Below, piece after piece: positions 1-64,000 of a stretch of DNA of 64,000 nt. Location of the stretch: NCBI GenBank assembly GCA_964613035.1, contig CAZTFQ010000007.1, positions 8,409 through 72,408 of the forward strand. The letters are read 5' to 3'. Positions within the stretch are counted from its first letter, which is position 1, and each line of letters opens with the position of its first letter. Under the pieces are notes generated by a model. It saw nothing but the letters and a program-made list of their open reading frames with translations. It was not told the DNA's origin and did not search any database. The position numbers and the translations under genes were made by a program. The stretch is from an uncultured Christensenellaceae bacterium. Its GTDB lineage: Bacteria > Bacillota > Clostridia > Christensenellales > DTU072.

Positions 1-390
1 AATTCCGGCAGAGGCAGAGATTCTAAAAAAGAGCTCCCCAAGCTGATAGAAGACACTTGCGCCTATATCCAGCTCAACGCTCACCTCAACGTCAACGCCA
101 AGGAAGTCGCCAAAAAGCAGGGCTACAGCTACGACTACTTCCGCCATATCTTCAAAAAGTACCGCGGAGAAGGTCTCAAGGAATTTATCACTTCCGCCAG
201 AAAAGCCAAGGTCATCGAGTACCTAGTCAATACCGACAAGAGTATCAAAGAAATCGCCAAGCTGTGCAACTTCGGCGGAGTGCAGGATTTGTCTAAGTGG
301 TTCAAACAAGCCGCGGGAATAAGCCCCTCTCAGTATAGGAAGAAGTATAAACCGACCGAAAACAAGCTTCAGGTGAAATATACCGAGTAA
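1..390 (+). CDS. AraC-family transcriptional regulator, C-terminal double HTH (5'-partial, runs off window start)
   Basis: Frame +1 is open from base 1 to TAA 388-390: ...KLIEDTCAYIQLNAHLNVNAKEVAKKQGYSYDYFRHIFKKYRGEGLKEFITSARKAKVIEYLVNTDKSIKEIAKLCNFGGVQDLSKWFKQAAGISPSQYRKK. This is the AraC/XylS HTH pattern. It is absent from the ORF track because it has no start codon in the window. Confidence 0.9.
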   Translation, partial: NSGRGRDSKKELPKLIEDTCAYIQLNAHLNVNAKEVAKKQGYSYDYFRHIFKKYRGEGLKEFITSARKAKVIEYLVNTDKSIKEIAKLCNFGGVQDLSKWFKQAAGISPSQYRKKYKPTENKLQVKYTE

Positions 391-454
391 AATCGCTCTT
401 TAGTTATATAATATTAAGAGTTTTTAAGTAACTTAATATCCTTGTTCTCAATAT

Positions 455-482
455 AAAAAAGTCGGAAAAATCGGCTTTTTTA
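455..482 (+). terminator. Rho-independent terminator after the AraC gene
   Basis: AAAAAAGTCGG-AAAAA-TCGGCTTTTTT: inverted repeat (with G-U pairs) plus T-tract. Confidence 0.6.
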
Positions 483-515
483 TTTTATAAAAACGGCTCT
501 CTTCGGGGATTGATA

Positions 516-544
516 TTGAAATTGATTTTCGGAAATATTACAAT
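516..544 (+). promoter_or_regulatory. sigma70/sigmaA promoter of locus-1 operon
   Basis: TTGAAA (516-521), 17-nt spacer, TACAAT (539-544). Confidence 0.6.
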
Positions 545-635
545 GGCTATGCCGATACTGTCGAGTAGTATCGGATAGGCCGCCGTCGGAGCGGTCGGTA
601 CAATGAAAAAGCAATCAAAACAAGGAGTGTGTTAA

Positions 636-2534
636 ATGAAAAAGAATTATCTTACCAAGATTCTGGCGCTGATAGTCTTAATCGCGATCTGCGTGGGCGT
701 ACTGTATGCTTGCGACGGCGGTACTTTCAGCGGCAAGACCGAACTTTCTTTCTGGGTATACGGAGACAAGGAAGAATTGGCTCTGTATAAAACGATGACC
801 GACAAATTCAACGAAACGTACGGTGCGGAACACAACATCCATGTCAACGTCTCTCAGAAGCCCGCGGGCGGTTATGCGGATCAGGTTAAGCTGTACGCGA
901 CCTCCAAGTCCGGTCCGGACGTTTTCTTCACCTATGAAGACGTCTTCAAATCTTGGGTCAATATGGGTATCCTTGCCGATATGACGGACGAGCTTAACGC
1001 CGCCGCGGAAAAAATCGACATCAGCGATATCTACGAGACCGTCGTCTCCCGTATGCGTTACAACATCAACACCAATACTTCCAATGCGGACGATCCCCTC
1101 TACGGTCTTCCTCTGGACACCAAGCCCAGCGCGCTCTATTACAACGAGAGCTTCTTTAAGCAACTCGGTATCATCGTAATAAGCGTGGACGAAGAAAACA
1201 TGGACGCCTGGAACAGAGGCGAAATCGCCGACAACAGAGGTCAGTGGAAAAAAGACATTACCAAATTGGCAAACATCACAGTCCCCAAGAAAGGATATTA
1301 CAGAAGCGAAAAGCCCTACGCGGCAAGCGACGACAACTGGAGCGAGTGGTCTGTTCCGGATAAAGACGAAATACTCGTCTTCAACAACAGAATCGCCCTC
1401 AACTGGGACGAACTGGAAGACCTCGCTCGTCTTTTCACTCCCGAGCATAACCCTGCGGCAGCCGCTCTGGTCGGCTCCGACGGATACGGATTTTTCACCG
1501 AGTGGTGGTTTAACTACGGCTGGAGCGTAGGCGGCGACTGCCTGACCGACTTGTCAGGTAGCGGCGACTGGAACTTCTCCCTCCTCGACTACACCGCCAA
1601 CTACATCGTCGCCGACGGCAAGACTTACGTAGGCGTGTACTCCGGCACCACTTATAATGCAGGAGAGACTCTCTCCCTTAACGATAAACTGGCTCTTAGC
1701 AACGGCAAATACGTCGTCGCGGACAACGTAGGCGGTTATCACGAAAAGGATTCCGCTTCCGCAACCCTTACTAACAGCGAACTCGACGGAGAAGGCGCAC
1801 TCGGCATCCGTCAGGCTGTCATCGACGCCGCCGACGAGGGCATCCTCAACGAGCTCCCCTCCACCAGAGAGGCATTCACCAGATATCTGAAACTCGGCGC
1901 GACCGGTAACGCAAATATAGAAGGAGAAGGCGGACTCAACGTTTGCCCCAACCCCAACGTATTCAGCAACCGTACTCGTACCAACTATTTCTATTCCGGC
2001 AAGCTCGCCATGCTGGTAGAATATTCCGCCTATATGTCGGCTATCTCCGAACAGATGGAAGCTCACGGCTGGGAATGGGACGTCGCTCCTCTCGCGGTCT
2101 ATAAGCGATACGAAGATCCCTCCGACCCCGACTGCGACACCGTCGTAGCCAGAGGTAAGGTTGCAGGACAATCCAACTCCAAGGCAATGGTTTCCAGAGA
2201 AAACTCCAAAAACAAAGACGCCGCAGCAGAATTCATGGCGTGGATGGCTAGCCGTCAGGGACAGGCAATCGCCGCGGAAAACGGTTTCTTCACCAATCAG
2301 CTCGACCTCGTCAAAGACATCAAGTTCAAGGGCTACGCTCCCAAGAACGTTAAAGTCTTCGGAGAAGCGATGAGCTTCGAGGGCCCCGGCGACTGGTGGT
2401 ATATGAAGGACTACGAATGGATCAACATCTGGGCTATACCGCTCAATTCCAACGTCCGTAACGGTAATATGACCTATAACGATTGGAAAAAAGACGCAAT
2501 CAAAGATACCAACAACAGATTGCTCTCATACTAG
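636..2534 (+). CDS. Sugar ABC transporter substrate-binding lipoprotein (family 1-like, oversized at 632 aa)
   Basis: Signal peptide with lipobox LYAC. SBP motifs ELSFWVYG, GPDVFF, LYGLPLD..SALYYN, GKLAM, WDVAPL, AAAEFMAWM. Directly upstream of two permeases; RBS AAGGAG. Confidence 0.9.
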   Translation: MKKNYLTKILALIVLIAICVGVLYACDGGTFSGKTELSFWVYGDKEELALYKTMTDKFNETYGAEHNIHVNVSQKPAGGYADQVKLYATSKSGPDVFFTYEDVFKSWVNMGILADMTDELNAAAEKIDISDIYETVVSRMRYNINTNTSNADDPLYGLPLDTKPSALYYNESFFKQLGIIVISVDEENMDAWNRGEIADNRGQWKKDITKLANITVPKKGYYRSEKPYAASDDNWSEWSVPDKDEILVFNNRIALNWDELEDLARLFTPEHNPAAAALVGSDGYGFFTEWWFNYGWSVGGDCLTDLSGSGDWNFSLLDYTANYIVADGKTYVGVYSGTTYNAGETLSLNDKLALSNGKYVVADNVGGYHEKDSASATLTNSELDGEGALGIRQAVIDAADEGILNELPSTREAFTRYLKLGATGNANIEGEGGLNVCPNPNVFSNRTRTNYFYSGKLAMLVEYSAYMSAISEQMEAHGWEWDVAPLAVYKRYEDPSDPDCDTVVARGKVAGQSNSKAMVSRENSKNKDAAAEFMAWMASRQGQAIAAENGFFTNQLDLVKDIKFKGYAPKNVKVFGEAMSFEGPGDWWYMKDYEWINIWAIPLNSNVRNGNMTYNDWKKDAIKDTNNRLLSY

Positions 2535-2591
2535 AATTAACAACTATTCTGAAAAAGTGCCAACTAGCGCATAACTATAAGAGGAACTAAA

Positions 2592-3731
2592 ATGTATTTA
2601 CTGATAGGAATATTCGTCGCGTTGCATTTGTTGTCGGTCTTCATCAACTGGGACGAGGCAGAGAAAAACGGCGATAAAAAGATACTCTGGATGTTACTCG
2701 GACTCGTCTTCGGGATGTTCAGCGTAATCGCGTATAAAATCATGATGCTGGCGAGGAAGAAGAAAAACGCTCCTCGCCTCGCCGGCAGAAGCAGAAAGAA
2801 ACTGACCCGCGAGGCTCTCAAAGAGGACCTGACGGGTACCGCCATGGCGTCTCTTCCTTTCATCGGCTTCTTATGCTTCGTACTTATTCCTACGGCGATA
2901 TCCCTCGTAATGAGCTTATTCGAACTGCATTCTTACGATATTTCCAAGGCGACTTTCGTAGGATTTCAGAATTTCAATACTTTAATTTTCGAAGAACCTT
3001 CCGGGAGCAAATACGTCCCGGAAATGGTCAATAAAGCTTTCGTCAACACTCTGACGTACTGTATCAGCGTGCCGCTCAGAATAGTGGTGACCGTATTCAT
3101 CGCCAATCTTATGGCTAAGCCTATCCGCAAGTGCGTCAGCGCGCCCGTCAGAATAATATTGTTTCTCCCGTCGCTGTGCTCTTCCGTAGGCGTCACTCTG
3201 ATGTGGCAGTGGATACTCCAAGCCGACTACGGCGTCATCAACGTCGTCCTCGGCGCGCTGGGACTTAAAAAGGTCAACTTCATGGGCGACCCCGACTGGT
3301 TCTGGTTCAGCGTTAACTTGATGGTGCTGTGGATGAGAGCGACCAATATAGTCAATCTTCAGGCGGCTCTCGCCAACGTCTCCGAGAGCTCCATCGAGGC
3401 GGCTAAGATAGACGGCGCGTCCAAGAGACAGATCTTCTGGAAGATTACCTTGCCGTCCATTACGCCAACGCTCTTCTACGTGGTTACTATGGACCTCATC
3501 GCCGCTCTCCAGGAGTCCGGTATAATGCAATTCGTTACGACCAACGGCGTCGGTCCCGACTTCAAGGCGGTCACGTTGAGTTACTACGTATATCGTATGG
3601 CGTTCACCTCTATAGCGACGGACGGTCTGGGACTGGGCTGCGCGCTGGCACTGATGATGGCTATATTCATCATTACTCTTAACAAGCTCAACTTCCGTCT
3701 GGGCGACAGATGGGTCAGCTACGACGTATAA
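2592..3731 (+). CDS. Carbohydrate ABC transporter permease (MalF/UgpA-like) with extra N-terminal hydrophobic hairpin
   Basis: EAA loop EAAKIDGASKRQIFWKITLPSITP, FVGFQNF motif, multiple TM helices. Confidence 0.92.
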   Translation: MYLLIGIFVALHLLSVFINWDEAEKNGDKKILWMLLGLVFGMFSVIAYKIMMLARKKKNAPRLAGRSRKKLTREALKEDLTGTAMASLPFIGFLCFVLIPTAISLVMSLFELHSYDISKATFVGFQNFNTLIFEEPSGSKYVPEMVNKAFVNTLTYCISVPLRIVVTVFIANLMAKPIRKCVSAPVRIILFLPSLCSSVGVTLMWQWILQADYGVINVVLGALGLKKVNFMGDPDWFWFSVNLMVLWMRATNIVNLQAALANVSESSIEAAKIDGASKRQIFWKITLPSITPTLFYVVTMDLIAALQESGIMQFVTTNGVGPDFKAVTLSYYVYRMAFTSIATDGLGLGCALALMMAIFIITLNKLNFRLGDRWVSYDV

Positions 3732-3741
3732 GGAGAGTACC

Positions 3742-4767
3742 ATGAACGCAAAAGTAAAAGCAGTATTCAGTACAATCTCCTCAAAACTGAAATGCGCCCT
3801 CGTCGCGACGGGCGAATTTCTGCTGAAAGTCAAAACCAAAGTCGTAGGATTGCTTAAAAAAGATAAAAATCAATTCTCGCCGGAAGAGCTCCATAAGCAC
3901 GGCAGAGTATCTATGAGAAGGAAGCATAAGCTCAACGCGGCTTCTCCTATGGACTATATTCTCGCTATCCTTATAGGTCTCATCGTACTGGCTCCGTTCT
4001 ATATATTGATTATTACGTCCCTTATGACCGAGCAGGAATCCAACTACGCGGAGTTCCACTGGTGGCCTCAGATGGGCGCTACCCTCAAGTCGTATTACGA
4101 AGTACTCTTCACCAGTACGGGCGACGCGTCGGTCCTTTCGGGACTGATGAACACCTTCCTTATATACATCCCCGCCGTTACGGTAGGAATTCTTTCTTCC
4201 GCCATGGCGGCGTACGCCTTCGCCAAGATAAGGTTCAGAGCGTCCAAGTTTATGTTCAGCGTATTGATGTTCACGATGATGTTCCCCAACGTCATGAACA
4301 TGGTCGCGTCCTTCCTTATATTCGATACCATCGGCTGGATTAACACGCCTCTGCCGTTGATGATACCCGAGATGCTCGGTAACGTCAGCGCGATGTTCTT
4401 CTTCCGACAATATTTCCTGTCCGTACCGGACGTTATGATAAGTGCCGCCAAGGTAGACGGCGCGGGGCAGTTCAGAATATTCACTCAGATAGCCCTGCCT
4501 ATAGCCAAGCCGGTCCTTCTCGCTCAATGGATATTCAGATTCATGGCAGGTTACAACGACTACATGAATCCGCTCATTTATTTGCAGGACGCCAGGATGT
4601 ACACCGTCCAGCTGTCTCTTGCATTCTTCGTCGACCCCTATACGCAGAACTGGCCTCTACGTATGGCGGGCGTCGTCGTATCGCTCATCCCGATGCTCAT
4701 CATATATGCCTTCGCCCAAAAATACATAACCCAGGGGATGGCTATCACGTCGGGTCTTAAGGACTGA
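3742..4767 (+). CDS. Carbohydrate ABC transporter permease (MalG/UgpE-like)
   Basis: AYAFAKIRF, SAAKVDGAGQFRIFTQIALPIAKP, NDYMNPLIYL; C-terminal QKYITQGMA..GLK. Confidence 0.93.
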   Translation: MNAKVKAVFSTISSKLKCALVATGEFLLKVKTKVVGLLKKDKNQFSPEELHKHGRVSMRRKHKLNAASPMDYILAILIGLIVLAPFYILIITSLMTEQESNYAEFHWWPQMGATLKSYYEVLFTSTGDASVLSGLMNTFLIYIPAVTVGILSSAMAAYAFAKIRFRASKFMFSVLMFTMMFPNVMNMVASFLIFDTIGWINTPLPLMIPEMLGNVSAMFFFRQYFLSVPDVMISAAKVDGAGQFRIFTQIALPIAKPVLLAQWIFRFMAGYNDYMNPLIYLQDARMYTVQLSLAFFVDPYTQNWPLRMAGVVVSLIPMLIIYAFAQKYITQGMAITSGLKD

Positions 4768-4836
4768 TATATAATATTACGTTTTCTAATACTTCCCGGG
4801 GGGTATTGAAGATAATACACCACAAGGAGGCTATTT

Positions 4837-6987
4837 ATGAAAAAACTCAAAACGTTATCGATAATTATCGTATGTGCGATATGCGTCCTGACGATGATCG
4901 TTGTCGCCGGTTGCGACGACAGTGACGGTTATGTGAAGGGTTTCGCGCTGGCGCACTACGATGCCGCCGCGGAAGACGGCGCGCTGGACAGCAAGTATTT
5001 TTATCGTAACGACCTCAACGTAATCGGAGGCGACGCGGATATAGAATACGTGCCGATCGAGCGCGATCCCGTATATGGCGGATATTATTATCTGTACACT
5101 TCCGACAACGTTGCCAACAGTATCAACGACTATTGGAAAGAAGGTCAACCTCACACGGCTACTACGAGAGAAGAAGCCGGCTTGAATCTCGAGTACAGAC
5201 TCGTCACGACGTGCCTTCGTTCCAAGGACCTCAACGATTGGGAACTGTGTGGCGGCGTGGACGGAGAATTCGCCGTGTATCTGGAAGCCGACAGCTGGAT
5301 CGAGAGACACTGCTGGGCACCGGAAGTCATCTACGACGAGAAGACCGAGAAGTATTATATGTACTTCAATGCCATGAGTTACGACAACTTCGACGCAATC
5401 GACGAAGAAACTCAATACGGCAACCGTTCAGAGTTTTATTACGATACGTTCTATATGTGCATAATGGAATCCGATACCCCCGTCGGACCCTTCAAGCAGG
5501 TAGAGAGCGAGTCTTATTACGCGGGGCTCGAGTACGACGATATGAACGACGCCCAAAAGGCGACCTACGACGAGACCGGAAAACTCAGCAACCTTAACGG
5601 AAAAATTTTAACTCACCGCAATCCTTCGGTGAACTTCACTTACGACCTCGGAGTAGAGGGAGAAGTTTTCTCCGTTATCGACTTCAGTCCTTTCTTCGAC
5701 GACGACGGCACTCTGTATATGTCGTTTGTCCGTCATATCTCCGGCGGCCACGACCACAACTGTCTGTGGATAATGAGGATGAAGGACATGGTTACGCCCG
5801 ATTTCGATACGCTGACCTTGGTAGGAAAATGTAATTACGAATACGTAACCGACGAGAACGTAGGCGATACCGCTTCCGAGAGAATCGACGAGTCCGCCTA
5901 TACGCTTCACAATTGTTTTGCCATCCCCTCGACCGCGGACTACGCGCAGGACGTCAAAGCCACTCTGGAGTCTACCGCGATATCGGAGGACGGATACTAT
6001 CACATTCAGGGTGAAGACGGCGTAGAGCAGTGGGAGAAGAAAGGCGACACTTGGAACAAAGTCGGCTGGTCCAACGAAGGGACCGTCAACGAAGGACCTC
6101 ATATGTGGAAAGTCGGCGACAGGTATCTGTATATGTATTCCCCCAGAGGATATTCCGACCAGAATTACGACGCCTCTCAGGCATACAGCGACGACGGACC
6201 GCTCGGACCGTATCACAAGCTGCCCTCCATGCCCGGCGCCGTTATGAGCAGAGGTTTCAACGACTACGTCAATCAACATATGTCCGGTACGGGTCACCAC
6301 GCCATAGTGGAAGTGGAAGGCGAGTTGTACTGCATTTACTACGCGCACTCGAATCCCTTCGACGGTTCCAGCTCGACCTATGACGGCAGATTCTATGCCT
6401 TCGACAAGCTGGTAGTGATAGAAGACGCGACTTACGGCAAGCTGCTCGCAGGTCTCGGACCCACACAGACCGTCCAAGCCAAGCCCGCTTCTTATACGGG
6501 ACTGCACAACGTCGCGCCCAAGGCAACCGTCAGCGCGACCAACTGCGACAAAGATACCCTCAAGTATCTCAACGACGATTTCTTCGTGTGTCACGAATAT
6601 TTCGCCGACAGAGAATTCGTTGCCAACGGCAAGACGACCATCACGATGAAGTTCGACACGCCGGTAGCGATTTCCGCAATAATGATTTACAACACCCTCG
6701 ACTATCAATCGGCGTTTTCTAAGATAGACTCAATTCAGTTTACTCTGTCGGAAGCCGCCGCTTGGATGGACGACGCGCATAAAGAGCTCAGAGATTGCTA
6801 TATCGAAAACGTCGGTTTCAGCTCCGACTACGTCGATACCGAGATGCGCAAGATAAGCACGGGCGCGGCATCGGTCGTTTCGTTCAACGAAATAACCGTC
6901 AGCGAAATCAAAATCACGATTTCCGCTAAGATAAGCGACACTTCCGAGACCATCAAAGTCTCCGATATCGTAGTGCTGGGTAAATAG
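4837..6987 (+). CDS. GH43-family glycoside hydrolase lipoprotein with C-terminal beta-sandwich module
   Basis: Lipobox VAGC. Five-bladed propeller motifs WAPEVIYD..YYMYF, SDTPVGPF, VIDFSPFFDDDG, NEGP, GTGHHAIV, YCIYYAH. The C-terminal ~150 aa (NVAPKATVSAT...ISAIMIYN) resembles a discoidin/CBM32-like domain. Confidence 0.8.
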   Translation: MKKLKTLSIIIVCAICVLTMIVVAGCDDSDGYVKGFALAHYDAAAEDGALDSKYFYRNDLNVIGGDADIEYVPIERDPVYGGYYYLYTSDNVANSINDYWKEGQPHTATTREEAGLNLEYRLVTTCLRSKDLNDWELCGGVDGEFAVYLEADSWIERHCWAPEVIYDEKTEKYYMYFNAMSYDNFDAIDEETQYGNRSEFYYDTFYMCIMESDTPVGPFKQVESESYYAGLEYDDMNDAQKATYDETGKLSNLNGKILTHRNPSVNFTYDLGVEGEVFSVIDFSPFFDDDGTLYMSFVRHISGGHDHNCLWIMRMKDMVTPDFDTLTLVGKCNYEYVTDENVGDTASERIDESAYTLHNCFAIPSTADYAQDVKATLESTAISEDGYYHIQGEDGVEQWEKKGDTWNKVGWSNEGTVNEGPHMWKVGDRYLYMYSPRGYSDQNYDASQAYSDDGPLGPYHKLPSMPGAVMSRGFNDYVNQHMSGTGHHAIVEVEGELYCIYYAHSNPFDGSSSTYDGRFYAFDKLVVIEDATYGKLLAGLGPTQTVQAKPASYTGLHNVAPKATVSATNCDKDTLKYLNDDFFVCHEYFADREFVANGKTTITMKFDTPVAISAIMIYNTLDYQSAFSKIDSIQFTLSEAAAWMDDAHKELRDCYIENVGFSSDYVDTEMRKISTGAASVVSFNEITVSEIKITISAKISDTSETIKVSDIVVLGK

Positions 6988-6998
6988 GGGTGAATAAT

Positions 6999-9900
6999 AT
7001 GAAAAAAATAGGTAATAGATTATTTTTCGTAATAGCCGTTATACTGGTGGTAGCGTTCGCGATAGTCTGTTTCGCAGGCTGCAACGACGACCCCGATGCC
7101 GGCAAAGTAGAATATGACAACGAGTACGAATGGGAGTACGACCGCGAGTTTCAGGGAGAACCCGACGAGGGTATGAACATAGACGGCGTGCTGGACGAGG
7201 ACGTATGGAAAGACAGTAATCGTAAATGGTTGACTTTCTCCGAAAAGGGCGCCACAGTCTCGTACACTTCTTACTTCACGCAGAAGGGTCTCTATCTGGC
7301 TTCGACCGTAACCGACCCCAATCTGACTTGGACCGCGCGTCTCAATTTCAACGACGCCACGGCTCTCAACTCCGCGTTTTGCTATCTGATTACGTCGGAA
7401 AACGTCGAGACGCTCCAGATGTTCACTCTGTACAGATTCGCTTTCGACAGTAAGAACAAAGCGTCCCGCGAGCAGACTCCTTTCGCGGCAAAAGCCGTCA
7501 CCGACGGAGATATAGAAGCAGGTGAAGCGACCGTGATGACGGGTGAGTTTTTTGCGACTTGGGACGACCTCAATATGGAAGTCAGCGAAGAGACCGGCAT
7601 GCCTAATCTGGTCAACGTCATTCCCAAGTACAGAGTAGTGGTCGATACTGACGACAATACCGCCAACAAATGGATTATGCCGCTCTTCGCGGAAGAATAC
7701 AGACTACATTGTTATTCTCGTTTTAACGAGAACGGTTACATGAACGTCGACGCGGAAGACGCCGTATGGGGCAACGCCGCCAACGGTATTTCCAAGTCCG
7801 ACGGCTGGTCGATATCCGAAGACGATCCCACCGTCGTTACGTCCGATAAGGCTCACAGCCAAGGTATCTTCTTGACCGACAAGCGTTCCGACAGATATAT
7901 CTACAGCGTCGATATGCAACTGGTCGACGGAATAGCCGGCGTAGACGGCTCCGACGGTATTTTCCGTGCGGGTATCGCCACGATGTGCGAGAACAGTAAC
8001 GATTTCACTACGCTCCTCGTCGAAGGAAAAGGTCTCGAGAACAATCAGCTCAGAATGTATCGCCTGAAAATCGGTCCTTGGGAATATACCAATGCCGTCA
8101 ATCAGAAGCTTTCTTCCGAGTATAATTTCGAAGAGAGAAACCAAACAGTCACTCTTAAAGTTATAAAAGACGGCGCCAATTTCTACTACTTCGCGGAAGG
8201 CGAGCTGATATACTTCAATACGGAAGAAGACCTCGCGGGCGAGTGCTGCCCCGGCGTATATACGCTGAGCACCGAGGCGACTTTCTCCAATCCTCAATTC
8301 ACGGACTTCTCCGACAACGCGGAAGAACTCCGCAGAATGATTAGCGAATACGTCTATCTGATCGACGCTCCCGCAAGCATATCCGGCGGAAAGGTAGAAG
8401 TAGACAACACCGCTATCGACAAAAACGATACCAATAAGACCGTTACTATTACGATTAAACCCAACAACGGCTACGTTTTGAGTTCCTTCACCGTCAACGA
8501 CGAAGATAAGTTCGATTACGTGGTCGAGAATATCGACAACGGTCTGTTGACTCTGGAAGTCGACGAGAGTATCGCTATCGATGCTGAATTCACGCGTTTT
8601 GACAGAGGCAACGAAGTCGTCAAGATCCGCGGTACCGTCTATTCCAGCAACGGAACGGGAGTCCTCGGCGGAGCCAAAATCAAAGCGTACGATTTAAGCA
8701 ATCCTCTCTTCTGCTACGATATGGGTACCAACACCCAGGGCAGATTCGAGCTGTCTTTCCTTAAGCCTCAAGATTCCGCTTACGTGATCGGCGACAAAGA
8801 ATACGTCGTCGGTTCCGAGTACGTAGTCATGGTCAGCTTCGAAGACGGCGGATTCCCCGTTGTCAAGAATTTCAGTGCAAATTCGGCGGACGCCAACGGT
8901 ATCATCGAGTATAGTTTTAACACAGAAAGCACCTACGATATAGTCGGCGACAAGCCCGCGTATGAAGAATTCAATATGGACGGCTCGTACACCGCGACCG
9001 CCACTGCAATCGACAATACGGCGATCTTCATCAATAATTCATCGGAAATTCAAGGTAAAAACTGGACCGCTTCCGTCAACGTCAGGACTTCTACCATGAC
9101 CATCTGGCAGGTATACGGCGTTGCAGTCAAATACGCCGACGGACAATATATGATTCTCGGTCCCTCTCAGAGAGGTTCTGCAAGCTGGGTACAGGTAATA
9201 CCCGTCGTTAACGGCAGTCACAAAGGATTCTACGATGCGACCAATAGCGATATGTCCGCAGTAATCGCTTCCTATACGGACGAAGAGAACCTCAACGTCA
9301 AAGTAACGTACTATGAATCCGAGTATTACGTATACCTCAACGACGTCCTCTTCCGTATATTCAGTGCGGCAGAGCTCGGAGTGGGAGAATACGGCGAGCC
9401 GATAGAAGTCGGCTTCGGTTTCAGACTGGACGACAGTCTGCCTAAGAGCGTCACGCTCTCCGATTGGGGATACGAAATAGACGTAGAGGCGCCCGTAGTG
9501 CCCGCAGGCAACAGTCTCGAGCTGATGGGTATTATGCCTGCGTCTCAACAGTTTAACGATGACGGTTCTTACACCGCGACCGCCGAGGCAATTACAACTA
9601 CGGCACTTTTGATTAAAGATTCCGCAGAAATAGCCGGCAAGAGCTGGACGGCTTCCGTCAACATCAAGACTTCAACCATGACCATTTGGCAGGTGTTCGG
9701 CGTCGCAGTCAAATACTCTAACGGCGACTACGCCATCATCGGACCTTCTCAGAGAGGTTCTGCAGGCTGGACCCAGATAATACCCGTTGTCAACGGCATT
9801 CATAAGGGATTCTACGATTCTACCAATATCAATATGACGGGCGTGCTCGGTTCCTATTTAGCTCAAGAAAACCTCAGCGTAAAAGTGACCTACTACGGAG

Positions 9901-12900
9901 CCAAGTATTACGTGTACCTCAACGACGTACTCTTCCGTATCTTCACTACGACGGAAATGGGTGTAGCCGGATCCGGCGAGCCGATAGAAGTGGGCTTCGG
10001 TTTCAGATTGGACGACAGCCTCCCCAAGAGCGTCACGCTCTCAGACTGGAGCTACAGCGCAGACGTTGAGGAGCCCGTGATAGAAGAAGGCGAATATACT
10101 CTGGTCGGCAATATGCCCGCTACCCAGAGCTTCGATGACGACGGCTCTTACTCCGTTACTACCAAGCAACTGGTCGATACCGCAATCCTTATCAACGAGT
10201 CCAAAGAGATCCGTGGTAATAATTGGACGGCTTCCGTCAATATCAAGACCTCCACGCTCTCCGTCTGGCAAGTATACGGAATTGCAATTCAATACTCCAA
10301 CGGCGATTACGCTATCGTAGGACCTTCGCAGAGAGGAGATTCCGCTACTGTAATGATAGTGCCCGTGGTCAACGCTTATCATAAGGGATTCTATGAATCG
10401 ACCAACAGTATGAACATAGCGTCGAACGTCATAGACAAGTATTTGAGTCAAGAAAACCTTAACGTAAAAGTAACTTACTACGAGTCTCAATACTACGTGT
10501 ATCTCAACGACGTCCTCTTCCGCGTATTCAGTGCGGCAGAACTCGGCGTAAGCGAGAGCGGAGACCCCGTTAAGGTCGGCTTCGGCTTCAGAATCGACCA
10601 CTTCGGCGACGTAGACACCAGAAGCCTTACCTTGTCCGACTGGAGCTACTCTATAGAGTCGGAAAAGCCCGAACTGCCCGAGGACAAAGGTCTGGAATTG
10701 GTCGGCAACGCGCCGTACGGACAAGTCTTCAACTCGGACGGTTCCTGGACCGTGACTACCACCAAGTGGACCTCTACCGGTATCCTTATAAAAGATTCCG
10801 TCGCAATCCAAAACAAGAATTGGACCGCTTCCGTCAACGTCAAAGTAGACACGCTCACCTTCTGGCAGGTATACGGAATAGCTATTAAGTATTCAGATGG
10901 AAGACATATAGTTATCGGTGTCAGCCAGAGAAACTCGGTCGAGTCGGTACAAATAGCCGCTCTGCTGAACAACGCGTACGCAAGTTACGTCGGTTACGAC
11001 ACGACCAACGGCATCGGCATTAATAACGAACTGGCGATATATGGTACTAAAGAAAATCTCAACGTCAAGATCACGTACTACGATTCTCTGTACTACGTGT
11101 ACCTCAACGACGTCTTGTACCGTATATTCAGCGCGGCGGATCTCGGAATAAGCGAATACGGCACTCCCGTCCAAGTCGGATTCGGTTTCAGAATCGACGA
11201 TTATAACGGTGTAACTTCCAGAAGCCTCACTTTCTCCGACTGGGGATATGAAATAGACGTAGAGAAACCCGCGCCGGTCAAGAGCAACAATCTGACGGTA
11301 GTAGGTGCAGTACCTGCCGAGTCGTATGTTGCGGAAGACGGTTCCTACACTGCCAAGACCGAACAACCCGCGATGATTGCTACGGGCGTATTGATGAATG
11401 CGTCTAGCGAGATTCAGGGTAAGAACTGGACCGCGGAAGTCAATGTCAAGACTGCTACGCTCACGTTATGGCAGACCTACGGAATAGCTATTAAGTACTC
11501 TAACGACAGTTATGTCGTTATCGGCGCAAGCCAGAGAGGTTCTGCCGACAAGATCATAATAGTATCGTGGCTCAACGGTGGTTACGTAGGAGAATTCGAT
11601 CAGTCCAACACCGTCGGACTAGCAGACGTGCTGGGACAGTATCTTAACAATGAAAACCTTAACGTTAAAGTGACCTACTACAACGCTCAGTACTACGTGT
11701 ATCTCAATGACGTCCTGTTCCGCGTATTCAGTGCGGCAGAACTCGGAGTAGGCGAGTGCGGCGAGCCCGTGGCGGTAGGCTTCGGTCTCAGAATAGACGA
11801 CTTTAACACGACGACCACGCCTAGCCTGACGTTCTCCGATTGGGGATACAGTATAGACGTAGCCGAGCCCGCGGCTGTCAGCAATGACTTAACTCTGGTC
11901 GGAGTATCGCCCTATACCTTGGTGCACAATCCCGACGATTCCTACACGGCGACCGCTAATGAGATTGTCACTACAGGACTCCTTATCAACACTTCCGGCG
12001 ATATCCAAGGTAAGAGTTGGACCGCTCAGGTCAATATCAAGACCTCGACGCTATCTTTCTGGCAGGTATACGGAATAGCAATTCAATATTCCGACGACAA
12101 TTATGCCATCATAGGACCTTCTCAGAGAGAAAATTCCACAAGTATTGTTATGATAGTGCCCGTAGTCAACGGTTATCATAAGGGATTCTATGAATCGACC
12201 AACACCGTCGATATGCCCAATGTGATTAATACGTATTTGTCGCAAGATAACCTTAAGGTAAAAGTGACGTACTACAATTCGCAATACTACGTGTACCTTA
12301 ACGACGTCCTCTTCCGTATATTCAGTGCGGCGGAGCTCGGAGTGGCGGAATTAGGCGAGCCCGTAAAAGTCGGCTTCGGTTTCAGACTGGACGACAGTCT
12401 GCCTAAGAGTCTCACTTTCTCCGACTTCTCATACGGTATCAATTTGGACGAGCCTAAGGTCGGTACCAACAATCTGACGGTAGTAGGCAGTACGCCCGCT
12501 TCTCAAGTCTGCAACGCGGACGGCTCATACACGGTGACCACCGACGCACTCGTTAATACGGGTTTACTCATCGGTTCTTCCAGCGACGTCACCGGCAAAA
12601 ACTGGACCGCTCGCGTCAAAGTCAGTACTGCGGAGCTGTCCAACTGGCAGACCTACGGAATCGCAGTCAAGTACGAGGGCGGCAACTATGCCGTTATCGG
12701 CGTCAGCCAGAGAGGATCTACCGATTGGATTCAGACGATATCGATTCTCGACGCCAATTGGAAAGGATTCTTGAATACGAGCAACAGCATCGGCATGGCT
12801 AAGGTTCTGGGCGAGTATATGAGTAAAGAATGGCTGGATATCAAGGTTACGTATTACGATTCTCAGTACTACGTGTATCTTAACGACGTCCTGTTCCGCG

Positions 12901-13664
12901 TAGCGAGTGCGGCAGAATTTGAAATAGGCGATTGCGGAGCTCCCGTACAGGTCGGTTTCGGTTACAGAATCGACGACTTCACGGGTGTGGACTCCAGAAG
13001 TCTTACCTTCTCCGACTGGGGATACGAAATAGACGTGGATGCGCCTGCGGCTGTGAACAACGACATGACCATAATCGGTAATACTCCTAACGTGTTGGTT
13101 CTCAGTCCCGACGGTACTTATACCGCAAGGACCGCGGTTACAAGTGGGGTCAATACGGGGATTATGCCTAATTCTTCTACCGAGATAGCGGGTAAGAACT
13201 GGTCCGCGGAAGTCAATTTCAAGACCTCTACGCTCACGTTATGGCAGACCTACGGAATAGCGATTAAGTATTCCACCGGGAATTACGTTATTCTGGGTGC
13301 CAGCCAGAGAGGTTCCGCGAATGCGATTGCAATGGTGGATTGGCTCGATTCCTCTTATAAGGGAGAGTTCACGACGACCAACGATAGCGAAGAGATGACC
13401 GGCATACTCGATTCTTATCTTAACGAAGAGAACCTTAACGTTAAAGTGACGTACTACGAGTCTCAGTACTACGTATATCTCAACGGCGTCCTCTTCCGTA
13501 CGCTGAGTGCGACGGAGCTCGGAGTAGAAGACTTCGGAGAGCCCGTGCAGGTCGGTATCGGCTTCAGAATGGACGACTGGAGTACGTCGACCACGCCGAG
13601 CCTTAGCTTCTCCGACTGGAGTTACGGCGTAGACGTAGCCGCTCCTCAAGGTAGCGAGGAGTAA
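6999..13664 (+). CDS. Giant surface lipoprotein (2,221 aa): DOMON/CBM9-like, lectin-like and Ig-like domains, then 8 tandem ~195-aa repeats
   Basis: ATG 6999 follows the AGGGG RBS (the track's GTG 6990 abuts it). Lipobox FAGC. IDGVLDEDVW (CBM9/DOMON-like); VTITIKPNNGYVLSSFTVN (B-repeat-like); IRGTVYS..VLGGAKI (carboxypeptidase-regulatory-like). No catalytic motif recognised. Confidence 0.8.
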   Translation: MKKIGNRLFFVIAVILVVAFAIVCFAGCNDDPDAGKVEYDNEYEWEYDREFQGEPDEGMNIDGVLDEDVWKDSNRKWLTFSEKGATVSYTSYFTQKGLYLASTVTDPNLTWTARLNFNDATALNSAFCYLITSENVETLQMFTLYRFAFDSKNKASREQTPFAAKAVTDGDIEAGEATVMTGEFFATWDDLNMEVSEETGMPNLVNVIPKYRVVVDTDDNTANKWIMPLFAEEYRLHCYSRFNENGYMNVDAEDAVWGNAANGISKSDGWSISEDDPTVVTSDKAHSQGIFLTDKRSDRYIYSVDMQLVDGIAGVDGSDGIFRAGIATMCENSNDFTTLLVEGKGLENNQLRMYRLKIGPWEYTNAVNQKLSSEYNFEERNQTVTLKVIKDGANFYYFAEGELIYFNTEEDLAGECCPGVYTLSTEATFSNPQFTDFSDNAEELRRMISEYVYLIDAPASISGGKVEVDNTAIDKNDTNKTVTITIKPNNGYVLSSFTVNDEDKFDYVVENIDNGLLTLEVDESIAIDAEFTRFDRGNEVVKIRGTVYSSNGTGVLGGAKIKAYDLSNPLFCYDMGTNTQGRFELSFLKPQDSAYVIGDKEYVVGSEYVVMVSFEDGGFPVVKNFSANSADANGIIEYSFNTESTYDIVGDKPAYEEFNMDGSYTATATAIDNTAIFINNSSEIQGKNWTASVNVRTSTMTIWQVYGVAVKYADGQYMILGPSQRGSASWVQVIPVVNGSHKGFYDATNSDMSAVIASYTDEENLNVKVTYYESEYYVYLNDVLFRIFSAAELGVGEYGEPIEVGFGFRLDDSLPKSVTLSDWGYEIDVEAPVVPAGNSLELMGIMPASQQFNDDGSYTATAEAITTTALLIKDSAEIAGKSWTASVNIKTSTMTIWQVFGVAVKYSNGDYAIIGPSQRGSAGWTQIIPVVNGIHKGFYDSTNINMTGVLGSYLAQENLSVKVTYYGAKYYVYLNDVLFRIFTTTEMGVAGSGEPIEVGFGFRLDDSLPKSVTLSDWSYSADVEEPVIEEGEYTLVGNMPATQSFDDDGSYSVTTKQLVDTAILINESKEIRGNNWTASVNIKTSTLSVWQVYGIAIQYSNGDYAIVGPSQRGDSATVMIVPVVNAYHKGFYESTNSMNIASNVIDKYLSQENLNVKVTYYESQYYVYLNDVLFRVFSAAELGVSESGDPVKVGFGFRIDHFGDVDTRSLTLSDWSYSIESEKPELPEDKGLELVGNAPYGQVFNSDGSWTVTTTKWTSTGILIKDSVAIQNKNWTASVNVKVDTLTFWQVYGIAIKYSDGRHIVIGVSQRNSVESVQIAALLNNAYASYVGYDTTNGIGINNELAIYGTKENLNVKITYYDSLYYVYLNDVLYRIFSAADLGISEYGTPVQVGFGFRIDDYNGVTSRSLTFSDWGYEIDVEKPAPVKSNNLTVVGAVPAESYVAEDGSYTAKTEQPAMIATGVLMNASSEIQGKNWTAEVNVKTATLTLWQTYGIAIKYSNDSYVVIGASQRGSADKIIIVSWLNGGYVGEFDQSNTVGLADVLGQYLNNENLNVKVTYYNAQYYVYLNDVLFRVFSAAELGVGECGEPVAVGFGLRIDDFNTTTTPSLTFSDWGYSIDVAEPAAVSNDLTLVGVSPYTLVHNPDDSYTATANEIVTTGLLINTSGDIQGKSWTAQVNIKTSTLSFWQVYGIAIQYSDDNYAIIGPSQRENSTSIVMIVPVVNGYHKGFYESTNTVDMPNVINTYLSQDNLKVKVTYYNSQYYVYLNDVLFRIFSAAELGVAELGEPVKVGFGFRLDDSLPKSLTFSDFSYGINLDEPKVGTNNLTVVGSTPASQVCNADGSYTVTTDALVNTGLLIGSSSDVTGKNWTARVKVSTAELSNWQTYGIAVKYEGGNYAVIGVSQRGSTDWIQTISILDANWKGFLNTSNSIGMAKVLGEYMSKEWLDIKVTYYDSQYYVYLNDVLFRVASAAEFEIGDCGAPVQVGFGYRIDDFTGVDSRSLTFSDWGYEIDVDAPAAVNNDMTIIGNTPNVLVLSPDGTYTARTAVTSGVNTGIMPNSSTEIAGKNWSAEVNFKTSTLTLWQTYGIAIKYSTGNYVILGASQRGSANAIAMVDWLDSSYKGEFTTTNDSEEMTGILDSYLNEENLNVKVTYYESQYYVYLNGVLFRTLSATELGVEDFGEPVQVGIGFRMDDWSTSTTPSLSFSDWSYGVDVAAPQGSEE
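8934..13661 (+). repeat. Eight tandem intragenic repeats of ~580-600 bp
   Basis: Units start at about 8934, 9516, 10095, 10692, 11292, 11889, 12474 and 13065. Each carries DGSY, GK(N/S)WTA.VN.KT, WQ.YG.A.KY, G(P/V/A)SQR, NLNVKVTYY..YYVYLNDVLFR, VGFG.R.DD, SLT(L/F)SDW. Confidence 0.97.
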
Positions 13665-13675
13665 CAGAAAAAGTT

Positions 13676-13701
13676 TCGTGCTCCCCGGACAGGGAGCACG
13701 A
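13676..13701. other. Strong intergenic stem-loop without downstream U-tract (mRNA stabiliser or weak terminator)
   Basis: TCGTGCTCCC-CGGACA-GGGAGCACGA: perfect 10-bp stem between the giant lipoprotein gene and the ABC ATPase gene. Confidence 0.7.
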
Positions 13702-13751
13702 GAGGATATTACTAGGGAGAAGGATGAATATATGTTAACCGTAGAGGAAGA

Positions 13752-14474
13752 ATGGCTGAAATAGAATTAAAAGACGTAAGTGTAATCTACAGTAACAAAA
13801 GGACCGATACCGTTGCGCTGAACAACTTCAGCGCAACGTTTCGTGACGGAATGAACGTCATCGTCGGATATTCCGGATGCGGCAAGACGACTCTTCTTAA
13901 TTGTATATTGGGACTGGTGAATTACGACGGGAAGATATTTTTCGACGGTACGGATCTGGCAGACGTCAGAATCAAGGACCGTAATTTTTCTTTCGTATCG
14001 CAAGAATACGTGCTCTTTCCTCACAATACGGTGTTCGACAATATCGCGTTTCCTCTTAAAGTAATGGGCGCTAGCAGGCAGGAGATTATAGAGAGAGTGA
14101 AGCAAGTCGCGGAAATGACCGACATCGCTCATTGTCTGTCGCGGAGCCCCAAGCATATTTCGGGCGGTCAGCAACAGAGGACTGCGGTCGCCAGAGCGCT
14201 CGTCAAGCGTCCGTCGGTCTGTCTTATGGACGAGGCTTTTTCCAACACGGACGAATTGGCTCGTGCCAAAATGTGCGTCTGGGTGAAGAATCTGTTGAAA
14301 AAAGAAGGCTGTATGGCTATCTACGTCACGCATAACTTCAGAGAAGCACTTTCTCTCGCGGACACCCTCTACGTTATGGACGAGGGGCAATTGTCGATAT
14401 GCGGCACTCCGGAAGAGGTCTATAAATCCGACAACGAAGTCGTCCGCAATCTGAAAGAAGGGCTGTTTTTTTAA
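13752..14474 (+). CDS. ABC transporter ATP-binding protein (short, no C-terminal TOBE domain)
   Basis: Walker A GYSGCGKTT, Q-loop, signature ISGGQQQR, Walker B LMDE, H-loop YVTH. Confidence 0.93.
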   Translation: MAEIELKDVSVIYSNKRTDTVALNNFSATFRDGMNVIVGYSGCGKTTLLNCILGLVNYDGKIFFDGTDLADVRIKDRNFSFVSQEYVLFPHNTVFDNIAFPLKVMGASRQEIIERVKQVAEMTDIAHCLSRSPKHISGGQQQRTAVARALVKRPSVCLMDEAFSNTDELARAKMCVWVKNLLKKEGCMAIYVTHNFREALSLADTLYVMDEGQLSICGTPEEVYKSDNEVVRNLKEGLFF

Positions 14475-14495
14475 CGATGAAAAAGAGGTGATTGA

Positions 14496-14978
14496 ATGAT
14501 AGCTCTTTTTTCCGATACAGCCGCGGAAGCGGTGAAGAAGAAAAGAAAAAAATATATTCTGATAAGCCTCGTTACGGTCTTAATCGTCTTAATAGCGAGT
14601 ATAACGCTATGCTTTTTCGTCGACGACGACAACGCGGTTCTTTTTGAGATAATAGATATAGTATTATGTTCCGCGGGATTTTGCACGGCGTTGTTTTTTA
14701 TATTTAACGTTATTGTCCCTCTCGGCGACAGGCAAAAGCATCTCTACAGAATGCTCGACGGCGACAAACGTATCGTCTCGGGCGAAGTCTCCGAGTGCGG
14801 CGGAGCGATTACTCTGTCTAAAAACGTCTCCGCATACGAGATTACTCTCCGTACCGACGACAATGCTGAAAATCTCCTCTATTGGGATACGGAATACGCT
14901 CTCCCCGATATCGTCGGCAAGAGAATCGATTTTCAAGTAGTGCAAAACATAGTCTACGGGTACGAAGAAAAAGAATGA
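14496..14978 (+). CDS. Hypothetical membrane protein (2 TM plus small OB-like soluble domain)
   Basis: RBS GAGGTG; two hydrophobic helices; ATGA overlap with the next gene. Confidence 0.7.
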   Translation: MIALFSDTAAEAVKKKRKKYILISLVTVLIVLIASITLCFFVDDDNAVLFEIIDIVLCSAGFCTALFFIFNVIVPLGDRQKHLYRMLDGDKRIVSGEVSECGGAITLSKNVSAYEITLRTDDNAENLLYWDTEYALPDIVGKRIDFQVVQNIVYGYEEKE

Positions 14979-15577
14979 AAGCGTTTTTTAAAAAGATAAA
15001 GAATAATATTTGGGCGTATCTTCTGTGCATCTTCGTAGTCATAATAATGTGGAGCGGAGTGTTCAGCTTCCTCACCGTAGTGGACGAGGAAGAAAAGGTG
15101 TCCGTCTTCATAGGAAGTTATTCTCAGAGCTTCACTCGGACATCCGAGCTGGAAGAGTCCCGTCCCGATTATATCAAGAAGGTGGAAGTAACCGCCAGAG
15201 TTCTCAATTCACTGTATTTCGACGTGTATCTGAGTATGTTCGGTTACAGCAACGCGGATATATTGATTTTGCCGGAGAGCCTGGCGACCGCGGAAAACTG
15301 TGAATTGTATTTCGCGGAGATATCCCCCGAGTACGTCGAAGAGCTGGACAATCTCGGAGTATTCGAGTATAACGATAAAGTCTACGGACTGAAAGTACAC
15401 TCCAAAGGTATCGACGACGGATTGATTACGTGTATCGATTATTCCGCGGGAGACGAGGACGAAAACTATTATATGTTCTTCAGAAACAATTCTCTCCATA
15501 TCGGAGAGATGTCGGAAGAGGACGGCGAGACGGACGTCGCCGCGATAGAAATAGCTAAGAAGCTGCTTGAGTTATGA
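14975..15577 (+). CDS. Hypothetical membrane-anchored protein (single N-terminal TM, acidic extracellular domain)
   Basis: Probable start ATG 14975 (MKAFFKKIK...) overlapping the upstream stop; TM AYLLCIFVVIIMWSGVFSFL; stop overlaps the next ATG. Confidence 0.7.
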   Translation: MKAFFKKIKNNIWAYLLCIFVVIIMWSGVFSFLTVVDEEEKVSVFIGSYSQSFTRTSELEESRPDYIKKVEVTARVLNSLYFDVYLSMFGYSNADILILPESLATAENCELYFAEISPEYVEELDNLGVFEYNDKVYGLKVHSKGIDDGLITCIDYSAGDEDENYYMFFRNNSLHIGEMSEEDGETDVAAIEIAKKLLEL

Positions 15578-16497
15578 GAAAAGTAAGAAGCGCAAAAGAA
15601 GACTTTACCGAGCAAGATTTGCCTGCTACCAGAAAACAGGTCTTTTTCGATTGCTACAGAGAACAATTCTCTTTGGTTATGCGACTGGGTTTTGTATGCG
15701 TCGCACTCGTTTTGCCCGCAGTCATCGCGATGATGCTTAAGGACAATTATATAGTCTCCGAGACTGCTAAGCTCACTGAAATAACCTCCGAGACTCTCGC
15801 GCCGATATATTACGCGGCGAGGATGAGATACGGGATTATGTCCGTGTTGACGTTCACGTTGTTCTTCGCAATCTTTGCGGGGCTCGTGAGAATAATACGT
15901 CAATTCGTATGGAGAGAGCCTGTCTTCTGGAAAGAAGACTTCGCGGCGGGATTGAAGAACGATTCCGGCAGATTCGCACTGGTCGCGTTTTTCGTAGCCG
16001 TACTCGATTACATTATAGGATTACTCGACGGATCCGTACTGACTTATATATTCTTCGGAATATTCGTCGGATTGATTTTGCCCGTCATGATATGGACCCT
16101 CCTCCAGACGGTGTATTATAAAATCGGATTTTTCGGAAGTCTCAAAAACGGTATTTTATATTATTTGAAGACGCTTCCGGTTACCTTATTGTTGGTTTTG
16201 GTTACCGTATTGCCGTTTTGGTTGATAACGGAACTGGTTCCGATACCGCTCGTCAAATATCTGGCGATATTCTTATTGGGACTTGTATACATCGTCCCGA
16301 TTACAATGATTTGGCTACTCTTCGCCAACAAATATTTCGACGAGATTTTGAATAAAAAGCAGTACCCGAGTATCTATAGAAGGGGACTGAGGCCTCTCGA
16401 GGAAGACACCGACGAAGCGACCCCGGAAGAGCCCGAGGACCCCGAACAAGTACAATCCGAACAAGAGTCGGAGTCCGTGCAAGAACAGAAACAATAG
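15574..16497 (+). CDS. Integral membrane protein, DUF624/YesL-like
   Basis: About 6 TM helices. DFAAGLKND and FFGSLKNGILY resemble YesL-type proteins found in sugar loci. Acidic C-terminal tail. Confidence 0.6.
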   Translation: MRKVRSAKEDFTEQDLPATRKQVFFDCYREQFSLVMRLGFVCVALVLPAVIAMMLKDNYIVSETAKLTEITSETLAPIYYAARMRYGIMSVLTFTLFFAIFAGLVRIIRQFVWREPVFWKEDFAAGLKNDSGRFALVAFFVAVLDYIIGLLDGSVLTYIFFGIFVGLILPVMIWTLLQTVYYKIGFFGSLKNGILYYLKTLPVTLLLVLVTVLPFWLITELVPIPLVKYLAIFLLGLVYIVPITMIWLLFANKYFDEILNKKQYPSIYRRGLRPLEEDTDEATPEEPEDPEQVQSEQESESVQEQKQ

Positions 16498-16553
16498 ACA
16501 ATACAATCGTAAAACACATTATAGAATACAACAAGCCAGAGAAGGAGAACGAT

Positions 16554-17414
16554 ATGATTTATATTGCAGGAAGTCTGAATATGGATATGGTGATAACCAG
16601 CCCTTATATCCCTAAAGAGGGCGAGACGATTACGGGCGGCGATTTCATCACCAACGGCGGCGGAAAAGGTGCCAATCAGGCAGTGGCGTGCGCCAAGCTC
16701 GGCGGCAAGGTTGCGATGTGCGGAGCGGTCGGAGACGATATCTTCGGCGTGACTCTTATCGACAATCTGAATAAGGTCGGCGTCGACACGACTCATATAA
16801 GCGTGGTTAAGGGAGTCTCTACGGGGATAGCCGTCATTATAGTCACCGACAATAACAATCGCATCATCCTGGATAAAGGCGCCAATGCCCGTCTGACGAA
16901 AGAAAACATCCGCGACTTCTTAAAAGACGCTCAAGCGGGGGATATATATCTTACTCAGCTCGAGAACCCCGTCGACGTAGTGGGATACGGACTGAAATTG
17001 GCTAAGGAAAAGGGACTCTTTACGATTTTGAATCCCGCTCCCGCCGATACGGATATATCGGAATATTTCGAGTACGTCGATTTAATCACGCCCAACGAAA
17101 CCGAGTCGGAACTCTTCGGAGGCAAAGAGTCGCTGTTTTCCGAAGGCATCGAGAAGATCGTCACGACTCTCGGCGGCAGAGGATACGAGATTGCCTCCAA
17201 GGAAGGCTCCGTCGTATATCCTTGTATGAAAGTTAACGTCGTCGATACTACGGCAGCGGGCGATACCCTGTGCGGCGGGCTGGCGGTCGGACTCTCGGAA
17301 AACATGTCGCTCGAGGACGCTTGTGCATTGGGTAGTAAAGCTGCATCTATCGCGTGCGAAAAGAGAGGCGCGCAACAGTCTATTCCGACAAGAAAAGAGG
17401 TTGAAACCTATTAA
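16554..17414 (+). CDS. rbsK: Ribokinase (PfkB family)
   Basis: GSLNMD, GGKGANQAVA, VGDDIFG, ILNPAP, PNETE, VDTTAAGDT motifs. Confidence 0.88.
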   Translation: MIYIAGSLNMDMVITSPYIPKEGETITGGDFITNGGGKGANQAVACAKLGGKVAMCGAVGDDIFGVTLIDNLNKVGVDTTHISVVKGVSTGIAVIIVTDNNNRIILDKGANARLTKENIRDFLKDAQAGDIYLTQLENPVDVVGYGLKLAKEKGLFTILNPAPADTDISEYFEYVDLITPNETESELFGGKESLFSEGIEKIVTTLGGRGYEIASKEGSVVYPCMKVNVVDTTAAGDTLCGGLAVGLSENMSLEDACALGSKAASIACEKRGAQQSIPTRKEVETY

Positions 17415-17461
17415 CGACGATTCCGATTCTGTAAGGCAGGAATAAAAAACAGGAGAAAAAT

Positions 17462-20400
17462 ATGAAAAAGTCCAAGTTTTTATTTATCCTCATAACGATT
17501 ATAGCCGTCGTCGCGGTCGGACTCACCGCGTGCGATAACGGAGAAAAGGACAATGTAACCGTCACATTAGACGGCGAGACTTTATCCGTTAAGGCGGGAG
17601 AATCTATAGAGGAACCTTCCGTACCTAAAAAAGATTCCACCGCGCAATACGATTACGTTTTCGACGGATGGTATATAGAAGGGACCGACGTTAAATGGGA
17701 TTTCGCTACGGATAAAGCGACGGAGAACCTTTCTCTAGTGTCCGTTTTCACGGAAGTCACCAGACAATATCGAGTGAAAATCGGCGATACCGACTTAGGT
17801 TTAAAAGATTACGGAACCAGGCTCGACGTCCCCGAAGATCCGACCAAGGCTTCCGACCAATATTTCGATTATATCTTCCTCGGCTGGTATAAGGATGAAA
17901 AATACTCCGAGCAATGGGACTTCGACAACGACGTAGTCATCGGCGAAACGACGATACGCGCTAAGTTTAAGGGCGAGACAAGACGGTTCAACGTAACGAT
18001 TAACGGCGCCGAGCCCGTTACTTATAAGTACTTGGAAAAGATATCCCGACCCGCAGACCCCGAAGTCCCCGAAAATCTCCGCGGCACGCATAAGTTCGAT
18101 TGCTGGATTAATGAGGCTACCGATCGGATGTGGAATTTCGAAAAAGATTACGTCGCGTCGGATATCGTCCTTGTCCCGAGATTTATAGAACTGTTCACTT
18201 TCGAGATACTCTCCGAAGAAGTCGTCCTCGGCGGGAATAAATATGCGGCGATGAGTATTACCGACCAAGATTACGCGTCGATGACGGTAGTAATCAAGGA
18301 CTCTTCGGGAGAAGAGGTTGAGCTCGGCGCTATACGCGACGGCGCGTTAAGACTCGATATCGCAAGAGGCGATTATTCTTATGAAATTACTTTTCGAGGG
18401 ATGGTTTCTCAGGGACAGTTCAGCGTCGGCGACGTTAACGAGTACAAGGCGTATATCGCTCCCGACGTGAAGATAGGCGGCTATATGGGCAAGACTAGCG
18501 CCGTCTACAGATATCCTTCTTACGGCGTCAATTATGCCGTGGACGGAGACTCGATTTCTATGTGGAACATAACCTATGCCTTCGCAGGCGACGGCACTCT
18601 GGTGGATAAAGTTTATATCGAAGCCGACGAACTTTTCCCGTCCAATGCCCTGGGGATGATGGCGGGCATAATGCCTGCATGCGACTACGCCAATCTTTCG
18701 GGCGACGCCGCGTATGCATATCGCGGAGACACGGATAAAAACAAAAACAAATTGGTGTTCTCCGTATCTGCCAACAAAACTCTCTATTCGCAGATGTCCG
18801 AGGGATGGGGGAGCGGCACCGGTATTATCGCGGAAACGCAAAACGTCGTGTCGATCAATACCAAATATAAGCTCGCCGTGCTCAGATACGAAGACAACTA
18901 TTACGTTTTCGTCGACGGAAAACTTCAACTGGTCTATAATACGGACGCCTTCGACAAGTCAGGGTTCGGATTCTGCATAACGACGGATTTCGGTAAGACC
19001 GGCGAAAGTAACCCCATTACGTATTCCGACGTCAGATATATAACGGACGAGGAGGTTTTACTGAGAATGAAGCAAGAGGTCGTGGGCTCGGCTACCGTCG
19101 ATTACGATGCCGAGACGATATCGGTCACGCAATCCGATACGGAGCTCGTCGAAGGCGTCGCCATACCGGGCGTACGCACGTATCTGGAATTCAACGCTCC
19201 CTCGGGTAAGTCGATGGTAGGATACGAAGTCTCTTCCGATAACGGCAATGTAACCGTATACGAAGAAGACGGCAAGATTTGGTTCGTCCCGACGAGAGAC
19301 AGAGTCTATTCGATATCGGCGCGCTTTATCGACGAAATAGATTCCGCCGTTACGATTGAATTCAAGCCGTACGCGTTATTGCTGGGCGGCAAAGAATACG
19401 CGCTGCACGACTTCGATATCGACCCCGCGGATATAGAGCTGTCCGTATTCGATTATTCCTCTTCCGAGACCCGTTCGATTAAGGTCGAAGAACTTACGCC
19501 CGTGCTTAGTTTGAAGACCGGAAGATATACCTTTATCGCAAAATACGCCGATAACGTTACGGAAGTGCCCGTGTCCGTCACCGAGAACAGCGGCGTCGTA
19601 ACGATATATCTCTCCGATGCCTATATGGGCGGAAAAGTATCCGGTAACGGCTATACGGCTTCCAGTTATAATAACGCAGCGGCGGACGCGACGTCGGGTA
19701 CGAGCTGGAATCTGAAGAGCGGAATGCGCGATACGGTCAGTATGACCAACTACACCTTCGTGTATTACAGAGGTTTGTATGCTTCTTCTTATTACGCGGA
19801 AGCTTATTTCGATACGTCATTACCCGACTACAATCTCAATACGACCAATAAATTCAGCGGTATAATGATCGCTTCCAGACACGTTAATCTCGACGGCGAC
19901 GGAACGGGAACCGACGATAAAATGAAAATTCTGGTCGGAATATACGGCAAGAGCATCGTGCTTACCTATACCAACGGCTGGTCGGCATCCAACACGATCA
20001 CCGTTGCCAACTGGTCTCAGATTATCGATACGCTACCCGAAAAGGTCAAGCTGGGAGTCTTGAGAGACGGCACGGATTATTATTTCTTCGTCAACGATAC
20101 TTTCGTGACCAAGAAGAATCTCTCGCTGATCACCGAGGATTGCGGCGTGGGACTTGCAAGTTTAAACAATAAGAGCGTCGTGTATAAATTCAACGCTTCT
20201 ACGGACGCAAGTCTCGTTTCCGCGCTGAAGAGTATGGCGATAGAGGGACCCAAGCAGATAGACATCTATATAATGGCAGGTCAGTCGAACGCTTCCGGAT
20301 ATACCGCTTTCGACAACGCGACGATGATTGCTTACGACGACTCCACCGTCTACGGCAATAACAACGTCTTATACGCGGGCAGAGCGCAATATACCGGCAC

Positions 20401-21169
20401 TAACAAAACCGTCGGTTACAACGAATACAATTGGGGACTGGCTCGTGTGGGACAAGGCTGGTCCAACACTAAGATGAGCGCGGAAGCTTCCATGTCGGCG
20501 ATACTCGCGTCTTATTACAACGCATCCTCGGGCAAGGTGGCGGGCATAATCAAATTCGCTCACGGCGGAACCGCCCTTCTTAACAGCCTCACCGGCGAAA
20601 ACGCCGTCGGCGGCAACTGGGTTCCTAAGTCTTATGCGGATATCAAGGGGTATGAATGGTCCGTCGGAGATCCTCTTACGGGAAGATTGTATAGGAATCT
20701 CTTAAAGCAGGTCGAGCAGAGAGTAGAAGAGCTCAGAGCGGACGGTTATACGGAGATTAACATAAAAGGCGTATGGTGGATGCAGGGAGAAGCCGATAAG
20801 TATTCCCCCGACGAGTATAAAGTGATTCTCGAATACTTCATTTCCGACTTGAGAAGAGACCTCGGAGAAATTACCGACGAAGACTTGTCCGAGTTGCCAT
20901 TCATAATAGGAGAGATATCCAGAACCTCCGGCAACGCCGACATCTCAGTCAGCGTCAATAAGAAGTTCATCGCCATGCAAAACGCTTACTGCGAATCGCA
21001 CGATAACGTGTATATCAGTAAAATAGGCGATTACGATATCAATAAAATGGTCGACGGCACCAGCGTCGCGGTCGGTACCGACTCCTGGCACTGGAATCAG
21101 AACGATATGATTAAGATAGGCGAAGACGCCGCAAGAATCATCCTCGAAAAAATTCTCAACGTCGACTAG
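17462..21169 (+). CDS. Surface lipoprotein: Listeria-Bacteroides-type repeats, lectin-like domains and C-terminal SASA (sialate/carbohydrate O-acetylesterase, SGNH) domain
   Basis: Lipobox LTAC. Three repeats of the P.K....Y.F.GWY....WDF type. C-terminal IYIMAGQSNA, KFAHGGTAL, VWWMQGEAD, DSWHW (SGNH Ser and Asp-x-x-His). Confidence 0.82.
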   Translation: MKKSKFLFILITIIAVVAVGLTACDNGEKDNVTVTLDGETLSVKAGESIEEPSVPKKDSTAQYDYVFDGWYIEGTDVKWDFATDKATENLSLVSVFTEVTRQYRVKIGDTDLGLKDYGTRLDVPEDPTKASDQYFDYIFLGWYKDEKYSEQWDFDNDVVIGETTIRAKFKGETRRFNVTINGAEPVTYKYLEKISRPADPEVPENLRGTHKFDCWINEATDRMWNFEKDYVASDIVLVPRFIELFTFEILSEEVVLGGNKYAAMSITDQDYASMTVVIKDSSGEEVELGAIRDGALRLDIARGDYSYEITFRGMVSQGQFSVGDVNEYKAYIAPDVKIGGYMGKTSAVYRYPSYGVNYAVDGDSISMWNITYAFAGDGTLVDKVYIEADELFPSNALGMMAGIMPACDYANLSGDAAYAYRGDTDKNKNKLVFSVSANKTLYSQMSEGWGSGTGIIAETQNVVSINTKYKLAVLRYEDNYYVFVDGKLQLVYNTDAFDKSGFGFCITTDFGKTGESNPITYSDVRYITDEEVLLRMKQEVVGSATVDYDAETISVTQSDTELVEGVAIPGVRTYLEFNAPSGKSMVGYEVSSDNGNVTVYEEDGKIWFVPTRDRVYSISARFIDEIDSAVTIEFKPYALLLGGKEYALHDFDIDPADIELSVFDYSSSETRSIKVEELTPVLSLKTGRYTFIAKYADNVTEVPVSVTENSGVVTIYLSDAYMGGKVSGNGYTASSYNNAAADATSGTSWNLKSGMRDTVSMTNYTFVYYRGLYASSYYAEAYFDTSLPDYNLNTTNKFSGIMIASRHVNLDGDGTGTDDKMKILVGIYGKSIVLTYTNGWSASNTITVANWSQIIDTLPEKVKLGVLRDGTDYYFFVNDTFVTKKNLSLITEDCGVGLASLNNKSVVYKFNASTDASLVSALKSMAIEGPKQIDIYIMAGQSNASGYTAFDNATMIAYDDSTVYGNNNVLYAGRAQYTGTNKTVGYNEYNWGLARVGQGWSNTKMSAEASMSAILASYYNASSGKVAGIIKFAHGGTALLNSLTGENAVGGNWVPKSYADIKGYEWSVGDPLTGRLYRNLLKQVEQRVEELRADGYTEINIKGVWWMQGEADKYSPDEYKVILEYFISDLRRDLGEITDEDLSELPFIIGEISRTSGNADISVSVNKKFIAMQNAYCESHDNVYISKIGDYDINKMVDGTSVAVGTDSWHWNQNDMIKIGEDAARIILEKILNVD

Positions 21170-21190
21170 ACCTTAGATATTAAATCTTTT

Positions 21191-21224
21191 AAAAGAACCC
21201 GAGCAAAAATTTCGGGTTCTTTTT
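21191..21224. terminator. Bidirectional intrinsic terminator between convergent genes
   Basis: AAAAGAACCCGA-GCAAAAATT-TCGGGTTCTTTT. Confidence 0.85.
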
Positions 21225-21250
21225 ACGTTACAAAATATTTTATCGTATTT

Positions 21251-22072
21251 TCATAATTCTGACGGCTCGGCATAACGTTCCATCGCCTTTTTCGCATAAG
21301 TGCAGGGCGGAAGTCCCATACGGCGCTTAAAAGCGTAACTGAAATAAGACTGTGAAGAAAACCCGCATTCGTAAGCGATTTGAGTCAGCGTCATGTCGGT
21401 GGAAATCAACAGATTGACGGACTTTTTAATTCGTTCCTCTTCGATATAATCGTGCAGAGTTTTGCCGGTGGCGGCTTTGAAAAGTTTATGAAAATAAGTC
21501 GGAGAAAATTTAGCTTCGCTCGCCAGCGCGTCAAGGTCCAGTTTCGAGGTGATATTCTCGTTGATGTACGCTATTGCGTTTTCTATGACGGAGCGGTTGC
21601 TCCTCTTGGCGCGATAGGATGTTTTTGAATTGCGAGAATGGCGGTAGAGCAAATAAATCAATTCCAAAAACAGACTGTGGAGCATACATTCGTCTTCTTT
21701 AGTGCCGTTGTCGTAATGCTCGCACATTTGCATGAAGATATTGCGGATACGTTTCGAGTCGGACGTTTCGATGAAATCGGGCATATTTATTGCCATATCG
21801 TAAAGGAAGCCCTCTTGAAGAATCATATGGATGTAGTAACACTTAAAAGGAACTCTCGTATGACGGATTTGACCGGGTTTGGCGCAGATGACCAGATTTT
21901 TCTTAATCGGGTGCGAGGCGTCGTCGATATAGGATATGCCTCCGTCTTCCATCGGAATTTCTATTTCGAACATAGTCGTTTTTCTGTTCCGCGAGACGGT
22001 TCTGTTTTTCAGCGCGACTTGCGCGTTGTATATTCCCACCGCTACGATTTGCGGTAAAATCATTTCTTTCAT
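21251..22072 (-). CDS. AraC-family transcriptional regulator
   Basis: Probable start ATG 22072 (MKEMILPQ). C-terminal LDALASEAKFSPTYFHKLFK...IAYECGFSSQSYFSYAFKRRMGLPP. Divergent from the sugar-acid operon. Confidence 0.93.
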   Translation of the reverse strand: MKEMILPQIVAVGIYNAQVALKNRTVSRNRKTTMFEIEIPMEDGGISYIDDASHPIKKNLVICAKPGQIRHTRVPFKCYYIHMILQEGFLYDMAINMPDFIETSDSKRIRNIFMQMCEHYDNGTKEDECMLHSLFLELIYLLYRHSRNSKTSYRAKRSNRSVIENAIAYINENITSKLDLDALASEAKFSPTYFHKLFKAATGKTLHDYIEEERIKKSVNLLISTDMTLTQIAYECGFSSQSYFSYAFKRRMGLPPCTYAKKAMERYAEPSEL

Positions 22073-22185
22073 AAGCCCTCTTAATGACAAGATATCTAAT
22101 AAAGATAGCAAATTTTATATATACTCAGAACAAAAAATAATATACAATAAAATCGAAAAAAGAGTCAACGGGAATGTAGAATTTT

Positions 22186-22869
22186 ATGAAAATAACGTGG
22201 CTGGGACAGGCGGGATTGCTTTTTGAGGACGGCGAGACGAAAATATTGGTCGATCCTTATCTTACCGACAGCGTGGCTAAGATAGAACCGCTCAATTTCA
22301 GGCGGCAGCGTATAGACGAGCGATTCTTGAAAATACGTCCCGACGTTATCGTCGTTACCCACGATCACGCCGATCATATGGATAAAGAAACGTTGTCGAG
22401 TTATTTGTCGGAAAACAGCCGCGTGGCGGTGCTCGCACCGTTTTCCGCATGGAAAGAAGTGCGGAAATTCGGCGGCGAACGTAACAATTATATTATGTTC
22501 AACGACGGAACGACTCGGACGGAAAAAAGCGTGACTTTCCGTGCGGTAAAAGCCGAACATTCCGACGAATACGCTATAGGCGTCGTTATAACCGCGGACG
22601 GGAAGAATTATTACGTTACGGGCGACACGCTGTATAGCGAGAGAGTTTTTTCAGGTTTGCCCGAGATTAGGTTCGAGGCGGTCTTTTTGCCGATTAACGG
22701 AGTAGGCAACAATATGAACGTAGCCGACGCGGAGATGTTTTTAGAGAGAATAAAAACGAAATATGCCGTCCCTATTCATTTCGGGATGTTCGATTGCTTA
22801 ACGGGAGAGGAATTGTCGGGAGACAACGTCGTGATCCCTAAAATATACGAAGAGGTGGAGTTAAAATGA
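22186..22869 (+). CDS. Metallo-beta-lactamase-fold hydrolase (UlaG-like, candidate sugar lactonase)
   Basis: ITWLGQAG, LVDPYL, THDHADH (HxHxDH), AEH, GDT, PIH motifs. Confidence 0.8.
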   Translation: MKITWLGQAGLLFEDGETKILVDPYLTDSVAKIEPLNFRRQRIDERFLKIRPDVIVVTHDHADHMDKETLSSYLSENSRVAVLAPFSAWKEVRKFGGERNNYIMFNDGTTRTEKSVTFRAVKAEHSDEYAIGVVITADGKNYYVTGDTLYSERVFSGLPEIRFEAVFLPINGVGNNMNVADAEMFLERIKTKYAVPIHFGMFDCLTGEELSGDNVVIPKIYEEVELK

Positions 22870-24026
22870 AAATTACCGATATTAAAACTTTTGTGGTGGA
22901 TTGTTTTCGTACCAATTGGGTGTTTGTCAAAGTGTATACCGACGAGGGAATAACCGGCGTCGGCGAAGGGACTCTGGAATATAAAGAAAAAGCTCTCGTC
23001 GGCGCGGTGGAACATATAAGAAGTTATCTTATAGGAAAAGACCCTACGCAGATAGAGAAGCATTATCACTATATTTATCGCGACGCGTATTGGCGCGGCG
23101 GCGCGGTTTTGATGAGCGCTCTGTCAGCGGTCGAGTGCGCGTTGTGGGATATCGTCGGTAAGTCGCTGGGCGTGCCTGTATATAAATTATTGGGCGGCAA
23201 GGTCAACGACGACGTGAGAATTTACGTCAACGGATGGTTCTCGGGAGCAAAAACTCCCGAAGAATTCGGCGAAAAAGCCAAAGAAGCCGTTAAAAAAGGC
23301 GTAACGGCAATGAAATGGGATCCGTTCGGGAAAAGTTACTTACAGATTTCCAACGCCGATCTGGACAACGCTCTGAGATGCGTCGCCGAGGTAAGAAGCG
23401 CGGTGGGAGATAAGGTCGACTTGTTAATAGAAGGACACGGCAGATTCGACGTGCCCACGGGTATAAAAATCGCCAACGAGCTTGCTCCTTTCAAGCCGAT
23501 GTGGTTCGAAGAACCCGTCCCGCCTAACAATCTTGAAGCGCTAAAAGCGGTCAGAGATAAATCCCCCGTTGCGATTTCGGCGGGAGAAAGATTGTATACG
23601 AGGTTCGATTACAATGAATTGTTCCGCACTCGCGCTTGCGATTATATCCAGCCCGACGTGTCTCACGCCGGCGGAATAATGGAACTTAAAAAGATCGCGG
23701 CTATGGCGGAAGCCGACTATATTCCGTTCGCTCCGCACAATCCCTCGGGTCCGATCGCCAATGCGGCCACTCTTCAACTGGCGGCGTGCTGTCCCAACTT
23801 TTGTATTCTGGAGATAATGTATTCCGACGTGGAGTATCGTAAATACGTTACCGACGAAAATCTCGAATACAAAGACGGGAGAATAAAAATCGGAGACAAG
23901 CCCGGCTTGGGGATAGAATTAAACGAGGAAGAATGTCTGAAACATCCGTATACGGAACACAATTTACGCCATTATACGGGCGCGCTGACCGATATCCGTC
24001 CTCCTAAAACCGAGTTTTATTTTTAG
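22866..24026 (+). CDS. Enolase-superfamily aldonate dehydratase (galactonate dehydratase DgoD-like)
   Basis: FVKVYTDEGITGVGE, YWRGGAVLMSALSA, KWDP, EGHGRF, EEPVP, GERL, QPD, APHNP: mandelate racemase/DgoD pattern. Confidence 0.85.
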   Translation: MKITDIKTFVVDCFRTNWVFVKVYTDEGITGVGEGTLEYKEKALVGAVEHIRSYLIGKDPTQIEKHYHYIYRDAYWRGGAVLMSALSAVECALWDIVGKSLGVPVYKLLGGKVNDDVRIYVNGWFSGAKTPEEFGEKAKEAVKKGVTAMKWDPFGKSYLQISNADLDNALRCVAEVRSAVGDKVDLLIEGHGRFDVPTGIKIANELAPFKPMWFEEPVPPNNLEALKAVRDKSPVAISAGERLYTRFDYNELFRTRACDYIQPDVSHAGGIMELKKIAAMAEADYIPFAPHNPSGPIANAATLQLAACCPNFCILEIMYSDVEYRKYVTDENLEYKDGRIKIGDKPGLGIELNEEECLKHPYTEHNLRHYTGALTDIRPPKTEFYF

Positions 24027-24073
24027 TAACGTCGCTTTTGCGAAGAATATTATCTAAAATCAAGGAGTATACA

Positions 24074-24874
24074 ATGCAAAACATTAATATGACGGAAAAC
24101 TTCGCGCTCGTAACGGGAGCGTGTATCAATACCGGCGTAGCCATCGTGGAGAAATTTTTGTCGGAAGGAGTCAACGTCGTTTTTACCGGGAGAAACGCCT
24201 CGAGCGTATCGATAGCGGAAAAGACGTATCGCGAAAAATATCCTCGAGCGCAAGTCCTGGGATACGTTTTGAATTCGATCGACGAGAGCGGTCGGGTCGA
24301 CGAAGAGTCCGTAATAAAGTTGTTCGACACGTTGGACGAAAAAGGCGTTTTTGTCGGGAGTTTAGTGCTGAATGCGGCGGATCAGGGCTTGAATATGAAG
24401 ATTTTTGAGAGTCCTCTTGCCGATTTTCAGCGCGTAATCGATACCAACGTATGCTGGAATTACTGTCTTGCGGAACACGCGGCTAAGCGTATGAAACAGC
24501 GCGGCGGCGGAAGTATCGTTTTCGTTAACTCCAACACGGCGTATCGTGCCATTCCCGACAGAATAGCATACGAGGCGAGCAAAGGCGGTCAGCTCGGAAT
24601 GATGAGAGGACTGGCTTTGGATTTAGGCAAATATAATATTCGCGTCAATGCGGTGTTACCGGGGATGATAAAAACCGATCGCTGGGAGAAAAACCCCGAC
24701 TTCTACAAAAACGTACCCTCGCGTTATACTCCTCTCGGCGACGTGGCGACAGGAGAGGATATTGCCGACGCGGTCTGGTATTTCGTCGCGCACGCAAGGA
24801 ATACTACGGGTGCGGAACTCGTAGTAGACGGCGGCAACACGATTCAACTTTATCCGATCGTTCCGAAAAATTAG
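24074..24874 (+). CDS. Short-chain dehydrogenase/reductase (SDR)
   Basis: ATG 24074 after AAGGAG. Atypical Rossmann motif TGACINTG, LNAA, catalytic YEASK, IRVNAVLPG, VVDGG. Confidence 0.88.
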   Translation: MQNINMTENFALVTGACINTGVAIVEKFLSEGVNVVFTGRNASSVSIAEKTYREKYPRAQVLGYVLNSIDESGRVDEESVIKLFDTLDEKGVFVGSLVLNAADQGLNMKIFESPLADFQRVIDTNVCWNYCLAEHAAKRMKQRGGGSIVFVNSNTAYRAIPDRIAYEASKGGQLGMMRGLALDLGKYNIRVNAVLPGMIKTDRWEKNPDFYKNVPSRYTPLGDVATGEDIADAVWYFVAHARNTTGAELVVDGGNTIQLYPIVPKN

Positions 24875-24901
24875 CGACACTCGAATAACCGAAAAAGGAT
24901 A

Positions 24902-25495
24902 ATGAAAATGGATAGAGTAATACCCGTAGCGGTAATCGAAAATATAGAGGACACCGAGCGTATATTATCGTCCCTTAGGGAAGGCGGCGTTAACGTGGCG
25001 GAAATTACCTTTCGGACGGCTTGTGCTAAAGACGCGATCGCGCTAGGTCTGGAGCTGTTTCCCGATATGAATATCGGCGCGGGCACGGTGATTAACGCGG
25101 AACAATGCAATCAGGCGTTGGACGCGGGGGCTAAGTTTGTCGTTTCTCCGGGGTTTTCCGAGGACGTGGCAAAAATATGCAAGGCGCGCGGCGTAGACTA
25201 TTATCCCGGTTGCGTAACTCCTACCGAGATAATGACCGCGTTGGAATACGGCTTGACGACGATTAAGTTTTTCCCTGCCGACGTGTACGGCGGATTGAAA
25301 GCGTTGAAGGCTCTCTCGGGTCCCTTTCCTCAGGTTAAATTTATTCCCACCGGCGGCGTGAATTTGACCAATCTGAAGGATTTTTTGGAATTCGACAAGG
25401 TATATGCGGTCGGAGGTTCTTTTATGATGAAAGGAAATATCGTAGAAAATTGTAAAAAAATCAATGCAATAGTAAGGGAGACGGAATCTAAATGA
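24902..25495 (+). CDS. eda: KDPG/KHG aldolase
   Basis: AEITFRT, GAGTV, FVVSPG, PG..TPTE, KFFPA, PTGGV. Confidence 0.92.
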   Translation: MKMDRVIPVAVIENIEDTERILSSLREGGVNVAEITFRTACAKDAIALGLELFPDMNIGAGTVINAEQCNQALDAGAKFVVSPGFSEDVAKICKARGVDYYPGCVTPTEIMTALEYGLTTIKFFPADVYGGLKALKALSGPFPQVKFIPTGGVNLTNLKDFLEFDKVYAVGGSFMMKGNIVENCKKINAIVRETESK

Positions 25496-26514
25496 AAAAA
25501 GTAGTTACGTTCGGCGAATTGATGTTGAGACTCGCCCCGGAGAATTATTTAAGATTCGTACAGAGCGATAAATACGAAGCGACTTTCGGCGGTGCGGAAG
25601 CTAACGTTGCGGTCAGCCTCGCCAATTACGGCGTCGACGCGGCGTTTGTTTCAAAACTCCCCTCGCACGAGATAGGTCAAGCCGCGATCAACAGCTTAAG
25701 AAAATTCGGCGTGGATACGACTAAAATCGTCCGCGGCGGAGACAGAGTAGGAATCTATTATTGCGAAAAGGGCGCGAGTCAACGTCCCTCTAAGGTCATA
25801 TACGACAGAGCCTATTCTTCGATTGCCACGGCTAGTCCGTCCGATTTCGACTGGGATAAAATTTTTGAAGACGTCGACTGGTTTCATTTTACGGGTATTA
25901 CCCCGGCTCTAGGAGAGCTTATGCCCGATATTTTGGAAGAAGCGTGCCGTGTGGCAAAAGCTAAGGGCTGTACCGTCTCTTGCGACCTTAATTTCCGAAA
26001 AAAATTATGGAGTAAGGAAAAAGCCGAGAGGGTTATGAGCAAGCTTTGCGGTTACGTGGACTATTGCATTGCCAACGAGGAAGACGCAAAAGAAGTCTTC
26101 GGGATAGAAGCGGACAATACCGATATCGATACGGGCAGACTCGACAGAGACGGTTATGTATGCGTTGCGAAACGACTAACCGAGAGATTTGACTTCAAAG
26201 GAGTGGCGATTACTCTCAGAGAAAGCCTTTCCGCCAACGATAACAATTGGTCGGCTATGTTGTACACGGACGGAGAAGCGGTCTTTTCTAAAAAGTACTC
26301 GATGCATATCGTGGACAGAGTAGGAGGGGGCGACTCCTTCGGAGCGGGGTTGATTTACGCTATTCTTAACGGTTACGACGCACGGAAAACAATCGAATTC
26401 GCCGTAGCGGCGAGTTGCTTGAAGCATTCTATAGAAGGCGACTACAATATGGTCTCGGTATCCGAGGTTGAAGCCCTTGCCGAGGGCAACGCCTCCGGAA
26501 GAGTTCAAAGATAA
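25492..26514 (+). CDS. kdgK: 2-keto-3-deoxy-sugar-acid kinase (KdgK, PfkB family)
   Basis: FGELMLRL, GGAEANVA, GASQRPSKVIYDR, GITPAL, DLNFR.KLW, DRVGGGDSF. Confidence 0.9.
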   Translation: MKKVVTFGELMLRLAPENYLRFVQSDKYEATFGGAEANVAVSLANYGVDAAFVSKLPSHEIGQAAINSLRKFGVDTTKIVRGGDRVGIYYCEKGASQRPSKVIYDRAYSSIATASPSDFDWDKIFEDVDWFHFTGITPALGELMPDILEEACRVAKAKGCTVSCDLNFRKKLWSKEKAERVMSKLCGYVDYCIANEEDAKEVFGIEADNTDIDTGRLDRDGYVCVAKRLTERFDFKGVAITLRESLSANDNNWSAMLYTDGEAVFSKKYSMHIVDRVGGGDSFGAGLIYAILNGYDARKTIEFAVAASCLKHSIEGDYNMVSVSEVEALAEGNASGRVQR

Positions 26515-26552
26515 CTTATTAAGATAAAAGACCGATTTGTATAAATTACGTT

Positions 26553-26585
26553 AAAGAACCCGAACGAAAGTTTCGGGTTCTTTTT
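26553..26585 (+). terminator. Intrinsic terminator of the sugar-acid operon
   Basis: AAAGAACCCGAA-CGAAAGT-TTCGGGTTCTTTTT; nearly identical to the terminator at 21191-21224. Confidence 0.85.
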
Positions 26586-26646
26586 ACGATGTGACGTATT
26601 GCAAAAACTTTTTCGTTGTTGTATACTCGATACGAGGACAAATTTT

Positions 26647-27825
26647 ATGAAAAAGCAATCTAAAATAGCATTAACGCTGATTATAACGGCGGTGCTGATT
26701 ATCGCGGTGTCGCTAATCGTAATTTTACAAGACGTCACGATAGACGAGGGAGTCGGAGAACTTAACGGTCGATACGGGACCGTTATCGCCGATATAGACG
26801 GGATAAAAGAAGCCAATCCGCGCTTCGTCGACATCGCGATGCTCGGCTCTCACGACGCCGTTACGGATACTATCGACAGGTCCGCTCCCATAGATTACAA
26901 CGATAAGGATAAAGCTCAGGGAGTGCTGGATCCGTTGATAGGGGGTATTTCATATCGCTATGCGAAAACGCAGACCGTCGATATAACTCGACAGCTCGGA
27001 CAAGGGGCGAGGTTCTTTCATATCAAATGCACCGATTACGACGGAGAATGGTACGGCGCTCACTCCCATCTGTGCGGCAAGATGAGCGACTATATCACGC
27101 AATTGTTGAAATATCTGGCGTCCGACGAGGCGAAGGGAGAAATAATCGTCTTGTTGTTCCAGATCACCTATTTCGGCGAAGGTCGGAATCTGGATACGTT
27201 TAACGAATTTTTGTTGCAGACGACGTATGACGGGAAGTCGATATTCGATTACGTCTATATCGACGACGCCGACTCGTTCGACGAAGGAGACGGCGGAACG
27301 AGAGTAGGGGACTTAAGATATCGCGATTTGACTTTAGACGGCTCCGCCCCGGGAGCGGTGATTTTTTATCGCAGAGAATATGGTAAGTTTAAGCCCGAGT
27401 GGGAAGGTAAAGGAAAATTGACAAAAAAATGCTTCGATATGGACGCCTGCGCCGTACACGATTGGCATAACGGCATAGGAGAAGAGCGACTTATCGAAAA
27501 AATCAACGCCTCTTGCGATAAAATAGCCTCCGACGATAGTCTTTTGAGTAAGTTTAGGCTCAATCAGGCTCAGGCGTCGTTCGCCGTGCACGGAGCGGGA
27601 GAGTTCTTTTCGGTCATAGGGTCGTGGTCTCTCATACGTTTCGCGACGTCGTACAACGCGGCTCTTCTCGATAACGAAAATTTCGATAAATGGCTATCGG
27701 CAATGCCTGTTTTTCAAGTGGATTTTTGTAATAGCGACCATTATGATTTCAATAACCGCGTCAACGAAAAAATCAGAAAATTTAACGTCGATTTAGTTGA
27801 AAGCATACTTAATTATAAATATTGA
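26647..27825 (+). CDS. Secreted or membrane-anchored PI-PLC-like (PLC X-domain) phosphodiesterase
   Basis: Probable start ATG 26647 (MKKQSKI...) with an N-terminal TM/signal. MLGSHDA and TQ..DIT.QL..GARFFHI match the PI-PLC X-domain pattern (catalytic His in SHD). Confidence 0.65.
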   Translation: MKKQSKIALTLIITAVLIIAVSLIVILQDVTIDEGVGELNGRYGTVIADIDGIKEANPRFVDIAMLGSHDAVTDTIDRSAPIDYNDKDKAQGVLDPLIGGISYRYAKTQTVDITRQLGQGARFFHIKCTDYDGEWYGAHSHLCGKMSDYITQLLKYLASDEAKGEIIVLLFQITYFGEGRNLDTFNEFLLQTTYDGKSIFDYVYIDDADSFDEGDGGTRVGDLRYRDLTLDGSAPGAVIFYRREYGKFKPEWEGKGKLTKKCFDMDACAVHDWHNGIGEERLIEKINASCDKIASDDSLLSKFRLNQAQASFAVHGAGEFFSVIGSWSLIRFATSYNAALLDNENFDKWLSAMPVFQVDFCNSDHYDFNNRVNEKIRKFNVDLVESILNYKY

Positions 27826-27850
27826 CACGGCGAAAATAAAAAGTTAAAAT
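27822..27850 (+). promoter_or_regulatory. sigmaA promoter for the esterase/alpha-galactosidase genes
   Basis: TTGACA (27822-27827), 17 nt, TAAAAT (27845-27850). Confidence 0.7.
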
Positions 27851-27933
27851 GGACTTGTCGTGCGAAGGTCGGACCTATAACGCATATCGCGTACCGACGT
27901 TCGCAGAAAAACATTCAGACAGGAGACGGCGTC

Positions 27934-28764
27934 ATGATAATTGAAAAAATCGATCTTTATAACTATTTCGGCATAAAAAAGGGCAACGTGAGCGGAGGAT
28001 ATCTCAGTACGTATTCCAGAGATTATCAAACCGAGATTAAGCGCAAGGTGCGTCCTGCGGTGCTGGTAATTCCGGGCGGAGCGTATACTATGGTTTCCGG
28101 CAGAGAAGGAGAGCCCGTCGCGCTCGGATTTTTGAACGAGGGCTATTCCGCTTTCGTCCTCGATTACAGCGTCAACGTCCCTTACCCGATCGCTTTTAAC
28201 GAAGCGCTCATGGCATTGGCTTATATCAGAGAAAACGCCGATAAATACTTTGTGGACGTAGAGCATATAGTCGCGATAGGTTTCTCCGCGGGCGGGCATC
28301 TTACGGGAACGATCGCGACCGCAACGGAAGAAGAACTGAAGAGCGTCCCGTTTTCCGTATCCAAGCCCGACGCTGTCGTCTTGTCGTACCCCGTCGTCAC
28401 TACGGGGGAATTCACTCACGAGATGACTAAAAACATCATCTCGGACAACGAGCGTATCGACCTCGAGAAGCTGTCCGTAGAGAAGAGAGTCGACGGAAAC
28501 AGCGTCCCGGCGTTCATTTGGCATACCTACGAGGACGGCGGCGTATCCGTAGAAAACTCCCTGATGCTAGCCGAGGCGTACAGAAAAGCGGGAGTGCCGT
28601 TTTCGCTGCATATTTTCGAGAAGGGTTGGCACGGACTCAGTGTCTGCAACCGCGAGACGGCAGACGATTCGCCCGAACACTTCGCGCTTGCGCACGTGAG
28701 CAAGTGGCTGGAGCTGGCTATCGATTGGCTGAGAACGAGAGGCTTCGAAGTAAAGAATATCTAG
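27934..28764 (+). CDS. Alpha/beta hydrolase (carbohydrate esterase/lipase-like)
   Basis: PAVLVIPGGAY, nucleophile GFSAGG, LSYPV, WHTYED..V, HG (catalytic His). Confidence 0.9.
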   Translation: MIIEKIDLYNYFGIKKGNVSGGYLSTYSRDYQTEIKRKVRPAVLVIPGGAYTMVSGREGEPVALGFLNEGYSAFVLDYSVNVPYPIAFNEALMALAYIRENADKYFVDVEHIVAIGFSAGGHLTGTIATATEEELKSVPFSVSKPDAVVLSYPVVTTGEFTHEMTKNIISDNERIDLEKLSVEKRVDGNSVPAFIWHTYEDGGVSVENSLMLAEAYRKAGVPFSLHIFEKGWHGLSVCNRETADDSPEHFALAHVSKWLELAIDWLRTRGFEVKNI

Positions 28765-28773
28765 GAGACGATT

Positions 28774-30951
28774 ATGATAGAATATATCGAGTCTAAGAGA
28801 GCGTTTTTATTGAGCGGTAAGGGATATTGCTATGCAATGTACGTCAATCGGGCGGGCTTTTTGCAACAGCTGTATTACGGCAAGCCTATATCCGTAGGCG
28901 ATCTCGATATGCTGATATCCGTACACGGAATATCCGCGTCGCCCGATCCCGACGATATCAATTACGAGACTTTTACCGACAATATGCCTAGCGAATGCGG
29001 CTGTTTCGGCAAGGGAGATTATCGCCCTTCGACGGTTATAATCAATCGCGTCGACGGTGCGTCGATGAGCAGACTTAAGTATCTTTCTCACAGCGTGACC
29101 GCCGGTGCGCTCGACCTCGGCGACCTGCCTCATACGCGCAGCTGCGACGAAACGCTCACCGTTATATTGAAAGACGACCTTTCCGATACGGAAATAGCTC
29201 TCAATTATTCCGTAACAGCCGATTCTCCCGTTCTGGTACGCAATCTGGTCGTGCGTAACGTCGGAAAAGAGCCTATCGACCTTAAGAAAGCGTATTCTTT
29301 CTGCTTGGATTTACCCGATTCGGGCAGATATTCCGCGATGAGACTTGCCGGCGGCTGGGCTACGGAACGTACCCCCAAGGTTACGCCTTTGACGGACGGT
29401 ACCCTCAGAGTAGAATCTGCAGTGGGGTTTTCTTCCCACAGAATGAATCCTTTCTTAGGGATACTAGTAGACGATTGCAATGAAGACGGCGGCGAGTGCT
29501 ACGGCTTTAATCTGTTGTACAGCGGTTCCTTTGCATTGATAGCGGATACGTCGTATCAACAGCGTCTCCGTATCTGCGGCGGAATCAACGATACGATGTT
29601 CTCCTGGCACTTGGAATCGGGGGAAGAATTGGTTACGCCTCAGGTCGCCATGTGTTATTCGTCGGGCGGTCTGGGAGAAATGTCCAGAGGATATCACGAC
29701 TTTTTCCGCGATTATATAATCAATCCTAAATTTGCCTATAAGCATCATCCGATAGTCATCAACAACTGGGAAGGGACGTATTTCGACTTCGACAACGATA
29801 AGCTCTTCGCAATAATCGACGCGGCTAAGGATACCGGCATAGACACGTTCGTCTTAGACGACGGATGGTTCGGCGCGCGTAACGACGACAAGAGAGGCTT
29901 AGGCGACTGGTACGTCAACGAAAACAAGCTCCGCGGCGGACTTAAACCCGTCATCGACAGATGTAAACGTAACGGACTTAAATTCGGTCTCTGGTTCGAG
30001 CCCGAGATGATATCCGAGGACAGCGACTTGTATCGCGCGCATCCCGACTGGGCTATCAAAAAGGACGGCGTCGAGCCGTGCCGTTGCCGCAATCAGCTTA
30101 TACTGGACTTCACCAGAGCGGAAATCGTCGACTATATATTCGAGACGGTCTCGAAAATTCTCGGAGAAAACGATATATCTTACGTCAAATGGGACAGAAA
30201 TAAGGAGATGACGGAATTTTTCTCCGCGTCGCTTTCCTCCGACCGCCAGGGAGAATTCGTGCATAGATATACTCTGGGGTTCTATAACCTCGCAAGAAGG
30301 CTTCAGGAGGCTTTTCCCGACGTGTTTTTCGAAGGATGTGCGGGAGGCGGCGGAAGATTCGACGGCGGCGCGCTGTATTACTATCCTCAGATATGGACCA
30401 GCGACGACACCGACGGACTGGAGAGAACTAAGATTCAGTGGGGTACTTCTATGTGCTATCCCGTGTCGAGTATGAGCTGTCACGTCGCGGCTTGTCCCAA
30501 TCACCAGACGGGACGTACGACTCCGTTCTCAACCAGAGGCGCCATAGCGTCTCTCGGCTCTACGGGATACGAGCTGGACCTCGCCAAGTTGACGGAAGAA
30601 GAAAAGCGTCTGGTCATAGAACAGGTCGCCGCTTATAAGAGAATAGAAGAGCTTGTGATTAAAGGAGACCTCTTCAGAATTTCGGATCCTTTTAAGAGTA
30701 ATTACTTCTGTGAAATGCTCGTCTCTAAAGACAAGTCGAGAGCGTATCTCGTATGCGAAAGATTCCGCACGACGCCTTGCGAGCACGATATAGTGATGAA
30801 GCTAAAAGGTCTCGACGAGAACAAGACCTATATAGTCCTGCAGTCGGGAGTTAAAGCGACGGGAGCCGCTCTTATGAACGTCGGACTTCTCTATCCGCGC
30901 CTCTTCGATTGCGAGAGCGTTACCCTCAATCTGGAAGAAGCCTCCGACTAG
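28774..30951 (+). CDS. Alpha-galactosidase, GH36
   Basis: NNWEGTYFDF, FVLDDGWFG, GDW..N..K, FGLWFEPEM, YVKWD.N, EGCAGGGGRFD, WTSDDTD, HVAACPNHQTGR, GYELDL. Confidence 0.96.
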   Translation: MIEYIESKRAFLLSGKGYCYAMYVNRAGFLQQLYYGKPISVGDLDMLISVHGISASPDPDDINYETFTDNMPSECGCFGKGDYRPSTVIINRVDGASMSRLKYLSHSVTAGALDLGDLPHTRSCDETLTVILKDDLSDTEIALNYSVTADSPVLVRNLVVRNVGKEPIDLKKAYSFCLDLPDSGRYSAMRLAGGWATERTPKVTPLTDGTLRVESAVGFSSHRMNPFLGILVDDCNEDGGECYGFNLLYSGSFALIADTSYQQRLRICGGINDTMFSWHLESGEELVTPQVAMCYSSGGLGEMSRGYHDFFRDYIINPKFAYKHHPIVINNWEGTYFDFDNDKLFAIIDAAKDTGIDTFVLDDGWFGARNDDKRGLGDWYVNENKLRGGLKPVIDRCKRNGLKFGLWFEPEMISEDSDLYRAHPDWAIKKDGVEPCRCRNQLILDFTRAEIVDYIFETVSKILGENDISYVKWDRNKEMTEFFSASLSSDRQGEFVHRYTLGFYNLARRLQEAFPDVFFEGCAGGGGRFDGGALYYYPQIWTSDDTDGLERTKIQWGTSMCYPVSSMSCHVAACPNHQTGRTTPFSTRGAIASLGSTGYELDLAKLTEEEKRLVIEQVAAYKRIEELVIKGDLFRISDPFKSNYFCEMLVSKDKSRAYLVCERFRTTPCEHDIVMKLKGLDENKTYIVLQSGVKATGAALMNVGLLYPRLFDCESVTLNLEEASD

Positions 30952-30987
30952 TCGGCGACGGTGCGAAAAAAAGTTAAACAGGTTGTT

Positions 30988-31015
30988 AAAACGCTTGAGA
31001 AATCGAGCGTTTTTT
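30988..31015 (+). terminator. Intrinsic terminator after GH36
   Basis: AAAACGCTTGA-GAAA-TCGAGCGTTTTTT. Confidence 0.8.
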
Positions 31016-31069
31016 CGTATTAATAGGACGATTGAAAAGAAAAATTTAAGTTTTTATTAAAAAGCGATA

Positions 31070-31099
31070 TTGACTTGTTAAGAGATAATTGTATATAAT
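31070..31099 (+). promoter_or_regulatory. sigmaA promoter of the enoate reductase/aconitase X operon
   Basis: TTGACT (31070-31075), 18 nt, TATAAT (31094-31099). Confidence 0.6.
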
Positions 31100-31132
31100 A
31101 TTCTTATCAACCTTTTAAGGGAGTTTTTGCGT

Positions 31133-33187
31133 ATGAAACAAGAGTATCAATCATTATTCACGCCTTGGAAAATAGGCAACTGCGAGATTAAAAACCGCAT
31201 CGTTATGACTTCTATGGGTGGCACGTCCATATTCGGCTGGATGGAGCCCAATCATTTCGACGAAGAAGCCGCCCGCTTTTTGCTCGAGAGAGCCCAAAAC
31301 AACGTCGGTCTTATCCTACCCGGCATCGCGCCCATAAGAGATATCCTCTTAGGCAAGTGGCTCTATCAGGGCAAAGGAAAGTTTAAGAAACTGAAAGCCT
31401 TCATGGAAGAATTTCACAAGACGGGAGCCAAACTTTTCGTTCAATTGACGGCGGGATTCGGCAGAAGCCTCGCCATCAACGATATTATGATTAAAGCTAT
31501 CCACAACAAGACTCTGGGCAAGGTTCTTAAGCCCGTTTTGGACGTGGATTATCTGACCGCCAGCGCGTCGCGTACCCCCAACAGATGGGATAATACTTGC
31601 TGGTCGCGTCCTCTGACCGTAGAAGAAATACACGAGATGATAGAAGCCTTCGCCAAGACGTCCCTTCTTTTGAAAGAAGCCGGCGTGGACGGTGTGGAAA
31701 TACACGCCGTGCACGAAGGATACCTCATAGATCAGTTCACGATGAGATACACCAATCTCCGTGACGACGAGTACGGCGGAAGTTTCGAGAATCGTTATCG
31801 CTTCCCCGTAGAGATAGTCAAGGCAATCAAAGAGCGTTGCGGAAAGGACTTCCCCGTCTCTTTACGTTACTCCGTTTTGTCCAAGACGAAAGGTTTCCAG
31901 GAAGGCGCTCTTCCCGGAGAAGAGTACGTAGAAGTCGGCAGAGATATGGAGGAATCGGAAAAAGCCGCCAAATATCTCCAGGACGCCGGTTACGATATGC
32001 TCAACTGCGACAACGGAACCTACGACGCCTGGTACTGGGCTCATCCCGCGCCTTATATGCCCGACAACTGCAACTTAGAGGACGTGGAGCATATTAAGAA
32101 GTTTGTCGATATTCCGGTCGTGTGCGCGGGCAAAATGACCCTCGACGCTGGTGCCAAGGCGGTAGGAGAAGGCCGTATAGACGCAATGGGCGTAGCGAGA
32201 CAATTCCTTACCGATCCCGAGTGGATAACCAAGCTTCTCGACGACGACGAAGAGTCCATTCATCCTTGCATACATTGTCACAACGCTTGCTTCAATATGG
32301 CGCATTACGAGGGCGTAGGCAACGATCAGTCTCTATCCGACAACGCCGGTATGGCAAGATGTGCGCTCAATCCTATGACGATGCAGTCAAAGAAATATAA
32401 AATCGTCCCCGCCAAGAAGATTAAAAGAGTTGCCGTTATCGGCGGCGGCATAGGCGGTATGGAAGTAGCCAGAGTCGCTACGATGAGAGGTCATAAGGTC
32501 ACTATTTACGAGAAGAGCTCCGTCCTCGGCGGCGTGTTCATCGCGGCAGCCGCACCGTCCTTTAAGGATAAGGATAAAGAACTCATCAAGTGGTACGAGA
32601 AGGAGATGAAAGACCTCGGAATAGAAATTAAGTTTAATACCGAGATAAAGGACGTCGATTCTCTCGACGCGGACGTCGTGGTCGTGGCAACGGGGTCCGT
32701 TGCGAGAAAGCTTCGCGTAAAAGGCGGAGAGAAGGCGATTGAGGCGTGCGATTATCTGCTCGGCAAAAAAGAAGTGGGCGACAGAGTAGTCGTCATAGGC
32801 GGCGGACTTACCGGCTGCGAAATGGCTCTCGACCTCTACAATAAGGGTAAGACGCCTATAATCGTCGAGATGAAAAACGATCTCGTCGCGGTCAAGGGCG
32901 TGTGCCTCGCCAACTCTTCATACCTCAGAGACTTCTTTAAGCTACACAAAGTGGACGTCAGACTCAATACGGGCGTCGCGGAGATCACCGACAACGGCGT
33001 CATAGTGGTGGATAAAGACGGCAATAAAGAGCTCATAGAGGCGGATTCCGTCGTGGCAAGTATCGGTTATATTCCCGCTCCGATCGCGGAAGGCAAAGGA
33101 AAAGTCAAACTGGTCGGCGACTGTAACGGCATAGGCAACCTCCGCACCGTCGTATGGCGCGCGTGGGACGTTGCGATGAAGATTTAA
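31133..33187 (+). CDS. Old-yellow-enzyme/Fe-S/FAD oxidoreductase (2-enoate reductase / 2,4-dienoyl-CoA reductase-like)
   Basis: ATG 31133 after AAGGGA. IKNRIVM, HAVHEGYL.DQF, DEYGGSFENR.RF, Fe-S motif CIHCHNAC...C, two GGGxxG FAD/NAD motifs. Confidence 0.9.
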   Translation: MKQEYQSLFTPWKIGNCEIKNRIVMTSMGGTSIFGWMEPNHFDEEAARFLLERAQNNVGLILPGIAPIRDILLGKWLYQGKGKFKKLKAFMEEFHKTGAKLFVQLTAGFGRSLAINDIMIKAIHNKTLGKVLKPVLDVDYLTASASRTPNRWDNTCWSRPLTVEEIHEMIEAFAKTSLLLKEAGVDGVEIHAVHEGYLIDQFTMRYTNLRDDEYGGSFENRYRFPVEIVKAIKERCGKDFPVSLRYSVLSKTKGFQEGALPGEEYVEVGRDMEESEKAAKYLQDAGYDMLNCDNGTYDAWYWAHPAPYMPDNCNLEDVEHIKKFVDIPVVCAGKMTLDAGAKAVGEGRIDAMGVARQFLTDPEWITKLLDDDEESIHPCIHCHNACFNMAHYEGVGNDQSLSDNAGMARCALNPMTMQSKKYKIVPAKKIKRVAVIGGGIGGMEVARVATMRGHKVTIYEKSSVLGGVFIAAAAPSFKDKDKELIKWYEKEMKDLGIEIKFNTEIKDVDSLDADVVVVATGSVARKLRVKGGEKAIEACDYLLGKKEVGDRVVVIGGGLTGCEMALDLYNKGKTPIIVEMKNDLVAVKGVCLANSSYLRDFFKLHKVDVRLNTGVAEITDNGVIVVDKDGNKELIEADSVVASIGYIPAPIAEGKGKVKLVGDCNGIGNLRTVVWRAWDVAMKI

Positions 33188-33197
33188 GGAGATTATT

Positions 33198-34469
33198 ATG
33201 GAACTGACTAAAAATCAACAGGAAATATTAGACGGCTCTCAAGGCGAGGTCATGGCTAAGATTATGAAGACTCTCGTCATGTACGGAGAGACTTTCGGCG
33301 CGACCAAAATGGTCCCCGTCACGTCTACCTACGGACATATTGTGACGAGCTTCGGCGTAATCGTAATCAAGGGCGTGTTCGACCTCATGGACAGACTGAT
33401 AGAAGCAGGAGTGACTTCCAAACAGAAGTTCTCCGCAGACCCCAGACCCGTCGATAAAAACGTGCCTAAGAATCTTCTTCAGGATATCGTATTCAAGGTT
33501 ATGTACGGTCCGCAAAAGAGATACGAGAAACAGCTTAAAGCTCTCGGACTGCTCTCCGACGACTCTTTCACCTGCGCGTGTTATTTCCCTGAAGTGGGCA
33601 ATCGTCCTAAAAAAGGAGATATCCTCTCCTGGGCAGAATCGTCCGCGGTCAATTACGCCAATTCAGTACTGGGCGCCAGATGTAACCGTAACTCGGGAAT
33701 AATAGAATTGTTCGGATCCATAGTCGGCTACGTGCCGTACTTCGGTCTCCTCACCGACGAGGGTAGAAAAGCGAGCTGGATTGTGGAGATCAAAACTTCA
33801 AAGAAGCCCGAAGCTCAGCTCCTAGGCTCCGCCATCGGAATGAAGGTCTTAGAGGACGTACCGTACATTAAAGGACTCGACAAGTGGATAGGCACGGAGC
33901 TCAACGACGAGGCTACGTCCTATCTTAAGGACTTCGGCGCGGCGACCGCCTCCAACGGTTCCGTAGGTCTATATCACGTGGAGAACCTCACCCCCGAAGC
34001 TGTGGAGATGGGCGAAAAACTTATCAAAGAGGATGCCAAAGTCTTCGTTGTGGATGACCAAACTCTCGAAAACGTTAAAAACTCTTATCCCGTCATTTGG
34101 GAGAACAAAGAAGCCAAGCCCAAGCTCTGCTTCATGGGATGTCCTCATATGACTCTCGCTCAGCTCAAGGATTGGACTCATCGCCTCGAAGAAAAACTCG
34201 AGAGCAAGGGCCGCAAGAGAGTGACGATTAAGACGGTCTTCACGTCGGCTCCCGCGGTCATTAAAGAATTTGAAAAGACCTCCGAGTACGCTCGCCTCAG
34301 GAAGATGGGCGTAGTGGTGTCCTATATATGTCCTCTGATGTATATGAACAACCCCCTGTGCGCCAAGATGCCCGTCATCACCAATTCCAATAAGCTCCGC
34401 ACGTATACTTCGTGCAGATACTATAGCGACCAAGAAATTCTCGATCAGATTACGGGAGGTAACAAGTAA
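33198..34469 (+). CDS. Aconitase X large (catalytic) subunit, DUF521-like
   Basis: FTCACY, WAESSAVNYANSVLGARCNRNS, GLYHVENLTPE, GCPH, YICP: the conserved AcnX pattern with three Cys ligands. Confidence 0.88.
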   Translation: MELTKNQQEILDGSQGEVMAKIMKTLVMYGETFGATKMVPVTSTYGHIVTSFGVIVIKGVFDLMDRLIEAGVTSKQKFSADPRPVDKNVPKNLLQDIVFKVMYGPQKRYEKQLKALGLLSDDSFTCACYFPEVGNRPKKGDILSWAESSAVNYANSVLGARCNRNSGIIELFGSIVGYVPYFGLLTDEGRKASWIVEIKTSKKPEAQLLGSAIGMKVLEDVPYIKGLDKWIGTELNDEATSYLKDFGAATASNGSVGLYHVENLTPEAVEMGEKLIKEDAKVFVVDDQTLENVKNSYPVIWENKEAKPKLCFMGCPHMTLAQLKDWTHRLEEKLESKGRKRVTIKTVFTSAPAVIKEFEKTSEYARLRKMGVVVSYICPLMYMNNPLCAKMPVITNSNKLRTYTSCRYYSDQEILDQITGGNK

Positions 34470-34906
34470 TGGAAAAGATTTTTTCGGGCAGAACGGTAGT
34501 CCCCGGGACCGTGACGTTAAAAGCACTGGTATCGAGAGAAGGTTTCAATACGCTGGCTTCTTTCAAAGATTGCTCCGAGGGTAAAAATATTTGTACGGAC
34601 CAGAACAATCGCGACCTGTACGGAAAGTCCACCGTGGGAGTGGCGCTGTGTCTTCCTCAGACCATAGGCTCCACTACGGGCGGTATGGTGCTGTACAATT
34701 CCGCCGTGATAGGATGCAATCCCGGCGCGATGTTATTCTCCAAGCCTATCGATTCTCTGGCGGCTGCCGGTGCGATTTTGGCTTCCGTTTGGACTCCCAA
34801 CAACATCCCCACCGTGGACGGACTGGGAGACGAATTCCTCGCGTACGTTCAGGACGGCGACGAGATAGAGATAACTTCCGACGGTAAAGTCATCGTCAGA
34901 AGATAA
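34469..34906 (+). CDS. Aconitase X small (swivel) subunit, DUF126-like
   Basis: V.G.ALVS, L.LP..IGSTTGG, DSLAAAGAIL, IP.VD, GDEIEI; translationally coupled (TAATG) to the large subunit. Confidence 0.85.
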   Translation: MEKIFSGRTVVPGTVTLKALVSREGFNTLASFKDCSEGKNICTDQNNRDLYGKSTVGVALCLPQTIGSTTGGMVLYNSAVIGCNPGAMLFSKPIDSLAAAGAILASVWTPNNIPTVDGLGDEFLAYVQDGDEIEITSDGKVIVRR

Positions 34907-34930
34907 ACCTTCGACTTAACTAAAACGGAC

Positions 34931-34962
34931 CTCCGCGGCGAGTATCGTCGCGGAGATTTTTT
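34931..34962 (+). terminator. Intrinsic terminator
   Basis: CTCCGCGGCG-AGTAT-CGTCGCGGAG-ATTTTTT. Confidence 0.8.
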
Positions 34963-35019
34963 ATATCGCCAAAAGGGAAATAAAACAGTAAAAAATCAAA
35001 GCGAAATTTTTTCATCCCG

Positions 35020-35047
35020 TTGACAATCGATTTTCAAAAAATATAAT
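35020..35047 (+). promoter_or_regulatory. Consensus sigmaA promoter
   Basis: TTGACA (35020-35025), 16 nt, TATAAT (35042-35047). Confidence 0.75.
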
Positions 35048-35087
35048 TATTTTTGTGGACGATCGTGTCTTAACGGGGGTGAAACAT

Positions 35088-36248
35088 ATGAGAGTTACCA
35101 AGACGTTTTTGATGCCCGATTATTATACGTCTTTTAAGTGTAAGACGGGAGAATGTCGTCATTCTTGCTGTGACGGCTGGCAGGTTACTTTTTCGCTGGA
35201 CGACTATTTCAGACTGGAGAGCGAGGAATGCGGCCCCGCGCTTAGAGACCGTATCGACAGAGGTGTGAAGATATCCCTTCACCCGACGCCCGAGGCGTAC
35301 GCCTACGTCGGTCGCGATTATTACGGCAATTGCCCGATGAGACTTCGTGACGGCAGGTGCGCTATTCACGCGGAGCTGGGCGAAGACGCTCTTGCCACGG
35401 TGTGTAGATTGTATCCGAGAGGGATAAGGACTCTTCCCGACTACGAGTGCTCTATGGCGAATAGTTGCGAGGGCGTGGTCGAAATGCTTCTCGACAGAAA
35501 AGATTCCGTTAAATTTATTAAAAACACTCTGACCGCGGACGTGCCGCCGTACGGTAGAAGAGCGTATAACTTCAAGACGTACGGTCGAGAGCAAGACGTC
35601 AGATTGAAATTGATATCTTTATTACAGGACCGCACGCGCCCTCTGAGCGCAAGAATAACAGCCCTCGGCAGAGCATTGGAGGACCTTTCCCGCGCGGTCT
35701 GTTCCGACGACGAAAAAGAGACCGAAGAATTTTTATCCGCGACTTATTCTGCGACTCCTTTAACCGATACGGTGACTAAGGAAGGTCTCGCGGAAGGACT
35801 GAAAACGGCAGAGGCTTTTTTAGAGCTTGTAGACGAGGACAGCGAAAGCGTCCGCGAATACGGCGAGACCGCTCTCGAGTATTTTTCGGACTCTTCCTTA
35901 GAAAGATATTACGCCGCGAAAAAGCTCTTCGAGACGACTGTTCCCGAGTGGGAAAATTGGTTCGAAAATCTCCTCGTCAACCATATGTTTTTTCAGCAGT
36001 TTCCTTTTCAGGACAGACCCGACACCCCTCTCGACGAATATATCGCGATATGCGCTATTTACGCGATGATGAGATTTTTGTGTATCGGCTCGGCATATAA
36101 AATTTCCGATCGGTCGGATGCGGTCGATATCGTTGCGGCGTTGTTCAGACTGGTCGACCATACGGACTTCGACAGATACGCCTCGGGACGCCTTAAGGCT
36201 CTCGGATGCGACACTCTCTCGGAACTCTTCGATTTGATATTGCTGTAG
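35088..36248 (+). CDS. FliB-like (flagellin lysine-N-methylase family) Cys-rich protein
   Basis: ATG 35088 after GGGGGT. PDYY..FKC..G.C.HSCC.GW.V, CP....G.C.IH..LG...L..VC..YPR, FENLLVN..F. Confidence 0.75.
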   Translation: MRVTKTFLMPDYYTSFKCKTGECRHSCCDGWQVTFSLDDYFRLESEECGPALRDRIDRGVKISLHPTPEAYAYVGRDYYGNCPMRLRDGRCAIHAELGEDALATVCRLYPRGIRTLPDYECSMANSCEGVVEMLLDRKDSVKFIKNTLTADVPPYGRRAYNFKTYGREQDVRLKLISLLQDRTRPLSARITALGRALEDLSRAVCSDDEKETEEFLSATYSATPLTDTVTKEGLAEGLKTAEAFLELVDEDSESVREYGETALEYFSDSSLERYYAAKKLFETTVPEWENWFENLLVNHMFFQQFPFQDRPDTPLDEYIAICAIYAMMRFLCIGSAYKISDRSDAVDIVAALFRLVDHTDFDRYASGRLKALGCDTLSELFDLILL

Positions 36249-36249
36249 A

Positions 36250-36555
36250 TTATTTTTTAATATAAGTTTCGCACTTGGTGCGGACGAAGCTGTCCGCGAC
36301 CTTGATACCGACGGAAGAACATCTTCCCTCTCGGTTGTATACGCAGTCCGCGGTAGAACACTCCACACTCACTTCTTCGTCCGGAAGGAAGTCGTTGCCG
36401 GCTTCTATCTCCGCGAAGGTCTGCTCCAGCGCGCCACCGGGACGCTTAATCCTAGAATTACACAACCCCTTGTCGCCGATTACGAGTATGCCCGCGTCGC
36501 AGGTGTGCTTGAGATTGTGGATACAATTAGAGGTGGTACATTTGCATTTGGTCAT
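36250..36555 (-). CDS. Small protein with two DUF1540-like Cys-rich repeats
   Basis: ATG at 36555 after AAGGAG. C.TSNCIHN..H.C.AG.I.V and V.CSTADCVYN..GRC....I.V...T.C.T. Confidence 0.75.
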   Translation of the reverse strand: MTKCKCTTSNCIHNLKHTCDAGILVIGDKGLCNSRIKRPGGALEQTFAEIEAGNDFLPDEEVSVECSTADCVYNREGRCSSVGIKVADSFVRTKCETYIKK

Positions 36556-36605
36556 AGTCAACTCCTTTTTTCTTAGTATAAATGCCGTCGGGAGAATTAT
36601 TCGCG

Positions 36606-36634
36606 TTGACAAAAACTCCTTTTTGATATAGACT
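36606..36634 (+). promoter_or_regulatory. sigmaA promoter of rplI
   Basis: TTGACA (36606-36611), 17 nt, TAGACT (36629-36634). Confidence 0.6.
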
Positions 36635-36660
36635 AAAAAAAAGATTTTAAGGAGACCTAT

Positions 36661-37107
36661 ATGAAAGTCATATTGTTACAGGACGTCAAGCCTCACGGAA
36701 AGAAGGGTGAGTTGATCGAAACCAGCGACGGCTATGCCAAGAATTTTCTTATTCCTAAAAAGATGGCTATAGAAGCGACCGCAACGCGCATCAACGAATA
36801 TAAACAGAACGAAGCTAAAAAGGAACGTATAAGAAAGGAAGAACTTAAAAAGGCTCAGGAGCTTTTCCGCGCGCTTAAAGACGTCTCTCTGACCGTCCCG
36901 ACCAAGGCGGGAGCGGGAGACAAACTCTTCGGGAGCGTAACGCAACAGAATATATCCGACGCCTTCAAGACGGCCGGATACGACGTGCCGAAAAAGAACA
37001 TAACCATAAAAGAACCCATCAAGAGACTGGGCTCGTACACCGTTAACGTATGGGTGTACGCCAATATGACCGTGGACGTCAAAATTCAGGTCGTCCCCGA
37101 AAATTAA
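36661..37107 (+). CDS. rplI: 50S ribosomal protein L9
   Basis: MKVILLQDVK..GKKGE.....DGYA.NFLIPK..A; KLFGSVT...I; IK.LG.Y.V.V. Confidence 0.98.
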   Translation: MKVILLQDVKPHGKKGELIETSDGYAKNFLIPKKMAIEATATRINEYKQNEAKKERIRKEELKKAQELFRALKDVSLTVPTKAGAGDKLFGSVTQQNISDAFKTAGYDVPKKNITIKEPIKRLGSYTVNVWVYANMTVDVKIQVVPEN

Positions 37108-37118
37108 GGAGAATAATT

Positions 37119-37367
37119 ATGAGATATACGTATAGACCCAAGGGAGTGTGCTCCTCGGAAATCAGCTTTGAAATAGTAGACGGCAAGATGCACGACATCG
37201 TATTCGTGGGCGGTTGCAACGGCAATCTGAAAGCCATATCTAAAATTCTCGAGGGCTGGAAACCCGAAGACGTCGTCGAGAGACTGGAAGGCAACACTTG
37301 CGGTTTTCGCTCCACGTCTTGTGCGGACCAGTTGACCCGAGCGATAAAAGAAGCTATAGGAAAATAA
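37119..37367 (+). CDS. TSCPD-domain small protein (TIGR03905-like)
   Basis: ATG 37119 after AAGGAG. Y.P.GVCS..I.F, F.GGCNGNL.AI, GNTCG.R.TSCADQL. Confidence 0.85.
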   Translation: MRYTYRPKGVCSSEISFEIVDGKMHDIVFVGGCNGNLKAISKILEGWKPEDVVERLEGNTCGFRSTSCADQLTRAIKEAIGK

Positions 37368-37397
37368 AAAAAATCCTCTCGTCGGAGAGGATTTTTC
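37366..37397. terminator. Bidirectional terminator
   Basis: AAAAAAAATCCTCTC-GTCG-GAGAGGATTTTT between convergent genes. Confidence 0.85.
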
Positions 37398-37404
37398 TTA
37401 GTCG

Positions 37405-37962
37405 TTATTCGGACAACTTTTTCAGCGTATCTTTCTTGATCTCTTCTCGGAGCTCTTTGAAATATTCCGAAAATTCCACTTTGTCGTTATGATACGTCGC
37501 GTTGACGGCGCGTTCCTTTTCCGTCCAGGTGGACAGGTCGGACAGATTGTGCTGAATAAGAGCCTCGAGACCGTCGAGAGCTTTATATATTTTGGCTTCC
37601 GCGGACTTCTTTTCGGACATTTCGTCGTATAAGGCAAGCAATTCTTTCGATTCTTTTTCGGGCAGACTTCTTACCCAGTCGTAGAGAAGGGCTTCTTCGA
37701 CCTTCTCGTCGGCGTCCGTTTTGTCAAAAGTGGGTATATCTCCCGTGAAAGCCTCCCCGAGGTCGTGGATTAAACACATCTTGACGACTTTATTCATATC
37801 CGCTTCGGGAAAAGAATCCGATATCAGCATCGCCGCCAGCGCCGTCATCCAGCAGTGCTCGGCTACGCTTTCGCGCCTGCCGCCCGAGGTGTAGCAGTGT
37901 CTGGTCGCGTCTTTAAGTCGCTCCGCTATTATAAGGATATCCAATAATTCGCGCGGTTTCAT
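37405..37962 (-). CDS. HD-domain phosphohydrolase (YfbR/HDDC2-like)
   Basis: LK...RH, ESVAEH.W, MCLIHDLGEA.TGD, K.LD.LE. Confidence 0.9.
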   Translation of the reverse strand: MKPRELLDILIIAERLKDATRHCYTSGGRRESVAEHCWMTALAAMLISDSFPEADMNKVVKMCLIHDLGEAFTGDIPTFDKTDADEKVEEALLYDWVRSLPEKESKELLALYDEMSEKKSAEAKIYKALDGLEALIQHNLSDLSTWTEKERAVNATYHNDKVEFSEYFKELREEIKKDTLKKLSE

Positions 37963-38028
37963 AGAGTATTCCTCCTATATAAGGATACTCTCATTATATC
38001 ATCGCACGCAGCCTTTGTCTATATCGAG

Positions 38029-38625
38029 TTATACGCACGCGGTGTCCAGATTGAGCTCGAATGTTATTTGCTTGGACTGACACACGGGACACTTCTTGGG
38101 TGCCTGCTTCCCGTTATGACGATAGCCGCAAGAGGGGCATACCCAGGAATACTCGGTGTTTTTCTTGTATAAAGTGCCGTCTTTCATCTGGTCGTGCATA
38201 CTGAGGAAAACTTTTTCGTGTTGAAGTTCTATTTTGGATAAATTGTTAAACAAACCCGCGATATCGGGAAAACCTTCTTTTTCTGCGATTTTGGCGTATT
38301 CCGGATAAACTTCGCTGCCTTCCGTGTGCTCGTCGTCCGCGGACAGTTTCAGATTGTCGAGAAGATTCCATTTTTGTTTGAAAGGATATCCCGCTTTGAC
38401 GTCGATATTTTTAATCTCGTCTTCGCTCGCAGATTCGATGAAAGTGTATATCATCCTGGCGTGATTGAATTCCTGATAGATTATTCCGTCGATAATCTGC
38501 GCTATTGCCTCGTAGCCTTCCTTGCGAGCGCCGTATTCGACGAATTTGTACCTCGTCATCGCCTGACATTCTCCGGCAAAAGCCTTGGCTAAATTTTGAT
38601 AAGTTTTACTGTCTGTTAGTTTCAT
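38029..38625 (-). CDS. rbr: Rubrerythrin
   Basis: T..NL.KAFAGE.QA..RY, QEFNHA, E..E...YP..A..A..EG, IE..HE, C-terminal rubredoxin WVCPSCGY...P.KCPVC. Confidence 0.93.
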   Translation of the reverse strand: MKLTDSKTYQNLAKAFAGECQAMTRYKFVEYGARKEGYEAIAQIIDGIIYQEFNHARMIYTFIESASEDEIKNIDVKAGYPFKQKWNLLDNLKLSADDEHTEGSEVYPEYAKIAEKEGFPDIAGLFNNLSKIELQHEKVFLSMHDQMKDGTLYKKNTEYSWVCPSCGYRHNGKQAPKKCPVCQSKQITFELNLDTACV

Positions 38626-38718
38626 TTCGACCTCCGTTTTTTTTTGAGTATTTCCCGTATTACGGCTTTTATACGGATAATTCAGACAAGGTTTTACATT
38701 CTAAGAAAAAGGAGTTGT

Positions 38719-39219
38719 ATGAAAGACACCGGAGTTGTCAGAAGAATAGACGAGCTGGGCAGAGTGGTTATCCCCAAGGAAATACGCCGAGCGATGAGGA
38801 TGAGAGAGGGAGAAACGGTGGAAGTTTTCGTCTCGGGAGAAGACGAAGTCGTGTTGAAAAGATACTCGTCGTTAAAATCGATGCGCAGAATGTTTTCCGC
38901 TTACGGGAATATTCTGGCTAGGAAAGTAGGTCGTTCCGTCATCGTGACGGACCGAGAAGAAGTCGTCGACGGTCCGAGTGCGTACGTAGGGAAAAAACTC
39001 TCGGAAGAATTATGCGGAATTCTGGAAAAGAGAGCCCCTAAATCGACCTCGCTCTCGGTGATAAAGGGCTCTTTAGAAGAAAAAGTCTTCGTCGTGCCGT
39101 TGATAGCGAGGGGAGACACAGTCGGAGGGATTGTCGTGAGAGTATCTTCCGAGCTGTCCGAAGACGACCGTCGACTCGTAGAGACCGTCGGGGAATGTAT
39201 GGCTTTAGGGTTGGAATGA
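38719..39219 (+). CDS. spoVT: AbrB-family regulator, stage V sporulation protein T-like
   Basis: ATG 38719. TGVVRRIDELGRVVIPKEIRR.MR.REG, V.LK.YS, and a GAF-like C-terminus. Upstream of yabM/mazG as in Bacillus and Clostridia. Confidence 0.85.
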   Translation: MKDTGVVRRIDELGRVVIPKEIRRAMRMREGETVEVFVSGEDEVVLKRYSSLKSMRRMFSAYGNILARKVGRSVIVTDREEVVDGPSAYVGKKLSEELCGILEKRAPKSTSLSVIKGSLEEKVFVVPLIARGDTVGGIVVRVSSELSEDDRRLVETVGECMALGLE

Positions 39220-39220
39220 T

Positions 39221-40786
39221 ATGGGGAAAGACAGATTTTTGAAGGGCGCGACCCTTCTTGCCTGCGCGACTATCGTATCCAAGCTCATCGGAGCGTTGTA
39301 CAGAATACCTCTGACCAATATTTTGGGAGCGGAAGGGATAGGTCTGTATCAATTGGTCTTTCCGCTGTACGCGCTGGTGCTTACGCTGTCGTCGGGAGCG
39401 GTGCCCAATGCAGTCGCCATAGTCGTCTCGGGCGCGTACGCGTCTGACGCCGAGTCCGCCAAGAAGAGGTTTTCGATAGCGTTGAGAGTGATAACCGCGA
39501 TAGGAGCGGGGTTTTCGGCGATAATGGCATTGCTGGCATATCCTCTCAGCCTGTTACAACGTAACGAGGAGGCTGTATTCGGATATCTGGCGATAGCGCC
39601 CGCGGTCGCCGTCGTGTCCGCGGTGTCCGTCTACAGAGGTTATTTTCAGGGCAAAAAAAATATGCGCCCCACCTCTATATCCAATATAACGGAAGCGGTG
39701 GTCAAACTGTCCGCGGGATTGCTGGCGGCATTGCTCTTAAAAGACTTAGGGACGATATATTCCGTTATAGGCGCGCTTTCGGGCGTGACGATATCCGAAA
39801 TAGTCACTTTGATCGTATTGTACGCGATATTCAAAAAGAAAGAAGGCAAGCTGCCTCGTCTGAAAAAGAGCGACGATTATAAGGACGGACTGAGAGACGT
39901 GTTACGCGTCTCCGTGCCGATGGCGATATGCGGAGTCATCGCCAATCTGACCCAGTTTATAGACAGCGTGGCGGTCGTACCGTTTTTAGAATTCGTGGGG
40001 AAAGGCACTGCAGAGGCTACCAAGGAATACGGACTGTTTTCGGGTCCCGTATCGTCTCTTATCAGTCTCCCCGTAGTGGTCGGCATATGCTTATCCGTGG
40101 CAATCATTCCGTCCGTATCTACGGATAAAAAGAGACTTGACGTCGACGGAATTAAAGAAAAAACCTCTTCCGCGATAAAACTTTCTTTCGCTATAGGACT
40201 GCCCTTCGCCGCGTTTTTTATAGTGGCGGCGGACGGAATAGTCGCGTGTCTGTATCCGACTTTTTCTGCGGAAGAGACTGTTATGACGGCGACTCTTCTG
40301 AGAATAGCGTCGGTGTCCTCTCTGGCGTTGCTTTTAGGACAGATACTTGTGGCGGTCATGCAGGCGCTCGGTTATATCCGACTGCCTATCCGCAATTATG
40401 CGATAGGCGCTACGATAAAAGTAGGGCTGGACTTTATTCTGATGCCGTATATCGGAGTGTACGGGGTGGCGGTTGCCTCCGCGGTCAACGCCGTGGCGAC
40501 GTTGATTCTCAATGCGATATGTTATATTCGCCTGACGGGAAAACCGACCGTAAAAATCCGACCGACCGTCTCTATAATCGCATCCGCGGCGATAGTATCC
40601 GCAGTAGGAGCGATTATTACGGAAAGTTCTTTTCCCGTGACCGGCGCGATAGTCGCGGGATCTGTCGGCGTGGCGTTATATATAGTGCTGATGGCCCGAT
40701 TTAAGATTTTTTCGGACGAAGAACTTTTAGGACTTCCTCTCGGAAAAAATATAACGGAGTTGTTTTCCGTAATATCTAGGAGTTAA
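39221..40786 (+). CDS. MOP-superfamily flippase (YabM/SpoVB-like polysaccharide biosynthesis protein)
   Basis: F.KGA..L....I.SK.IGA.YRIPL..ILG.EG.G.YQ..FP, YRGYFQG..NM.PT; about 14 TM. Confidence 0.9.
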   Translation: MGKDRFLKGATLLACATIVSKLIGALYRIPLTNILGAEGIGLYQLVFPLYALVLTLSSGAVPNAVAIVVSGAYASDAESAKKRFSIALRVITAIGAGFSAIMALLAYPLSLLQRNEEAVFGYLAIAPAVAVVSAVSVYRGYFQGKKNMRPTSISNITEAVVKLSAGLLAALLLKDLGTIYSVIGALSGVTISEIVTLIVLYAIFKKKEGKLPRLKKSDDYKDGLRDVLRVSVPMAICGVIANLTQFIDSVAVVPFLEFVGKGTAEATKEYGLFSGPVSSLISLPVVVGICLSVAIIPSVSTDKKRLDVDGIKEKTSSAIKLSFAIGLPFAAFFIVAADGIVACLYPTFSAEETVMTATLLRIASVSSLALLLGQILVAVMQALGYIRLPIRNYAIGATIKVGLDFILMPYIGVYGVAVASAVNAVATLILNAICYIRLTGKPTVKIRPTVSIIASAAIVSAVGAIITESSFPVTGAIVAGSVGVALYIVLMARFKIFSDEELLGLPLGKNITELFSVISRS

Positions 40787-40860
40787 AACACTTTTCTTAA
40801 CAACGGAAAAATGCTACAATAGTCTTGCCGCGTAAGGCAAGATTTTTTTAGGAGTTAAGT

Positions 40861-41676
40861 ATGGAATTGACTAACGAATATCTCGAGCAGGTGGAAAAGG
40901 AGTTCGGAGAGCTGGTTAAAATCGTCTATCGTCTCCGTCAACCCGACGGATGTCCCTGGGACAGAGCGCAGACTCACGAGTCCATCCGCACCAATGCGAT
41001 AGAAGAAGCGTACGAGCTGGTAGAAGCCATAGAAAAAGCCGACCGCGAGAAGATGACCGAAGAATGCGGAGACGTCTTGCTTCAGGCGGTCTTCAACGGC
41101 ATCATCGCAGAAGACGCGGACGAGTTCACGTTACTGGACGTCCTCAAAGGTCTCAACGGTAAGTTGCGCTTCAGACATACGCATATATTCGGTCAAGACA
41201 AGGCGTATTCGGAAGAAGACGCGCTTAAGTTTTGGGAGAACAATAAAGCCAAAGAAAAGGGACAGAAGTCTCTTTCGGATAAGCTGGACGGCATAGCGAC
41301 CACTTTCCCCTCTACGATGAAAGCGGAAAAGGTCCAGAAGTACGTTAGAAAAATCGGCTTCGATTTCTCTTCTAAGGAGGACGCCGCCGATAAGGTGAGA
41401 GAAGAGCTCTCCGAGTACCTTGCCGCCACGAGCGCGGAAGAAAGAGAATCGGAAGGCGGCGACTTGCTCTTTTCCGTAATCAATCTTCTCCGTATGGACG
41501 GGATTTTTTCGGAAGTCGCCCTCAATCGATCCACTTCCAAGTTTACGGACAGAGTTAAACTTATGGAAACGCTGGCGTCTGAAGACAACAAGAATTTAGC
41601 CGACTTGTCTCTTGTCGAGCAAGAAGAATATTATCAAAAGGCAAAAAGAATTCTGAATGAAAAACCTCAAGTTTAG
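40861..41676 (+). CDS. mazG: Nucleoside triphosphate pyrophosphohydrolase MazG
   Basis: LRQPDGCPWDRAQTHES, EEAYE, EECGD.LLQ, K...RH.HIF, KVREE..E, E.GDLLF. Confidence 0.95.
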   Translation: MELTNEYLEQVEKEFGELVKIVYRLRQPDGCPWDRAQTHESIRTNAIEEAYELVEAIEKADREKMTEECGDVLLQAVFNGIIAEDADEFTLLDVLKGLNGKLRFRHTHIFGQDKAYSEEDALKFWENNKAKEKGQKSLSDKLDGIATTFPSTMKAEKVQKYVRKIGFDFSSKEDAADKVREELSEYLAATSAEERESEGGDLLFSVINLLRMDGIFSEVALNRSTSKFTDRVKLMETLASEDNKNLADLSLVEQEEYYQKAKRILNEKPQV

Positions 41677-42589
41677 CATCCCCGACAATCTTGTTTTGGC
41701 ACCTATAGCGGGATATTCCGACGTGGGGCTGAGGACGCTCTCGTATAAATACGGAGCGGGGCTTTGCTATACGGAGATGGTCTCGGCTAAAGGACTCTAT
41801 TACGGAAGTCGCGGCAGCGAGACTCTTCTGTATCTGAGCGAAGAAGAAAAAAATCGTACGGGAGTACAGCTCTTCGGGGAGGACGCACGCATTATATCGG
41901 AAGTCGCGGCGAGTAAGGCTATAGAGCCCTTTAGATACATAGATATCAATATGGGATGTCCCGTCCCCAAGGTTGTCAAAAACGGTGAAGGCAGCGCATT
42001 GCTTAAGTCGCCGTCCAAGATATACGATATCGTCTCGGCGTTAAAAAAAGCGGTCGGAGACGACAGGGTGATTTCGGTTAAGCTCCGACTCGGATTCGAG
42101 AAGGGGTCCTTTTACGCGCTCGACGCCGCCGGAGCCGCGGAAGACGGCGGAGCGGACCTCATATATCTCCACGGCAGAAGAAGAGAAGATTACTTTTCCG
42201 GTGAAATAGATTACGACGGCATAGCCGCGGTAAAAGCAAGCGTTAATATTCCCGTTTTCGGCAACGGCAACGTCTTCGATAAGAATAGTTACGAAAAAAT
42301 GCTCTCTACCGGAGTGGACGGCGTAATGATAGGCAGAGGCGCGCTGGGACGCCCGTGGGTTTTTGAAGAAGTAAGAGGGATCGAGAGCGAATATTCCGTC
42401 AGAGAAACGGTGTTGTATCACATATCCAAGCTTCTGGAAGTTTTGCCCGAGCACGTAGTAGCCAACAATATGAAGTCCGTACTGTCTCTCTACGTCAAAG
42501 GCTTGCCGGATGTCAAAGCCAGAAGAAGACGCATATTCGATTCAAAATCCTTGGAAGACATATACGCCATAACGGAGGAGTTGCCGTGA
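41657..42589 (+). CDS. dusB: tRNA-dihydrouridine synthase (DusB-like)
   Basis: LAPIAG.SD, TEMVSA, QLFG, IDINMGCP.PKV, SVK.R.G, HGR, GNG.V, GVMIGR.ALG.PW. Confidence 0.92.
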   Translation: MKNLKFSIPDNLVLAPIAGYSDVGLRTLSYKYGAGLCYTEMVSAKGLYYGSRGSETLLYLSEEEKNRTGVQLFGEDARIISEVAASKAIEPFRYIDINMGCPVPKVVKNGEGSALLKSPSKIYDIVSALKKAVGDDRVISVKLRLGFEKGSFYALDAAGAAEDGGADLIYLHGRRREDYFSGEIDYDGIAAVKASVNIPVFGNGNVFDKNSYEKMLSTGVDGVMIGRGALGRPWVFEEVRGIESEYSVRETVLYHISKLLEVLPEHVVANNMKSVLSLYVKGLPDVKARRRRIFDSKSLEDIYAITEELP

Positions 42590-43044
42590 TAACGATCAAT
42601 ATAGTGGCGGTAGGCAATCTTAAAGAAAAATTCACTCGCGACATGCAGGACGAGTATCTTAAACGTATCTCGAGGTTTGCTAAAATCAACGTCAAGGAAA
42701 TAGCGGAAAAAAACAAAGAAAGCAACGACGAGCTGACCCTGGCGAAAGAGGGCAAGGATATCGTTGCGGCACTCGAAGGATATCCGATTTTACTCGATAT
42801 AGGCGGCAGAGAATATTCGAGCACGGAGTTTGCTAAAAAAATCGCCGATTTAGCTCAGACTACTTCGAAAATAACCTTCGTAATAGGTTCTTCGTGCGGA
42901 GTTTCCTCGGAAGTGAAAGACGCCGTCAAGGATAAAATGTCTTTCGGCAAGGCGACTTTTCCGCACAACCTCGCCAGAATTATGCTGGAAGAACAGATTT
43001 ACAGGGCTTTTACCATACTCAACAACGTCAAGTATCATAAGTGA
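42586..43044 (+). CDS. rlmH: 23S rRNA (pseudouridine1915-N3)-methyltransferase RlmH
   Basis: I..VG.LKE......EY.KR, E...I, LD..G...SS, F.IG...G, S.G..TFPH.LAR..L.EQIYRA..I....YHK. Confidence 0.96.
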   Translation: MITINIVAVGNLKEKFTRDMQDEYLKRISRFAKINVKEIAEKNKESNDELTLAKEGKDIVAALEGYPILLDIGGREYSSTEFAKKIADLAQTTSKITFVIGSSCGVSSEVKDAVKDKMSFGKATFPHNLARIMLEEQIYRAFTILNNVKYHK

Positions 43045-43136
43045 CGACGGTCTCGTTGAAATTATCTATTTACATCCGCGCGTTTTTATTATATAATTTA
43101 CAGTAACTAGGATAATCGACTCTTCGGCGGTAGATA

Positions 43137-45824
43137 ATGTTCAAGCTGATAAAAAGCACCAAGTCTCTCGTTTTAGTTTTTGTACTGGTAGTGATACTGG
43201 TTGCTTGTCAAGCCGTTTTCGAGCTGGCGCTTCCCGATTATATGAGCGATATCGTCAATTACGGCATATACGAGGACTACGAGCCTCTGTATAAGTATGC
43301 CGATATGGAATGTCCGGAAGGATTCTCGATAGACGACGAAAAAGCCGCCACCGGCTACGACGTCTCCAGAATCCCGATTTTTTATATGAAAGACGGCTTT
43401 TCGACCGTCGATCTGAAAGAAGCCTATTCGGAATTGTACAACACGGATATTTCCGTTGAATTCAAAGACATCCGAGTTAAAGACAGCGAGGAATTGTTCA
43501 ACGACGTTCTGATGCCGTTTTTTAACGCTCTGTCTCCTTTTCAGGGAGAGAAATATGCCGATATGAGTGAGAGTCGGCGAGAGGAATATAAAGACGTTCT
43601 GTCGATGCTACTCGACGTGTCTACCGTAAAAGACACCGGCACTATCAATTACGATACGTTTTTAAGTTTGGAAAAAGATACGGAAGAAGCGGGAGAAGAA
43701 TCCGGTCTGTGGGAAAACGACACCGTCAGGAAGCTTCTTGCGTCTTGCTTCAAGTGTATGAAACACAGCGAGTACGGCAACGTTATGCCCATCCCCGTGT
43801 CGGCTGACAGTATTACTGAAGACGGTAGCTGGAACGGTGACAAGTCGTCGTATCTGTCTGTAGACGAGTACGGTCACGCCCTCGACGACGATAAGGTCAC
43901 GTACGTCTACGACGAAGCGTCCGAGAGAGCGGCTTCCATGTACGACTACGAAATCATCATGTGCCACAGAGTGTTCGGATACGCTTATAAATATAAGGAC
44001 GGCGAAAAGTGGGTGGACAACGTCTTGGGCACCAGCGTATCCACGGCGAAAGAACGCGCGGACAAATTCAACGCGGATCACGGAATAGACGTGTCGGAAA
44101 AAAATTGGTTCGAAAAGATTATAGACAATCTCTCTTTCACCAAGACGGAGAAAGAATCCGAAATCAATCCCGACGCCAAGACGTATGAAGATATGCTTAT
44201 TCCCGACGGACAGACCGTCCAGACGTCCGACTTCTCTTACATTCTCAGAAAAGGCGGACTGATGCTCCTGTTCGCATTCCTCGCACTCTCTACGGGCGTG
44301 ACGGCGGCTTACGTCTCGGCAGATTACGTGGCACGGTTTTCTTCCTTCGTCAGAGAAAAGATATTCAATAAGGTGGACTCGTTTTCTTCGGGAGAGTACG
44401 ACGACTTCACCACGGCGTCTCTCATTACCCGCAGTACCAACGACGTCAATCAGATACAGAACATATTCCTTCTTATTTTAAGGACTGCCCTGGGCGCGCC
44501 GGTCACTATCATAGGCGGATTGATTTTGTCTTTCCGCATCTCCGTCGATATGACGCTGGTCATCCTGTATCCGTTGCCCTTGCTGTTCATAGGCGCGTTC
44601 ATCGCGGCAAAAATCGTCTTCCCGATATTCGACGTCATTCAGACAAAAGTAGACCGTCTGACCCTCATTATGAGAGAGAACCTCACCGGTATACGCGTTA
44701 TACGTGCCTTCAACAAGCAGGAGAACGAAGAACGTCGATTCAAAGAAGTCAACGACAGCCTGACCAAGTCCGCCATTACGGTCAATCGTTGGACCGCTCT
44801 TATGGCTCCCGCGGTTACGGTGGCTATGAATATCACGGGGCTAGGAATTATCTACGTGGCGGCGTCGCTTATCGCGGATAATCAGAACATCAATATAGGC
44901 GAGATGCTGGCTATCCAGCAGTATATAGCTCTAACTATGACTGCTCTGGTTATGCTTGCGGTCGTCCTCGTAATGTACCCCAGAGCCGCCACCAGCGCCA
45001 AGCGTATCAACGAAGTTTTGGAGACGCCTCTTTCCGTACGTAACAAAACGGAACTTTTGCCCGAACTTACGGAATGCGGCAAGGTGGAGTTTAAGAACGT
45101 CTCGTTCAAATATTCCGAATCGGCGTCCGAATATATACTTAAAGATATATCTTTCGTCGCGGAGAAGGGCAAGACGACCGCAATAGTAGGCGGCACGGGC
45201 TCCGGTAAGTCGAGCGTCGTCGGACTTATCCCCAGAATGTACGACGTCACGGAGGGCGAAGTATTGTTGGACGGCGTGAGAGTGGACGAGATGCCCTTAG
45301 ACGAGTTGAGAGCCCGTATAGGTTACGTTCCGCAAAAGGCAATGCTCTTTTCCGGTACTATCAGAGATAATATCAAATTCGGCAAGAAGGACGCCACCGA
45401 CGACGAAATATGGCACGCTCTCGCCATAGCGCAATCGGAGCAATTCGTCCGAGAAAAATCGGGCGAACTGGACGCGGTCGTGGAGCAGGGCGGACAAAAC
45501 TTCTCGGGCGGACAAAAGCAACGTCTATCCATTGCCCGTGCGGTGGTGAGGAAGCCGGAAGTGTTCGTTTTCGACGACAGCTTTTCCGCACTCGATTTTC
45601 TTACCGACAGGAAGTTAAGGACGGCTCTTAAAGAAATCACGTCGGAGTCCGCCGTCATAATCATCGCGCAGAGAATAGGCACCGTTCTCGACGCGGACAA
45701 CATCATAGTTATGGACAACGGCAGAATAGTTGACGCGGGACGTCACGAAGAGCTCCTTCGTCGATGCTCCGTCTATCGGGATATCTGCTTGTCTCAAATG
45801 AGTAAGGAGGAGTTGGGGTTGTAA
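43137..45824 (+). CDS. ABC exporter half (TMD+NBD) with large extracytoplasmic insertion
   Basis: LPDYMSDIVN, SLITRSTNDV.Q.Q, RENLTG.RVIRAF, GGTGSGKS, FSGGQKQRLSIARA, VFDDSFSALD (degenerate site). About 320 extra residues between TM1 and TM2. Confidence 0.93.
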   Translation: MFKLIKSTKSLVLVFVLVVILVACQAVFELALPDYMSDIVNYGIYEDYEPLYKYADMECPEGFSIDDEKAATGYDVSRIPIFYMKDGFSTVDLKEAYSELYNTDISVEFKDIRVKDSEELFNDVLMPFFNALSPFQGEKYADMSESRREEYKDVLSMLLDVSTVKDTGTINYDTFLSLEKDTEEAGEESGLWENDTVRKLLASCFKCMKHSEYGNVMPIPVSADSITEDGSWNGDKSSYLSVDEYGHALDDDKVTYVYDEASERAASMYDYEIIMCHRVFGYAYKYKDGEKWVDNVLGTSVSTAKERADKFNADHGIDVSEKNWFEKIIDNLSFTKTEKESEINPDAKTYEDMLIPDGQTVQTSDFSYILRKGGLMLLFAFLALSTGVTAAYVSADYVARFSSFVREKIFNKVDSFSSGEYDDFTTASLITRSTNDVNQIQNIFLLILRTALGAPVTIIGGLILSFRISVDMTLVILYPLPLLFIGAFIAAKIVFPIFDVIQTKVDRLTLIMRENLTGIRVIRAFNKQENEERRFKEVNDSLTKSAITVNRWTALMAPAVTVAMNITGLGIIYVAASLIADNQNINIGEMLAIQQYIALTMTALVMLAVVLVMYPRAATSAKRINEVLETPLSVRNKTELLPELTECGKVEFKNVSFKYSESASEYILKDISFVAEKGKTTAIVGGTGSGKSSVVGLIPRMYDVTEGEVLLDGVRVDEMPLDELRARIGYVPQKAMLFSGTIRDNIKFGKKDATDDEIWHALAIAQSEQFVREKSGELDAVVEQGGQNFSGGQKQRLSIARAVVRKPEVFVFDDSFSALDFLTDRKLRTALKEITSESAVIIIAQRIGTVLDADNIIVMDNGRIVDAGRHEELLRRCSVYRDICLSQMSKEELGL

Positions 45825-47668
45825 TGGAAGAACGCGATTATCGGCAACAACAGAACTCCGGCTTCGATATAGCCTCTTCGCTAGGAGTTAATACCGGAGA
45901 GCATAAGCAGGTGCAGAAAGCTAACAATTTCTTAGGTACTTTTAAGAAGCTCCTCGTGTATTTGCGCCCCGAGACGGGCGTCCTTATAGCAATGGTGCTA
46001 CTTGCCGCCGCGTCGGCGGTGTTTGCCATCTGGGTACCGGAAATCAATAAGAAAATAACCAATCATCTCGTGGACAGCATACAATATTTCCGCGACGTCG
46101 ATATGAGCTTCGTATTAGAGATAATTCTTACGGGCGGCGTGCTGTATTTTCTGTCCGCTCTGGCGCAACTGGTTGCGGCTATGCTGGCGGCGAGTATGTC
46201 TCAGCGCGTCGTAAGACGTATGCGTAACGATATCCGCGACAAGTACGACCGCGTTGCGCTCAAGTATTTCGACGGAACGGCGACCGGAGACAATCTGTCG
46301 AGAATAACCAATGACGTTGAATTGGTTTCCGTCACCCTTCAGGATACTATCAATCAGATAATATCGGGTTTCATGACGATAGTGGGAGTGCTGGTGATGA
46401 TGTTCCGCATGGACTGGGTTCTGGCGCTTATTACAGTCGCTACGGTCCCCGTCTACGCTCTGATAACGGCATTGATAGTCAAGCGTAGCGAAAAGGAGTT
46501 CGCCCGTCAGCAAAAGTATCTCGGGGAACTCAACGGTCATATAGAAGAAATGTACGCCGGACATACCGTCATCGCCCTGTACGATATGCACGACGAATCC
46601 AAGAAAAAATACGCCGATATCAACGGAAATCTGGAGAAAAGTACGAAAAAAGCCCAGTTTTTAGGCGGAACGGTCCTCCCCGCGATGAGATTCGTCAACA
46701 ACTTCAACTACGTCCTCATATGCGTCCTGGGGGCAATAAGAGCAGGACAAAACAAAATAACCGTCGGCGATATTCAGGCTTTTATATCGTATATCAAGCA
46801 GTTTTCTACGCCGATAGAAAACATCGCCAATATCTCCAATACTATCCAGACCGCGATTGCGGCTGCCGAGAGAGTTTTCGAGGTGCTGGAGCTGGAAGAA
46901 ATGATTCCCGACAAGGAAAATTCTCTCACCGTGGCAGGAGTGAAAGGCGACGTCGAAATGGAGCACGTCCGCTTCGGGTACGTGAAAGATTGCGAGCTTA
47001 TTACCGATATGAACATATCCGTCAAAAGCGGCGAGTCCGTAGCCATAGTAGGTCCTACCGGCGCGGGAAAAACGACTATCGTCAACCTTCTGATGCGCTT
47101 TTACGAAATAGACGGCGGCTCTATCAAGATAGACGGCACGGACATTAGAGAGTATTCGCGTAACGACCTCATGAGCCTGTACGGAATGGTTTTGCAGGAC
47201 ACCTGGCTATTCAACGGCACGGTTGCGGAAAACATCGCCTACGGCGCGGAAAACGCGACCAGAGAAGACGTCGAGAGAGCCGCGAAAGAAGCCTATGCTC
47301 ACAACTTCATTATGCAGATGGAGAATGGCTACGACACCGTTCTGACGGAAGACGCCACCAATATATCCGCAGGACAGAGACAACTTCTCACCATCGCCAG
47401 AGCCATTTTGAAGAATCCTAAGATCATCATTCTCGACGAGGCTACCTCCGCCGTCGATACCCGTACGGAAGTCTACGTCCAAAAAGCCATGCTCAAGATG
47501 ATGGAAGGCAGGACGTCCTTCGTCATCGCGCACCGCCTCTCCACGATAATAGGATCTAAGCAAATATTGGTGATGAAAGACGGCGACGTCGTCGAAGTAG
47601 GCAATCATTCCGAGTTGATGAAAAAAGACGGCTTTTATAAGACTCTCTACGAATCTCAATTCAATTAA
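45824..47668 (+). CDS. ABC exporter half (TMD+NBD), partner subunit
   Basis: SRITNDV, GPTGAGKTT, ISAGQRQLLTIARA, ILDEATS, IAHRLST; coupled by a TAATG overlap. Confidence 0.95.
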   Translation: MEERDYRQQQNSGFDIASSLGVNTGEHKQVQKANNFLGTFKKLLVYLRPETGVLIAMVLLAAASAVFAIWVPEINKKITNHLVDSIQYFRDVDMSFVLEIILTGGVLYFLSALAQLVAAMLAASMSQRVVRRMRNDIRDKYDRVALKYFDGTATGDNLSRITNDVELVSVTLQDTINQIISGFMTIVGVLVMMFRMDWVLALITVATVPVYALITALIVKRSEKEFARQQKYLGELNGHIEEMYAGHTVIALYDMHDESKKKYADINGNLEKSTKKAQFLGGTVLPAMRFVNNFNYVLICVLGAIRAGQNKITVGDIQAFISYIKQFSTPIENIANISNTIQTAIAAAERVFEVLELEEMIPDKENSLTVAGVKGDVEMEHVRFGYVKDCELITDMNISVKSGESVAIVGPTGAGKTTIVNLLMRFYEIDGGSIKIDGTDIREYSRNDLMSLYGMVLQDTWLFNGTVAENIAYGAENATREDVERAAKEAYAHNFIMQMENGYDTVLTEDATNISAGQRQLLTIARAILKNPKIIILDEATSAVDTRTEVYVQKAMLKMMEGRTSFVIAHRLSTIIGSKQILVMKDGDVVEVGNHSELMKKDGFYKTLYESQFN

Positions 47669-47705
47669 AGCGCAAAAACCTCAAAAAATCCGCAAAAATA
47701 AAAAG

Positions 47706-47734
47706 AAACACTCAGGAATGCCTGAGTGTTTTTT
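47706..47734 (+). terminator. Intrinsic terminator
   Basis: AAACACTCAGG-AATG-CCTGAGTGTTTTTT. Confidence 0.88.
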
Positions 47735-48193
47735 GACGAAACTAAGTTCGTCTGTTCTGCCATTTTCATGACAGAAACTAAGGGGGAAGGACAAATTATC
47801 TTCAGTATAGAGACTATTCCTTAAAATAAACTTAAAAACACCTCCCTCGTAAGAATTTAACGCAGAAGTTTTTCCGTTTTTCCGAGCTGTTTTCGGGTCT
47901 GGTTTTTACGGTGTCTATAACGTCCGTAAAATTGTAGGTTAAGATGATTCTATCGGGATAATAAAAATGCGGCACACAAGCACGCTTCCCACACTCACTA
48001 CGTAAACTTTATAGTTGCTTTTAGATACATAAAAAAACTAAAATTCTATTGAAAAGAAGCATTAACATGACGTATAAAAATTATGACATTCGCCGAAGAG
48101 ATTTTTATACATATAACGTTCGAGCCCCCTTGATTGGGCAAGACGTACGTGGCGTAATCCAAATATTTCCTAAATTATTCACAATTTTTAATA

Positions 48194-48222
48194 TTGATTT
48201 TACTAGCTTTGTCGGCTATAAT
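48194..48222 (+). promoter_or_regulatory. sigmaA promoter of the locus-2 AraC gene
   Basis: TTGATT (48194-48199), 17 nt, TATAAT (48217-48222). Confidence 0.65.
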
Positions 48223-48242
48223 TAAATAAAAAGAGATTGTTT

Positions 48243-49097
48243 ATGAGACCGTATGTCAGATTTGCCATGCACGATACAATTAACAAAAATTGGCATTTGT
48301 CACGTGCAATATGGGACTACGAAATCATCTATATAGCCGACGGCTCGATGATAGTAGAAGTCGAGAAAAACAAGTATGTCGCAAAACAAGGCGATATAAT
48401 CTTTTTGCGCCCCGACGTGCATCATATACTTAAGAGCGGCAGCGACTCCACTCAACAGCCTCACGTGCACTTCGATTTTTACGAGGACGACATGTCCCCT
48501 ATAATCCCCGTCTCGCTCAAGCCTAAGAAGAATATGACCCCGGAGGAAAAGAGATTCTTCCGCAACGACGATTTGGCTGCAATCGGAGCGGATTTTCCTA
48601 CGGTTATGTCTCTACACGACCACGTGACGGTCCGCAATCTTCTGTATAGGATAATCGATGAATTCCGATTAAAAATGCCCTATTCTCAATCATATATGCA
48701 GGCGCTCCTTCTTGAGATGATAGTTACTATTCAACGCAGCTATACGGCGTCCAAGCAAGGACTCAGCCGAGAGCATATTATCGCATTCGACAGAATTAAG
48801 AAATATATAAGAGACAACGTCGATCGCAATATATCGGTAGACGAGCTGGCAGGGCTTACTTTCCTAAGTAAGTATCATTTCATCAGAGTCTTCACTGCGC
48901 ACTTCGAAGCCACCCCTCATAAATATATAACCACGTTGAGAGTGGAGCGCGCTAAAGAACTATTGCTATACGACTCATTCCTTACGGTAGGGGACGTCGC
49001 CGCTAAAATGGACTTTGACTCTCAGCAGACCTTTTCCGCTTGGTTTAAGAAAAACACATCTTTATCGCCTCTCGATTATCGCCGATTGCACAAATAG
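48243..49097 (+). CDS. AraC-family regulator with N-terminal cupin sensor
   Basis: WDYEIIYI..G, LRPDVHH, HVHFD; C-terminal ISVDELA....SKYHF.R.F...F..TP..Y....RVERAKELL, VA.KM.F.S...FS..FKK....SP..YR. Confidence 0.95.
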   Translation: MRPYVRFAMHDTINKNWHLSRAIWDYEIIYIADGSMIVEVEKNKYVAKQGDIIFLRPDVHHILKSGSDSTQQPHVHFDFYEDDMSPIIPVSLKPKKNMTPEEKRFFRNDDLAAIGADFPTVMSLHDHVTVRNLLYRIIDEFRLKMPYSQSYMQALLLEMIVTIQRSYTASKQGLSREHIIAFDRIKKYIRDNVDRNISVDELAGLTFLSKYHFIRVFTAHFEATPHKYITTLRVERAKELLLYDSFLTVGDVAAKMDFDSQQTFSAWFKKNTSLSPLDYRRLHK

Positions 49098-49194
49098 CAA
49101 TTTTTACTAAAAAATAAAACAACTTTTAATATTCAATAATCCTCTCTAATTGTTTTAAACTAATCTTGAAGATTATACGGGAGGTTTTTTTGTT

Positions 49195-50844
49195 ATGAAA
49201 AAAGCATTTTCGATATTGCTATGCTTGATTTTGATTACATCGGCATGTCTTTGCATGGCGGCTTGCGTAGAGTCAGACCCAGAAGGCGTCACGACAATCA
49301 AAATGTCCGTCGTCTGGAACGGTCTCTCCTATATGGACCCCGACTCGGACGATAATCGCATCGCAGGTATTATGCAAGAGAAGACCGGGGTCAAACTCGA
49401 CGTCAAGTGGGTCAACGGCACGGAAAACGAGCAACTCGTCCGTATTTTTAGTACGGGTCGTAATATGCCCGACGTAATCATGGCTCCTTACTGGGGTGGC
49501 GGCGACGCTTGCAGCGACACTATAAGGAAGGCGGCTCGCGACGGACTCATCGTGCCTCTTGACGAGATGATAGCCGAGTACGCGCCCAATCTTGAAGGCG
49601 CCTACACAACGGGTGTAGCAACCAGCTTTATCGAAAATGAACTTTCCGCGGAAGAATTCGGCGGTAAAAAGTATATCATTCCTATGCATACGCCTAAGAA
49701 TACCGACGAATATCAGAATTGGGGTTATACCGTATATTGCCGTAAGGATATATTAGAAGCCCTCGACGTCGATCCCTCTTCGATTACTTCGTCCGAAGCC
49801 GTCTACGAGCTGGCTAAGAAGATTAAGGCGGGCAACTTCACCGATATCAACGGCAATTCCATTATCCCCGCGTCTTGCTGGGCCAACGGATACGGTGCGG
49901 AGTGCTATATGAATAGTTACAGAACGCACAATATAACCAACGTCGTAGACAAGGGCGATCATTATGAGTGGTCGGCAATGCAGGACAACGTGGAGGAAGA
50001 AGTCCTCTTTATGCAGAAGATGATATCCGAGGGACTCTTTGACAAGACGGCTTTCTCTCACAACGAGACGACTGCTCTATCCAAGCACGTGACAGGAGGA
50101 GTAGGGCTGACCGCAACTCAATATCCTTATATTAAGAAGAATCTTGAAAACACCCTCTACGCAACCAATCCCGAGATGGAGTACGTCCCCCTCGGACCGA
50201 TTCTCGACGCCAACGGCAACGCTTATATGCCTAATACCGTCTATGAAGAAGGCGGCTATTACGGATTTGCCGTGCTGATGGTATCTAAGGATTGCTCGGA
50301 AGAGAAGCTCGTCGCATTGATGAAATATCTCGACTATATCAATAGCGAAGAAGGTATGCTCCTTGCGTATCTGGGAGAAGAGGGAGTAGATTACTATGTA
50401 ACCGACGACGGCGAGTATCGTATGACGGATGAGTTTTTTGCCAACGAAGCTCTCGATCCCGATTACGCATACAATCAAGGTATAGACTCTTACTTCACGT
50501 TCGGCTGCTCCGGAGTGCCGTTCAATACTTTCGAGAGAGCTCGAGCCGAGACAGAAGACCTGACTTATAAGACGGTCAAAGAGATGTATCCCGTAGTGGA
50601 GAAGTCCGGCAGGCGCGCCAGCTCGTGGGACGACGACTTCGAAGATATCGATTATTTGCACGGCATACTCGAGACCATAGATTACTCGCTCACTATCCAG
50701 AGCGCATATTGTGCCTCAACGTCTACGGAAGCTCTAAAAAAACTCAACGATTATCGTAGCGCTATTCGGAGCAAAGGCTATCTCGACGCCTATCTCGGGT
50801 GGTTGTACGCTAAGATAAGCGCGTCCAACGATATACTCTTCTGA
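49195..50844 (+). CDS. Oligosaccharide ABC transporter substrate-binding lipoprotein (LplA-like)
   Basis: Lipobox MAAC. I.EKTGV, MPDVI, G.K.Y.IP, .RKDILE.L, Y..LGP, YL.YINSEEG..L..LG.EG.DY. Confidence 0.9.
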   Translation: MKKAFSILLCLILITSACLCMAACVESDPEGVTTIKMSVVWNGLSYMDPDSDDNRIAGIMQEKTGVKLDVKWVNGTENEQLVRIFSTGRNMPDVIMAPYWGGGDACSDTIRKAARDGLIVPLDEMIAEYAPNLEGAYTTGVATSFIENELSAEEFGGKKYIIPMHTPKNTDEYQNWGYTVYCRKDILEALDVDPSSITSSEAVYELAKKIKAGNFTDINGNSIIPASCWANGYGAECYMNSYRTHNITNVVDKGDHYEWSAMQDNVEEEVLFMQKMISEGLFDKTAFSHNETTALSKHVTGGVGLTATQYPYIKKNLENTLYATNPEMEYVPLGPILDANGNAYMPNTVYEEGGYYGFAVLMVSKDCSEEKLVALMKYLDYINSEEGMLLAYLGEEGVDYYVTDDGEYRMTDEFFANEALDPDYAYNQGIDSYFTFGCSGVPFNTFERARAETEDLTYKTVKEMYPVVEKSGRRASSWDDDFEDIDYLHGILETIDYSLTIQSAYCASTSTEALKKLNDYRSAIRSKGYLDAYLGWLYAKISASNDILF

Positions 50845-50846
50845 TT

Positions 50847-51812
50847 ATGATCAACGTAGGAAGAATTAAAAAGGCAGGAGTAATGCTCCGCCTGGAAAAC
50901 CTCGGCAGAAGCATAATGAAGTACAGACATCTGTATCTCTTCTTGTTGCCTGCCGTAGTGTGGTTCTTTGTGTTTTGTTATATCCCGATGGGCGGATTGG
51001 TACTGGTCTTCAAGGACTACTCGTTCTCCAAGGGCGTCCTCGGTTCCGAGTGGGAAGAGCCTTTGTTGAAAAACTTCGAGTTGTTCTTCAACATGCCCGA
51101 GCTCGGCACTATGGTGACCAATACCATATATATTGCGCTCATACGTCTGGCACTCTTCCCCGCTCCGATAATATTAGCGATAATGCTCAACGAGGTCAAG
51201 AATCCCGTCTTCAAGAAATTTATCCAGACGGTATCGTACTTTCCCTTTTTCATATCTTGGGTCATCGTCGCCTCGATGCTGGAGCAGTTGCTCACTCCGT
51301 ACGGTAGCGGAGGTCCTCTCTACCATATGTTGCAACTCTTCTCCGGTAGTAGCGAAATCAAATATTATATGGTGGACAAGCCGTACTTCTATCCGCTTGT
51401 CGTAGTAACCTATCTATGGAAGACGGTCGGATGGAACTCCATCGTATACCTCGCGTCCATATCCAATATAGATCCGACGCTCTTCGAAGCAGCCGAGATA
51501 GACGGTTGTAGCAGATTCAGAGTTATACGCAAAGTTATTTTGCCTCATTTAAAACCGACGATTATATTGCTATTCGTCATGGCTCTCGGCTCTATTATGT
51601 CGGCGGGATTCGAGCAGATATATTTTCTTCAGACTCCCTCCAACTACGACTATAGCAACGTACTCGACGTCTGGGTAGTCAAATACGGTCTGGAGCAAGG
51701 CAAGTATGCCCTTGCCGCCGTGGCGGGACTGTTCCAGGGACTGATAGGATTGATATTTATAGTAGTCGGCAATACGGTCGTCAAGAAGATCGGAGGTACG
51801 TCGCTATGGTAA
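50847..51812 (+). CDS. ABC permease (LplB/YteP-like)
   Basis: YIPM.G....FKDY, KK..QT.SY.P.FISWV.V, WK..GWNSI.YLA.I..ID..L.EAA.IDG. Confidence 0.93.
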   Translation: MINVGRIKKAGVMLRLENLGRSIMKYRHLYLFLLPAVVWFFVFCYIPMGGLVLVFKDYSFSKGVLGSEWEEPLLKNFELFFNMPELGTMVTNTIYIALIRLALFPAPIILAIMLNEVKNPVFKKFIQTVSYFPFFISWVIVASMLEQLLTPYGSGGPLYHMLQLFSGSSEIKYYMVDKPYFYPLVVVTYLWKTVGWNSIVYLASISNIDPTLFEAAEIDGCSRFRVIRKVILPHLKPTIILLFVMALGSIMSAGFEQIYFLQTPSNYDYSNVLDVWVVKYGLEQGKYALAAVAGLFQGLIGLIFIVVGNTVVKKIGGTSLW

Positions 51813-52735
51813 ATTCCCGAATTAAACCCAAAAGACTATTCAAGCCGTCGCTACCTAAAAAACGGACCTCTCCCGGGGAGAAAGTCTTTTCCGCAATCAA
51901 CGCTATCCTTTTGATAGGACTCGCAGTCACGATGATATATCCGATGTATTACATCATTATATTGTCCTTCAACGACGGCGCCGACGCGCTCAAAGGCGGT
52001 ATATGGCTCTTCCCGAGAGTGTTTACTCTCGATAATTACAAGACGGTCTTCGCCAACGAACAGCTATTGACGGCTTTCGGCATATCGGTAGCAAGGACAG
52101 TCATCGGCACTATCGTATCGGTAATATTGATAGCGATGATGGCGTATGCACTGGCAATCAAAGAGCTGCCGGGGAGAAAAACGTTCAACAAGTTTTTCTT
52201 CTTCACGACGATATTCTCCGGCGGAATGATCCCCATGATCAGCTTGCTCAACAAGCTGGACCTGTTGGATAATCCTCTGGTCTATATTTTGCCGGCAATA
52301 TACTCGTTTTATAATATGTTGCTTATGAGGACGTCTTTCGAAGCCACCCCGAAAGCATTGAGAGAAGCCGCTCTTATGGACGGCGTCAGCGAATGGAAAA
52401 TATTCTTTAAGGTGTATATGCCGCTCAACAAGCCCGTCATCGCAACTGTCGCGCTTTTTACGGCGGTTTTCCATTGGAACGACTGGTTTGCAGGTAGCTA
52501 CTATATCTCTACCGACTGGATGAAACCTGCCGCGACTATCCTTCAAGAGATGCTTCAAGAAGCACTCGGCAACTTGAACAATGCCAGTGCCACTGGCGGC
52601 GCAGCAGTGACAACCACCGCGCAGACTCTCCAGATGGCTTTCGTCGTGGTTATTACCTTCCCGATAATGGTCGTGTATCCCTTTTTGCAGAAGTATTTTA
52701 CAAAAGGCGCCGTTGTAGGCTCCATCAAAGAATAA
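51806..52735 (+). CDS. ABC permease (LplC/YtcP-like)
   Basis: YP.YYI...SF, FSGG.IP, EAA..DG....IF..V..PL.KP, WNDWF, VYPFLQKYF.KG..VGSIK. Confidence 0.93.
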   Translation: MVNSRIKPKRLFKPSLPKKRTSPGEKVFSAINAILLIGLAVTMIYPMYYIIILSFNDGADALKGGIWLFPRVFTLDNYKTVFANEQLLTAFGISVARTVIGTIVSVILIAMMAYALAIKELPGRKTFNKFFFFTTIFSGGMIPMISLLNKLDLLDNPLVYILPAIYSFYNMLLMRTSFEATPKALREAALMDGVSEWKIFFKVYMPLNKPVIATVALFTAVFHWNDWFAGSYYISTDWMKPAATILQEMLQEALGNLNNASATGGAAVTTTAQTLQMAFVVVITFPIMVVYPFLQKYFTKGAVVGSIKE

Positions 52736-52767
52736 CAATCAACCTTAGAAAAAACAAGGAGGTTTTT

Positions 52768-55077
52768 ATGAAAACAAAAAGAGCTGGTAGAATCAAAAAG
52801 AGTTTGATTTCGCTATTGCTTATCTCGATGTTGGTCGTCCCTATATTCGGATGCGACGGCGATCCCGATCGGGGCTCATCGGAAGATAAGGTGCAGTTGA
52901 CGGAGAAAAACGATATGCTCGTATTGAACAACGACTCCGTATCGCTGTCGTTCATGAAGGACAACGGGTCTCTCGTCTCTATCAAGAATGCCTCTTCCGG
53001 TACGGACTATATAGAGGACTCCGAGGGCGGCAATTGGGCGTTGTCTATAGATTTATCTACCGACGATTGCTTCGAGTCTAACCCCACCGGCGCTAATACG
53101 GTCCTCGTCAGCAGCCGTACGCAAAGTATGACTTATAGTAAGACCGATCTCTCCGACGGCATTGCGCTGACTTTCGATTACGCCGTATCCTTCACTTCCG
53201 ACTCGGTTACTTACACGGGCATTACGGTCAAAGAGACCGTTACTCTCAAGAAGGGCGCCTCCGATGCGAGTTTTGCTTACGAAATAACCAACGGCGTCTC
53301 GGGCTCGGTCATAACGACCTTCACGGGAGCCCAAATCTCCGGTTTGAAGAACGACAACGGCGACTATAATCTCTTCTGGCCTTATAAAGAGGGCAAAATA
53401 TACGAGAATGCAGTCAAAACCGTCAAGACCGCCAAGGACGACACCGCCAGAATGGTAGCGGAGTATCCATCTCCCATGTCGATGCAATTGGTACAGCTCT
53501 ACAACGACAAAGAGGCGTTGTATTACTACGTGCCCGACGCGACCAGAGAGTATAAAGAATTCAACTTCGGCGCGTTCATCAACAAGGGACAATATGACTT
53601 CCAAGGAGTGCAGGTGGCGGATAAAGTATCCCTGTCTTGCAGCAGATATCCTTTCATCGAGCCGAATGAAACCAAGTCGGTAGAAGCGGTCATCGGCGTG
53701 TCCGCGCACGGCGATTGGTACGACGGCAGTGACAGATACAGACAATTTTTGATCGATTCCGGCATGACCAGAGCCTCCAATTCTCTTACGGAAGAGTGGA
53801 CGGGATTCTCGGTGCTGATCGGTACTCAATACGGCGATAAGCAATTCGCCGCATATGCTCAGGCGGAAGGCTTCGAAGATACTTACACCAATTGGGCAGA
53901 GAAGACCAATCAATACGGCGTGACAACCACGACTCTTATCGGTTGGCACGCGGGCGGATTCGATTCGATGTATCCCGATTATGAGTTCCAGACCGGGACC
54001 GGATTCGGCGAGGACAACTTCAAGCTGGCTATGGAGCAAGGTCACGCCAACGGCAATACTTTCCTTGCGTACATCAACGCGCATATAGCGGATAAAGAAT
54101 CCAAGTGGAGCAATACCGTTTACAACGCGGCAACGGGCATAACCAATATGGAACAAGCCGCTATCAAGACTAAAGGATTTTCTTCTACTACGGGAAAAGA
54201 CGATTATGTCAATTATATGATGAGAGAGTCTTACGGCACGGGTACTTATTACTATGCCATGTGTCCCGATTCCGAGCTCTTCCGAGACGCTATTTTATCC
54301 GCGGTCGGCAGACTTAGAAAAAACGGCGTCGACGGAATATGGTTCGATCAGTTAATGGAAATGCCTGCCAATCTGTGCTACGACGCCTCACACGGTCACG
54401 AGACGCCCGCTACCGCTTACGGTGAGGGTTACGGGGAACTTTTCGCAGAACTCGAGCGCGTTATGTCTTCCGTATCCGGCGCGTATATGTTCGCCGCGGA
54501 AGGCGTATGCGACGCCTGGATAGAATATGTCGACGTGTGCGGTTATATGTGGTCCAGAAAACTGGGCGCAAGAGATACCGACGGTAAGAATATGTCTCCC
54601 GAGCTTACTCGTTACACAATGCCCGCAACTTTCTTAGGAATAGAGGGCGCAGGGACGACTTCGGGCGATTCGGACGAGTTTGCAAGAGCGTTCGTAATGT
54701 CCGATCCTTTCCTTGCCGATCCCTATAAGCCGTCTGTCGGCAGCCTTACGAGCGTATATGCGCAAGATTCCACTTATCTGACCGGTAGATACGTCGATAC
54801 GTTGGGAGCTATTTCCGACGACGAGTATCTCATATTCGGTCAGACGCTATCATCGGACGGCAAGAAGATTGCGCTCACAGTCTACAACTACAACGACGAG
54901 GCTTCTTCCGGCGCGACGATTAAGCTGGATCTCGATAGGCTCGGACTCGGCGACTGCAAGATAGACTCCGCTATAGAGATGTTCACGGGAGACAAAGTCT
55001 CTTACAGCGGTAGCGTCATTAATCTCCCCGATATAGAAGAACTAGGCATCACGTCAATCCTCATCACACTCAAATAA
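52768..55077 (+). CDS. Uncharacterised lipoprotein, putative glycoside hydrolase (N-terminal beta-sandwich plus TIM barrel, DUF6259-like)
   Basis: Lipobox IFGC. Barrel-like motifs GWH.GG.D..YP.Y, AYIN, MCP, G.DG.W.DQ, AEG..D suggest a GH-like acid pair. Family assignment is from recollection only. Confidence 0.55.
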   Translation: MKTKRAGRIKKSLISLLLISMLVVPIFGCDGDPDRGSSEDKVQLTEKNDMLVLNNDSVSLSFMKDNGSLVSIKNASSGTDYIEDSEGGNWALSIDLSTDDCFESNPTGANTVLVSSRTQSMTYSKTDLSDGIALTFDYAVSFTSDSVTYTGITVKETVTLKKGASDASFAYEITNGVSGSVITTFTGAQISGLKNDNGDYNLFWPYKEGKIYENAVKTVKTAKDDTARMVAEYPSPMSMQLVQLYNDKEALYYYVPDATREYKEFNFGAFINKGQYDFQGVQVADKVSLSCSRYPFIEPNETKSVEAVIGVSAHGDWYDGSDRYRQFLIDSGMTRASNSLTEEWTGFSVLIGTQYGDKQFAAYAQAEGFEDTYTNWAEKTNQYGVTTTTLIGWHAGGFDSMYPDYEFQTGTGFGEDNFKLAMEQGHANGNTFLAYINAHIADKESKWSNTVYNAATGITNMEQAAIKTKGFSSTTGKDDYVNYMMRESYGTGTYYYAMCPDSELFRDAILSAVGRLRKNGVDGIWFDQLMEMPANLCYDASHGHETPATAYGEGYGELFAELERVMSSVSGAYMFAAEGVCDAWIEYVDVCGYMWSRKLGARDTDGKNMSPELTRYTMPATFLGIEGAGTTSGDSDEFARAFVMSDPFLADPYKPSVGSLTSVYAQDSTYLTGRYVDTLGAISDDEYLIFGQTLSSDGKKIALTVYNYNDEASSGATIKLDLDRLGLGDCKIDSAIEMFTGDKVSYSGSVINLPDIEELGITSILITLK

Positions 55078-55103
55078 CATTATTCGTATAAGGACTACAG
55101 TTT

Positions 55104-56129
55104 ATGAAATTCGATTTTAATTATCATCGCATACAATCTCGCGCAATCACCGCCGAAAACTTCCACGGAGATAAGGGCATGGGCGGCATGGCTACTGAAG
55201 GTATGGGAAAAATCCCTGCCGGAGATTTGGGCAAGACCTTCAAAATATCTCCCTGTATGCTCGTGCCTAAGCAGACCGACTTCGTTATGTGCGACATCAA
55301 AGGCAGCGGAGAAGTCAACCATATATGGATGACCTGCGCTCCGGAAGCTTATTCGGCGATTATAGAGTTTTATTACGACTGCGCGCAAGTACCTTCGGTC
55401 AGCCTGCCTATCGCTAAGCTCTTCGCTATAGGGTTTGACCGTAAGTCTATAGTCAACTCCCTAATGATCACCGTTAACCCCGCAGGCGGAATGAATCTCT
55501 ATTGGCCGATACCCTTCCGCAAAGGACTCAGAGTCGTGCTCAAGAACGTCACCGACAGCGATATCGTCATTTATTACCAATTCGATTATCAGCTCAAGCG
55601 TATTCCGCGCTCTACTTGCTATTTCCATGCCTTCTACAACGAGTCGTTGCCTCTAGAGGCTAAGAAGAACCATATGCTCCTCAATAAGATAGAGGGCAGA
55701 GGCACGTATTGCGGAACATTCATGACTTTCAAAACCGACTTCACTACCTGGTGGGGCGAGGGCGAAGTCAAGTTTTTCATCGACGGAGACAAAGATTATC
55801 CGACGATATGCGGTACGGGTACGGAGGACTACTTCGGCGGCGCGTGGAATTTCGAGCAACCGCTGGGTACCTACAGAAGCTATTCTACGGCGTATCAAGG
55901 ACTCGTCGACGTCATCCCCGAGGACAAAATATACGTCACGGATCAGAAGTTTTCTATGTATCGATGGCATATATCCGACCCCGTATATTTTGCCAAAGAT
56001 CTGCGAGTCGAGATACAGGCAATAGGTTGGGAAGAAGGTTTACTGCACTATCGTGCGCTGTCTCCCGAGATAACTTCCGTCGCCTACGTCTACCTCGACA
56101 AAATAACCAACGTAAAAAATAAAAAATAA
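55104..56129 (+). CDS. GH172 / DUF2961 glycoside hydrolase (alpha-D-arabinofuranosidase / alpha-D-fructofuranosidase family), cytoplasmic
   Basis: AENF.G.KG.GG, G.G...HIWMT, N..W..PF, YFHA, G.G.Y.G, WWGEGE.KF.IDG, GTGTEDYF.GAW, YRWHI.DP..F..DLRV.IQ. No signal peptide. Confidence 0.88.
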   Translation: MKFDFNYHRIQSRAITAENFHGDKGMGGMATEGMGKIPAGDLGKTFKISPCMLVPKQTDFVMCDIKGSGEVNHIWMTCAPEAYSAIIEFYYDCAQVPSVSLPIAKLFAIGFDRKSIVNSLMITVNPAGGMNLYWPIPFRKGLRVVLKNVTDSDIVIYYQFDYQLKRIPRSTCYFHAFYNESLPLEAKKNHMLLNKIEGRGTYCGTFMTFKTDFTTWWGEGEVKFFIDGDKDYPTICGTGTEDYFGGAWNFEQPLGTYRSYSTAYQGLVDVIPEDKIYVTDQKFSMYRWHISDPVYFAKDLRVEIQAIGWEEGLLHYRALSPEITSVAYVYLDKITNVKNKK

Positions 56130-56149
56130 ACAATTTGGAGGAAACAAAA

Positions 56150-58678
56150 ATGAAAAAATTAACCTATGTGTTGATTATCGCATTGTTGATTGTTTCGCTT
56201 ACCGCTCTAATCGCCTGCGACGACGAAGAAATCCCGTCGGGGACTCCTTCCGGCAGCGAATTAGAAGTGTCCGAGCGTACGATCAACGTGACCGTACTCG
56301 ACGGTTCTGCGGCTGTGTCGGGAGCAGGGGTCTATATCCGCTCGACCGATTACTCCGCGACAACCGACGCCTCGGGTAAATGTCAATTGGTTTTATCTGC
56401 TGACGACTCCTCCGCCGATTATTATTCTCTCATCGTCAAGAAGACCGATTACCTCGATGCCGGTTACAAAGTCAATGCTTCGGACTTTAGCGACAACGTA
56501 GCAGACGTCACCGTCTCTATCTATACCGAGGACATCGTTATATCGGGTTCCGTCTCATGCGGAGACGTCGCTTTACAAGACGTACTCGTATCGGTATCTT
56601 CGGACGACGCGACCGCTATAACGGATAAAGACGGCAACTACTCGCTCGTCATCCCTCGTCCCATAGAGAGCTTCTCGATAACTTTCTCCAAGTCTCTATA
56701 TGCCGATTATAGCTTAGAGATCACCGACCTTGAAAAATCTCTCTACACCGTCAATGCGGTTCTTAGCGAGAATTCCTTCAACGTAGAAGGTACCGTCGCT
56801 CATTACTTCAACGGTGCAATCGACGGCGCTACCGTCAAAGTCGTCGGCACCGATACATCCGTGACGACCGATAGCGAGGGCAACTTCTCTATATCCGATA
56901 TCAAGGGGCTCGATCTTCCTTATCGACTTGCAGTTACCAAGACCGGTAGTCAGACCGCAATCGTCAAGGTGGAAGAAGCCGACGCCGAGCTGGAGATAGA
57001 GCTCGTCGACGATCCCGTCAAACTCGGCATCCTCTCCCCCAGCAACAAGAATTACTCAATGTCCGTCGTGCGCGACTCCAAAGGTATATGGTTTTATTTC
57101 GACAGCGCGTTCCAATTTGTCGATGGCGATAAACTGTGCATCTACATCGACGTCAACGAAACGGGCACCGTCTCCGTAGGCAGCAGCGTACTGGAGTTTG
57201 CCCTGTGCGGGGACTGCGATGCCGAAGGCAATCCTATCGCACTTGTTTGGAATCTTAAAACAAGCCAATCGGTAACCGAAACTGCCGAAATCGAATGGGG
57301 TAAAGAAGTTATTTACAACCTATATAACACAGAAGAAGGGTCGTATATAGAGGCATTCATCTCTTATGACGTCTTCGCCAAAGCCGGCGCTGACTTCGCT
57401 ATCGACTACAAGTCCGTAGTGGGCATATCCTTCTTCGACCGTGGTTCAAACAGTTCCGGTGCCGTGGGCTGGGACAGCGCGGACTTCCCCGGAGCCGACG
57501 GTGCCAATTGGGTACATCCCGACAGACCTTACGACTTCGTCCGTCTCGCTCCCGAGAACGTCATCTACGAAGCCGCCGACAATACCTACGTACCTTATAT
57601 CGACTATAACGTCGTCATTAACGTCCAAGACGAGGAAGGTAACGCCATTAACGGAGCCTCCGTCAATATGGTCTATCCTTACGAGATTTCCAAGATAGCA
57701 GAAGAAGGCGAAGTCGCTTTCGTCCTCAACGGAAAATATTTCAATAAGGAGCCTCGCTTCACCGCTATTGCGGAAGGATATGCAATGGCATCCGTAACGA
57801 TCGCCAGAACGGAATTCGTCGACGGCTCGACGGTAGTCGACATAACGCTCAAAGAAAACGACGTCATCCTTAGCGGCACGGGAAAAGTATCATCTTTGTC
57901 GGGCGCTCTTCAGGGAGTATCCGTATCCGTAGAGGGCTATGAAGGCTCCGTGCTTACCGACGCCGACGGCTCTTATGACATTTCTACTCTCAATATCGAC
58001 GCTAAGGGATTATCTTCTTATCAACTCGTTTTCAGTAAAGACGGTTACGACAACAAGACCCTTAACGTCACCATCGGCATGGAAATAGACGACGTCACGA
58101 TGCTTGCCGAGGCTCGCAATCTGGGGACTTTCGGAAATTATGGTTGGAACGTCACCATAGATCGTAGCGAAACCAAGCTCATCGTTGATCTCGTCAGTGC
58201 TCATAACTGGTACGGAAAGACCGATCTGGACGGCAATACTACTTTTAGCGAGAACGAACTTCAGATATATTTCGTCACCGATCTTACCGCTAAATCGAAA
58301 ACCGCCGACGGATTAAGAGAACTCACGATAGTAGAAAAGGTTTCTCAAGGCGGTACCGACTGGGCAGGCTGGAGAGACGGTAGCAGAAGCTTCCTCACCT
58401 GGCCCGGAATTACCTATAGCGTATACAACGGTGACGACGGATGTAAGGTCCATGTAGAAGTTGCGTACAGCCTTCTCGGAATAGATAAGGGTGACACCGT
58501 AGGTCTGGCTCTCGGCGAGTGGTACGGTCAGGAGACGGCTAAGTGGTCTTGTCCTTTCTATACCAGCGGTACGCAGACTTTCGTAACCTCGGGCTGGGCA
58601 GTTAACGTCAATGATCCTTCCACGTCCCTTCACTGGGCGGCAGATAACTCCACCAAGGTAGTATACGTCGCAGAATAA
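56150..58678 (+). CDS. Non-catalytic-looking surface lipoprotein with repeated carboxypeptidase-regulatory-like (Ig/TTR-like) and DOMON-like domains
   Basis: ATG 56150, lipobox LIAC. Repeated (V/I).G.V......(L/V).GA.V......TD..G.(Y/F).(I/L) units; two sugar-binding-like domains (YIEAFISY..., VEVAYSLLG). Confidence 0.7.
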
Positions 58679-58688
58679 AATCAATCTA

Positions 58689-58720
58689 ATTTCTCCCGCG
58701 GAGCGATTCGCGGGAGAAAT
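58689..58720. other. Strong intergenic stem-loop without downstream U-tract
   Basis: ATTTCTCCCGCG-GAGCGATT-CGCGGGAGAAAT: perfect 12-bp stem just upstream of the ABC ATPase gene. Confidence 0.72.
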
Positions 58721-58739
58721 ATCAACGGAGATAATTTTC

Positions 58740-60359
58740 ATGACCGAAGAAAACAGAATAAAGAAGATCGAACTGAAGAAGAACGAAAAAATTCATCTAG
58801 AGATGATAGAAAATCAACTTCTCAACAGAAGATTGGTTAAGATCGCCCCCGAGGACGTCTGCATATCGTTCAAGAATATCAACAAGATATACCCCAATCA
58901 TAAGCAGGCGGTATTTGATTTCGATTTGGACATAAAAGAGAAAGAATTCATCGTATTCGTAGGTCCGTCGGGTTGCGGCAAGTCTACGACTCTCAGAATG
59001 CTCGCGGGATTAGAGGATATCACGTACGGAGACCTCTTCATCGACGGCAAGTACGCCAACGACCTTATGCCCAAGGAGCGCGACGTCGCGATGGTCTTCC
59101 AAAACTACGCCCTCTATCCCAATATGAGCGTCTATGACAATATGGCTTTCTCCCTACAAGCGAGGAAGTATGACAAAAAGGAGATAGATAAAAGGGTAAG
59201 GCACGCCGCGAAGATCTTAGAGATAGAAGAATATCTCGACGTCAAGCCTGCCAATCTGTCGGGCGGTCAGAGACAAAGAGTCGCGCTCGGAAGAGCGATT
59301 GTTCGTAATGCTAAAGTTTTTCTTATGGACGAGCCTCTCAGCAATCTTGACGCCAAGTTGAGAGTACAGATGCGTAGCGAGATAGTCAAACTTCACAACC
59401 AAGTGGGAGCCACTACGGTGTACGTCACTCACGACCAGACCGAGGCAATGACCATGGCGACCAGGATAGTGGTAATGAAAGGCGGATATGTCCAACAGAT
59501 AGGCACGCCCAAAGATATCTACAACAATCCTTCCAACGTTTTCGTCGCTAAGTTTATCGGTTCGCCCGCAATGAACGTACTCGACTGCGTCATAGAAGAC
59601 GGCTCTATAGTCTTGCCCAACGGTCTTATTATACCCCTCACTGAGGCAAGACTCTCCGCTATCAAGGACTTCTATATCGACGAAATCGACTCTACGGAGA
59701 AGAATATCGCCGCACTGGAGCAGGAAATAGAGGATCGCGAATACGAGCTCACTCACCCCGATTACGTTAGAGCCGCAATTGCCTTCGACAAAAAACGTAA
59801 CAAAATATCTTCCGAGATAGCCAAGTTGAGTGAAAAAATTAAAAAAGCCAAGCGCTCGTTTAAGGGCGACGACGTCATAGCGCCTCTTCAAGAGTCGTTG
59901 AGCCGTAAGAATGCAGAGTATGCGACATTCGTCGAGGAGCAAGAGGCTCTCCTTAAGTCGACGGAGTATAAGGAAGTCGTTCCGCGTAATTACGACAAGA
60001 TTCGAAACACCGACGATTATCTCAATATCTATCGTCAGGACTTAGAGAAACTCCGCGCCGACCTCAAGTATTACAAGTCGTGTGCGGCAGGAGAAAACAC
60101 CGCCTATCTATTCGGTATCCGCCCGGAAGAAATCTACTTCGACAACGATTCGGACGGATTGTCGGAGGAGTTTTCCGCCGATATTACCGTGGCGGAATTA
60201 TTGGGACACGAGTACTTCATCCACTTCAACGTAGGAGATACCGACGTTACCGCCAAGCTCAATACCGAGGAACTCGTCGCGGGACAGACGATCGGGCTGA
60301 AGCTAGACCTCAAATATCTGCATATATTTGACAAACATAGCGAAAAACGCATTTTTTAG
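58740..60359 (+). CDS. Sugar ABC transporter ATPase (MsmK/MalK-like) with ~150-aa helical insertion
   Basis: [83 protein letters not shown]. Confidence 0.93.
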
Positions 60360-60372
60360 ATAAAGGTGTAAT

Positions 60373-60957
60373 ATGTACAAAGATTTACTTCAAGACATAA
60401 TGATAAAAGAGCGTGACTCCGTCAATGCGCTCATCGAGTCGACTAACACTCAATACGACGAGGTCATAGAGACTTTGCTTAACTGCAAGGGCAAGGTAGT
60501 ATTCTTCGGAATCGGCAAGAGCGGTCATATCGGAGAGAAACTCGCCGCGACGTTTTCCAGTACTGGCACACCGTCTATATTCGTCCACGCGGCAGAGGCT
60601 CGTCACGGGGACTTCGGGATGATAGAGGCTCGCGACGTCGTCATATTGATGTCTCATAGCGGTACGACTTCAGAGACGGTCTCCGCCGTCGATACCCTCA
60701 AGACGATAGGCTGTAAGACGATAGCTTTTTGCCGAGACGGAGACACGACTTTGGCTAACCGATGCGATCTCCGTATAGGATATCCTTTCGGACAAGAGGC
60801 AGATCCTATGGGGGTTGCGCCCAGCAGCAGCACGACCGTGCAGTTGGTGCTAGGCGACGCGATAGGATTGACGCTGTCCTCTCTCAAGGGCTTCACCAGA
60901 GCGGATTTCGGCAAATTCCATCCGGGCGGAACTTTAGGGAAAATGCTCAATAAATAG
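60373..60957 (+). CDS. SIS-only D-arabinose-5-phosphate isomerase (KpsF/GutQ family, no CBS domains)
   Basis: G.GKSGHIG.K.AAT.SSTGTPS.F.H..EA.HGD.G, SHSG.T.E, AP.SSTT..L..GDA, DF..FHPGG.LG; the protein ends where the CBS pair would begin. Confidence 0.88.
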   Translation: MYKDLLQDIMIKERDSVNALIESTNTQYDEVIETLLNCKGKVVFFGIGKSGHIGEKLAATFSSTGTPSIFVHAAEARHGDFGMIEARDVVILMSHSGTTSETVSAVDTLKTIGCKTIAFCRDGDTTLANRCDLRIGYPFGQEADPMGVAPSSSTTVQLVLGDAIGLTLSSLKGFTRADFGKFHPGGTLGKMLNK

Positions 60958-61023
60958 TATTTGAGTTTTGGGTAACCGTATCGTATAATTAAGTAGACTA
61001 AACAAGGATTTTAGGAGAAAAAG

Positions 61024-61917
61024 ATGAGTATACTCGTAGTGGGAAGTTTCGTGACGGATCTGGTAGCGACCACCGACAGAGCCCCGGAGGCGGGCGAATC
61101 CGTCAGAGGCAATTCTTTCAACATATATCAAGGAGGCAAAGGCATCAATCAAGCCGTTGCGGCTAAGCGTATGGGTGCCGACGTTATTATGGCAGGGTGT
61201 CTGGGCAACGACTCCTTCGGCGATGACTTCATCAAGACAATCGAGGCAGAGGGGATGTCTACCGAGTATATCAAGAGATCGGATTCGGCTACCGGGTGCA
61301 GTCTGATAGTATTGGATAAAAACGGGCAGAATCGTATCTGTATGACTCCGGGAGCCAACCTCGACTATGCTACGGAAGACTTATACGGTATCGAGAGTCT
61401 GATAGAAGATGCCGACGTCGTCGTTACGCAATGCGAGATGATTCCCGAGATTGTCGATGAATTAGCCGCACTGTGCTCTAAGCACAATAAGAAGTTCATT
61501 CTCAATCCGGCTCCCGCAAGAGCTTTGAGCGACGAGGTGATCTCCGCTACTTACGTTATTTCTCCCAACGAGACCGAGCTGGGAGTGATTATCGGTAGGA
61601 CGCTAGTCAGCGACGAGGATTATATATCGGGTGCTCGAGAGTTGCTCGATAGAGGCGCCGACAACGTCGTCGTAACTCTCGGGAGCAGAGGAAGTCTTCT
61701 CGTCAATAAAGACGTCGTCGAGATAGTCCCGGCTAAGAAAGTCAAAGCCGTAGACACGGTAGGCGCGGGAGATTCTTTCACAGGGTCTCTGGCTGCCTTC
61801 ATAGCAGAAGGCAAAGATGTTTTGTCCGCGATGAAACTCAGTACTGCAGTAGCCGGACTGCAAGTCACTCGTCGCGGAGCCATTCCATCTATGCCGTATA
61901 GAAAGGAGATAGAATAA
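61024..61917 (+). CDS. Ribokinase-family pentose kinase (candidate D-arabinose kinase)
   Basis: GSFVTD, GGKGINQAVAA, GND.FG, LNPAPA, PNETE, VTLGSRG, VDTVGAGDSF. Confidence 0.88.
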   Translation: MSILVVGSFVTDLVATTDRAPEAGESVRGNSFNIYQGGKGINQAVAAKRMGADVIMAGCLGNDSFGDDFIKTIEAEGMSTEYIKRSDSATGCSLIVLDKNGQNRICMTPGANLDYATEDLYGIESLIEDADVVVTQCEMIPEIVDELAALCSKHNKKFILNPAPARALSDEVISATYVISPNETELGVIIGRTLVSDEDYISGARELLDRGADNVVVTLGSRGSLLVNKDVVEIVPAKKVKAVDTVGAGDSFTGSLAAFIAEGKDVLSAMKLSTAVAGLQVTRRGAIPSMPYRKEIE

Positions 61918-61930
61918 GGAGTTATTACTA

Positions 61931-63688
61931 ATGAAAAAGTCATTAAAAATATTTATGATTACCGTAGGAATAATCGTTTTGTTGCTATGCTTGATTATTG
62001 CAGGTTGCGACGAAAAACACACTCATAGTTACGTTATTTTTTCGACTTATAAAGAGGCTTCTTGTACGGAAGAGGGCGAGACGCGAGTATATTGCGAATG
62101 CGGCGAGTATATTTCCGAGACCATATCGGCTCCGGGGCATGACTACGGAGAGTGGACTACGATAGAAGAAGCCACCGTTACCGATGACGGGAAAAAACAA
62201 CGCGAGTGTTCTCGTTGTTATGATATAGATGAGCGGATTATCCCTGCCACAGGTGTATCGGTATCCGCATATCCGTCGGTCTACGTGTCCTTCGACAATC
62301 CGGACAACAACGGCAACTTCTATGACTGTATTTCAGGCGACGCTATCTACAATCACTTGGGCGTATCCGAAGCGGAAGGTCGGTCGTCAAAAGGCGCTGT
62401 CTTCGACGGCACCGATTATTTGGAGATAAGTGCGGCTGCTCCGACGAGCAATTCCGCCTATACGGTCTCTTGCTGGATCAAGATCGATACGACGTCTCTA
62501 GAGACCGGTCGAGAGTACGTGATAGTAGGCTGGGGCGACGCTACTTCCAATCAAGGAACTGCGTTGACTGTCAAAAACAATCGTCTCTACGCAACCTTCT
62601 TGACTAATAGACCGGTATGCGATCTGCCTTCTGACTGCGCAACGGTCTGGCATCACGTCGCACTGACTTACGACGGCGCTACGCATAAATTGTACCTCGA
62701 CGGCGACGAAAAGTCTTCTCTCACTCTTACCAACGGTATGGAAATAAGCGAGTCTCCTATATATGTCGGCGGATTGGACGGAGAAAAGAATTATTGCGGA
62801 AAAATAGACGAGCTGATGATATTCAACTCGGTAATAAACAACGAGGAGATAGTATATTATATGGATAATATAGGCAACTTAAGACTAAGCAATCCCACCA
62901 ACGACATCCCCGTTTCGGACGGGAAAAAACAATTCGACGTCAACGGAACGTACATCACCAACGGCTGGAATAGGTTCTATTACGAGTACAACGGCACAGA
63001 GCTCGGCGTAGCCGTACATTTGCCCAGGAATTACGACCCCTATAAAACCTATCCGCTGCTTATATCGCTGCACGGCGACGGATATCTTAACAAGACCCTC
63101 GATCAGATAATGACCTGCGGTGATAATAACTTTGCAAAAAGCGCCATGTCTCTAGGCGAAGATTGCATAATCGTCATGCCAAACGCAGGGACGGAAGTTT
63201 GGCTCTATGTACCCGATATTAAGCAATATGTAGACAATCAATATCTTTCTAGAAGTTACGATATGTCGACAGCTGTCCCCAGTGCTGAATTGAATGCGGT
63301 CGACAATCTCATAGACGTACTTATCGCCAACTACCCCGTCGATAGAGATAGAGTCTATCTCGCGGGATATAGCAGAGGTTGTATGGCGTCTTTTTATCTG
63401 ATGAATAAGAATCCCGAGCGTTTTTCCGCGGCAGTGCTTTGCTGCGGAGCGGGCGATTCCTCTATAATGCCCGACTTGGCATCCATACCGCTTTGGTTCT
63501 ATTGCGGAGACCAAGACAACCTCGTATACTACAATGACTTCAAAAAACTCTACGACATATACGTAGAAGCAGGTGGTCAGGGACACTTCACAACCTGCCC
63601 CGGCGGCGACCACGGAGCCCCCGCTAGCTACGTCAACAACAATACGGAACTTATCGAGTGGGTCTTCTCACAGAAGAAATCTTCTTAA
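61931..63688 (+). CDS. Lipoprotein: His/Cys surface repeat, LamG/ConA-like domain and alpha/beta-hydrolase (esterase) domain
   Basis: Lipobox IAGC. H.HSY....ASCTEEG...C.CG repeat; YTVSCWIK...WHHVALTYDG..LYLDG...IDELMIFN (LamG). Esterase motifs PLLISLHG.G, D.DRVYL.GYSRG, GDQD, GGDH. Confidence 0.85.
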   Translation: MKKSLKIFMITVGIIVLLLCLIIAGCDEKHTHSYVIFSTYKEASCTEEGETRVYCECGEYISETISAPGHDYGEWTTIEEATVTDDGKKQRECSRCYDIDERIIPATGVSVSAYPSVYVSFDNPDNNGNFYDCISGDAIYNHLGVSEAEGRSSKGAVFDGTDYLEISAAAPTSNSAYTVSCWIKIDTTSLETGREYVIVGWGDATSNQGTALTVKNNRLYATFLTNRPVCDLPSDCATVWHHVALTYDGATHKLYLDGDEKSSLTLTNGMEISESPIYVGGLDGEKNYCGKIDELMIFNSVINNEEIVYYMDNIGNLRLSNPTNDIPVSDGKKQFDVNGTYITNGWNRFYYEYNGTELGVAVHLPRNYDPYKTYPLLISLHGDGYLNKTLDQIMTCGDNNFAKSAMSLGEDCIIVMPNAGTEVWLYVPDIKQYVDNQYLSRSYDMSTAVPSAELNAVDNLIDVLIANYPVDRDRVYLAGYSRGCMASFYLMNKNPERFSAAVLCCGAGDSSIMPDLASIPLWFYCGDQDNLVYYNDFKKLYDIYVEAGGQGHFTTCPGGDHGAPASYVNNNTELIEWVFSQKKSS

Positions 63689-64000
63689 ATTCCAACCGTA
63701 CGACATTGTACGTACTATGCGCGGTTAGGATTACTTGTATTGTTAGCCTGTGACGGATATTCACGGTCCGACTCTGCTAAAAAGGATGTCATCCCGATAT
63801 CATTTTTGTTGTATAAACACAAAAGTGCCCAAAATAGCATTTTTCGTATATAAAAATTAGCTTAACGAATGACTCGAAAACTACATAAATCCATCTAACA
63901 AAATACGCACCTCAAAATAGTGATTTATCTATGATAGCAGGGTATATATTCTAACATTCTCTTCCGTCGAACTTGAACTCGTCGATATATGACGGTTTCC

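Follow-up and report, generated by a model that had tools for sequence, protein, structure and literature searches.

Open reading frame (ORF) analysis of the window (the whole 64,000-nucleotide stretch of DNA analysed, from an uncultured Christensenellaceae bacterium) identified one co-directional cluster of eleven ORFs on the + strand, all eleven at the positions given in a first-pass annotation of the same DNA. The gene content proposed there (an AraC regulator, an ABC importer, a GH172 enzyme, an SIS isomerase and a kinase) was borne out by Pfam and NCBI profile families. The genes are as follows:

48237..49097, + strand: regulator of the AraC family, cupin sensor domain at the N-terminus and HTH at the C-terminus (Pfam HTH_18 68 bits, AraC_binding 29 bits)
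49195..50844, + strand: solute-binding lipoprotein (SBP) of a CUT1-type oligosaccharide ABC importer, 549 aa (SBP_bac_1 39 bits)
50847..51812, + strand: ABC importer permease 1 (BPD_transp_1 61 bits)
51806..52735, + strand: ABC importer permease 2 (BPD_transp_1 53 bits)
52768..55077, + strand: surface lipoprotein of the DUF6259 family, 769 aa, lipobox Cys29 (PF19773 94 bits)
55104..56129, + strand: cytoplasmic GH172/DUF2961 protein without a signal peptide, predicted exo-alpha-D-arabinofuranosidase (PF11175 242 bits)
56135..58678, + strand: surface lipoprotein, 847 aa, Cys28 (Pfam CarbopepD_reg_2 85 bits; AF2 pLDDT 76)
58740..60359, + strand: dedicated MsmK/UgpC-type ABC ATPase, 539 aa (NF008653 452 bits, ABC_tran 106 bits)
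60373..60957, + strand: SIS-only (CBS-less) arabinose-5-phosphate (A5P) isomerase homologue, 194 aa (KdsD 188 bits, KpsF/GutQ 175/166 bits)
61024..61917, + strand: ribokinase-family (PfkB) kinase, predicted D-arabinofuranose 5-kinase (TIGR02152 312.9 bits)
61931..63688, + strand: LamG and alpha/beta-hydrolase esterase lipoprotein (Laminin_G_3 79 bits, Esterase 40 bits)

The cluster of this Christensenellaceae-type gut bacterium is conserved: the order AraC, SBP, two permeases, DUF6259, GH172, lipoprotein and ATPase was found across five related lineages (GH172 identity 64-83%), and the arrangement is therefore not due to chance. The AraC gene, which starts with TTG at 48237 (ATG at 48243 being an alternative), heads all related loci. 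The SBP is 70-85% identical among these loci, and its PDB sequence matches, to substrate-binding proteins of large size (e.g. AlgQ2, 5G5Y), were weak. The ATPase, with orthologues of 539-560 aa, is extended at its N-terminus, and its regulatory domain contains an insert of ~150 aa that divides OB_MalK/TOBE_2. The LamG-esterase is similar to the PDB 3DOH esterase (E 9e-17) and has paralogues on two other contigs of the genome (C20 and C2). Its inclusion in the cluster by the first-pass annotation holds for the window, where it starts 14 bp 3' of the kinase gene, but it was not found at any related locus examined and, not being conserved, is an accessory, lineage-specific addition outside the conserved system. 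The contig stops 109 bp past the window end, so genes further downstream are out of view.

The GH172 protein aligns over its full length with ExoMA1 (PDB 8IC8; E 7e-95, 44% identity over 329 aa), a characterised exo-alpha-D-arabinofuranosidase in which weak Fruf-ase activity remains (PMC10509167), and scores 321 bits against ExoMA1 compared to only 99 bits against alphaFFase1. Both catalytic Glu motifs (WWGEGE and GTGTEDY) are retained. The position of ExoMA1 N253 is occupied by Asn, which excludes fructofuranosides, whereas alphaFFase1 has Gly299, which accommodates the Fruf hydroxymethyl group (PMC10509167); the weight of this marker is lessened by its presence in most Clostridia GH172s regardless of context. 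The DUF6259-linked GH172s were found to form a single clade (SH-aLRT 98), nested in a 100-supported group with ExoMA1 and GH183-linked enzymes. By identity, Asn residue and tree the protein is thus assigned to the ExoMA1-type (alpha-D-Araf-specific) subfamily and not to the alphaFFase1 fructofuranosidase type, in agreement with the alpha-D-arabinofuranosidase originally proposed, and removal of alpha-D-Araf residues by this cytoplasmic enzyme is strongly supported by its homology to ExoMA1.

The structure of the DUF6259 lipoprotein, which had been described as TIM-barrel-like and put forward for structure prediction, was modelled confidently with AF2 (pLDDT 90.9, pTM 0.90) and consists of a (beta/alpha)8 barrel between an N-terminal and a C-terminal beta-sandwich. 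The best Foldseek matches were to GH129, GH36 and GH101 (E-values as low as 5e-25, TM 0.5-0.68), with which this three-domain architecture is shared (NagBb 5WZN, ZgGH129 5OPQ, FpGalNase 9AYU, EngBF 2ZXQ). The likeness extends to a 'GW..GG(F/Y)D..(Y/H)PDY' stretch also present in NagBb, and to an Asp...Glu pair at strand ends with ~50 residues between (D527 and E578, invariant among 38 homologues). The lipobox Cys is invariant too. Identity is only 10-15%, however, the profile match to NagBb was marginal (E 0.03) and membership of these families was not found by Pfam or PDB sequence searches. The architecture makes the protein a candidate GH129/GH36/GH101-like retaining alpha-glycosidase; no mention of the DUF6259 family was found in the literature searched. 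The substrates of the known relatives are galacto-configured pyranosides and not furanosides, which counts against a role on D-Araf, while the genomic context predicts a D-arabinofuranoside: GH172 adjoins DUF6259 in all nine lineages examined and, among the loci examined, is always next door to members of the subfamily scoring above ~500 bits, which argues that the two proteins act on the same D-Araf-rich substrate. On the basis of fold, position and strict adjacency, the protein is a candidate surface depolymerase which would cut or trim an extracellular D-Araf glycan.

The 847-aa lipoprotein had been regarded as a binding-type (solute-binding) protein, a description that fails, as its domains are of two kinds, some five CarboxypepD_reg/transthyretin-like ones and two larger beta-sandwiches. 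Foldseek matched it only to pilin/TIE/Ig-like arrays, and no catalytic fold was found in the AF2 model or by Foldseek. Its position is conserved in related loci (40-63% identity), and it may serve in glycan capture or as a scaffold.

The SIS protein was matched to the single-domain phosphosugar isomerase PDB 5UQI (197 bits, 52% identity), compared to only 36 bits on the 6-phospho-3-hexuloisomerase model. As in the other single-SIS A5P isomerases (5UQI/5VHU, B. fragilis 3ETN and the SIS domain of E. coli KdsD, 2XHZ) there is no CBS pair, and the catalytic residues are shared (Lys, His, Glu and Glu in alignment with E. coli KdsD K59, H88, E111 and E152, and the His of HPGG). The predicted reaction is D-arabinose-5-P to D-ribulose-5-P; known enzymes of this type either supply the synthesis of Kdo or capsule with A5P or, in Gram-positives, lack an assigned role, whereas the context here predicts the reverse, catabolic direction. 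The best PDB matches of the PfkB kinase are ribokinases, and it scores above the cut-off (299.65) of TIGR02152, the NCBI ribokinase equivalog model; given this pass on a curated model, it could instead be an ordinary ribokinase. Compared with E. coli ribokinase, it has Ser in place of Ala98 and Val in place of Asn14; seven of eight GH172-linked kinases have Ser or Gly where the E. coli enzyme has Ala98 (the exception being a Tyzzerella kinase with Ala). An A98G substitution in the E. coli enzyme raised kcat on D-arabinose 15-fold (PMC9604405).

Linkage of GH172 to isomerase and kinase in related genomes, on which the first-pass annotation had made its reading depend, was observed repeatedly. 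The pair follows the cluster in four of five close lineages (L004, L006/L008, L009 and the window), lies 8 kb downstream of it in Tyzzerella, and occurs in a minimal ABC and GH172 locus, in a Bacteroidales SusC/D PUL (L011/L012) with two GH183 and two GH172 genes, and in a Clostridia locus (L069) with GH183, GH116 and two GH172 genes. It was missing from the retrieved flanks of the remaining close lineage (L002/L003) and of L018. Within the class, PfkB is adjacent to 7 of 13 SIS-only homologues, while in 38 of the 40 GH172 loci sampled neither an isomerase nor a kinase lies within 10 kb. Kdo-8-P synthase was not found in the genome, which argues against a biosynthetic use of A5P, and ribulose-5-P epimerase (Rpe) and transketolase (Tkt) are present, consistent with the proposed entry of D-arabinose into the pentose phosphate pathway. 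Recurrence of the pair in GH183/GH172 loci supports a route from D-arabinose through A5P to ribulose-5-P, the substrates being those suggested by comparative genomics and the lid-residue changes.

One of the closest known systems is the D-arabinan cluster of Microbacterium arabinogalactanolyticum (EndoMA1/2 GH183, ExoMA1 GH172, ExoMA2 GH116 and an ABC importer; Shimokawa et al. 2023, PMC10509167), which has the same Gram-positive layout of extracellular enzymes, ABC oligosaccharide importer and cytoplasmic GH172 (of the same subfamily, with the specificity Asn) and delivers D-arabinose to ribulose-5-P, as is proposed for the window. In the window, by contrast, the DUF6259 and beta-sandwich-array lipoproteins would take the place of the extracellular enzymes, the regulator belongs to the AraC family, and catabolism would proceed through a ribokinase-family kinase and an SIS-only A5P isomerase, where the Microbacterium paper refers only to 'a putative isomerase and kinase' without naming families (PMC10509167). 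PUL42 of the gut bacterium Dysgonomonas gadei (GH172 a/b/c, GH183 a/b; Al-Jourani et al. 2023, PMC10115798) also ties GH172 exo-alpha-D-arabinofuranosidases to uptake and D-arabinose catabolism, but with SusC/D and GH183 endo-enzymes in place of an ABC importer and DUF6259, and with a fucose-isomerase-type aldose isomerase, the most abundant protein on D-arabinan (PMC10115798), in place of a kinase-first route. The uncharacterised loci of Clostridia genome G316 (L069, with additional GH116 and GH3) and of goat-gut Bacteroidales MAGs (L011 and L012, the former with additional GH43 and GH2) have the PfkB and SIS-only module (36-40% and 28-31% identity) beside an ExoMA1-type GH172, as in the window, but contain GH183 and no DUF6259.

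D-arabinofuranose is a rare sugar of mycobacterial-type cell walls. Neither GH183 (endo-acting) nor GH116 (which removes the beta-cap), the two enzymes required for complete breakdown of mycobacterial arabinan, was found in the 93%-complete genome, so that mycobacterial-type D-arabinan as the natural polymer is unproven. This absence also suits a heteroglycan target that bears alpha-D-Araf solely as a side chain or cap (LPS, capsule, pilin-type or an unknown gut glycan), with DUF6259 cleaving a non-arabinose galacto-type alpha-linkage or exo-trimming oligosaccharides freed by other community members. D-Araf is found in pilin and some LPS glycans (PMC10115798), Foldseek relates DUF6259 to alpha-galactosidases, alpha-GalNAc/GalN-ases and a 3,6-anhydro-D-galactosidase, and the family is large (2,408 representatives), its remoter members lying in unrelated contexts (beside NamZ/deacetylase or a sulfatase). 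The conserved locus, however, has no glycosidase besides DUF6259 and GH172 and no catabolic module other than the pentose (A5P) route, and together with the invariable GH172 adjacency of the higher-scoring subfamily this makes such a target unlikely.

An alpha-D-fructofuranoside or difructose-dianhydride (caramel- or inulin-derived) locus like that of Bifidobacterium dentium alphaFFase1 would be in keeping with the breadth of GH172, which includes alphaFFase1 and the residual Fruf-ase activity of ExoMA1, and with the fructokinases among PfkB proteins. It is nevertheless highly improbable given the alphaFFase1 score and the Asn where that enzyme needs Gly299; moreover, the ribokinase model gives the kinase 313 bits, compared to 71 bits for the fructokinase model, A5P isomerase has no part in fructose catabolism, and the pair also sits within GH183 loci. 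Incidental adjacency, with a ribokinase for scavenged ribose and an SIS protein making A5P for biosynthesis or regulation, as has been proposed for the Clostridium tetani enzyme (PMC8470653 cites the proposal of a regulatory A5P role in a Gram-positive), is in turn judged very unlikely. The ribokinase cut-off, the flanks without the pair and the SIS and PfkB pairs found away from GH172 would fit it, but the pair is found together with GH172 in four independent types of locus from two phyla, the genome lacks Kdo-8-P synthase and encodes a second, canonical ribokinase-like paralogue (16554-17414) with Asn14 and Ala98 unchanged, and the lid position is altered in nearly all linked kinases.

The cluster is thus probably an AraC-controlled locus for the use of glycans that contain alpha-D-arabinofuranosides (oligo- or polysaccharides of D-arabinan type), and the parts of the first-pass interpretation that could be checked were all supported. 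The beta-sandwich-array lipoprotein would hold the glycan at the cell surface, where the DUF6259 protein would cut or trim it to import size, and the SBP, two permeases and MsmK-type ATPase would import the oligosaccharides. Residues of alpha-D-Araf released by GH172 would be phosphorylated at O5 by the kinase to D-arabinose-5-P and converted by the isomerase to D-ribulose-5-P, which would enter the pentose phosphate pathway via the epimerase and transketolase of the genome. The first-pass annotation spoke of a Clostridia-type version of D-arabinan utilisation, but GH183-type loci, themselves uncharacterised, are already present in Clostridia genomes (L069), and what sets the locus of the window apart is its DUF6259 variant rather than mere occurrence in Clostridia. 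What would be new is an uncharacterised surface family replacing the known endo-enzyme, together with an undescribed kinase-then-isomerase route.

The locus occupies 48237-63688 on the + strand and was found to consist of 11 co-directional ORFs, which fill the interval with short gaps between them. Families were assigned from Pfam and NCBIfam profile matches.

Features of the locus (window coordinates)
from 48237, + strand: AraC regulator, first gene (Pfam/NCBIfam)
next, + strand: solute-binding lipoprotein (SBP), 549 aa (SBP_bac_1)
next, + strand: two ABC permeases (Pfam/NCBIfam)
52768-55077, + strand: lipoprotein, 769 aa, DUF6259 as sole match
55104-56129, + strand: GH172, 341 aa, signal peptide absent
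56135-58678, + strand: lipoprotein, 847 aa, CarboxypepD_reg-like repeats
58740-60359, + strand: ATPase, 539 aa, MsmK/UgpC-type
60373-60957, + strand: SIS-only protein, 194 aa, best models KdsD/KpsF/GutQ
61024-61917, + strand: PfkB kinase, ribokinase equivalog model passed
to 63688, + strand: LamG-esterase lipoprotein, last of the 11 ORFs

The window corresponds to C7:8409-72408 of a MAG of 1.65 Mb in 32 contigs (93% complete), and the contig ends 109 bp past it. The upstream limit of the locus is set by a perfect hairpin with an 11-bp stem and T-runs (47706-47731), which lies 3' of two ABC exporter genes (43137-47668); promoter and terminator counts in 47500-64000 were no higher than in shuffled controls. 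The SBP showed a weak likeness to the large substrate-binding proteins of the PDB. The MalK-type regulatory domain of the ATPase (OB_MalK at residues 274-304, TOBE_2 at 459-530) is divided by an insert of ~150 aa (window 59655-60105), which, together with an N-terminal extension of 40 aa, is kept in close orthologues; orthologues are 539-560 aa in length, with one of 470 aa in L018. The 847-aa lipoprotein was modelled as a string of beta-sandwich domains, for which a structure search returned generic beta-sandwich arrays only, with pilin/Ig-like neighbours, and it is read as a candidate capture or scaffold protein. The habitat of the source organism is inferred solely from relatives (goat-gut Bacteroidales MAGs and an uncultured Christensenellaceae MAG).

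The GH172 protein matched PF11175 (DUF2961/GH172, double jelly-roll; cut-off 27) at 242.4 bits, and its closest solved relative was 8IC8, the Microbacterium arabinogalactanolyticum enzyme ExoMA1 (E 7e-95, full length; blastp identity 44%). In alignments to 8IC8 and to 7V1V (alphaFFase1, the Bifidobacterium dentium alpha-D-fructofuranosidase) the WWGEG and GTGTEDY Glu motifs were identical in the window enzyme; the catalytic glutamates of alphaFFase1 are E270 in WWGEG and E291 in GTGTEDY. ExoMA1 is a characterised exo-alpha-D-arabinofuranosidase with weak fructofuranosidase activity, in which Asn253 blocks the hydroxymethyl group of Fruf, while Gly299 of alphaFFase1 makes room for the same group (PMC10509167). 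The window enzyme aligns as TEDYFGGAWN with TEDYFNHAWG of alphaFFase1, which places an Asn at the N253 site. In a maximum-likelihood tree of 61 rows, the eight DUF6259-linked GH172s formed one clade (SH-aLRT 98), nested in a fully supported group with ExoMA1 and the GH183-linked enzymes. From its sequence, the protein is predicted to be an exo-alpha-D-arabinofuranosidase of the ExoMA1 type. Since the Asn is widespread in Clostridia GH172s, it supports the subfamily call and does not single out this locus; as a marker separating the locus from other Clostridia GH172s it fails, as most of these keep it.

The DUF6259 protein had no sequence match in the PDB, and only the fold search was informative. 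Its AlphaFold2 model (pLDDT 90.9, pTM 0.90, from a 38-sequence alignment) showed a (beta/alpha)8 barrel between an N-terminal and a C-terminal beta-sandwich, preceded by a lipoprotein leader that is disordered. The best Foldseek matches of this model were GH129 (ZgGH129, NagBb), GH36 alpha-galactosidases, the Flavonifractor plautii blood-group-A alpha-galactosaminidase and GH101 endo-alpha-GalNAcases (E 5e-25 to 1e-20, TM 0.5-0.68, identity 10-15%). A profile search gave a marginal match to NagBb over 'GWhxGGFDsmYPDY' (E 0.03); sequence membership in GH129, GH36 or GH101 was not found, Pfam giving DUF6259 only. Two residues at barrel-strand ends, D527 (WFDQ, end of strand 523-527) and E578 (AAEG, end of strand 574-578), do not vary across the 38 homologues, and the lipobox Cys29 is likewise invariant in the DUF6259 alignment. 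GH129/GH36/GH101-like enzymes carry an Asp nucleophile and a Glu/Asp acid-base where barrel strands end C-terminally; D527 and E578 resemble the Asp/Glu pair of GH101 and GH129 and are candidate catalytic residues. The protein very probably belongs to a glycoside hydrolase family not yet described; a literature search found no paper naming DUF6259 or PF19773.

All DUF6259 homologues examined above ~500 bits lie directly upstream of a GH172 gene in an AraC/ABC locus, and the GH172-linked set comprises nine lineages, down to ~40% identity and with Tyzzerella included. Distant members without GH172 were found in L019/L020, a Bacteroidota-like SusC/D locus of the sigma/anti-sigma kind that also carries NamZ and a polysaccharide deacetylase, and in L108 from forest soil, where DUF6259 adjoins a sulfatase. 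The wider family (2,408 representatives at E <= 1e-3) probably spans several specificities, and it is the position of the window gene that suggests D-arabinan as the substrate of its product.

The gene order AraC-SBP-permease-permease-DUF6259-GH172-lipoprotein-ATPase was kept in relatives whose GH172 is 64-83% identical, namely L002-L008 (metagenome contigs) and L009 (a Christensenellaceae MAG). Directly after this cluster come SIS and PfkB genes in L004, L006/L008 and L009, and not in L002/L003; housekeeping genes (tilS-, hpt- and CCA-enzyme-like) come after the kinase of L009. The LamG-esterase, which the first-pass annotation had included in the system, was found in none of the relatives and is therefore regarded as an accessory addition in the window's genome; for the same reason a role as the system's mycolyl/acyl esterase was dropped from the core. 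Its paralogues in the same genome (36-39% identity) are located at C20:15842-22338 and C2:13931-14641, and the protein encoded next to the C20 copy is CarboxypepD_reg-like and akin to the 847-aa lipoprotein.

The SIS protein scored 188, 175 and 166 bits against KdsD, KpsF and GutQ, versus 36 bits against 6-phospho-3-hexuloisomerase, and the latter assignment was rejected. Its scores lie below the model cut-offs (TIGR00393, 174.6 against 203.7; KdsD, 188 against 505), and these models include a CBS pair that is absent here; the single-domain phosphosugar isomerase 5UQI was matched at 197 bits with 52% identity. The Lys of GKSG, His of RHGD, Glu of TSE and Glu of QEAD align to positions 59, 88, 111 and 152 of 2XHZ, the SIS domain of E. 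coli KdsD, and the HPGG His motif at the end of the protein aligns to 5UQI; the catalytic residues of E. coli KdsD are K59, H88, E111, E152 and H193. As no match to Kdo-8-P synthase was found in the genome, a biosynthetic need for arabinose-5-phosphate (A5P) is not apparent. Ribulose-5-P (Ru5P) epimerase and transketolase are both present.

At 312.9 bits the kinase exceeded the cut-off of TIGR02152, the ribokinase equivalog model (299.65), and the catalytic Asp255 and GAGD anion hole (A253, G254, D255) were invariant in the alignments. In E. coli ribokinase the ribose-face residues are Asn14 and the lid residue Ala98, which clashes with the 2-OH of arabinose, and the A98G variant has a 15-fold higher kcat on D-arabinose (PMC9604405). 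The window kinase has Val at the Asn14 site and Ser at the Ala98 site; human ribokinase also lacks Asn at the former, and only position 98 is informative. This position is Ser or Gly in seven of the eight GH172-linked kinases (Ser in four Christensenellales-type kinases; Gly in L069, L011 and L012), and the lid-residue change is a hint that D-arabinose is the substrate. It fails as a universal signature, the Tyzzerella kinase keeping Ala. The window holds a second ribokinase-family gene (16554-17414), whose product shares 33% identity with the locus kinase and has both Asn14 and Ala98; downstream of it is encoded a SASA-esterase / Listeria-Bacteroides-repeat protein of 1,235 aa.

A PfkB and SIS-only pair was found beside an ExoMA1-type GH172 in several independent settings. 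In L011, a SusC/D PUL of a goat-gut Bacteroidales MAG, PfkB and SIS accompany two GH183 endo-D-arabinanases, two GH172, GH43, GH2, LacI and an unannotated 353-aa protein, and stand in place of the fucose isomerase of Dysgonomonas gadei PUL42. A GH172-PfkB-SIS neighbourhood was seen by tblastn only in L012 (L011 and L012 derive from goat omasum/abomasum Bacteroidales MAGs). In L069 (genome G316, contig 1, 1569100-1589099) the order is PfkB-GH172-GH3-GH172-GH116-GH183-SBP-permease-permease-SIS with a divergent LacI; this Clostridia locus carries the Microbacterium enzyme set and represents an uncharacterised Gram-positive D-arabinan locus with a kinase and A5P isomerase (API) module. L106 is a minimal locus (two-component system/ABC/PfkB/SIS/GH172), and the Tyzzerella DUF6259 locus also holds PfkB and SIS. 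The recurrence of the pair with GH172 is the strongest argument that it is catabolic.

Among 399 sampled genomes of the class, ExoMA1-type GH172 was present in 59 and SIS-only homologues, which are rare, in 12; PfkB was adjacent in 7 of the 13 SIS-only loci fetched. The kinase/isomerase pair was found in one of 40 fetched GH172 neighbourhoods (L069) and DUF6259 in none, while 38 of these 40 Clostridia ExoMA1-type genes (L052-L091), most of which keep the Asn, had no GH183, DUF6259, SIS or PfkB within 10 kb. Because the pair and DUF6259 are scarce among the 40 loci, GH172 alone does not predict the system, and the DUF6259 variant is a distinct, fairly rare type. The expected linkage of GH172 to API and kinase held in several related and independent loci and is not general in the class. 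The closest SIS-only isomerase outside GH172 loci (53% identity) occurs with PfkB in L094 (genome G395, same order, ~9000-17300), beside two DHDPS/NanA-type lyases, an RbsD/FucU mutarotase, two YhcH/DUF386 proteins, RpiB, an EamA transporter and an amidohydrolase. Pyruvate and D-arabinose would be the products of a Kdo-aldolase-type lyase, and L094 may serve the breakdown of a Kdo-like sugar acid with the same D-arabinose module.

An oligosaccharide importer, a cytoplasmic GH172 and a predicted module converting D-arabinose to Ru5P are all present in the window locus. No match to GH183/DUF4185 (PF13810) was found in the 93%-complete genome, the same model detecting GH183 in L011 and L069, nor was there a match to the exo-beta-D-arabinofuranosidase family GH116 (PF04685), for which control genomes were positive; the locus therefore falls outside the canonical GH183/GH116 D-arabinan type. 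This lack fits D-arabinan as the substrate of the DUF6259 protein and equally allows another D-Araf-bearing glycan or a scavenging life-style. The downstream route also differs: D. gadei PUL42 encodes an aldose (fucose-type) isomerase, whereas the window encodes a kinase and a predicted A5P isomerase. The D. gadei isomerase was the most abundant protein on D-arabinan (PMC10115798), while the Microbacterium study refers to 'an isomerase and a kinase' without families, its supplements being without the words 'isomerase', 'kinase' and 'ribulose' (PMC10509167). No paper on a kinase-first D-arabinose route was found in a literature search. The locus most likely works like a canonical D-arabinan locus, and D-arabinan/D-arabinose utilisation, as originally proposed, is the best-supported explanation and one we consider likely.

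What is new in the locus is twofold: a candidate for a new GH family, and the predicted kinase-then-isomerase route. A more specific proposal is offered tentatively, as a possibility somewhat short of an even chance: DUF6259 would be a new GH family whose GH172-linked subfamily is a surface alpha-D-arabinanase replacing GH183 in gut Bacillota (Christensenellales, Lachnospirales), with PfkB as a dedicated D-arabinofuranose 5-kinase and the CBS-less API completing an undescribed D-arabinose pathway.

D-arabinan is the core of the mycobacterial/corynebacterial cell envelope, and to our knowledge the first enzymes degrading it were identified in 2023, with Bacteroidota, Actinomycetota and their phages and predators as the only sources. 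DUF6259 may provide a new means of dissecting arabinogalactan and lipoarabinomannan, and the kinase, possibly a D-arabinose kinase by nature, is of interest for arabinoside nucleoside analogues, for which E. coli ribokinase needed engineering. The two-enzyme route from D-arabinose through A5P to Ru5P is testable and would explain why API is kept in bacteria without Kdo; if true, it would assign a physiological function to the 'orphan' A5P isomerases of Gram-positive bacteria. The locus suggests that common gut Clostridia, too, forage on D-arabinofuranose glycans.

Follow-up and report, generated by a model that had tools for sequence, protein, structure and literature searches.

The arabinogalactan and lipoarabinomannan (LAM) of mycobacteria have D-arabinan as their core. 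To our knowledge, only three enzyme families are known to degrade this polymer (GH183, GH172 and GH116). The D-arabinan-active enzymes of these families were discovered between 2021 and 2023, and they are already in use for dissecting the mycobacterial envelope and LAM antigens.

Microbacterium arabinogalactanolyticum and Dysgonomonas gadei have D-arabinan loci that combine an enzyme at the surface or secreted, an ABC importer, a GH172 that stays in the cytoplasm, an isomerase and a kinase (PMC10509167). GH172 enzymes of the ExoMA1 type do not accept the polymer as a substrate, and Asn253 of ExoMA1 blocks the hydroxymethyl group of fructose and excludes fructofuranose (PMC10509167). The enzyme on which GH172 was founded is an alpha-D-fructofuranosidase (PMC8605356).

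We analyzed a 64,000-nucleotide stretch of DNA (the window) from an uncultured Christensenellaceae bacterium. It contains an operon in which the gene for a 769-aa lipoprotein of the family DUF6259 occupies a place like that of GH183 in the D-arabinan loci described in Shimokawa 2023 and Al-Jourani 2023. Loci of that type carry GH183 and GH116, and neither was found in the source genome, which is 93% complete, although a GH183 gene may fall in the missing part; the same search (PF13810) recovers GH183 in other genomes.

The DUF6259 gene and its operon

All genes and features described here lie on the + strand of the window. The cluster is headed by an AraC-family regulator (48237–49097; Pfam HTH_18 and AraC_binding), which is found at the same place in related loci. 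It is followed by an ABC importer (49195–52735) consisting of a 549-aa solute-binding lipoprotein (Pfam SBP_bac_1) and two permeases (each matching BPD_transp_1), and the importer genes are likewise kept upstream of DUF6259 in related loci. The DUF6259 gene (52768–55077) is an open reading frame of 769 codons that starts 32 nt past the second permease gene (51806–52735) and ends 26 nt ahead of the DUF2961/GH172 gene (55104–56129). Its Shine-Dalgarno sequence AAGGAGG (52757–52763), located 5 nt 5' of the ATG, is a strong ribosome-binding site. The encoded N-terminus, MKTKRAGRIKKSLISLLLISMLVVPIFGC, has a basic n-region and a hydrophobic stretch followed by the lipobox IFGC (signal peptide and lipobox, 52768–52854; Cys29 codon, 52852–52854). 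Cys29 is invariant in an alignment of 32 homologues, and the protein reads as a bacterial lipoprotein that would be lipid-anchored at the cell surface. The initial annotation's description of a lipoprotein directly between the permeases and GH172 is thus borne out by the frame, the ribosome-binding site, the lipobox and the short gaps.

The downstream GH172 (Pfam DUF2961, E 6e-72) is a candidate ExoMA1-like exo-alpha-D-arabinofuranosidase. It matches ExoMA1 (PDB 8IC8) at E 7e-95, compared with 2e-27 for alphaFFase1, and the Asn of its GGAWNF motif is the counterpart of ExoMA1 Asn253. No signal peptide was found in this protein, which we take as cytoplasmic. Next is a gene for an 847-aa surface lipoprotein (56135–58678; three matches to Pfam CarboxypepD_reg) with tandem Ig/transthyretin-like beta-sandwich domains. 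Its AF2 model is all-beta, and Foldseek matches it to pilins and adhesins and to no glycosidase fold. This protein is non-catalytic and probably has a binding or scaffold role, and the adhesin/pilin-like fold led us to reject it as the true depolymerase.

The operon continues with a 539-aa MsmK/UgpC-type ABC ATPase (58740–60359; Pfam ABC_tran, OB_MalK and TOBE_2; NCBIfam UgpC and MalK). A SIS-only phosphosugar isomerase of the arabinose-5-phosphate isomerase (API) type and a ribokinase-like PfkB kinase follow (60373–61917). For the SIS protein the PDB matches are 5uqi (E 2e-57) and the API structure 2xhz (E 4e-39), and the kinase matches ribokinases at E 3e-55. A further gene (61931–63688) encodes a lipoprotein with an N-terminal lipobox, a LamG-like domain (Pfam Laminin_G_3) and an alpha/beta-hydrolase esterase domain (Pfam Esterase, PF00756). 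In D-arabinan loci a GH172 specific for alpha-D-arabinofuranose (alpha-D-Araf) is clustered with an oligosaccharide importer and with genes for D-arabinose catabolism, and this operon has the equivalents of all three.

Fold, remote homology and predicted catalytic residues

The 769-aa protein matches Pfam DUF6259 (PF19773) over residues 305–591 (E 1.1e-26; 94.2 bits, cut-off 28.7), and a six-frame search of the whole genome returned the same result. The family has 716 clusters at E<=1e-3. Neither DUF6259 nor DUF5696 is mentioned in the searchable literature, and DUF6259 is an uncharacterized family without an assayed member. The gene context of one 1179-aa representative (P0063) is uninformative, and another (P0070) has just a sulfatase beside it. 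The sole other Pfam match of the 769-aa protein is a weak one to GLGE_C; it matches neither Pfam Melibiase (GH36), nor the GH129 model PF11308 even at E<=10, nor DUF4185/GH183 (PF13810).

The AlphaFold (AF2) model of the protein (pLDDT 88.6, pTM 0.90) consists of an N-terminal all-beta, galactose-mutarotase-like domain (residues ~43–312; 52894–53703), a catalytic barrel of (beta/alpha)8 type with alternating strands and helices (residues ~318–665; 53719–54762), and a C-terminal beta-sandwich domain (residues ~673–769; 54784–55074). The N-terminal domain has profile matches to a GH38 beta-sandwich and a mutarotase-like protein and aligns with the N-domain of ZgGH129, and the C-terminal domain has profile matches to the C-domains of alpha-amylase and neopullulanase. 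The GH183 enzymes (EndoMA1/2 and DgGH4185a/b), in contrast, are beta-propellers with no sequence or fold kinship to this TIM barrel. A GH183-like reading was therefore rejected, in agreement with the initial annotation, which had set the protein apart from the DUF4185 endo-D-arabinanases.

Foldseek places the model closest to ZgGH129 (E 1.6e-24, TM 0.53/0.60), with the alpha-galactosaminidase FpGalNase of GH36 as the runner-up. Further matches are to GH36 alpha-galactosidases, to the GH129 enzyme NagBb (E 2e-20) and to GH101, and for the three families as a group E ranges from 1e-24 to 1e-18. At the sequence level the relationship emerges with family profiles. A phmmer search of the PDB with the single 769-aa sequence gave zero matches and a 32-sequence profile gave marginal matches only, and a 147-sequence profile was needed for clear ones (ZgGH129, E 9.7e-10; NagBb, 9e-7; GH36, 4e-6 to 1e-4). 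In hhalign the DUF6259 family aligned with ZgGH129 homologues over 456 columns (probability 98.3%, E 1.2e-14). Against four Firmicute PF11308 proteins, which themselves have no NagBb match in the PDB, the probability was 46% and the alignment covered the N-domain only. Some ZgGH129 homologues match PF19773, PF18952 and PF11308 together. DUF6259 is thus a remote homologue of the GH129, GH36 and GH101 retaining alpha-glycosidases and not an orphan fold.

The closest described enzyme by both fold and profile is ZgGH129 (DagB; GH129; Pfam DUF5696; PDB 5opq and 8rzk), the alpha-1,3-(3,6-anhydro)-D-galactosidase of Zobellia galactanivorans. It has the same three-domain layout, but identity to DUF6259 is only ~15–17%. 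This marine flavobacterium uses it as an exo-enzyme in breaking down carrageenan, whereas the context of DUF6259 is of the D-arabinan type. The GH36 enzymes (AgaA/AgaB, AgaSK and FpGalNase; Foldseek E 1e-24 to 1e-20) also share the N-beta/barrel/C-beta architecture, at ~11–12% identity; their acid/base is an Asp on a later strand. GH129 NagBb, an alpha-N-acetylgalactosaminidase of Bifidobacterium bifidum (PDB 5wzn), and the endo-alpha-N-acetylgalactosaminidases of GH101 (EngBF and SpGH101) match the fold at E 1e-20 to 1e-18 and have the motif GW-x-GG(F/Y)D-x-x-(Y/H)PDY in common with DUF6259. However, they act on mucin O-glycans, and mucin-related genes are absent around the DUF6259 gene. All characterized GH129 and GH36 enzymes known to us are exo-acting pyranosidases and GH101 frees a disaccharide; we know of none that acts on furanosides.

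In GH129 and GH101 a Glu acid/base sits on the barrel strand after that of the Asp nucleophile (PMC5698469, PMC8106489), and the predicted arrangement in DUF6259 is alike. The motif GVDGIWFDQ (residues 520–528; 54325–54351) contains the predicted nucleophile Asp527 (codon 54346–54348), and AAEGVCD (residues 576–582; 54493–54513) contains the predicted general acid/base Glu578 (codon 54499–54501). In the AF2 model these residues lie at the ends of strands 523–527 and 574–579, and in hhalign they align with Asp486, the nucleophile, and Glu517 of ZgGH129. Both are invariant among the 32 homologues, and each is kept in 154 of 156 family representatives (99%) down to ~20% identity, which is far more conservation than chance predicts. 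The last Asp of the second motif, Asp582, is kept in 148 of the 156, and about 20 further barrel residues are nearly invariant among these very divergent proteins, including the cytoplasmic ones. The initial annotation had picked out both motifs and this Asp/Glu pair, and the choice agrees with the ZgGH129 alignment and with their place in the predicted barrel.

A second signature is formed by C499, C537, H542 and H544 (54262–54399), conserved in 92%, 94%, 99% and 96% of the 156 representatives, respectively. The C537–H544 loop is an insertion without a counterpart in ZgGH129, and C499 is likewise missing there in the hhalign alignment. Together the four residues make up a Cys2His2 cluster adjoining the nucleophile, a possible metal site.

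Related loci and co-occurrence with GH183

More than 14 distinct loci, at 27–80% identity, have DUF6259 adjoining GH172. An ABC importer is usual in these loci, and a ribokinase-like kinase and an arabinose-5-phosphate isomerase are often present, the SIS and PfkB pair of the window being seen again. Nearly all of these DUF6259 proteins have a signal peptide and most have the lipobox Cys, while none of their GH172 partners has a signal peptide. The fructofuranose-excluding Asn is retained in 13 of 14 partners. DUF6259 had been proposed as a partner of GH172, and the conserved pairing with ExoMA1-like GH172 across related loci supports that proposal. In one Selenomonadaceae locus (L023), a pair of GH32 genes immediately precedes DUF6259 and GH172.

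GH183 is found in 5 of 13 genomes with this DUF6259 subfamily, compared with 1 of 301 genomes drawn at random from the phylum (Fisher p 3e-7). The closest relative has a second, parallel operon encoding AraC, a solute-binding protein, two permeases, a GH183 lipoprotein, an esterase lipoprotein, GH172, SIS and PfkB, in which the GH183 lipoprotein fills the position of DUF6259. In the two closest relatives the DUF6259 operon occurs together with GH183 and GH172 in the genome and GH116 is absent; GH116 is found in some other DUF6259-bearing genomes. A single locus in one further genome (G308) encodes a cytoplasmic DUF6259, two secreted GH183 enzymes and GH172. The equivalent position in the parallel operon fits the earlier suggestion of a non-homologous stand-in for GH183. 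However, the coexistence of the two families in genomes, and once in one locus, indicates that DUF6259 is not a simple substitute, and the two probably have different specificities. The majority of distant DUF6259 proteins are cytoplasmic and encoded beside ABC permeases, so the ancestral role looks like trimming of imported oligosaccharides.

Proposed function and alternatives

The link between DUF6259 and D-arabinan is well supported. Our main reading, to which we assign a probability of about one half, is that the surface DUF6259 protein is a retaining glycoside hydrolase whose endo-type attack on D-arabinan feeds the importer. Outside the cell, the enzyme would cut a polymer containing D-arabinofuranose, the D-arabinan of either arabinogalactan or lipoarabinomannan from actinobacteria, and free oligosaccharides that the adjacent ABC transporter would take up. 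The cytoplasmic ExoMA1-like GH172 would trim these to D-arabinose, whose conversion to ribulose 5-phosphate would fall to the ribokinase-like kinase and the SIS-only arabinose-5-phosphate isomerase. Hydrolytic activity, the D-arabinan substrate, endo-type oligosaccharide release and metal binding are all four predictions, the endo action being deduced solely from location and operon logic. Three observations favor a depolymerase: the one other large surface protein of the operon has no catalytic domain and an adhesin-like fold, neither GH183 nor GH116 was found in the 93% complete genome, and a GH183 lipoprotein takes the DUF6259 position in the parallel operon of the closest relative. On the other side, the characterized relatives are exo-acting or disaccharide-releasing, and the majority of distant DUF6259 members are cytoplasmic.

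The activities of the characterized relatives fit a surface exo-acting or debranching glycosidase that makes no internal cut in the backbone and removes a cap, branch or decoration of D-arabinan refractory to GH172. Candidate targets include terminal beta-1,2-D-Araf caps, an alpha-1,3 branch, a capped disaccharide, or a substituent other than arabinose, for example alpha-GalN or mannose, and an alpha-galactosaminidase is the second-best fold match. GH183 endo-arabinanases accompany DUF6259 in the 5 of 13 genomes and within the one locus described above, and the two closest relatives, with GH183 and GH172 and no GH116 beta-D-arabinofuranosidase, leave such a role open. However, some DUF6259 genomes do carry GH116, and the superfamily cuts alpha-D-type anomeric bonds, which would suit alpha-D-Araf better than beta-D-Araf. 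The source genome would moreover be left with no endo-enzyme making oligosaccharides for the importer and GH172, and ExoMA1-type GH172 does not attack the polymer itself (PMC10509167). We consider this explanation rather unlikely, but a serious competitor.

It is improbable, in our judgment, that the substrate is some other furanoside, such as alpha-D-fructofuranosides, difructose anhydrides, or a fructan-derived or unknown D-Araf glycan from food or microbes. This reading was prompted by the GH32 pair in the Selenomonadaceae locus, which counts against D-arabinan, and it draws on the founding GH172 activity (PMC8605356) and on the fructokinases among PfkB kinases. We downgraded it because the window GH172 is far closer to ExoMA1 than to alphaFFase1, the fructose-blocking Asn is kept even in the GH32 locus, the kinase resembles ribokinases, the SIS protein is of API type, and GH183 is strongly enriched among genomes with this DUF6259 subfamily. 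Gram-positive sugar loci often encode surface lipoproteins that are binding proteins, and the family has no demonstrated activity, so DUF6259 could also be an inactive glycan-binding protein on a glycosidase scaffold, with depolymerization left to another protein or to community members. However, the operon already encodes a solute-binding protein and an adhesin-like lipoprotein, and near-invariance of the Asp/Glu pair and barrel residues across 156 members is the signature of an active enzyme, which makes an inactive binder very improbable.

The initial annotation also proposed a new glycoside hydrolase family. What stands is an uncharacterized surface lipoprotein that is catalytically equipped and glycosidase-like, with a glycosidase TIM barrel in the model. 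The fold is not wholly new, however, since Foldseek and the family profiles returned the known superfamily, if remotely, and any new family would fall inside it. Such a family within the known superfamily is plausible. A fuller proposal, which we hold tentatively, is that DUF6259 is a new family and, within the GH129/GH36/GH101 superfamily, the first with a furanoside as substrate. Its surface clade would cleave alpha-D-arabinofuranan with a linkage specificity beyond those of GH183, GH172 and GH116, using the Asp/Glu pair with the help of a Cys2His2 metal site specific to the family. Gut Firmicutes would thereby have another, independent way, their second, into cell-wall arabinan of the mycobacterial type.

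In many gut Firmicutes DUF6259 is the neighbor of a GH172 predicted to digest D-arabinan, which makes it a good candidate for a new D-arabinan-active family. If this is true, it would be a fourth and structurally unrelated D-arabinan family with a different cleavage pattern, and a tool for cell-wall analysis and LAM-based diagnostics research. DUF6259, with its more than 700 sequence clusters, would be given a function, and GH129/GH36 superfamily chemistry would reach furanosides, possibly with a metal site. It would also mean that small-genome gut Clostridia, the Christensenellales and others, feed on actinobacterial cell walls.

Gene cluster and lipoprotein gene

The gene at 52768-55077 (+ strand) is an open reading frame encoding a 769-aa protein, with a consensus Shine-Dalgarno sequence (AAGGAGG) 5 nt upstream. 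The N-terminus, MKTKRAGRIKKSLISLLLISMLVVPIFGC, reads as a lipoprotein signal, and Cys29 is invariant in an alignment of 32 homologues. Upstream of the gene is the second of two permease genes belonging to an ABC importer, and downstream a DUF2961/GH172 gene. The open reading frame, the invariant cysteine and the flanking genes bear out the initial annotation of a lipoprotein placed between the permeases and GH172, and the two motifs quoted there, GVDGIWFDQ and AAEGVCD, are present at residues 520-528 and 576-582.

The cluster consists, in order, of an AraC regulator, a 549-aa SBP, two permeases, the DUF6259 lipoprotein, GH172, an 847-aa lipoprotein, an MsmK/UgpC-type ATPase (58740-60359), a SIS-only isomerase, a PfkB kinase, and a lipoprotein with LamG-like and PF00756 'Esterase' alpha/beta-hydrolase domains (61931-63688). 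The window's GH172 matches the exo-alpha-D-arabinofuranosidase ExoMA1 (PDB 8IC8) at E 7e-95 and the fructofuranosidase alphaFFase1 at only 2e-27. The Asn of its GGAWNF motif corresponds to ExoMA1 Asn253, which blocks the fructose hydroxymethyl group (PMC10509167). By its matches to 5uqi (2e-57) and 2xhz (4e-39), the SIS protein is an arabinose-5-phosphate isomerase-type enzyme, and the kinase is ribokinase-like (3e-55). The predicted fold of the 847-aa lipoprotein is a string of Ig/transthyretin-like domains similar to pilins and adhesins, and neither this model nor the fold search revealed a catalytic domain. The ATPase has 539 aa compared with approximately 370 in typical MsmK/UgpC members, the surplus lying between the nucleotide-binding and TOBE parts. 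The long form is retained in relatives (543-560 aa in loci L001, L010 and L011).

Fold and catalytic residues

The lipoprotein matches Pfam DUF6259 (PF19773; E 1.1e-26) and no NCBIfam model. The family comprises 716 clusters (50% identity, E<=1e-3), and our literature search found no paper mentioning DUF6259 or the related DUF5696. The modeling and fold search proposed in the initial annotation gave a confident barrel: the AlphaFold2 model, built from an alignment of 32 homologues (pLDDT 88.6, pTM 0.90), places an alternating beta/alpha barrel between two beta-sandwiches, one N-terminal and one C-terminal. Against the PDB, Foldseek returned only retaining alpha-glycosidases of a single superfamily, namely GH129 (ZgGH129 at E 1.6e-24, and NagBb), GH36 (FpGalNase and alpha-galactosidases) and GH101. 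None of these is detected from the lipoprotein by single-sequence search; a profile of 147 DUF6259 sequences matches ZgGH129 (E 9.7e-10), NagBb (9e-7) and GH36 (4e-6). ZgGH129 is itself a DUF5696 protein. Some of its homologues are matched by the DUF6259, DUF5696 and GH129 models alike, and DUF5696 also matches some close homologues of the lipoprotein.

Profile-profile alignment of the DUF6259 family with 29 ZgGH129 homologues (98.3% probability, E 1.2e-14, 456 columns) pairs D527 with ZgGH129 D486 and E578 with E517, both of which are essential by mutagenesis (PMC5698469). D486 is the counterpart of the NagBb nucleophile D435, and the Michaelis complex 8rzk was obtained with the D486N mutant. 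Among 156 DUF6259 representatives, reaching down to about 20% identity, D527, E578 and H542 are conserved at 99%, H544 and W393 at 96%, D582 at 95%, D399 and C537 at 94%, and C499 at 92%. In the model, the conserved residues are located at, or just past, the C-terminal ends of barrel strands. Because of this alignment, conservation and placement, a putative catalytic acid pair, on which the initial annotation had staked its proposal, can be recognized in the barrel. ZgGH129 lacks the inserted loop in which C537, H542 and H544 lie; with C499, these residues may form a Cys2His2 metal site next to the predicted nucleophile.

DUF6259 relatives and the GH183 operon

In loci retrieved by protein identity or peptide patterns, DUF6259 relatives (27-80% identity) adjoin GH172 or stand one gene away in Christensenellales, Tyzzerella, Oscillospiraceae, Aristaeellaceae, Selenomonadaceae and others. 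Nearly every DUF6259 protein there carries a signal peptide, usually one with a lipobox; the GH172 partners never do, and 13 of 14 partners have the arabinofuranose-type Asn. SIS and PfkB are again found together in five or more lineages. The secreted, GH172-adjacent proteins form one large clade, and two further deep branches of the tree include GH172- or GH183-linked members. Among 301 random genomes of the phylum, DUF6259 and GH172 each occur in 17, with both in nine (Fisher p 1e-8). The distant DUF6259 proteins of this sample are cytoplasmic, and none is encoded next to GH172; therefore, the whole family extends beyond the function considered here. A Bacteroides thetaiotaomicron control genome has DUF6259 and lacks GH172.

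Several individual loci differ in composition. In three loci (L019 8471-9934, L023 12267-13688, L021 11497-12948), a 473-487-aa protein separates DUF6259 from GH172; its Pfam matches are weak 3keto-disac_hyd or Ig-like ones, none of them confident, and it may be a further conserved partner. An Izemoplasmatales MAG (L013 9854-15419) carries three tandem secreted paralogues, 39-44% identical to the lipoprotein, after importer genes, the contig ending inside the third. In the Selenomonadaceae genome (L023 5337-10013), two GH32 genes directly precede DUF6259 and a GH172 with the arabinofuranose-type Asn. As beta-D-Fruf and beta-D-Araf differ only in the hydroxymethyl group, we speculate that these GH32 enzymes might be beta-D-arabinofuranosidases rather than fructanases. 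On Bacteroidota metagenome contigs (L005, L006), a DUF6259 lipoprotein of 23% identity belongs to a SusC/SusD-type PUL that also includes an ECF sigma/anti-sigma pair, and its neighbors are a NamZ-like gene (exo-beta-N-acetylmuramidase family) and a polysaccharide deacetylase, another cell-wall-flavored context. At L028 (4337-12019) a cytoplasmic, 30%-identical protein (P0060) accompanies a ROK regulator, a PF00756-type esterase, a Gfo/Idh/MocA oxidoreductase and an AP_endonuc_2 (xylose-isomerase-like) protein; these neighbors depart from the D-arabinan pattern, and oxidative processing of sugars may be involved.

A single DUF6259 and a single GH172 are present in the window's genome (1.65 Mb, 93% complete), in which neither GH183 (DUF4185 endo-D-arabinanases) nor GH116 was found; the same GH183 search does find the family in other genomes. 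GH183 occurs in 1 of the 301 random genomes compared with 5 of 13 that carry the lipoprotein's DUF6259 subfamily (Fisher p 3e-7), and therefore ties the subfamily independently to D-arabinan. GH116 occurs in 4 of the 13 and is absent from the two closest relatives. The closest relative (G301), whose DUF6259 is 78% identical, carries another operon with the same layout (locus L050; contig C1 47000-66900), running AraC, SBP, two permeases, CBM protein, GH183 lipoprotein, esterase lipoprotein, GH172, SIS (82% identical to the window's) and PfkB (80%). Its GH183 and DUF6259 operons, both of D-arabinan type, each have their own AraC, importer, GH172, SIS and PfkB; thus the two enzymes occupy equivalent positions in paralogous systems with separate importers and GH172. 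The window's genome appears to retain the DUF6259 version only. Another Christensenellales genome combines a very divergent cytoplasmic DUF6259, an importer, two secreted GH183 and GH172 in one locus.

The L050 esterase lipoprotein (10760-13219) is related to the window's in its N-terminal part and has a GDSL esterase domain instead of PF00756, a family that includes mycolyltransferases. A surface esterase may strip arabinan of its acyl (succinyl or mycolyl) groups.

Proposed role of the lipoprotein

Together, the GH183 and GH116 distribution, the parallel operon and the shared locus suggest that DUF6259 enzymes act on D-arabinan-type substrates, that they probably have a specificity other than that of GH183, and that their cellular location varies. 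The lipoprotein is most likely a surface-anchored retaining hydrolase that would release D-arabino-oligosaccharides for uptake by the importer. This role is proposed because the lipoprotein lies outside and GH172 inside, because ExoMA1-type GH172 enzymes do not attack polymer (PMC10509167), and because the genome encodes no other depolymerase. As the main alternative, the surface enzyme would have an exo or debranching activity. Fructosides are an unlikely substrate, given the closer match of the window's GH172 to ExoMA1 than to alphaFFase1 and its Asn at the position of ExoMA1 Asn253. A non-catalytic function is also unlikely for a protein with the D527/E578 pair.

The initial annotation had envisaged a new glycoside hydrolase family. 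At the family level DUF6259 stands as such a candidate; its fold and profile matches to GH129, GH36 and GH101 place it within a known superfamily, and as a kind of enzyme it is not categorically new. A D-arabinan-type substrate would probably be a new substrate class for this superfamily.

Follow-up and report, generated by a model that had tools for sequence, protein, structure and literature searches.

Textbooks treat arabinose-5-phosphate (A5P) isomerases as LPS and capsule enzymes, and we know of no physiological explanation so far for their occurrence in bacteria without Kdo; the physiological role of the Gram-positive A5P isomerase (API) without CBS domains was reportedly left open by Cech et al. 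2017. The same question is raised by the stretch of 64,000 nt analysed here (the window), from an uncultured Christensenellaceae bacterium, in which a KpsF/GutQ-type protein of 194 aa without CBS domains is encoded next to a ribokinase-like gene, an arrangement pointed out in the initial annotation and confirmed by Pfam and NCBIfam searches. A search of the genome (1.65 Mb, 93% complete) yielded no KDO8P synthase (KdsA), KdsB or LpxC, and a SpoVT homologue lies within the window, which bears out the earlier remarks that Kdo/LPS genes are missing nearby and that the organism looks monoderm. What, then, would the pair do?

From the sequence, we consider it about 80% probable that the pair forms the cytoplasmic part of an operon for the use of D-arabinofuranosides (D-arabinan type), converting D-arabinose via A5P to D-ribulose 5-phosphate (Ru5P). 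Oligosaccharides would enter through an ABC system and D-arabinose would be freed by a GH172 enzyme; the PfkB kinase would phosphorylate D-arabinofuranose at O5 to D-arabinose 5-phosphate (activity EC 2.7.1.54), the CBS-less SIS enzyme would turn this into D-ribulose 5-phosphate (EC 5.3.1.13, catabolic direction), and the latter would pass into the pentose phosphate pathway via ribulose-phosphate epimerase, for which rpe is encoded in the genome. The natural glycan would accordingly be of the D-arabinan type. The features concerned are as follows.

48237..49097, + strand: AraC-family regulator, first gene of the cluster (HTH_18/HTH_AraC and AraC_binding/cupin)
49195..52735, + strand: ABC importer, a 549-aa solute-binding protein (SBP_bac_1) and two permeases (two BPD_transp_1)
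52768..55077, + strand: DUF6259 lipoprotein of 769 aa (PF19773, 94 bits; lipobox-like N-terminus)
55104..56129, + strand: cytoplasmic GH172 (DUF2961), probable exo-alpha-D-arabinofuranosidase (match to 8IC8)
56135..58678, + strand: 847-aa lipoprotein with CarboxypepD_reg-like domains (PF13715/PF13620)
58740..60359, + strand: MalK/MsmK/UgpC-type ABC ATPase of 539 aa (ABC_tran, OB_MalK, TOBE_2; NCBIfam UgpC/MalK)
60373..60957, + strand: SIS-only (CBS-less) predicted arabinose-5-phosphate isomerase of 194 aa, a SIS domain corresponding to the N-terminal half of KdsD/KpsF
61024..61917, + strand: PfkB ribokinase-family kinase of 297 aa, candidate D-arabinose 5-kinase (TIGR02152, PfkB)
61931..63688, + strand: lipoprotein with LamG and esterase domains, the downstream neighbour (Laminin_G_3, Esterase families)
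16554..17414, + strand: ribose-type ribokinase paralogue outside the module, for contrast (TIGR02152, 295.9 bits)

The isomerase and kinase genes are on the same strand with a spacing of 66 nt, lie 13 nt from the neighbour on either side, and each has a Shine-Dalgarno-like site (AAGGTG and AGGAG). The pair closes a conserved operon with the order importer, DUF6259, GH172, lipoprotein, ATPase, SIS and kinase, which two other loci (L132 and L133) keep entire with the kinase as its end. In both loci the importer genes stand in the same order, the DUF6259 gene adjoins GH172, the 847-aa lipoprotein has counterparts of 50-63% identity, and the ATPase keeps its length, which in the window includes a long insertion (a gap between domains from about residue 305 to 459). 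Neither L132 nor L133 has the LamG/esterase gene behind the kinase, and the product of this gene probably stands outside the conserved operon. We infer that the operon is co-transcribed. A promoter-like site at 60961..60989, in the gap between isomerase and kinase, was discarded as evidence because the counts of the promoter and terminator scan of 47600..64000 (29 versus 22.7 in shuffled sequence, and 15 versus 15.2, respectively) were not above those of shuffled sequence.

As to what the operon would deliver, residues 8-336 of the GH172 protein match 8IC8 (ExoMA1, an exo-alpha-D-arabinofuranosidase) with 321 bits (E 7e-95), compared with 99.5 bits to the DFA-I synthase 7V1V, and its translation shows no signal peptide. 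This protein is thus probably an ExoMA1 orthologue that would release D-arabinose. The DUF6259 lipoprotein is possibly a surface glycanase, and the 847-aa lipoprotein probably serves in glycan binding.

The pair recurs in other genomes. In a genome scan, a PfkB kinase directly adjoined the SIS-only gene in 14 of 18 loci, including one (L016) where the two are fused into a single protein of 513 aa, and adjoined the gene in 0 of 62 loci of the long KdsD type; where a PTS serves the SIS-only locus, the kinase is absent. After metagenome and class-sample loci had been added, 22 distinct SIS-kinase pairs were counted, 12 of which lie beside GH183 and/or GH172 (D-arabinan hydrolases), and the recurrent partners were GH183, GH172, an aldolase and transketolase. 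L016 and L018 carry a NAL/DHDPS aldolase, a BNR sialidase-like gene and a TRAP or MFS transporter, a context that we read as Kdo being split to pyruvate and D-arabinose. Cultured bacteria that carry the pair include Clostridium pascui DSM 10365, Paenibacillus brevis MSJ-6, Virgibacillus ndiopensis and Actinotalea caeni JCM 30447. Among 300 genomes of the class, the SIS-only protein gave 5 matches and DUF4185 gave 3 weak ones, while GH172 occurred in 54, mostly without the SIS protein; GH172 alone is therefore not predictive of the module and was abandoned as a marker. GH183 (DUF4185, PF13810) had no match in the 93%-complete genome studied here.

Whether the kinase would act on D-arabinose bears on the most serious alternative, namely that it is just another copy of rbsK, an ordinary kinase for D-ribose, beside an A5P isomerase with another role, such as one concerned with regulatory A5P. 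We regard this as unlikely, even though the family assignment speaks for it: the protein scores 225.8 bits to PfkB (Pfam) and 312.9 bits to the ribokinase model TIGR02152 (NCBIfam), above the equivalog cut-off of 299.65, and its best solved relatives are true ribokinases (174.9 bits to E. coli ribokinase). It shares the PfkB fold of E. coli RbsK (1RKD) and conserves the polar sugar ligands and the catalytic Asp, with RbsK D16, G42, K43, N46, E143 and D255 all kept (D12, K39, N42 and E138 are conserved in the window kinase, and D250 is the counterpart of D255); it should therefore phosphorylate a pentofuranose at O5. The two enzymes differ at three lid and pocket positions, where V10, S93 and V246 replace RbsK N14, A98 and I251 (Clostridia have T at 251), so that the ribose-type lid and pocket, with Ala98 and usually Asn14, is absent. 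Across the SIS-linked kinases, RbsK position 98 is Gly or Ser in 19 of 22, with Ala98 retained by the other three, against Ala in 31 of 32 other kinases, a comparison in which the SIS-linked rows were chosen by that label and span several phyla and the comparison set comes from one class. Position 14 is never Asn among the SIS-linked kinases; as a lone ribose marker Asn14 was rejected, since human ribokinase carries Met at this site and Asn is missing from 10 of the 31 kinases used for comparison. In E. coli ribokinase the exchange A98G raised kcat on D-arabinose 15-fold and lowered ribose activity, the 2'-OH of arabinose points to A98/I100, and the N14 hydrogen bond is absent with arabinose (PMC9604405).

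Phylogeny and context point the same way. In a quick tree search with SH-aLRT support only, a single branch (SH-aLRT 89) separated all 17 SIS-linked kinases from 31 rbs-linked or other ribokinases; the window kinase clusters with the former, apart from the rbs-operon kinases. Ten kinases of the class sample have RbsD, RbsA or RbsB as a neighbour, whereas the window kinase, unlike RbsK, has no rbsD/rbsACB context and is linked to an A5P isomerase and the GH172 operon; RbsD was not found in the genome. A ribose-type kinase is already at hand in the paralogue, which groups with the rbs-operon kinases and carries N14, A98 and I100 (RbsK numbering). The adjacency seen in 22 loci, with one fusion, and a predicted GH172 product that is D-arabinose rather than ribose likewise argue against a second D-ribose kinase. 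On the strength of its context and of the position-98 signature, we therefore propose the window kinase as a candidate D-arabinose 5-kinase for the orphan activity EC 2.7.1.54. The conversion of D-arabinose through A5P to Ru5P, suggested in the initial annotation, thus gains support from the GH172 operon, the 22 recurrent loci and position 98 of the kinase clade.

The isomerase, whose ORF translation ends in ...FHPGGTLGKMLNK, contains one SIS domain (PF01380, 89.7 bits, residues 36-164) and no CBS domain by Pfam. Its residues 7-192 match positions 17-202 of the 328-position KdsD model NF008141 (188 bits), and residues 40-192 cover positions 1-153 of the KpsF/GutQ model (268 positions); as both NCBIfam models are matched in their N-terminal part alone, the protein corresponds to the SIS half only. 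Its 174.6 bits to TIGR00393 (KdsD/GutQ/KpsF) fall short of the cut-off of 203.7 bits, a shortfall due to architecture and not to divergence of the SIS domain, since the CBS half is absent and only positions 1-153 of 268 can be matched. Alignment to 2XHZ and 5UQI places K49, H78, E101, E142 and H183 at KdsD K59, H88, E111, E152 and H193, which we take to be the catalytic residues, and the Ala of the K59A mutant structure 2XHZ falls exactly opposite K49. All of 24 homologues have K49, H78, E142 and H183, and at least 90% of them have E101. The window SIS protein is thus predicted to be a CBS-less A5P isomerase (EC 5.3.1.13), the substrate being assigned by homology.

That it is instead some other sugar-phosphate isomerase, with the pair handling another furanose released by GH172 (one derived from a D-fructofuranoside, or another pentose), appears quite improbable. 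SIS-only look-alikes may differ in activity, as exemplified by the Listeria protein 3FXA, reportedly a glucose-6-phosphate isomerase, but 3FXA matches the window isomerase with 95 bits, compared with 197 bits for 5UQI, the closest solved structure, and 138 bits for the next, the SIS domain of E. coli KdsD (2XHZ). Moreover, 3FXA has Thr in place of the Lys and again in place of the Asp of the HGD motif, both of which the window isomerase keeps, and the HxlB (6-phospho-3-hexuloisomerase) model of NCBIfam gives 36 bits only. Certain GH172 enzymes do take alpha-D-fructofuranosides as substrates (PMC8605356), which counts for this alternative; against it, the GH172 protein of the operon resembles the D-arabinofuranosidase far more closely than it does the DFA-I enzyme, and GH183 endo-D-arabinanases lie beside the pair elsewhere. 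An anabolic use of the pair, with Ru5P converted to A5P for a D-arabinose- or Kdo-like envelope sugar and the kinase salvaging free sugar, would fit the textbook role of KdsD/KpsF but is very improbable in view of the missing KdsA, KdsB and LpxC, of an operon that opens with the AraC-family gene and holds an importer and glycosidases but not glycosyltransferases, and of the catabolic nature of the recurrent partners.

The catabolic module need not be the only such route in this organism. Enterics can catabolise D-arabinose with fucI, an FGGY kinase and a class II aldolase, and the genome contains a fucI-fucK-fucA operon encoding all three; the idea of a genome without another D-arabinose route was therefore dropped. 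The claim that the kinase-isomerase route is the shorter one holds in comparison with the fucose-enzyme route of E. coli K-12 only, and as a general statement it fails, as an isomerase and a D-ribulokinase also reach Ru5P in two steps.

Comparison with known systems places each half of the pair. The E. coli metV-island CBS-less API (5UQI/5VHU), which we take to be c3406 of CFT073, has a single SIS domain and the KdsD catalytic residues, as does the window isomerase; its neighbours are a PTS EIIC, a MalY/PatB-type enzyme and a dehydrogenase, without a kinase, in contrast to the PfkB kinase and GH172 operon of the window. Together with the B. fragilis API (3ETN) and C. tetani CtAPI (Cech et al. 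2017, cited in PMC11301363), it forms a set of CBS-less enzymes some 195-220 aa long that share these catalytic residues. For the glycan side, the D-arabinan loci of Microbacterium arabinogalactanolyticum (PMC10509167) and Dysgonomonas gadei (PUL42, PMC10115798) have, like the window, a GH172 exo-alpha-D-arabinofuranosidase and an importer, and the downstream enzymes of both are said to yield D-ribulose 5-phosphate. The Microbacterium locus has “a putative isomerase and kinase”, with families not named in the text available (PMC10509167), and in D. gadei a fucose-type isomerase is the carbohydrate-active enzyme of top abundance on D-arabinan (PMC10115798), whereas the window pairs a SIS isomerase with a PfkB kinase. 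D-arabinan loci of the GH183, GH172 and GH116 type differ further in that the window is without GH183 and GH116 and has DUF6259 instead.

Both proposed reactions have a biochemical precedent. Volk is said to have described, in the early 1960s, D-arabinokinase (EC 2.7.1.54) and phosphoarabinoisomerase in Propionibacterium pentosaceum, two reactions in the order proposed here that are known from biochemistry only. A gene-level description of this route was not found in the searchable literature, nor was a gene assignment after 2007 for EC 2.7.1.54, which a survey of that year lists among validated orphan activities (PMC1940265). We lean, with moderate confidence, towards the broader reading that the SIS-linked PfkB clade with Gly/Ser98 is the missing D-arabinokinase family and that such a kinase and the CBS-less isomerase make up a portable cassette of two genes in Firmicutes and some Actinobacteria; as part of that same joint reading, the cassette would stand behind varied D-arabinose-producing front ends, namely GH183/GH172, DUF6259/GH172, and a NAL-type aldolase, to which the orphan Kdo aldolase activity (EC 4.1.2.23) would then belong.

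If these proposals are true, the pair would account for the “LPS-type” isomerase kept by bacteria without an outer membrane, and would link an activity that dates from the 1960s, and that was still an orphan in 2007, to a gene and to a simple sequence marker, position 98. It would also complete the downstream half of Gram-positive loci for the utilisation of D-arabinan (from mycobacterial and corynebacterial cell walls), of which, to our knowledge, glycosidases alone have been characterised in published work. Natural kinases efficient on D-arabinose would also help in making arabinoside drugs enzymatically, a use that required an engineered E. coli ribokinase (PMC9604405). The residue carried by the window kinase at position 98 is Ser, whereas the variant assayed in E. 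coli RbsK has Gly.

The short SIS gene and the adjoining PfkB kinase gene close a plus-strand cluster spanning 48237-61917, which opens with an AraC regulator. The initial annotation of a 194-aa KpsF/GutQ-type protein lacking CBS domains beside a ribokinase-like gene was confirmed by the ORFs and domain searches.

Genes of the cluster (positions in the window, same-strand gene order)
48237 (start), plus strand: AraC regulator, first gene
after the AraC regulator, plus strand: solute-binding protein, 549 aa, then two ABC permeases
52768..55077, plus strand: DUF6259 lipoprotein, after the permeases and before GH172
after the DUF6259 lipoprotein, plus strand: GH172 (DUF2961) protein
after GH172, plus strand: 847-aa lipoprotein with CarboxypepD_reg-like domains
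58740..60359, plus strand: MalK/UgpC-type ATPase, 539 aa, directly before the SIS gene
60373..60957, plus strand: SIS-only protein (ORF), 194 aa, C-terminus ...FHPGGTLGKMLNK
61024..61917, plus strand: PfkB kinase (ORF), 297 aa

The Pfam search found one SIS domain (PF01380, 89.7 bits) and zero CBS domains in the SIS protein, which matched positions 17-202 of 328 in the NCBIfam KdsD model and 1-153 of 268 in the KpsF/GutQ model. With a single SIS domain and matches to the N-terminal half of the models, the protein thus represents only the isomerase portion of an arabinose-5-phosphate isomerase (API) and lacks its regulatory CBS pair. The kinase lay narrowly above the NCBI ribokinase equivalog cut-off (312.9 vs 299.65 bits). 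Shine-Dalgarno-like sites precede both genes, which are closely spaced to their same-strand neighbours, and from gene spacing only we infer that the operon is co-transcribed; promoter and terminator consensus scans of the region gave matches at chance level. The gene order from binding protein to kinase is kept in two relatives (L132 and L133; 81% and 74% SIS identity to the window protein), in which the kinase is the last gene of the cluster and the LamG-esterase found at 61931..63688 in the window is not kept. The 66-nt SIS-kinase gap contains a promoter-like site (60961..60989; TTGAGT, 17-nt spacer, TATAAT), and regionally such sites are no commoner than in shuffled sequence. The ATPase has about 150 residues without a Pfam match between OB_MalK and TOBE_2, and this long form is also kept in both relatives.

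The closest solved relative of the SIS protein is 5UQI/5VHU, a 198-aa ‘phosphosugar isomerase’ (197 bits), followed by the E. coli KdsD SIS domain 2XHZ (138 bits), B. fragilis 3ETN (110 bits) and the Listeria SIS protein 3FXA (95 bits). 5UQI is the SIS-only protein c3406 of E. coli CFT073, a characterised API; it is encoded beside the metV tRNA genes, and its neighbours include genes for a PTS EIIC, a MalY/PatB-type enzyme and a dehydrogenase. Residues K49, H78, E101, E142 and H183 correspond to KdsD K59, H88, E111, E152 and H193 (alignment offset +10), with Ala facing K49 in the 2XHZ chain, a K59A mutant. Among 24 SIS-only homologues (51-81% identity), K49, H78, E142 and H183 do not vary, and at least 90% also have E101. 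3FXA, reportedly a glucose-6-phosphate isomerase, has Thr both at the position of this Lys and at the Asp of the HGD motif. Since the window protein keeps the Lys and the Asp, it sits on the API side of this divide. The API half of the pair adds a member to the CBS-less APIs already known.

A pattern scan with one genome per species, in which gene content was determined by ORF calling and BLASTP, yielded 80 loci, comprising 62 with a long KdsD-type gene (at least 317 aa) and 18 with an SIS-only gene. A PfkB kinase occurred within the 20-kb locus in 0 of the 62 long-type loci and directly beside the SIS-only gene in 14 of the 18. Pairs were carried by Clostridia, Erysipelotrichaceae and the actinobacterium Actinotalea caeni, as well as by Clostridium pascui, Virgibacillus ndiopensis, Paenibacillus brevis, Enterococcus florum and Tetragenococcus muriaticus; in a Lachnospiraceae locus (L016) both are fused into a single 513-aa protein. 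After adding metagenome contigs and loci from 300 genomes of the class, 22 distinct pairs were obtained. The pair is rare, an SIS-only homologue (E <= 1e-30) being present in 5 of the 300 class genomes.

GH183 (DUF4185, endo-D-arabinanase) and/or GH172 was found inside the cluster at 12 of the 22 pair loci (window, L009/L015, L012, L014, L017, L020, L024, L025, L074, L132, L133 and L135), one locus of this type having a transketolase gene between SIS and kinase. DUF4185 is otherwise near-absent from the class (3 weak matches in 300 genomes) and is missing in the window's genome; GH172 is frequent in class genomes that have no pair. The DUF6259 lipoprotein occupies the place of the GH183 enzymes of related loci, adjoins GH172 in L132 and L133 too, and is a candidate surface glycanase. 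The operon GH172 matched PDB 8IC8, the exo-alpha-D-arabinofuranosidase ExoMA1 of Microbacterium arabinogalactanolyticum, with 321 bits (E 7e-95, residues 8-336), vs only 99.5 bits for the difructose-dianhydride enzyme 7V1V. According to PMC10115798 and PMC10509167, GH172 enzymes free D-arabinose from mycobacterial arabinogalactan and lipoarabinomannan. Based on this activity and the 8IC8 match, it is plausible that GH172 supplies free cytoplasmic D-arabinose inside the operon.

Instead of GH183/GH172, two loci (L016, 8570-13763; L018, 7146-11532) have an NAL/DHDPS-family aldolase with the pair, joined in L016 by a sialidase-like gene (BNR_2) plus an MFS transporter and in L018 by a TRAP (DctQ/DctM) transporter. 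Here a Kdo-type ulosonic acid would be split into pyruvate and D-arabinose, again a D-arabinose source, and the aldolase would be a candidate for the orphan EC 4.1.2.23 (Kdo aldolase). Ribose-type ABC transporters, or RbsD/FucU with an MFS permease, accompany the pair in L019, L023 and L137. One Clostridia genome has two pairs: L135, beside GH172 with Ser at kinase position 98, and L137, behind an RbsBAC-like ABC transporter with Gly at 98. No adjacent kinase was found at the PTS-served SIS-only loci (L011, L022, L029 and the E. coli island L095), as expected if the kinase serves only sugars entering unphosphorylated; these loci may receive an already phosphorylated A5P precursor. Lactobacillales PTS loci have EIIC-GAT with KDPG-type and DHDPS-type aldolases, and the Erysipelotrichaceae one shares its PTS EIIC and MalY/PatB-type partners with the E. 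coli metV island.

A maximum-likelihood tree was built by quick search from 49 kinases (17 SIS-linked, 11 from rbs operons, E. coli RbsK among them, 20 other and an outgroup; comparison kinases from one class). In it, a single branch (SH-aLRT 89) set all SIS-linked kinases apart, and the window's paralogue at 16554..17414 grouped among the rbs-operon kinases. The RbsK polar sugar ligands D16, G42, K43, N46 and E143 and the catalytic D255 are kept in SIS-linked and other kinases alike, and the columns best separating the two line the sugar pocket.

Separating positions (E. coli RbsK numbering)
98: G or S in 19/22 SIS-linked; A in 31/32 other
14: Asn in 0/17 SIS-linked; Asn in 21/31 other
100: V or P in 10/17 SIS-linked; V or P in 3/31 other
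251: V in 12/17 SIS-linked; T in 30/31 other

These same positions are singled out by the experiments of Zayats et al. (PMC9604405): in their E. coli RbsK model the 2'-OH of D-arabinose faces A98, I100 and I110 of the lid, arabinose loses the hydrogen bond to N14, and A98G raises kcat on D-arabinose 15-fold while ribose activity goes down. The window kinase has V10, S93, I95 and V246, and the paralogue the ribose-type N, A and I. The change made at position 98 in that study was to Gly, so for the window kinase, with Ser, the argument is made from clade membership and a polar residue in that place.

KDO8P synthase, KdsB and LpxC gave zero matches in the window's genome (1.65 Mb, 32 contigs, 93% complete); the SpoVT homologue encoded in the window is in keeping with a Firmicute that forms spores. 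A5P made here would have no known biosynthetic use, and Ru5P would have an obvious fate, ribulose-phosphate 3-epimerase being present. A fucI, FGGY kinase and class II aldolase operon lies on another contig (contig C5 of the genome; L101:7217-11138). This is the classical L-fucose route, which enterics can use for D-arabinose as well, so the enteric-type route is a possible alternative here. The route D-arabinose to A5P to Ru5P, as initially proposed, is supported by the GH172 operon, the recurrent pairing and the kinase signature, with a probability of about 0.8. RbsD was not found in the genome. In the region of the ribose-type paralogue (13752..17414), the kinase is preceded by an ABC ATPase gene and by three ORFs that have no Pfam match (14496..16497); these may encode a transporter, so far overlooked, of ribose or of a sugar derived from nucleosides.

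The two reactions have long been known; D-arabinokinase and phosphoarabinoisomerase were reportedly described by Volk in Propionibacterium pentosaceum around 1960-62. A 2007 survey lists EC 2.7.1.54 and Kdo aldolase among validated orphan activities (PMC1940265), and no subsequent assignment of a gene to EC 2.7.1.54 was found in the literature searched. The SIS-linked ribokinase-family clade is probably specialised for D-arabinose and, coupled to a CBS-less API, probably forms a portable catabolic cassette. For D-arabinan degradation in D. gadei a fucose-type isomerase was found (PMC10115798), and the main text of the Microbacterium paper mentions ‘a putative isomerase and kinase’ with families unnamed (PMC10509167). 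Because the related Actinotalea locus L074 holds the SIS-kinase pair, the Microbacterium locus may, by analogy, contain it as well.
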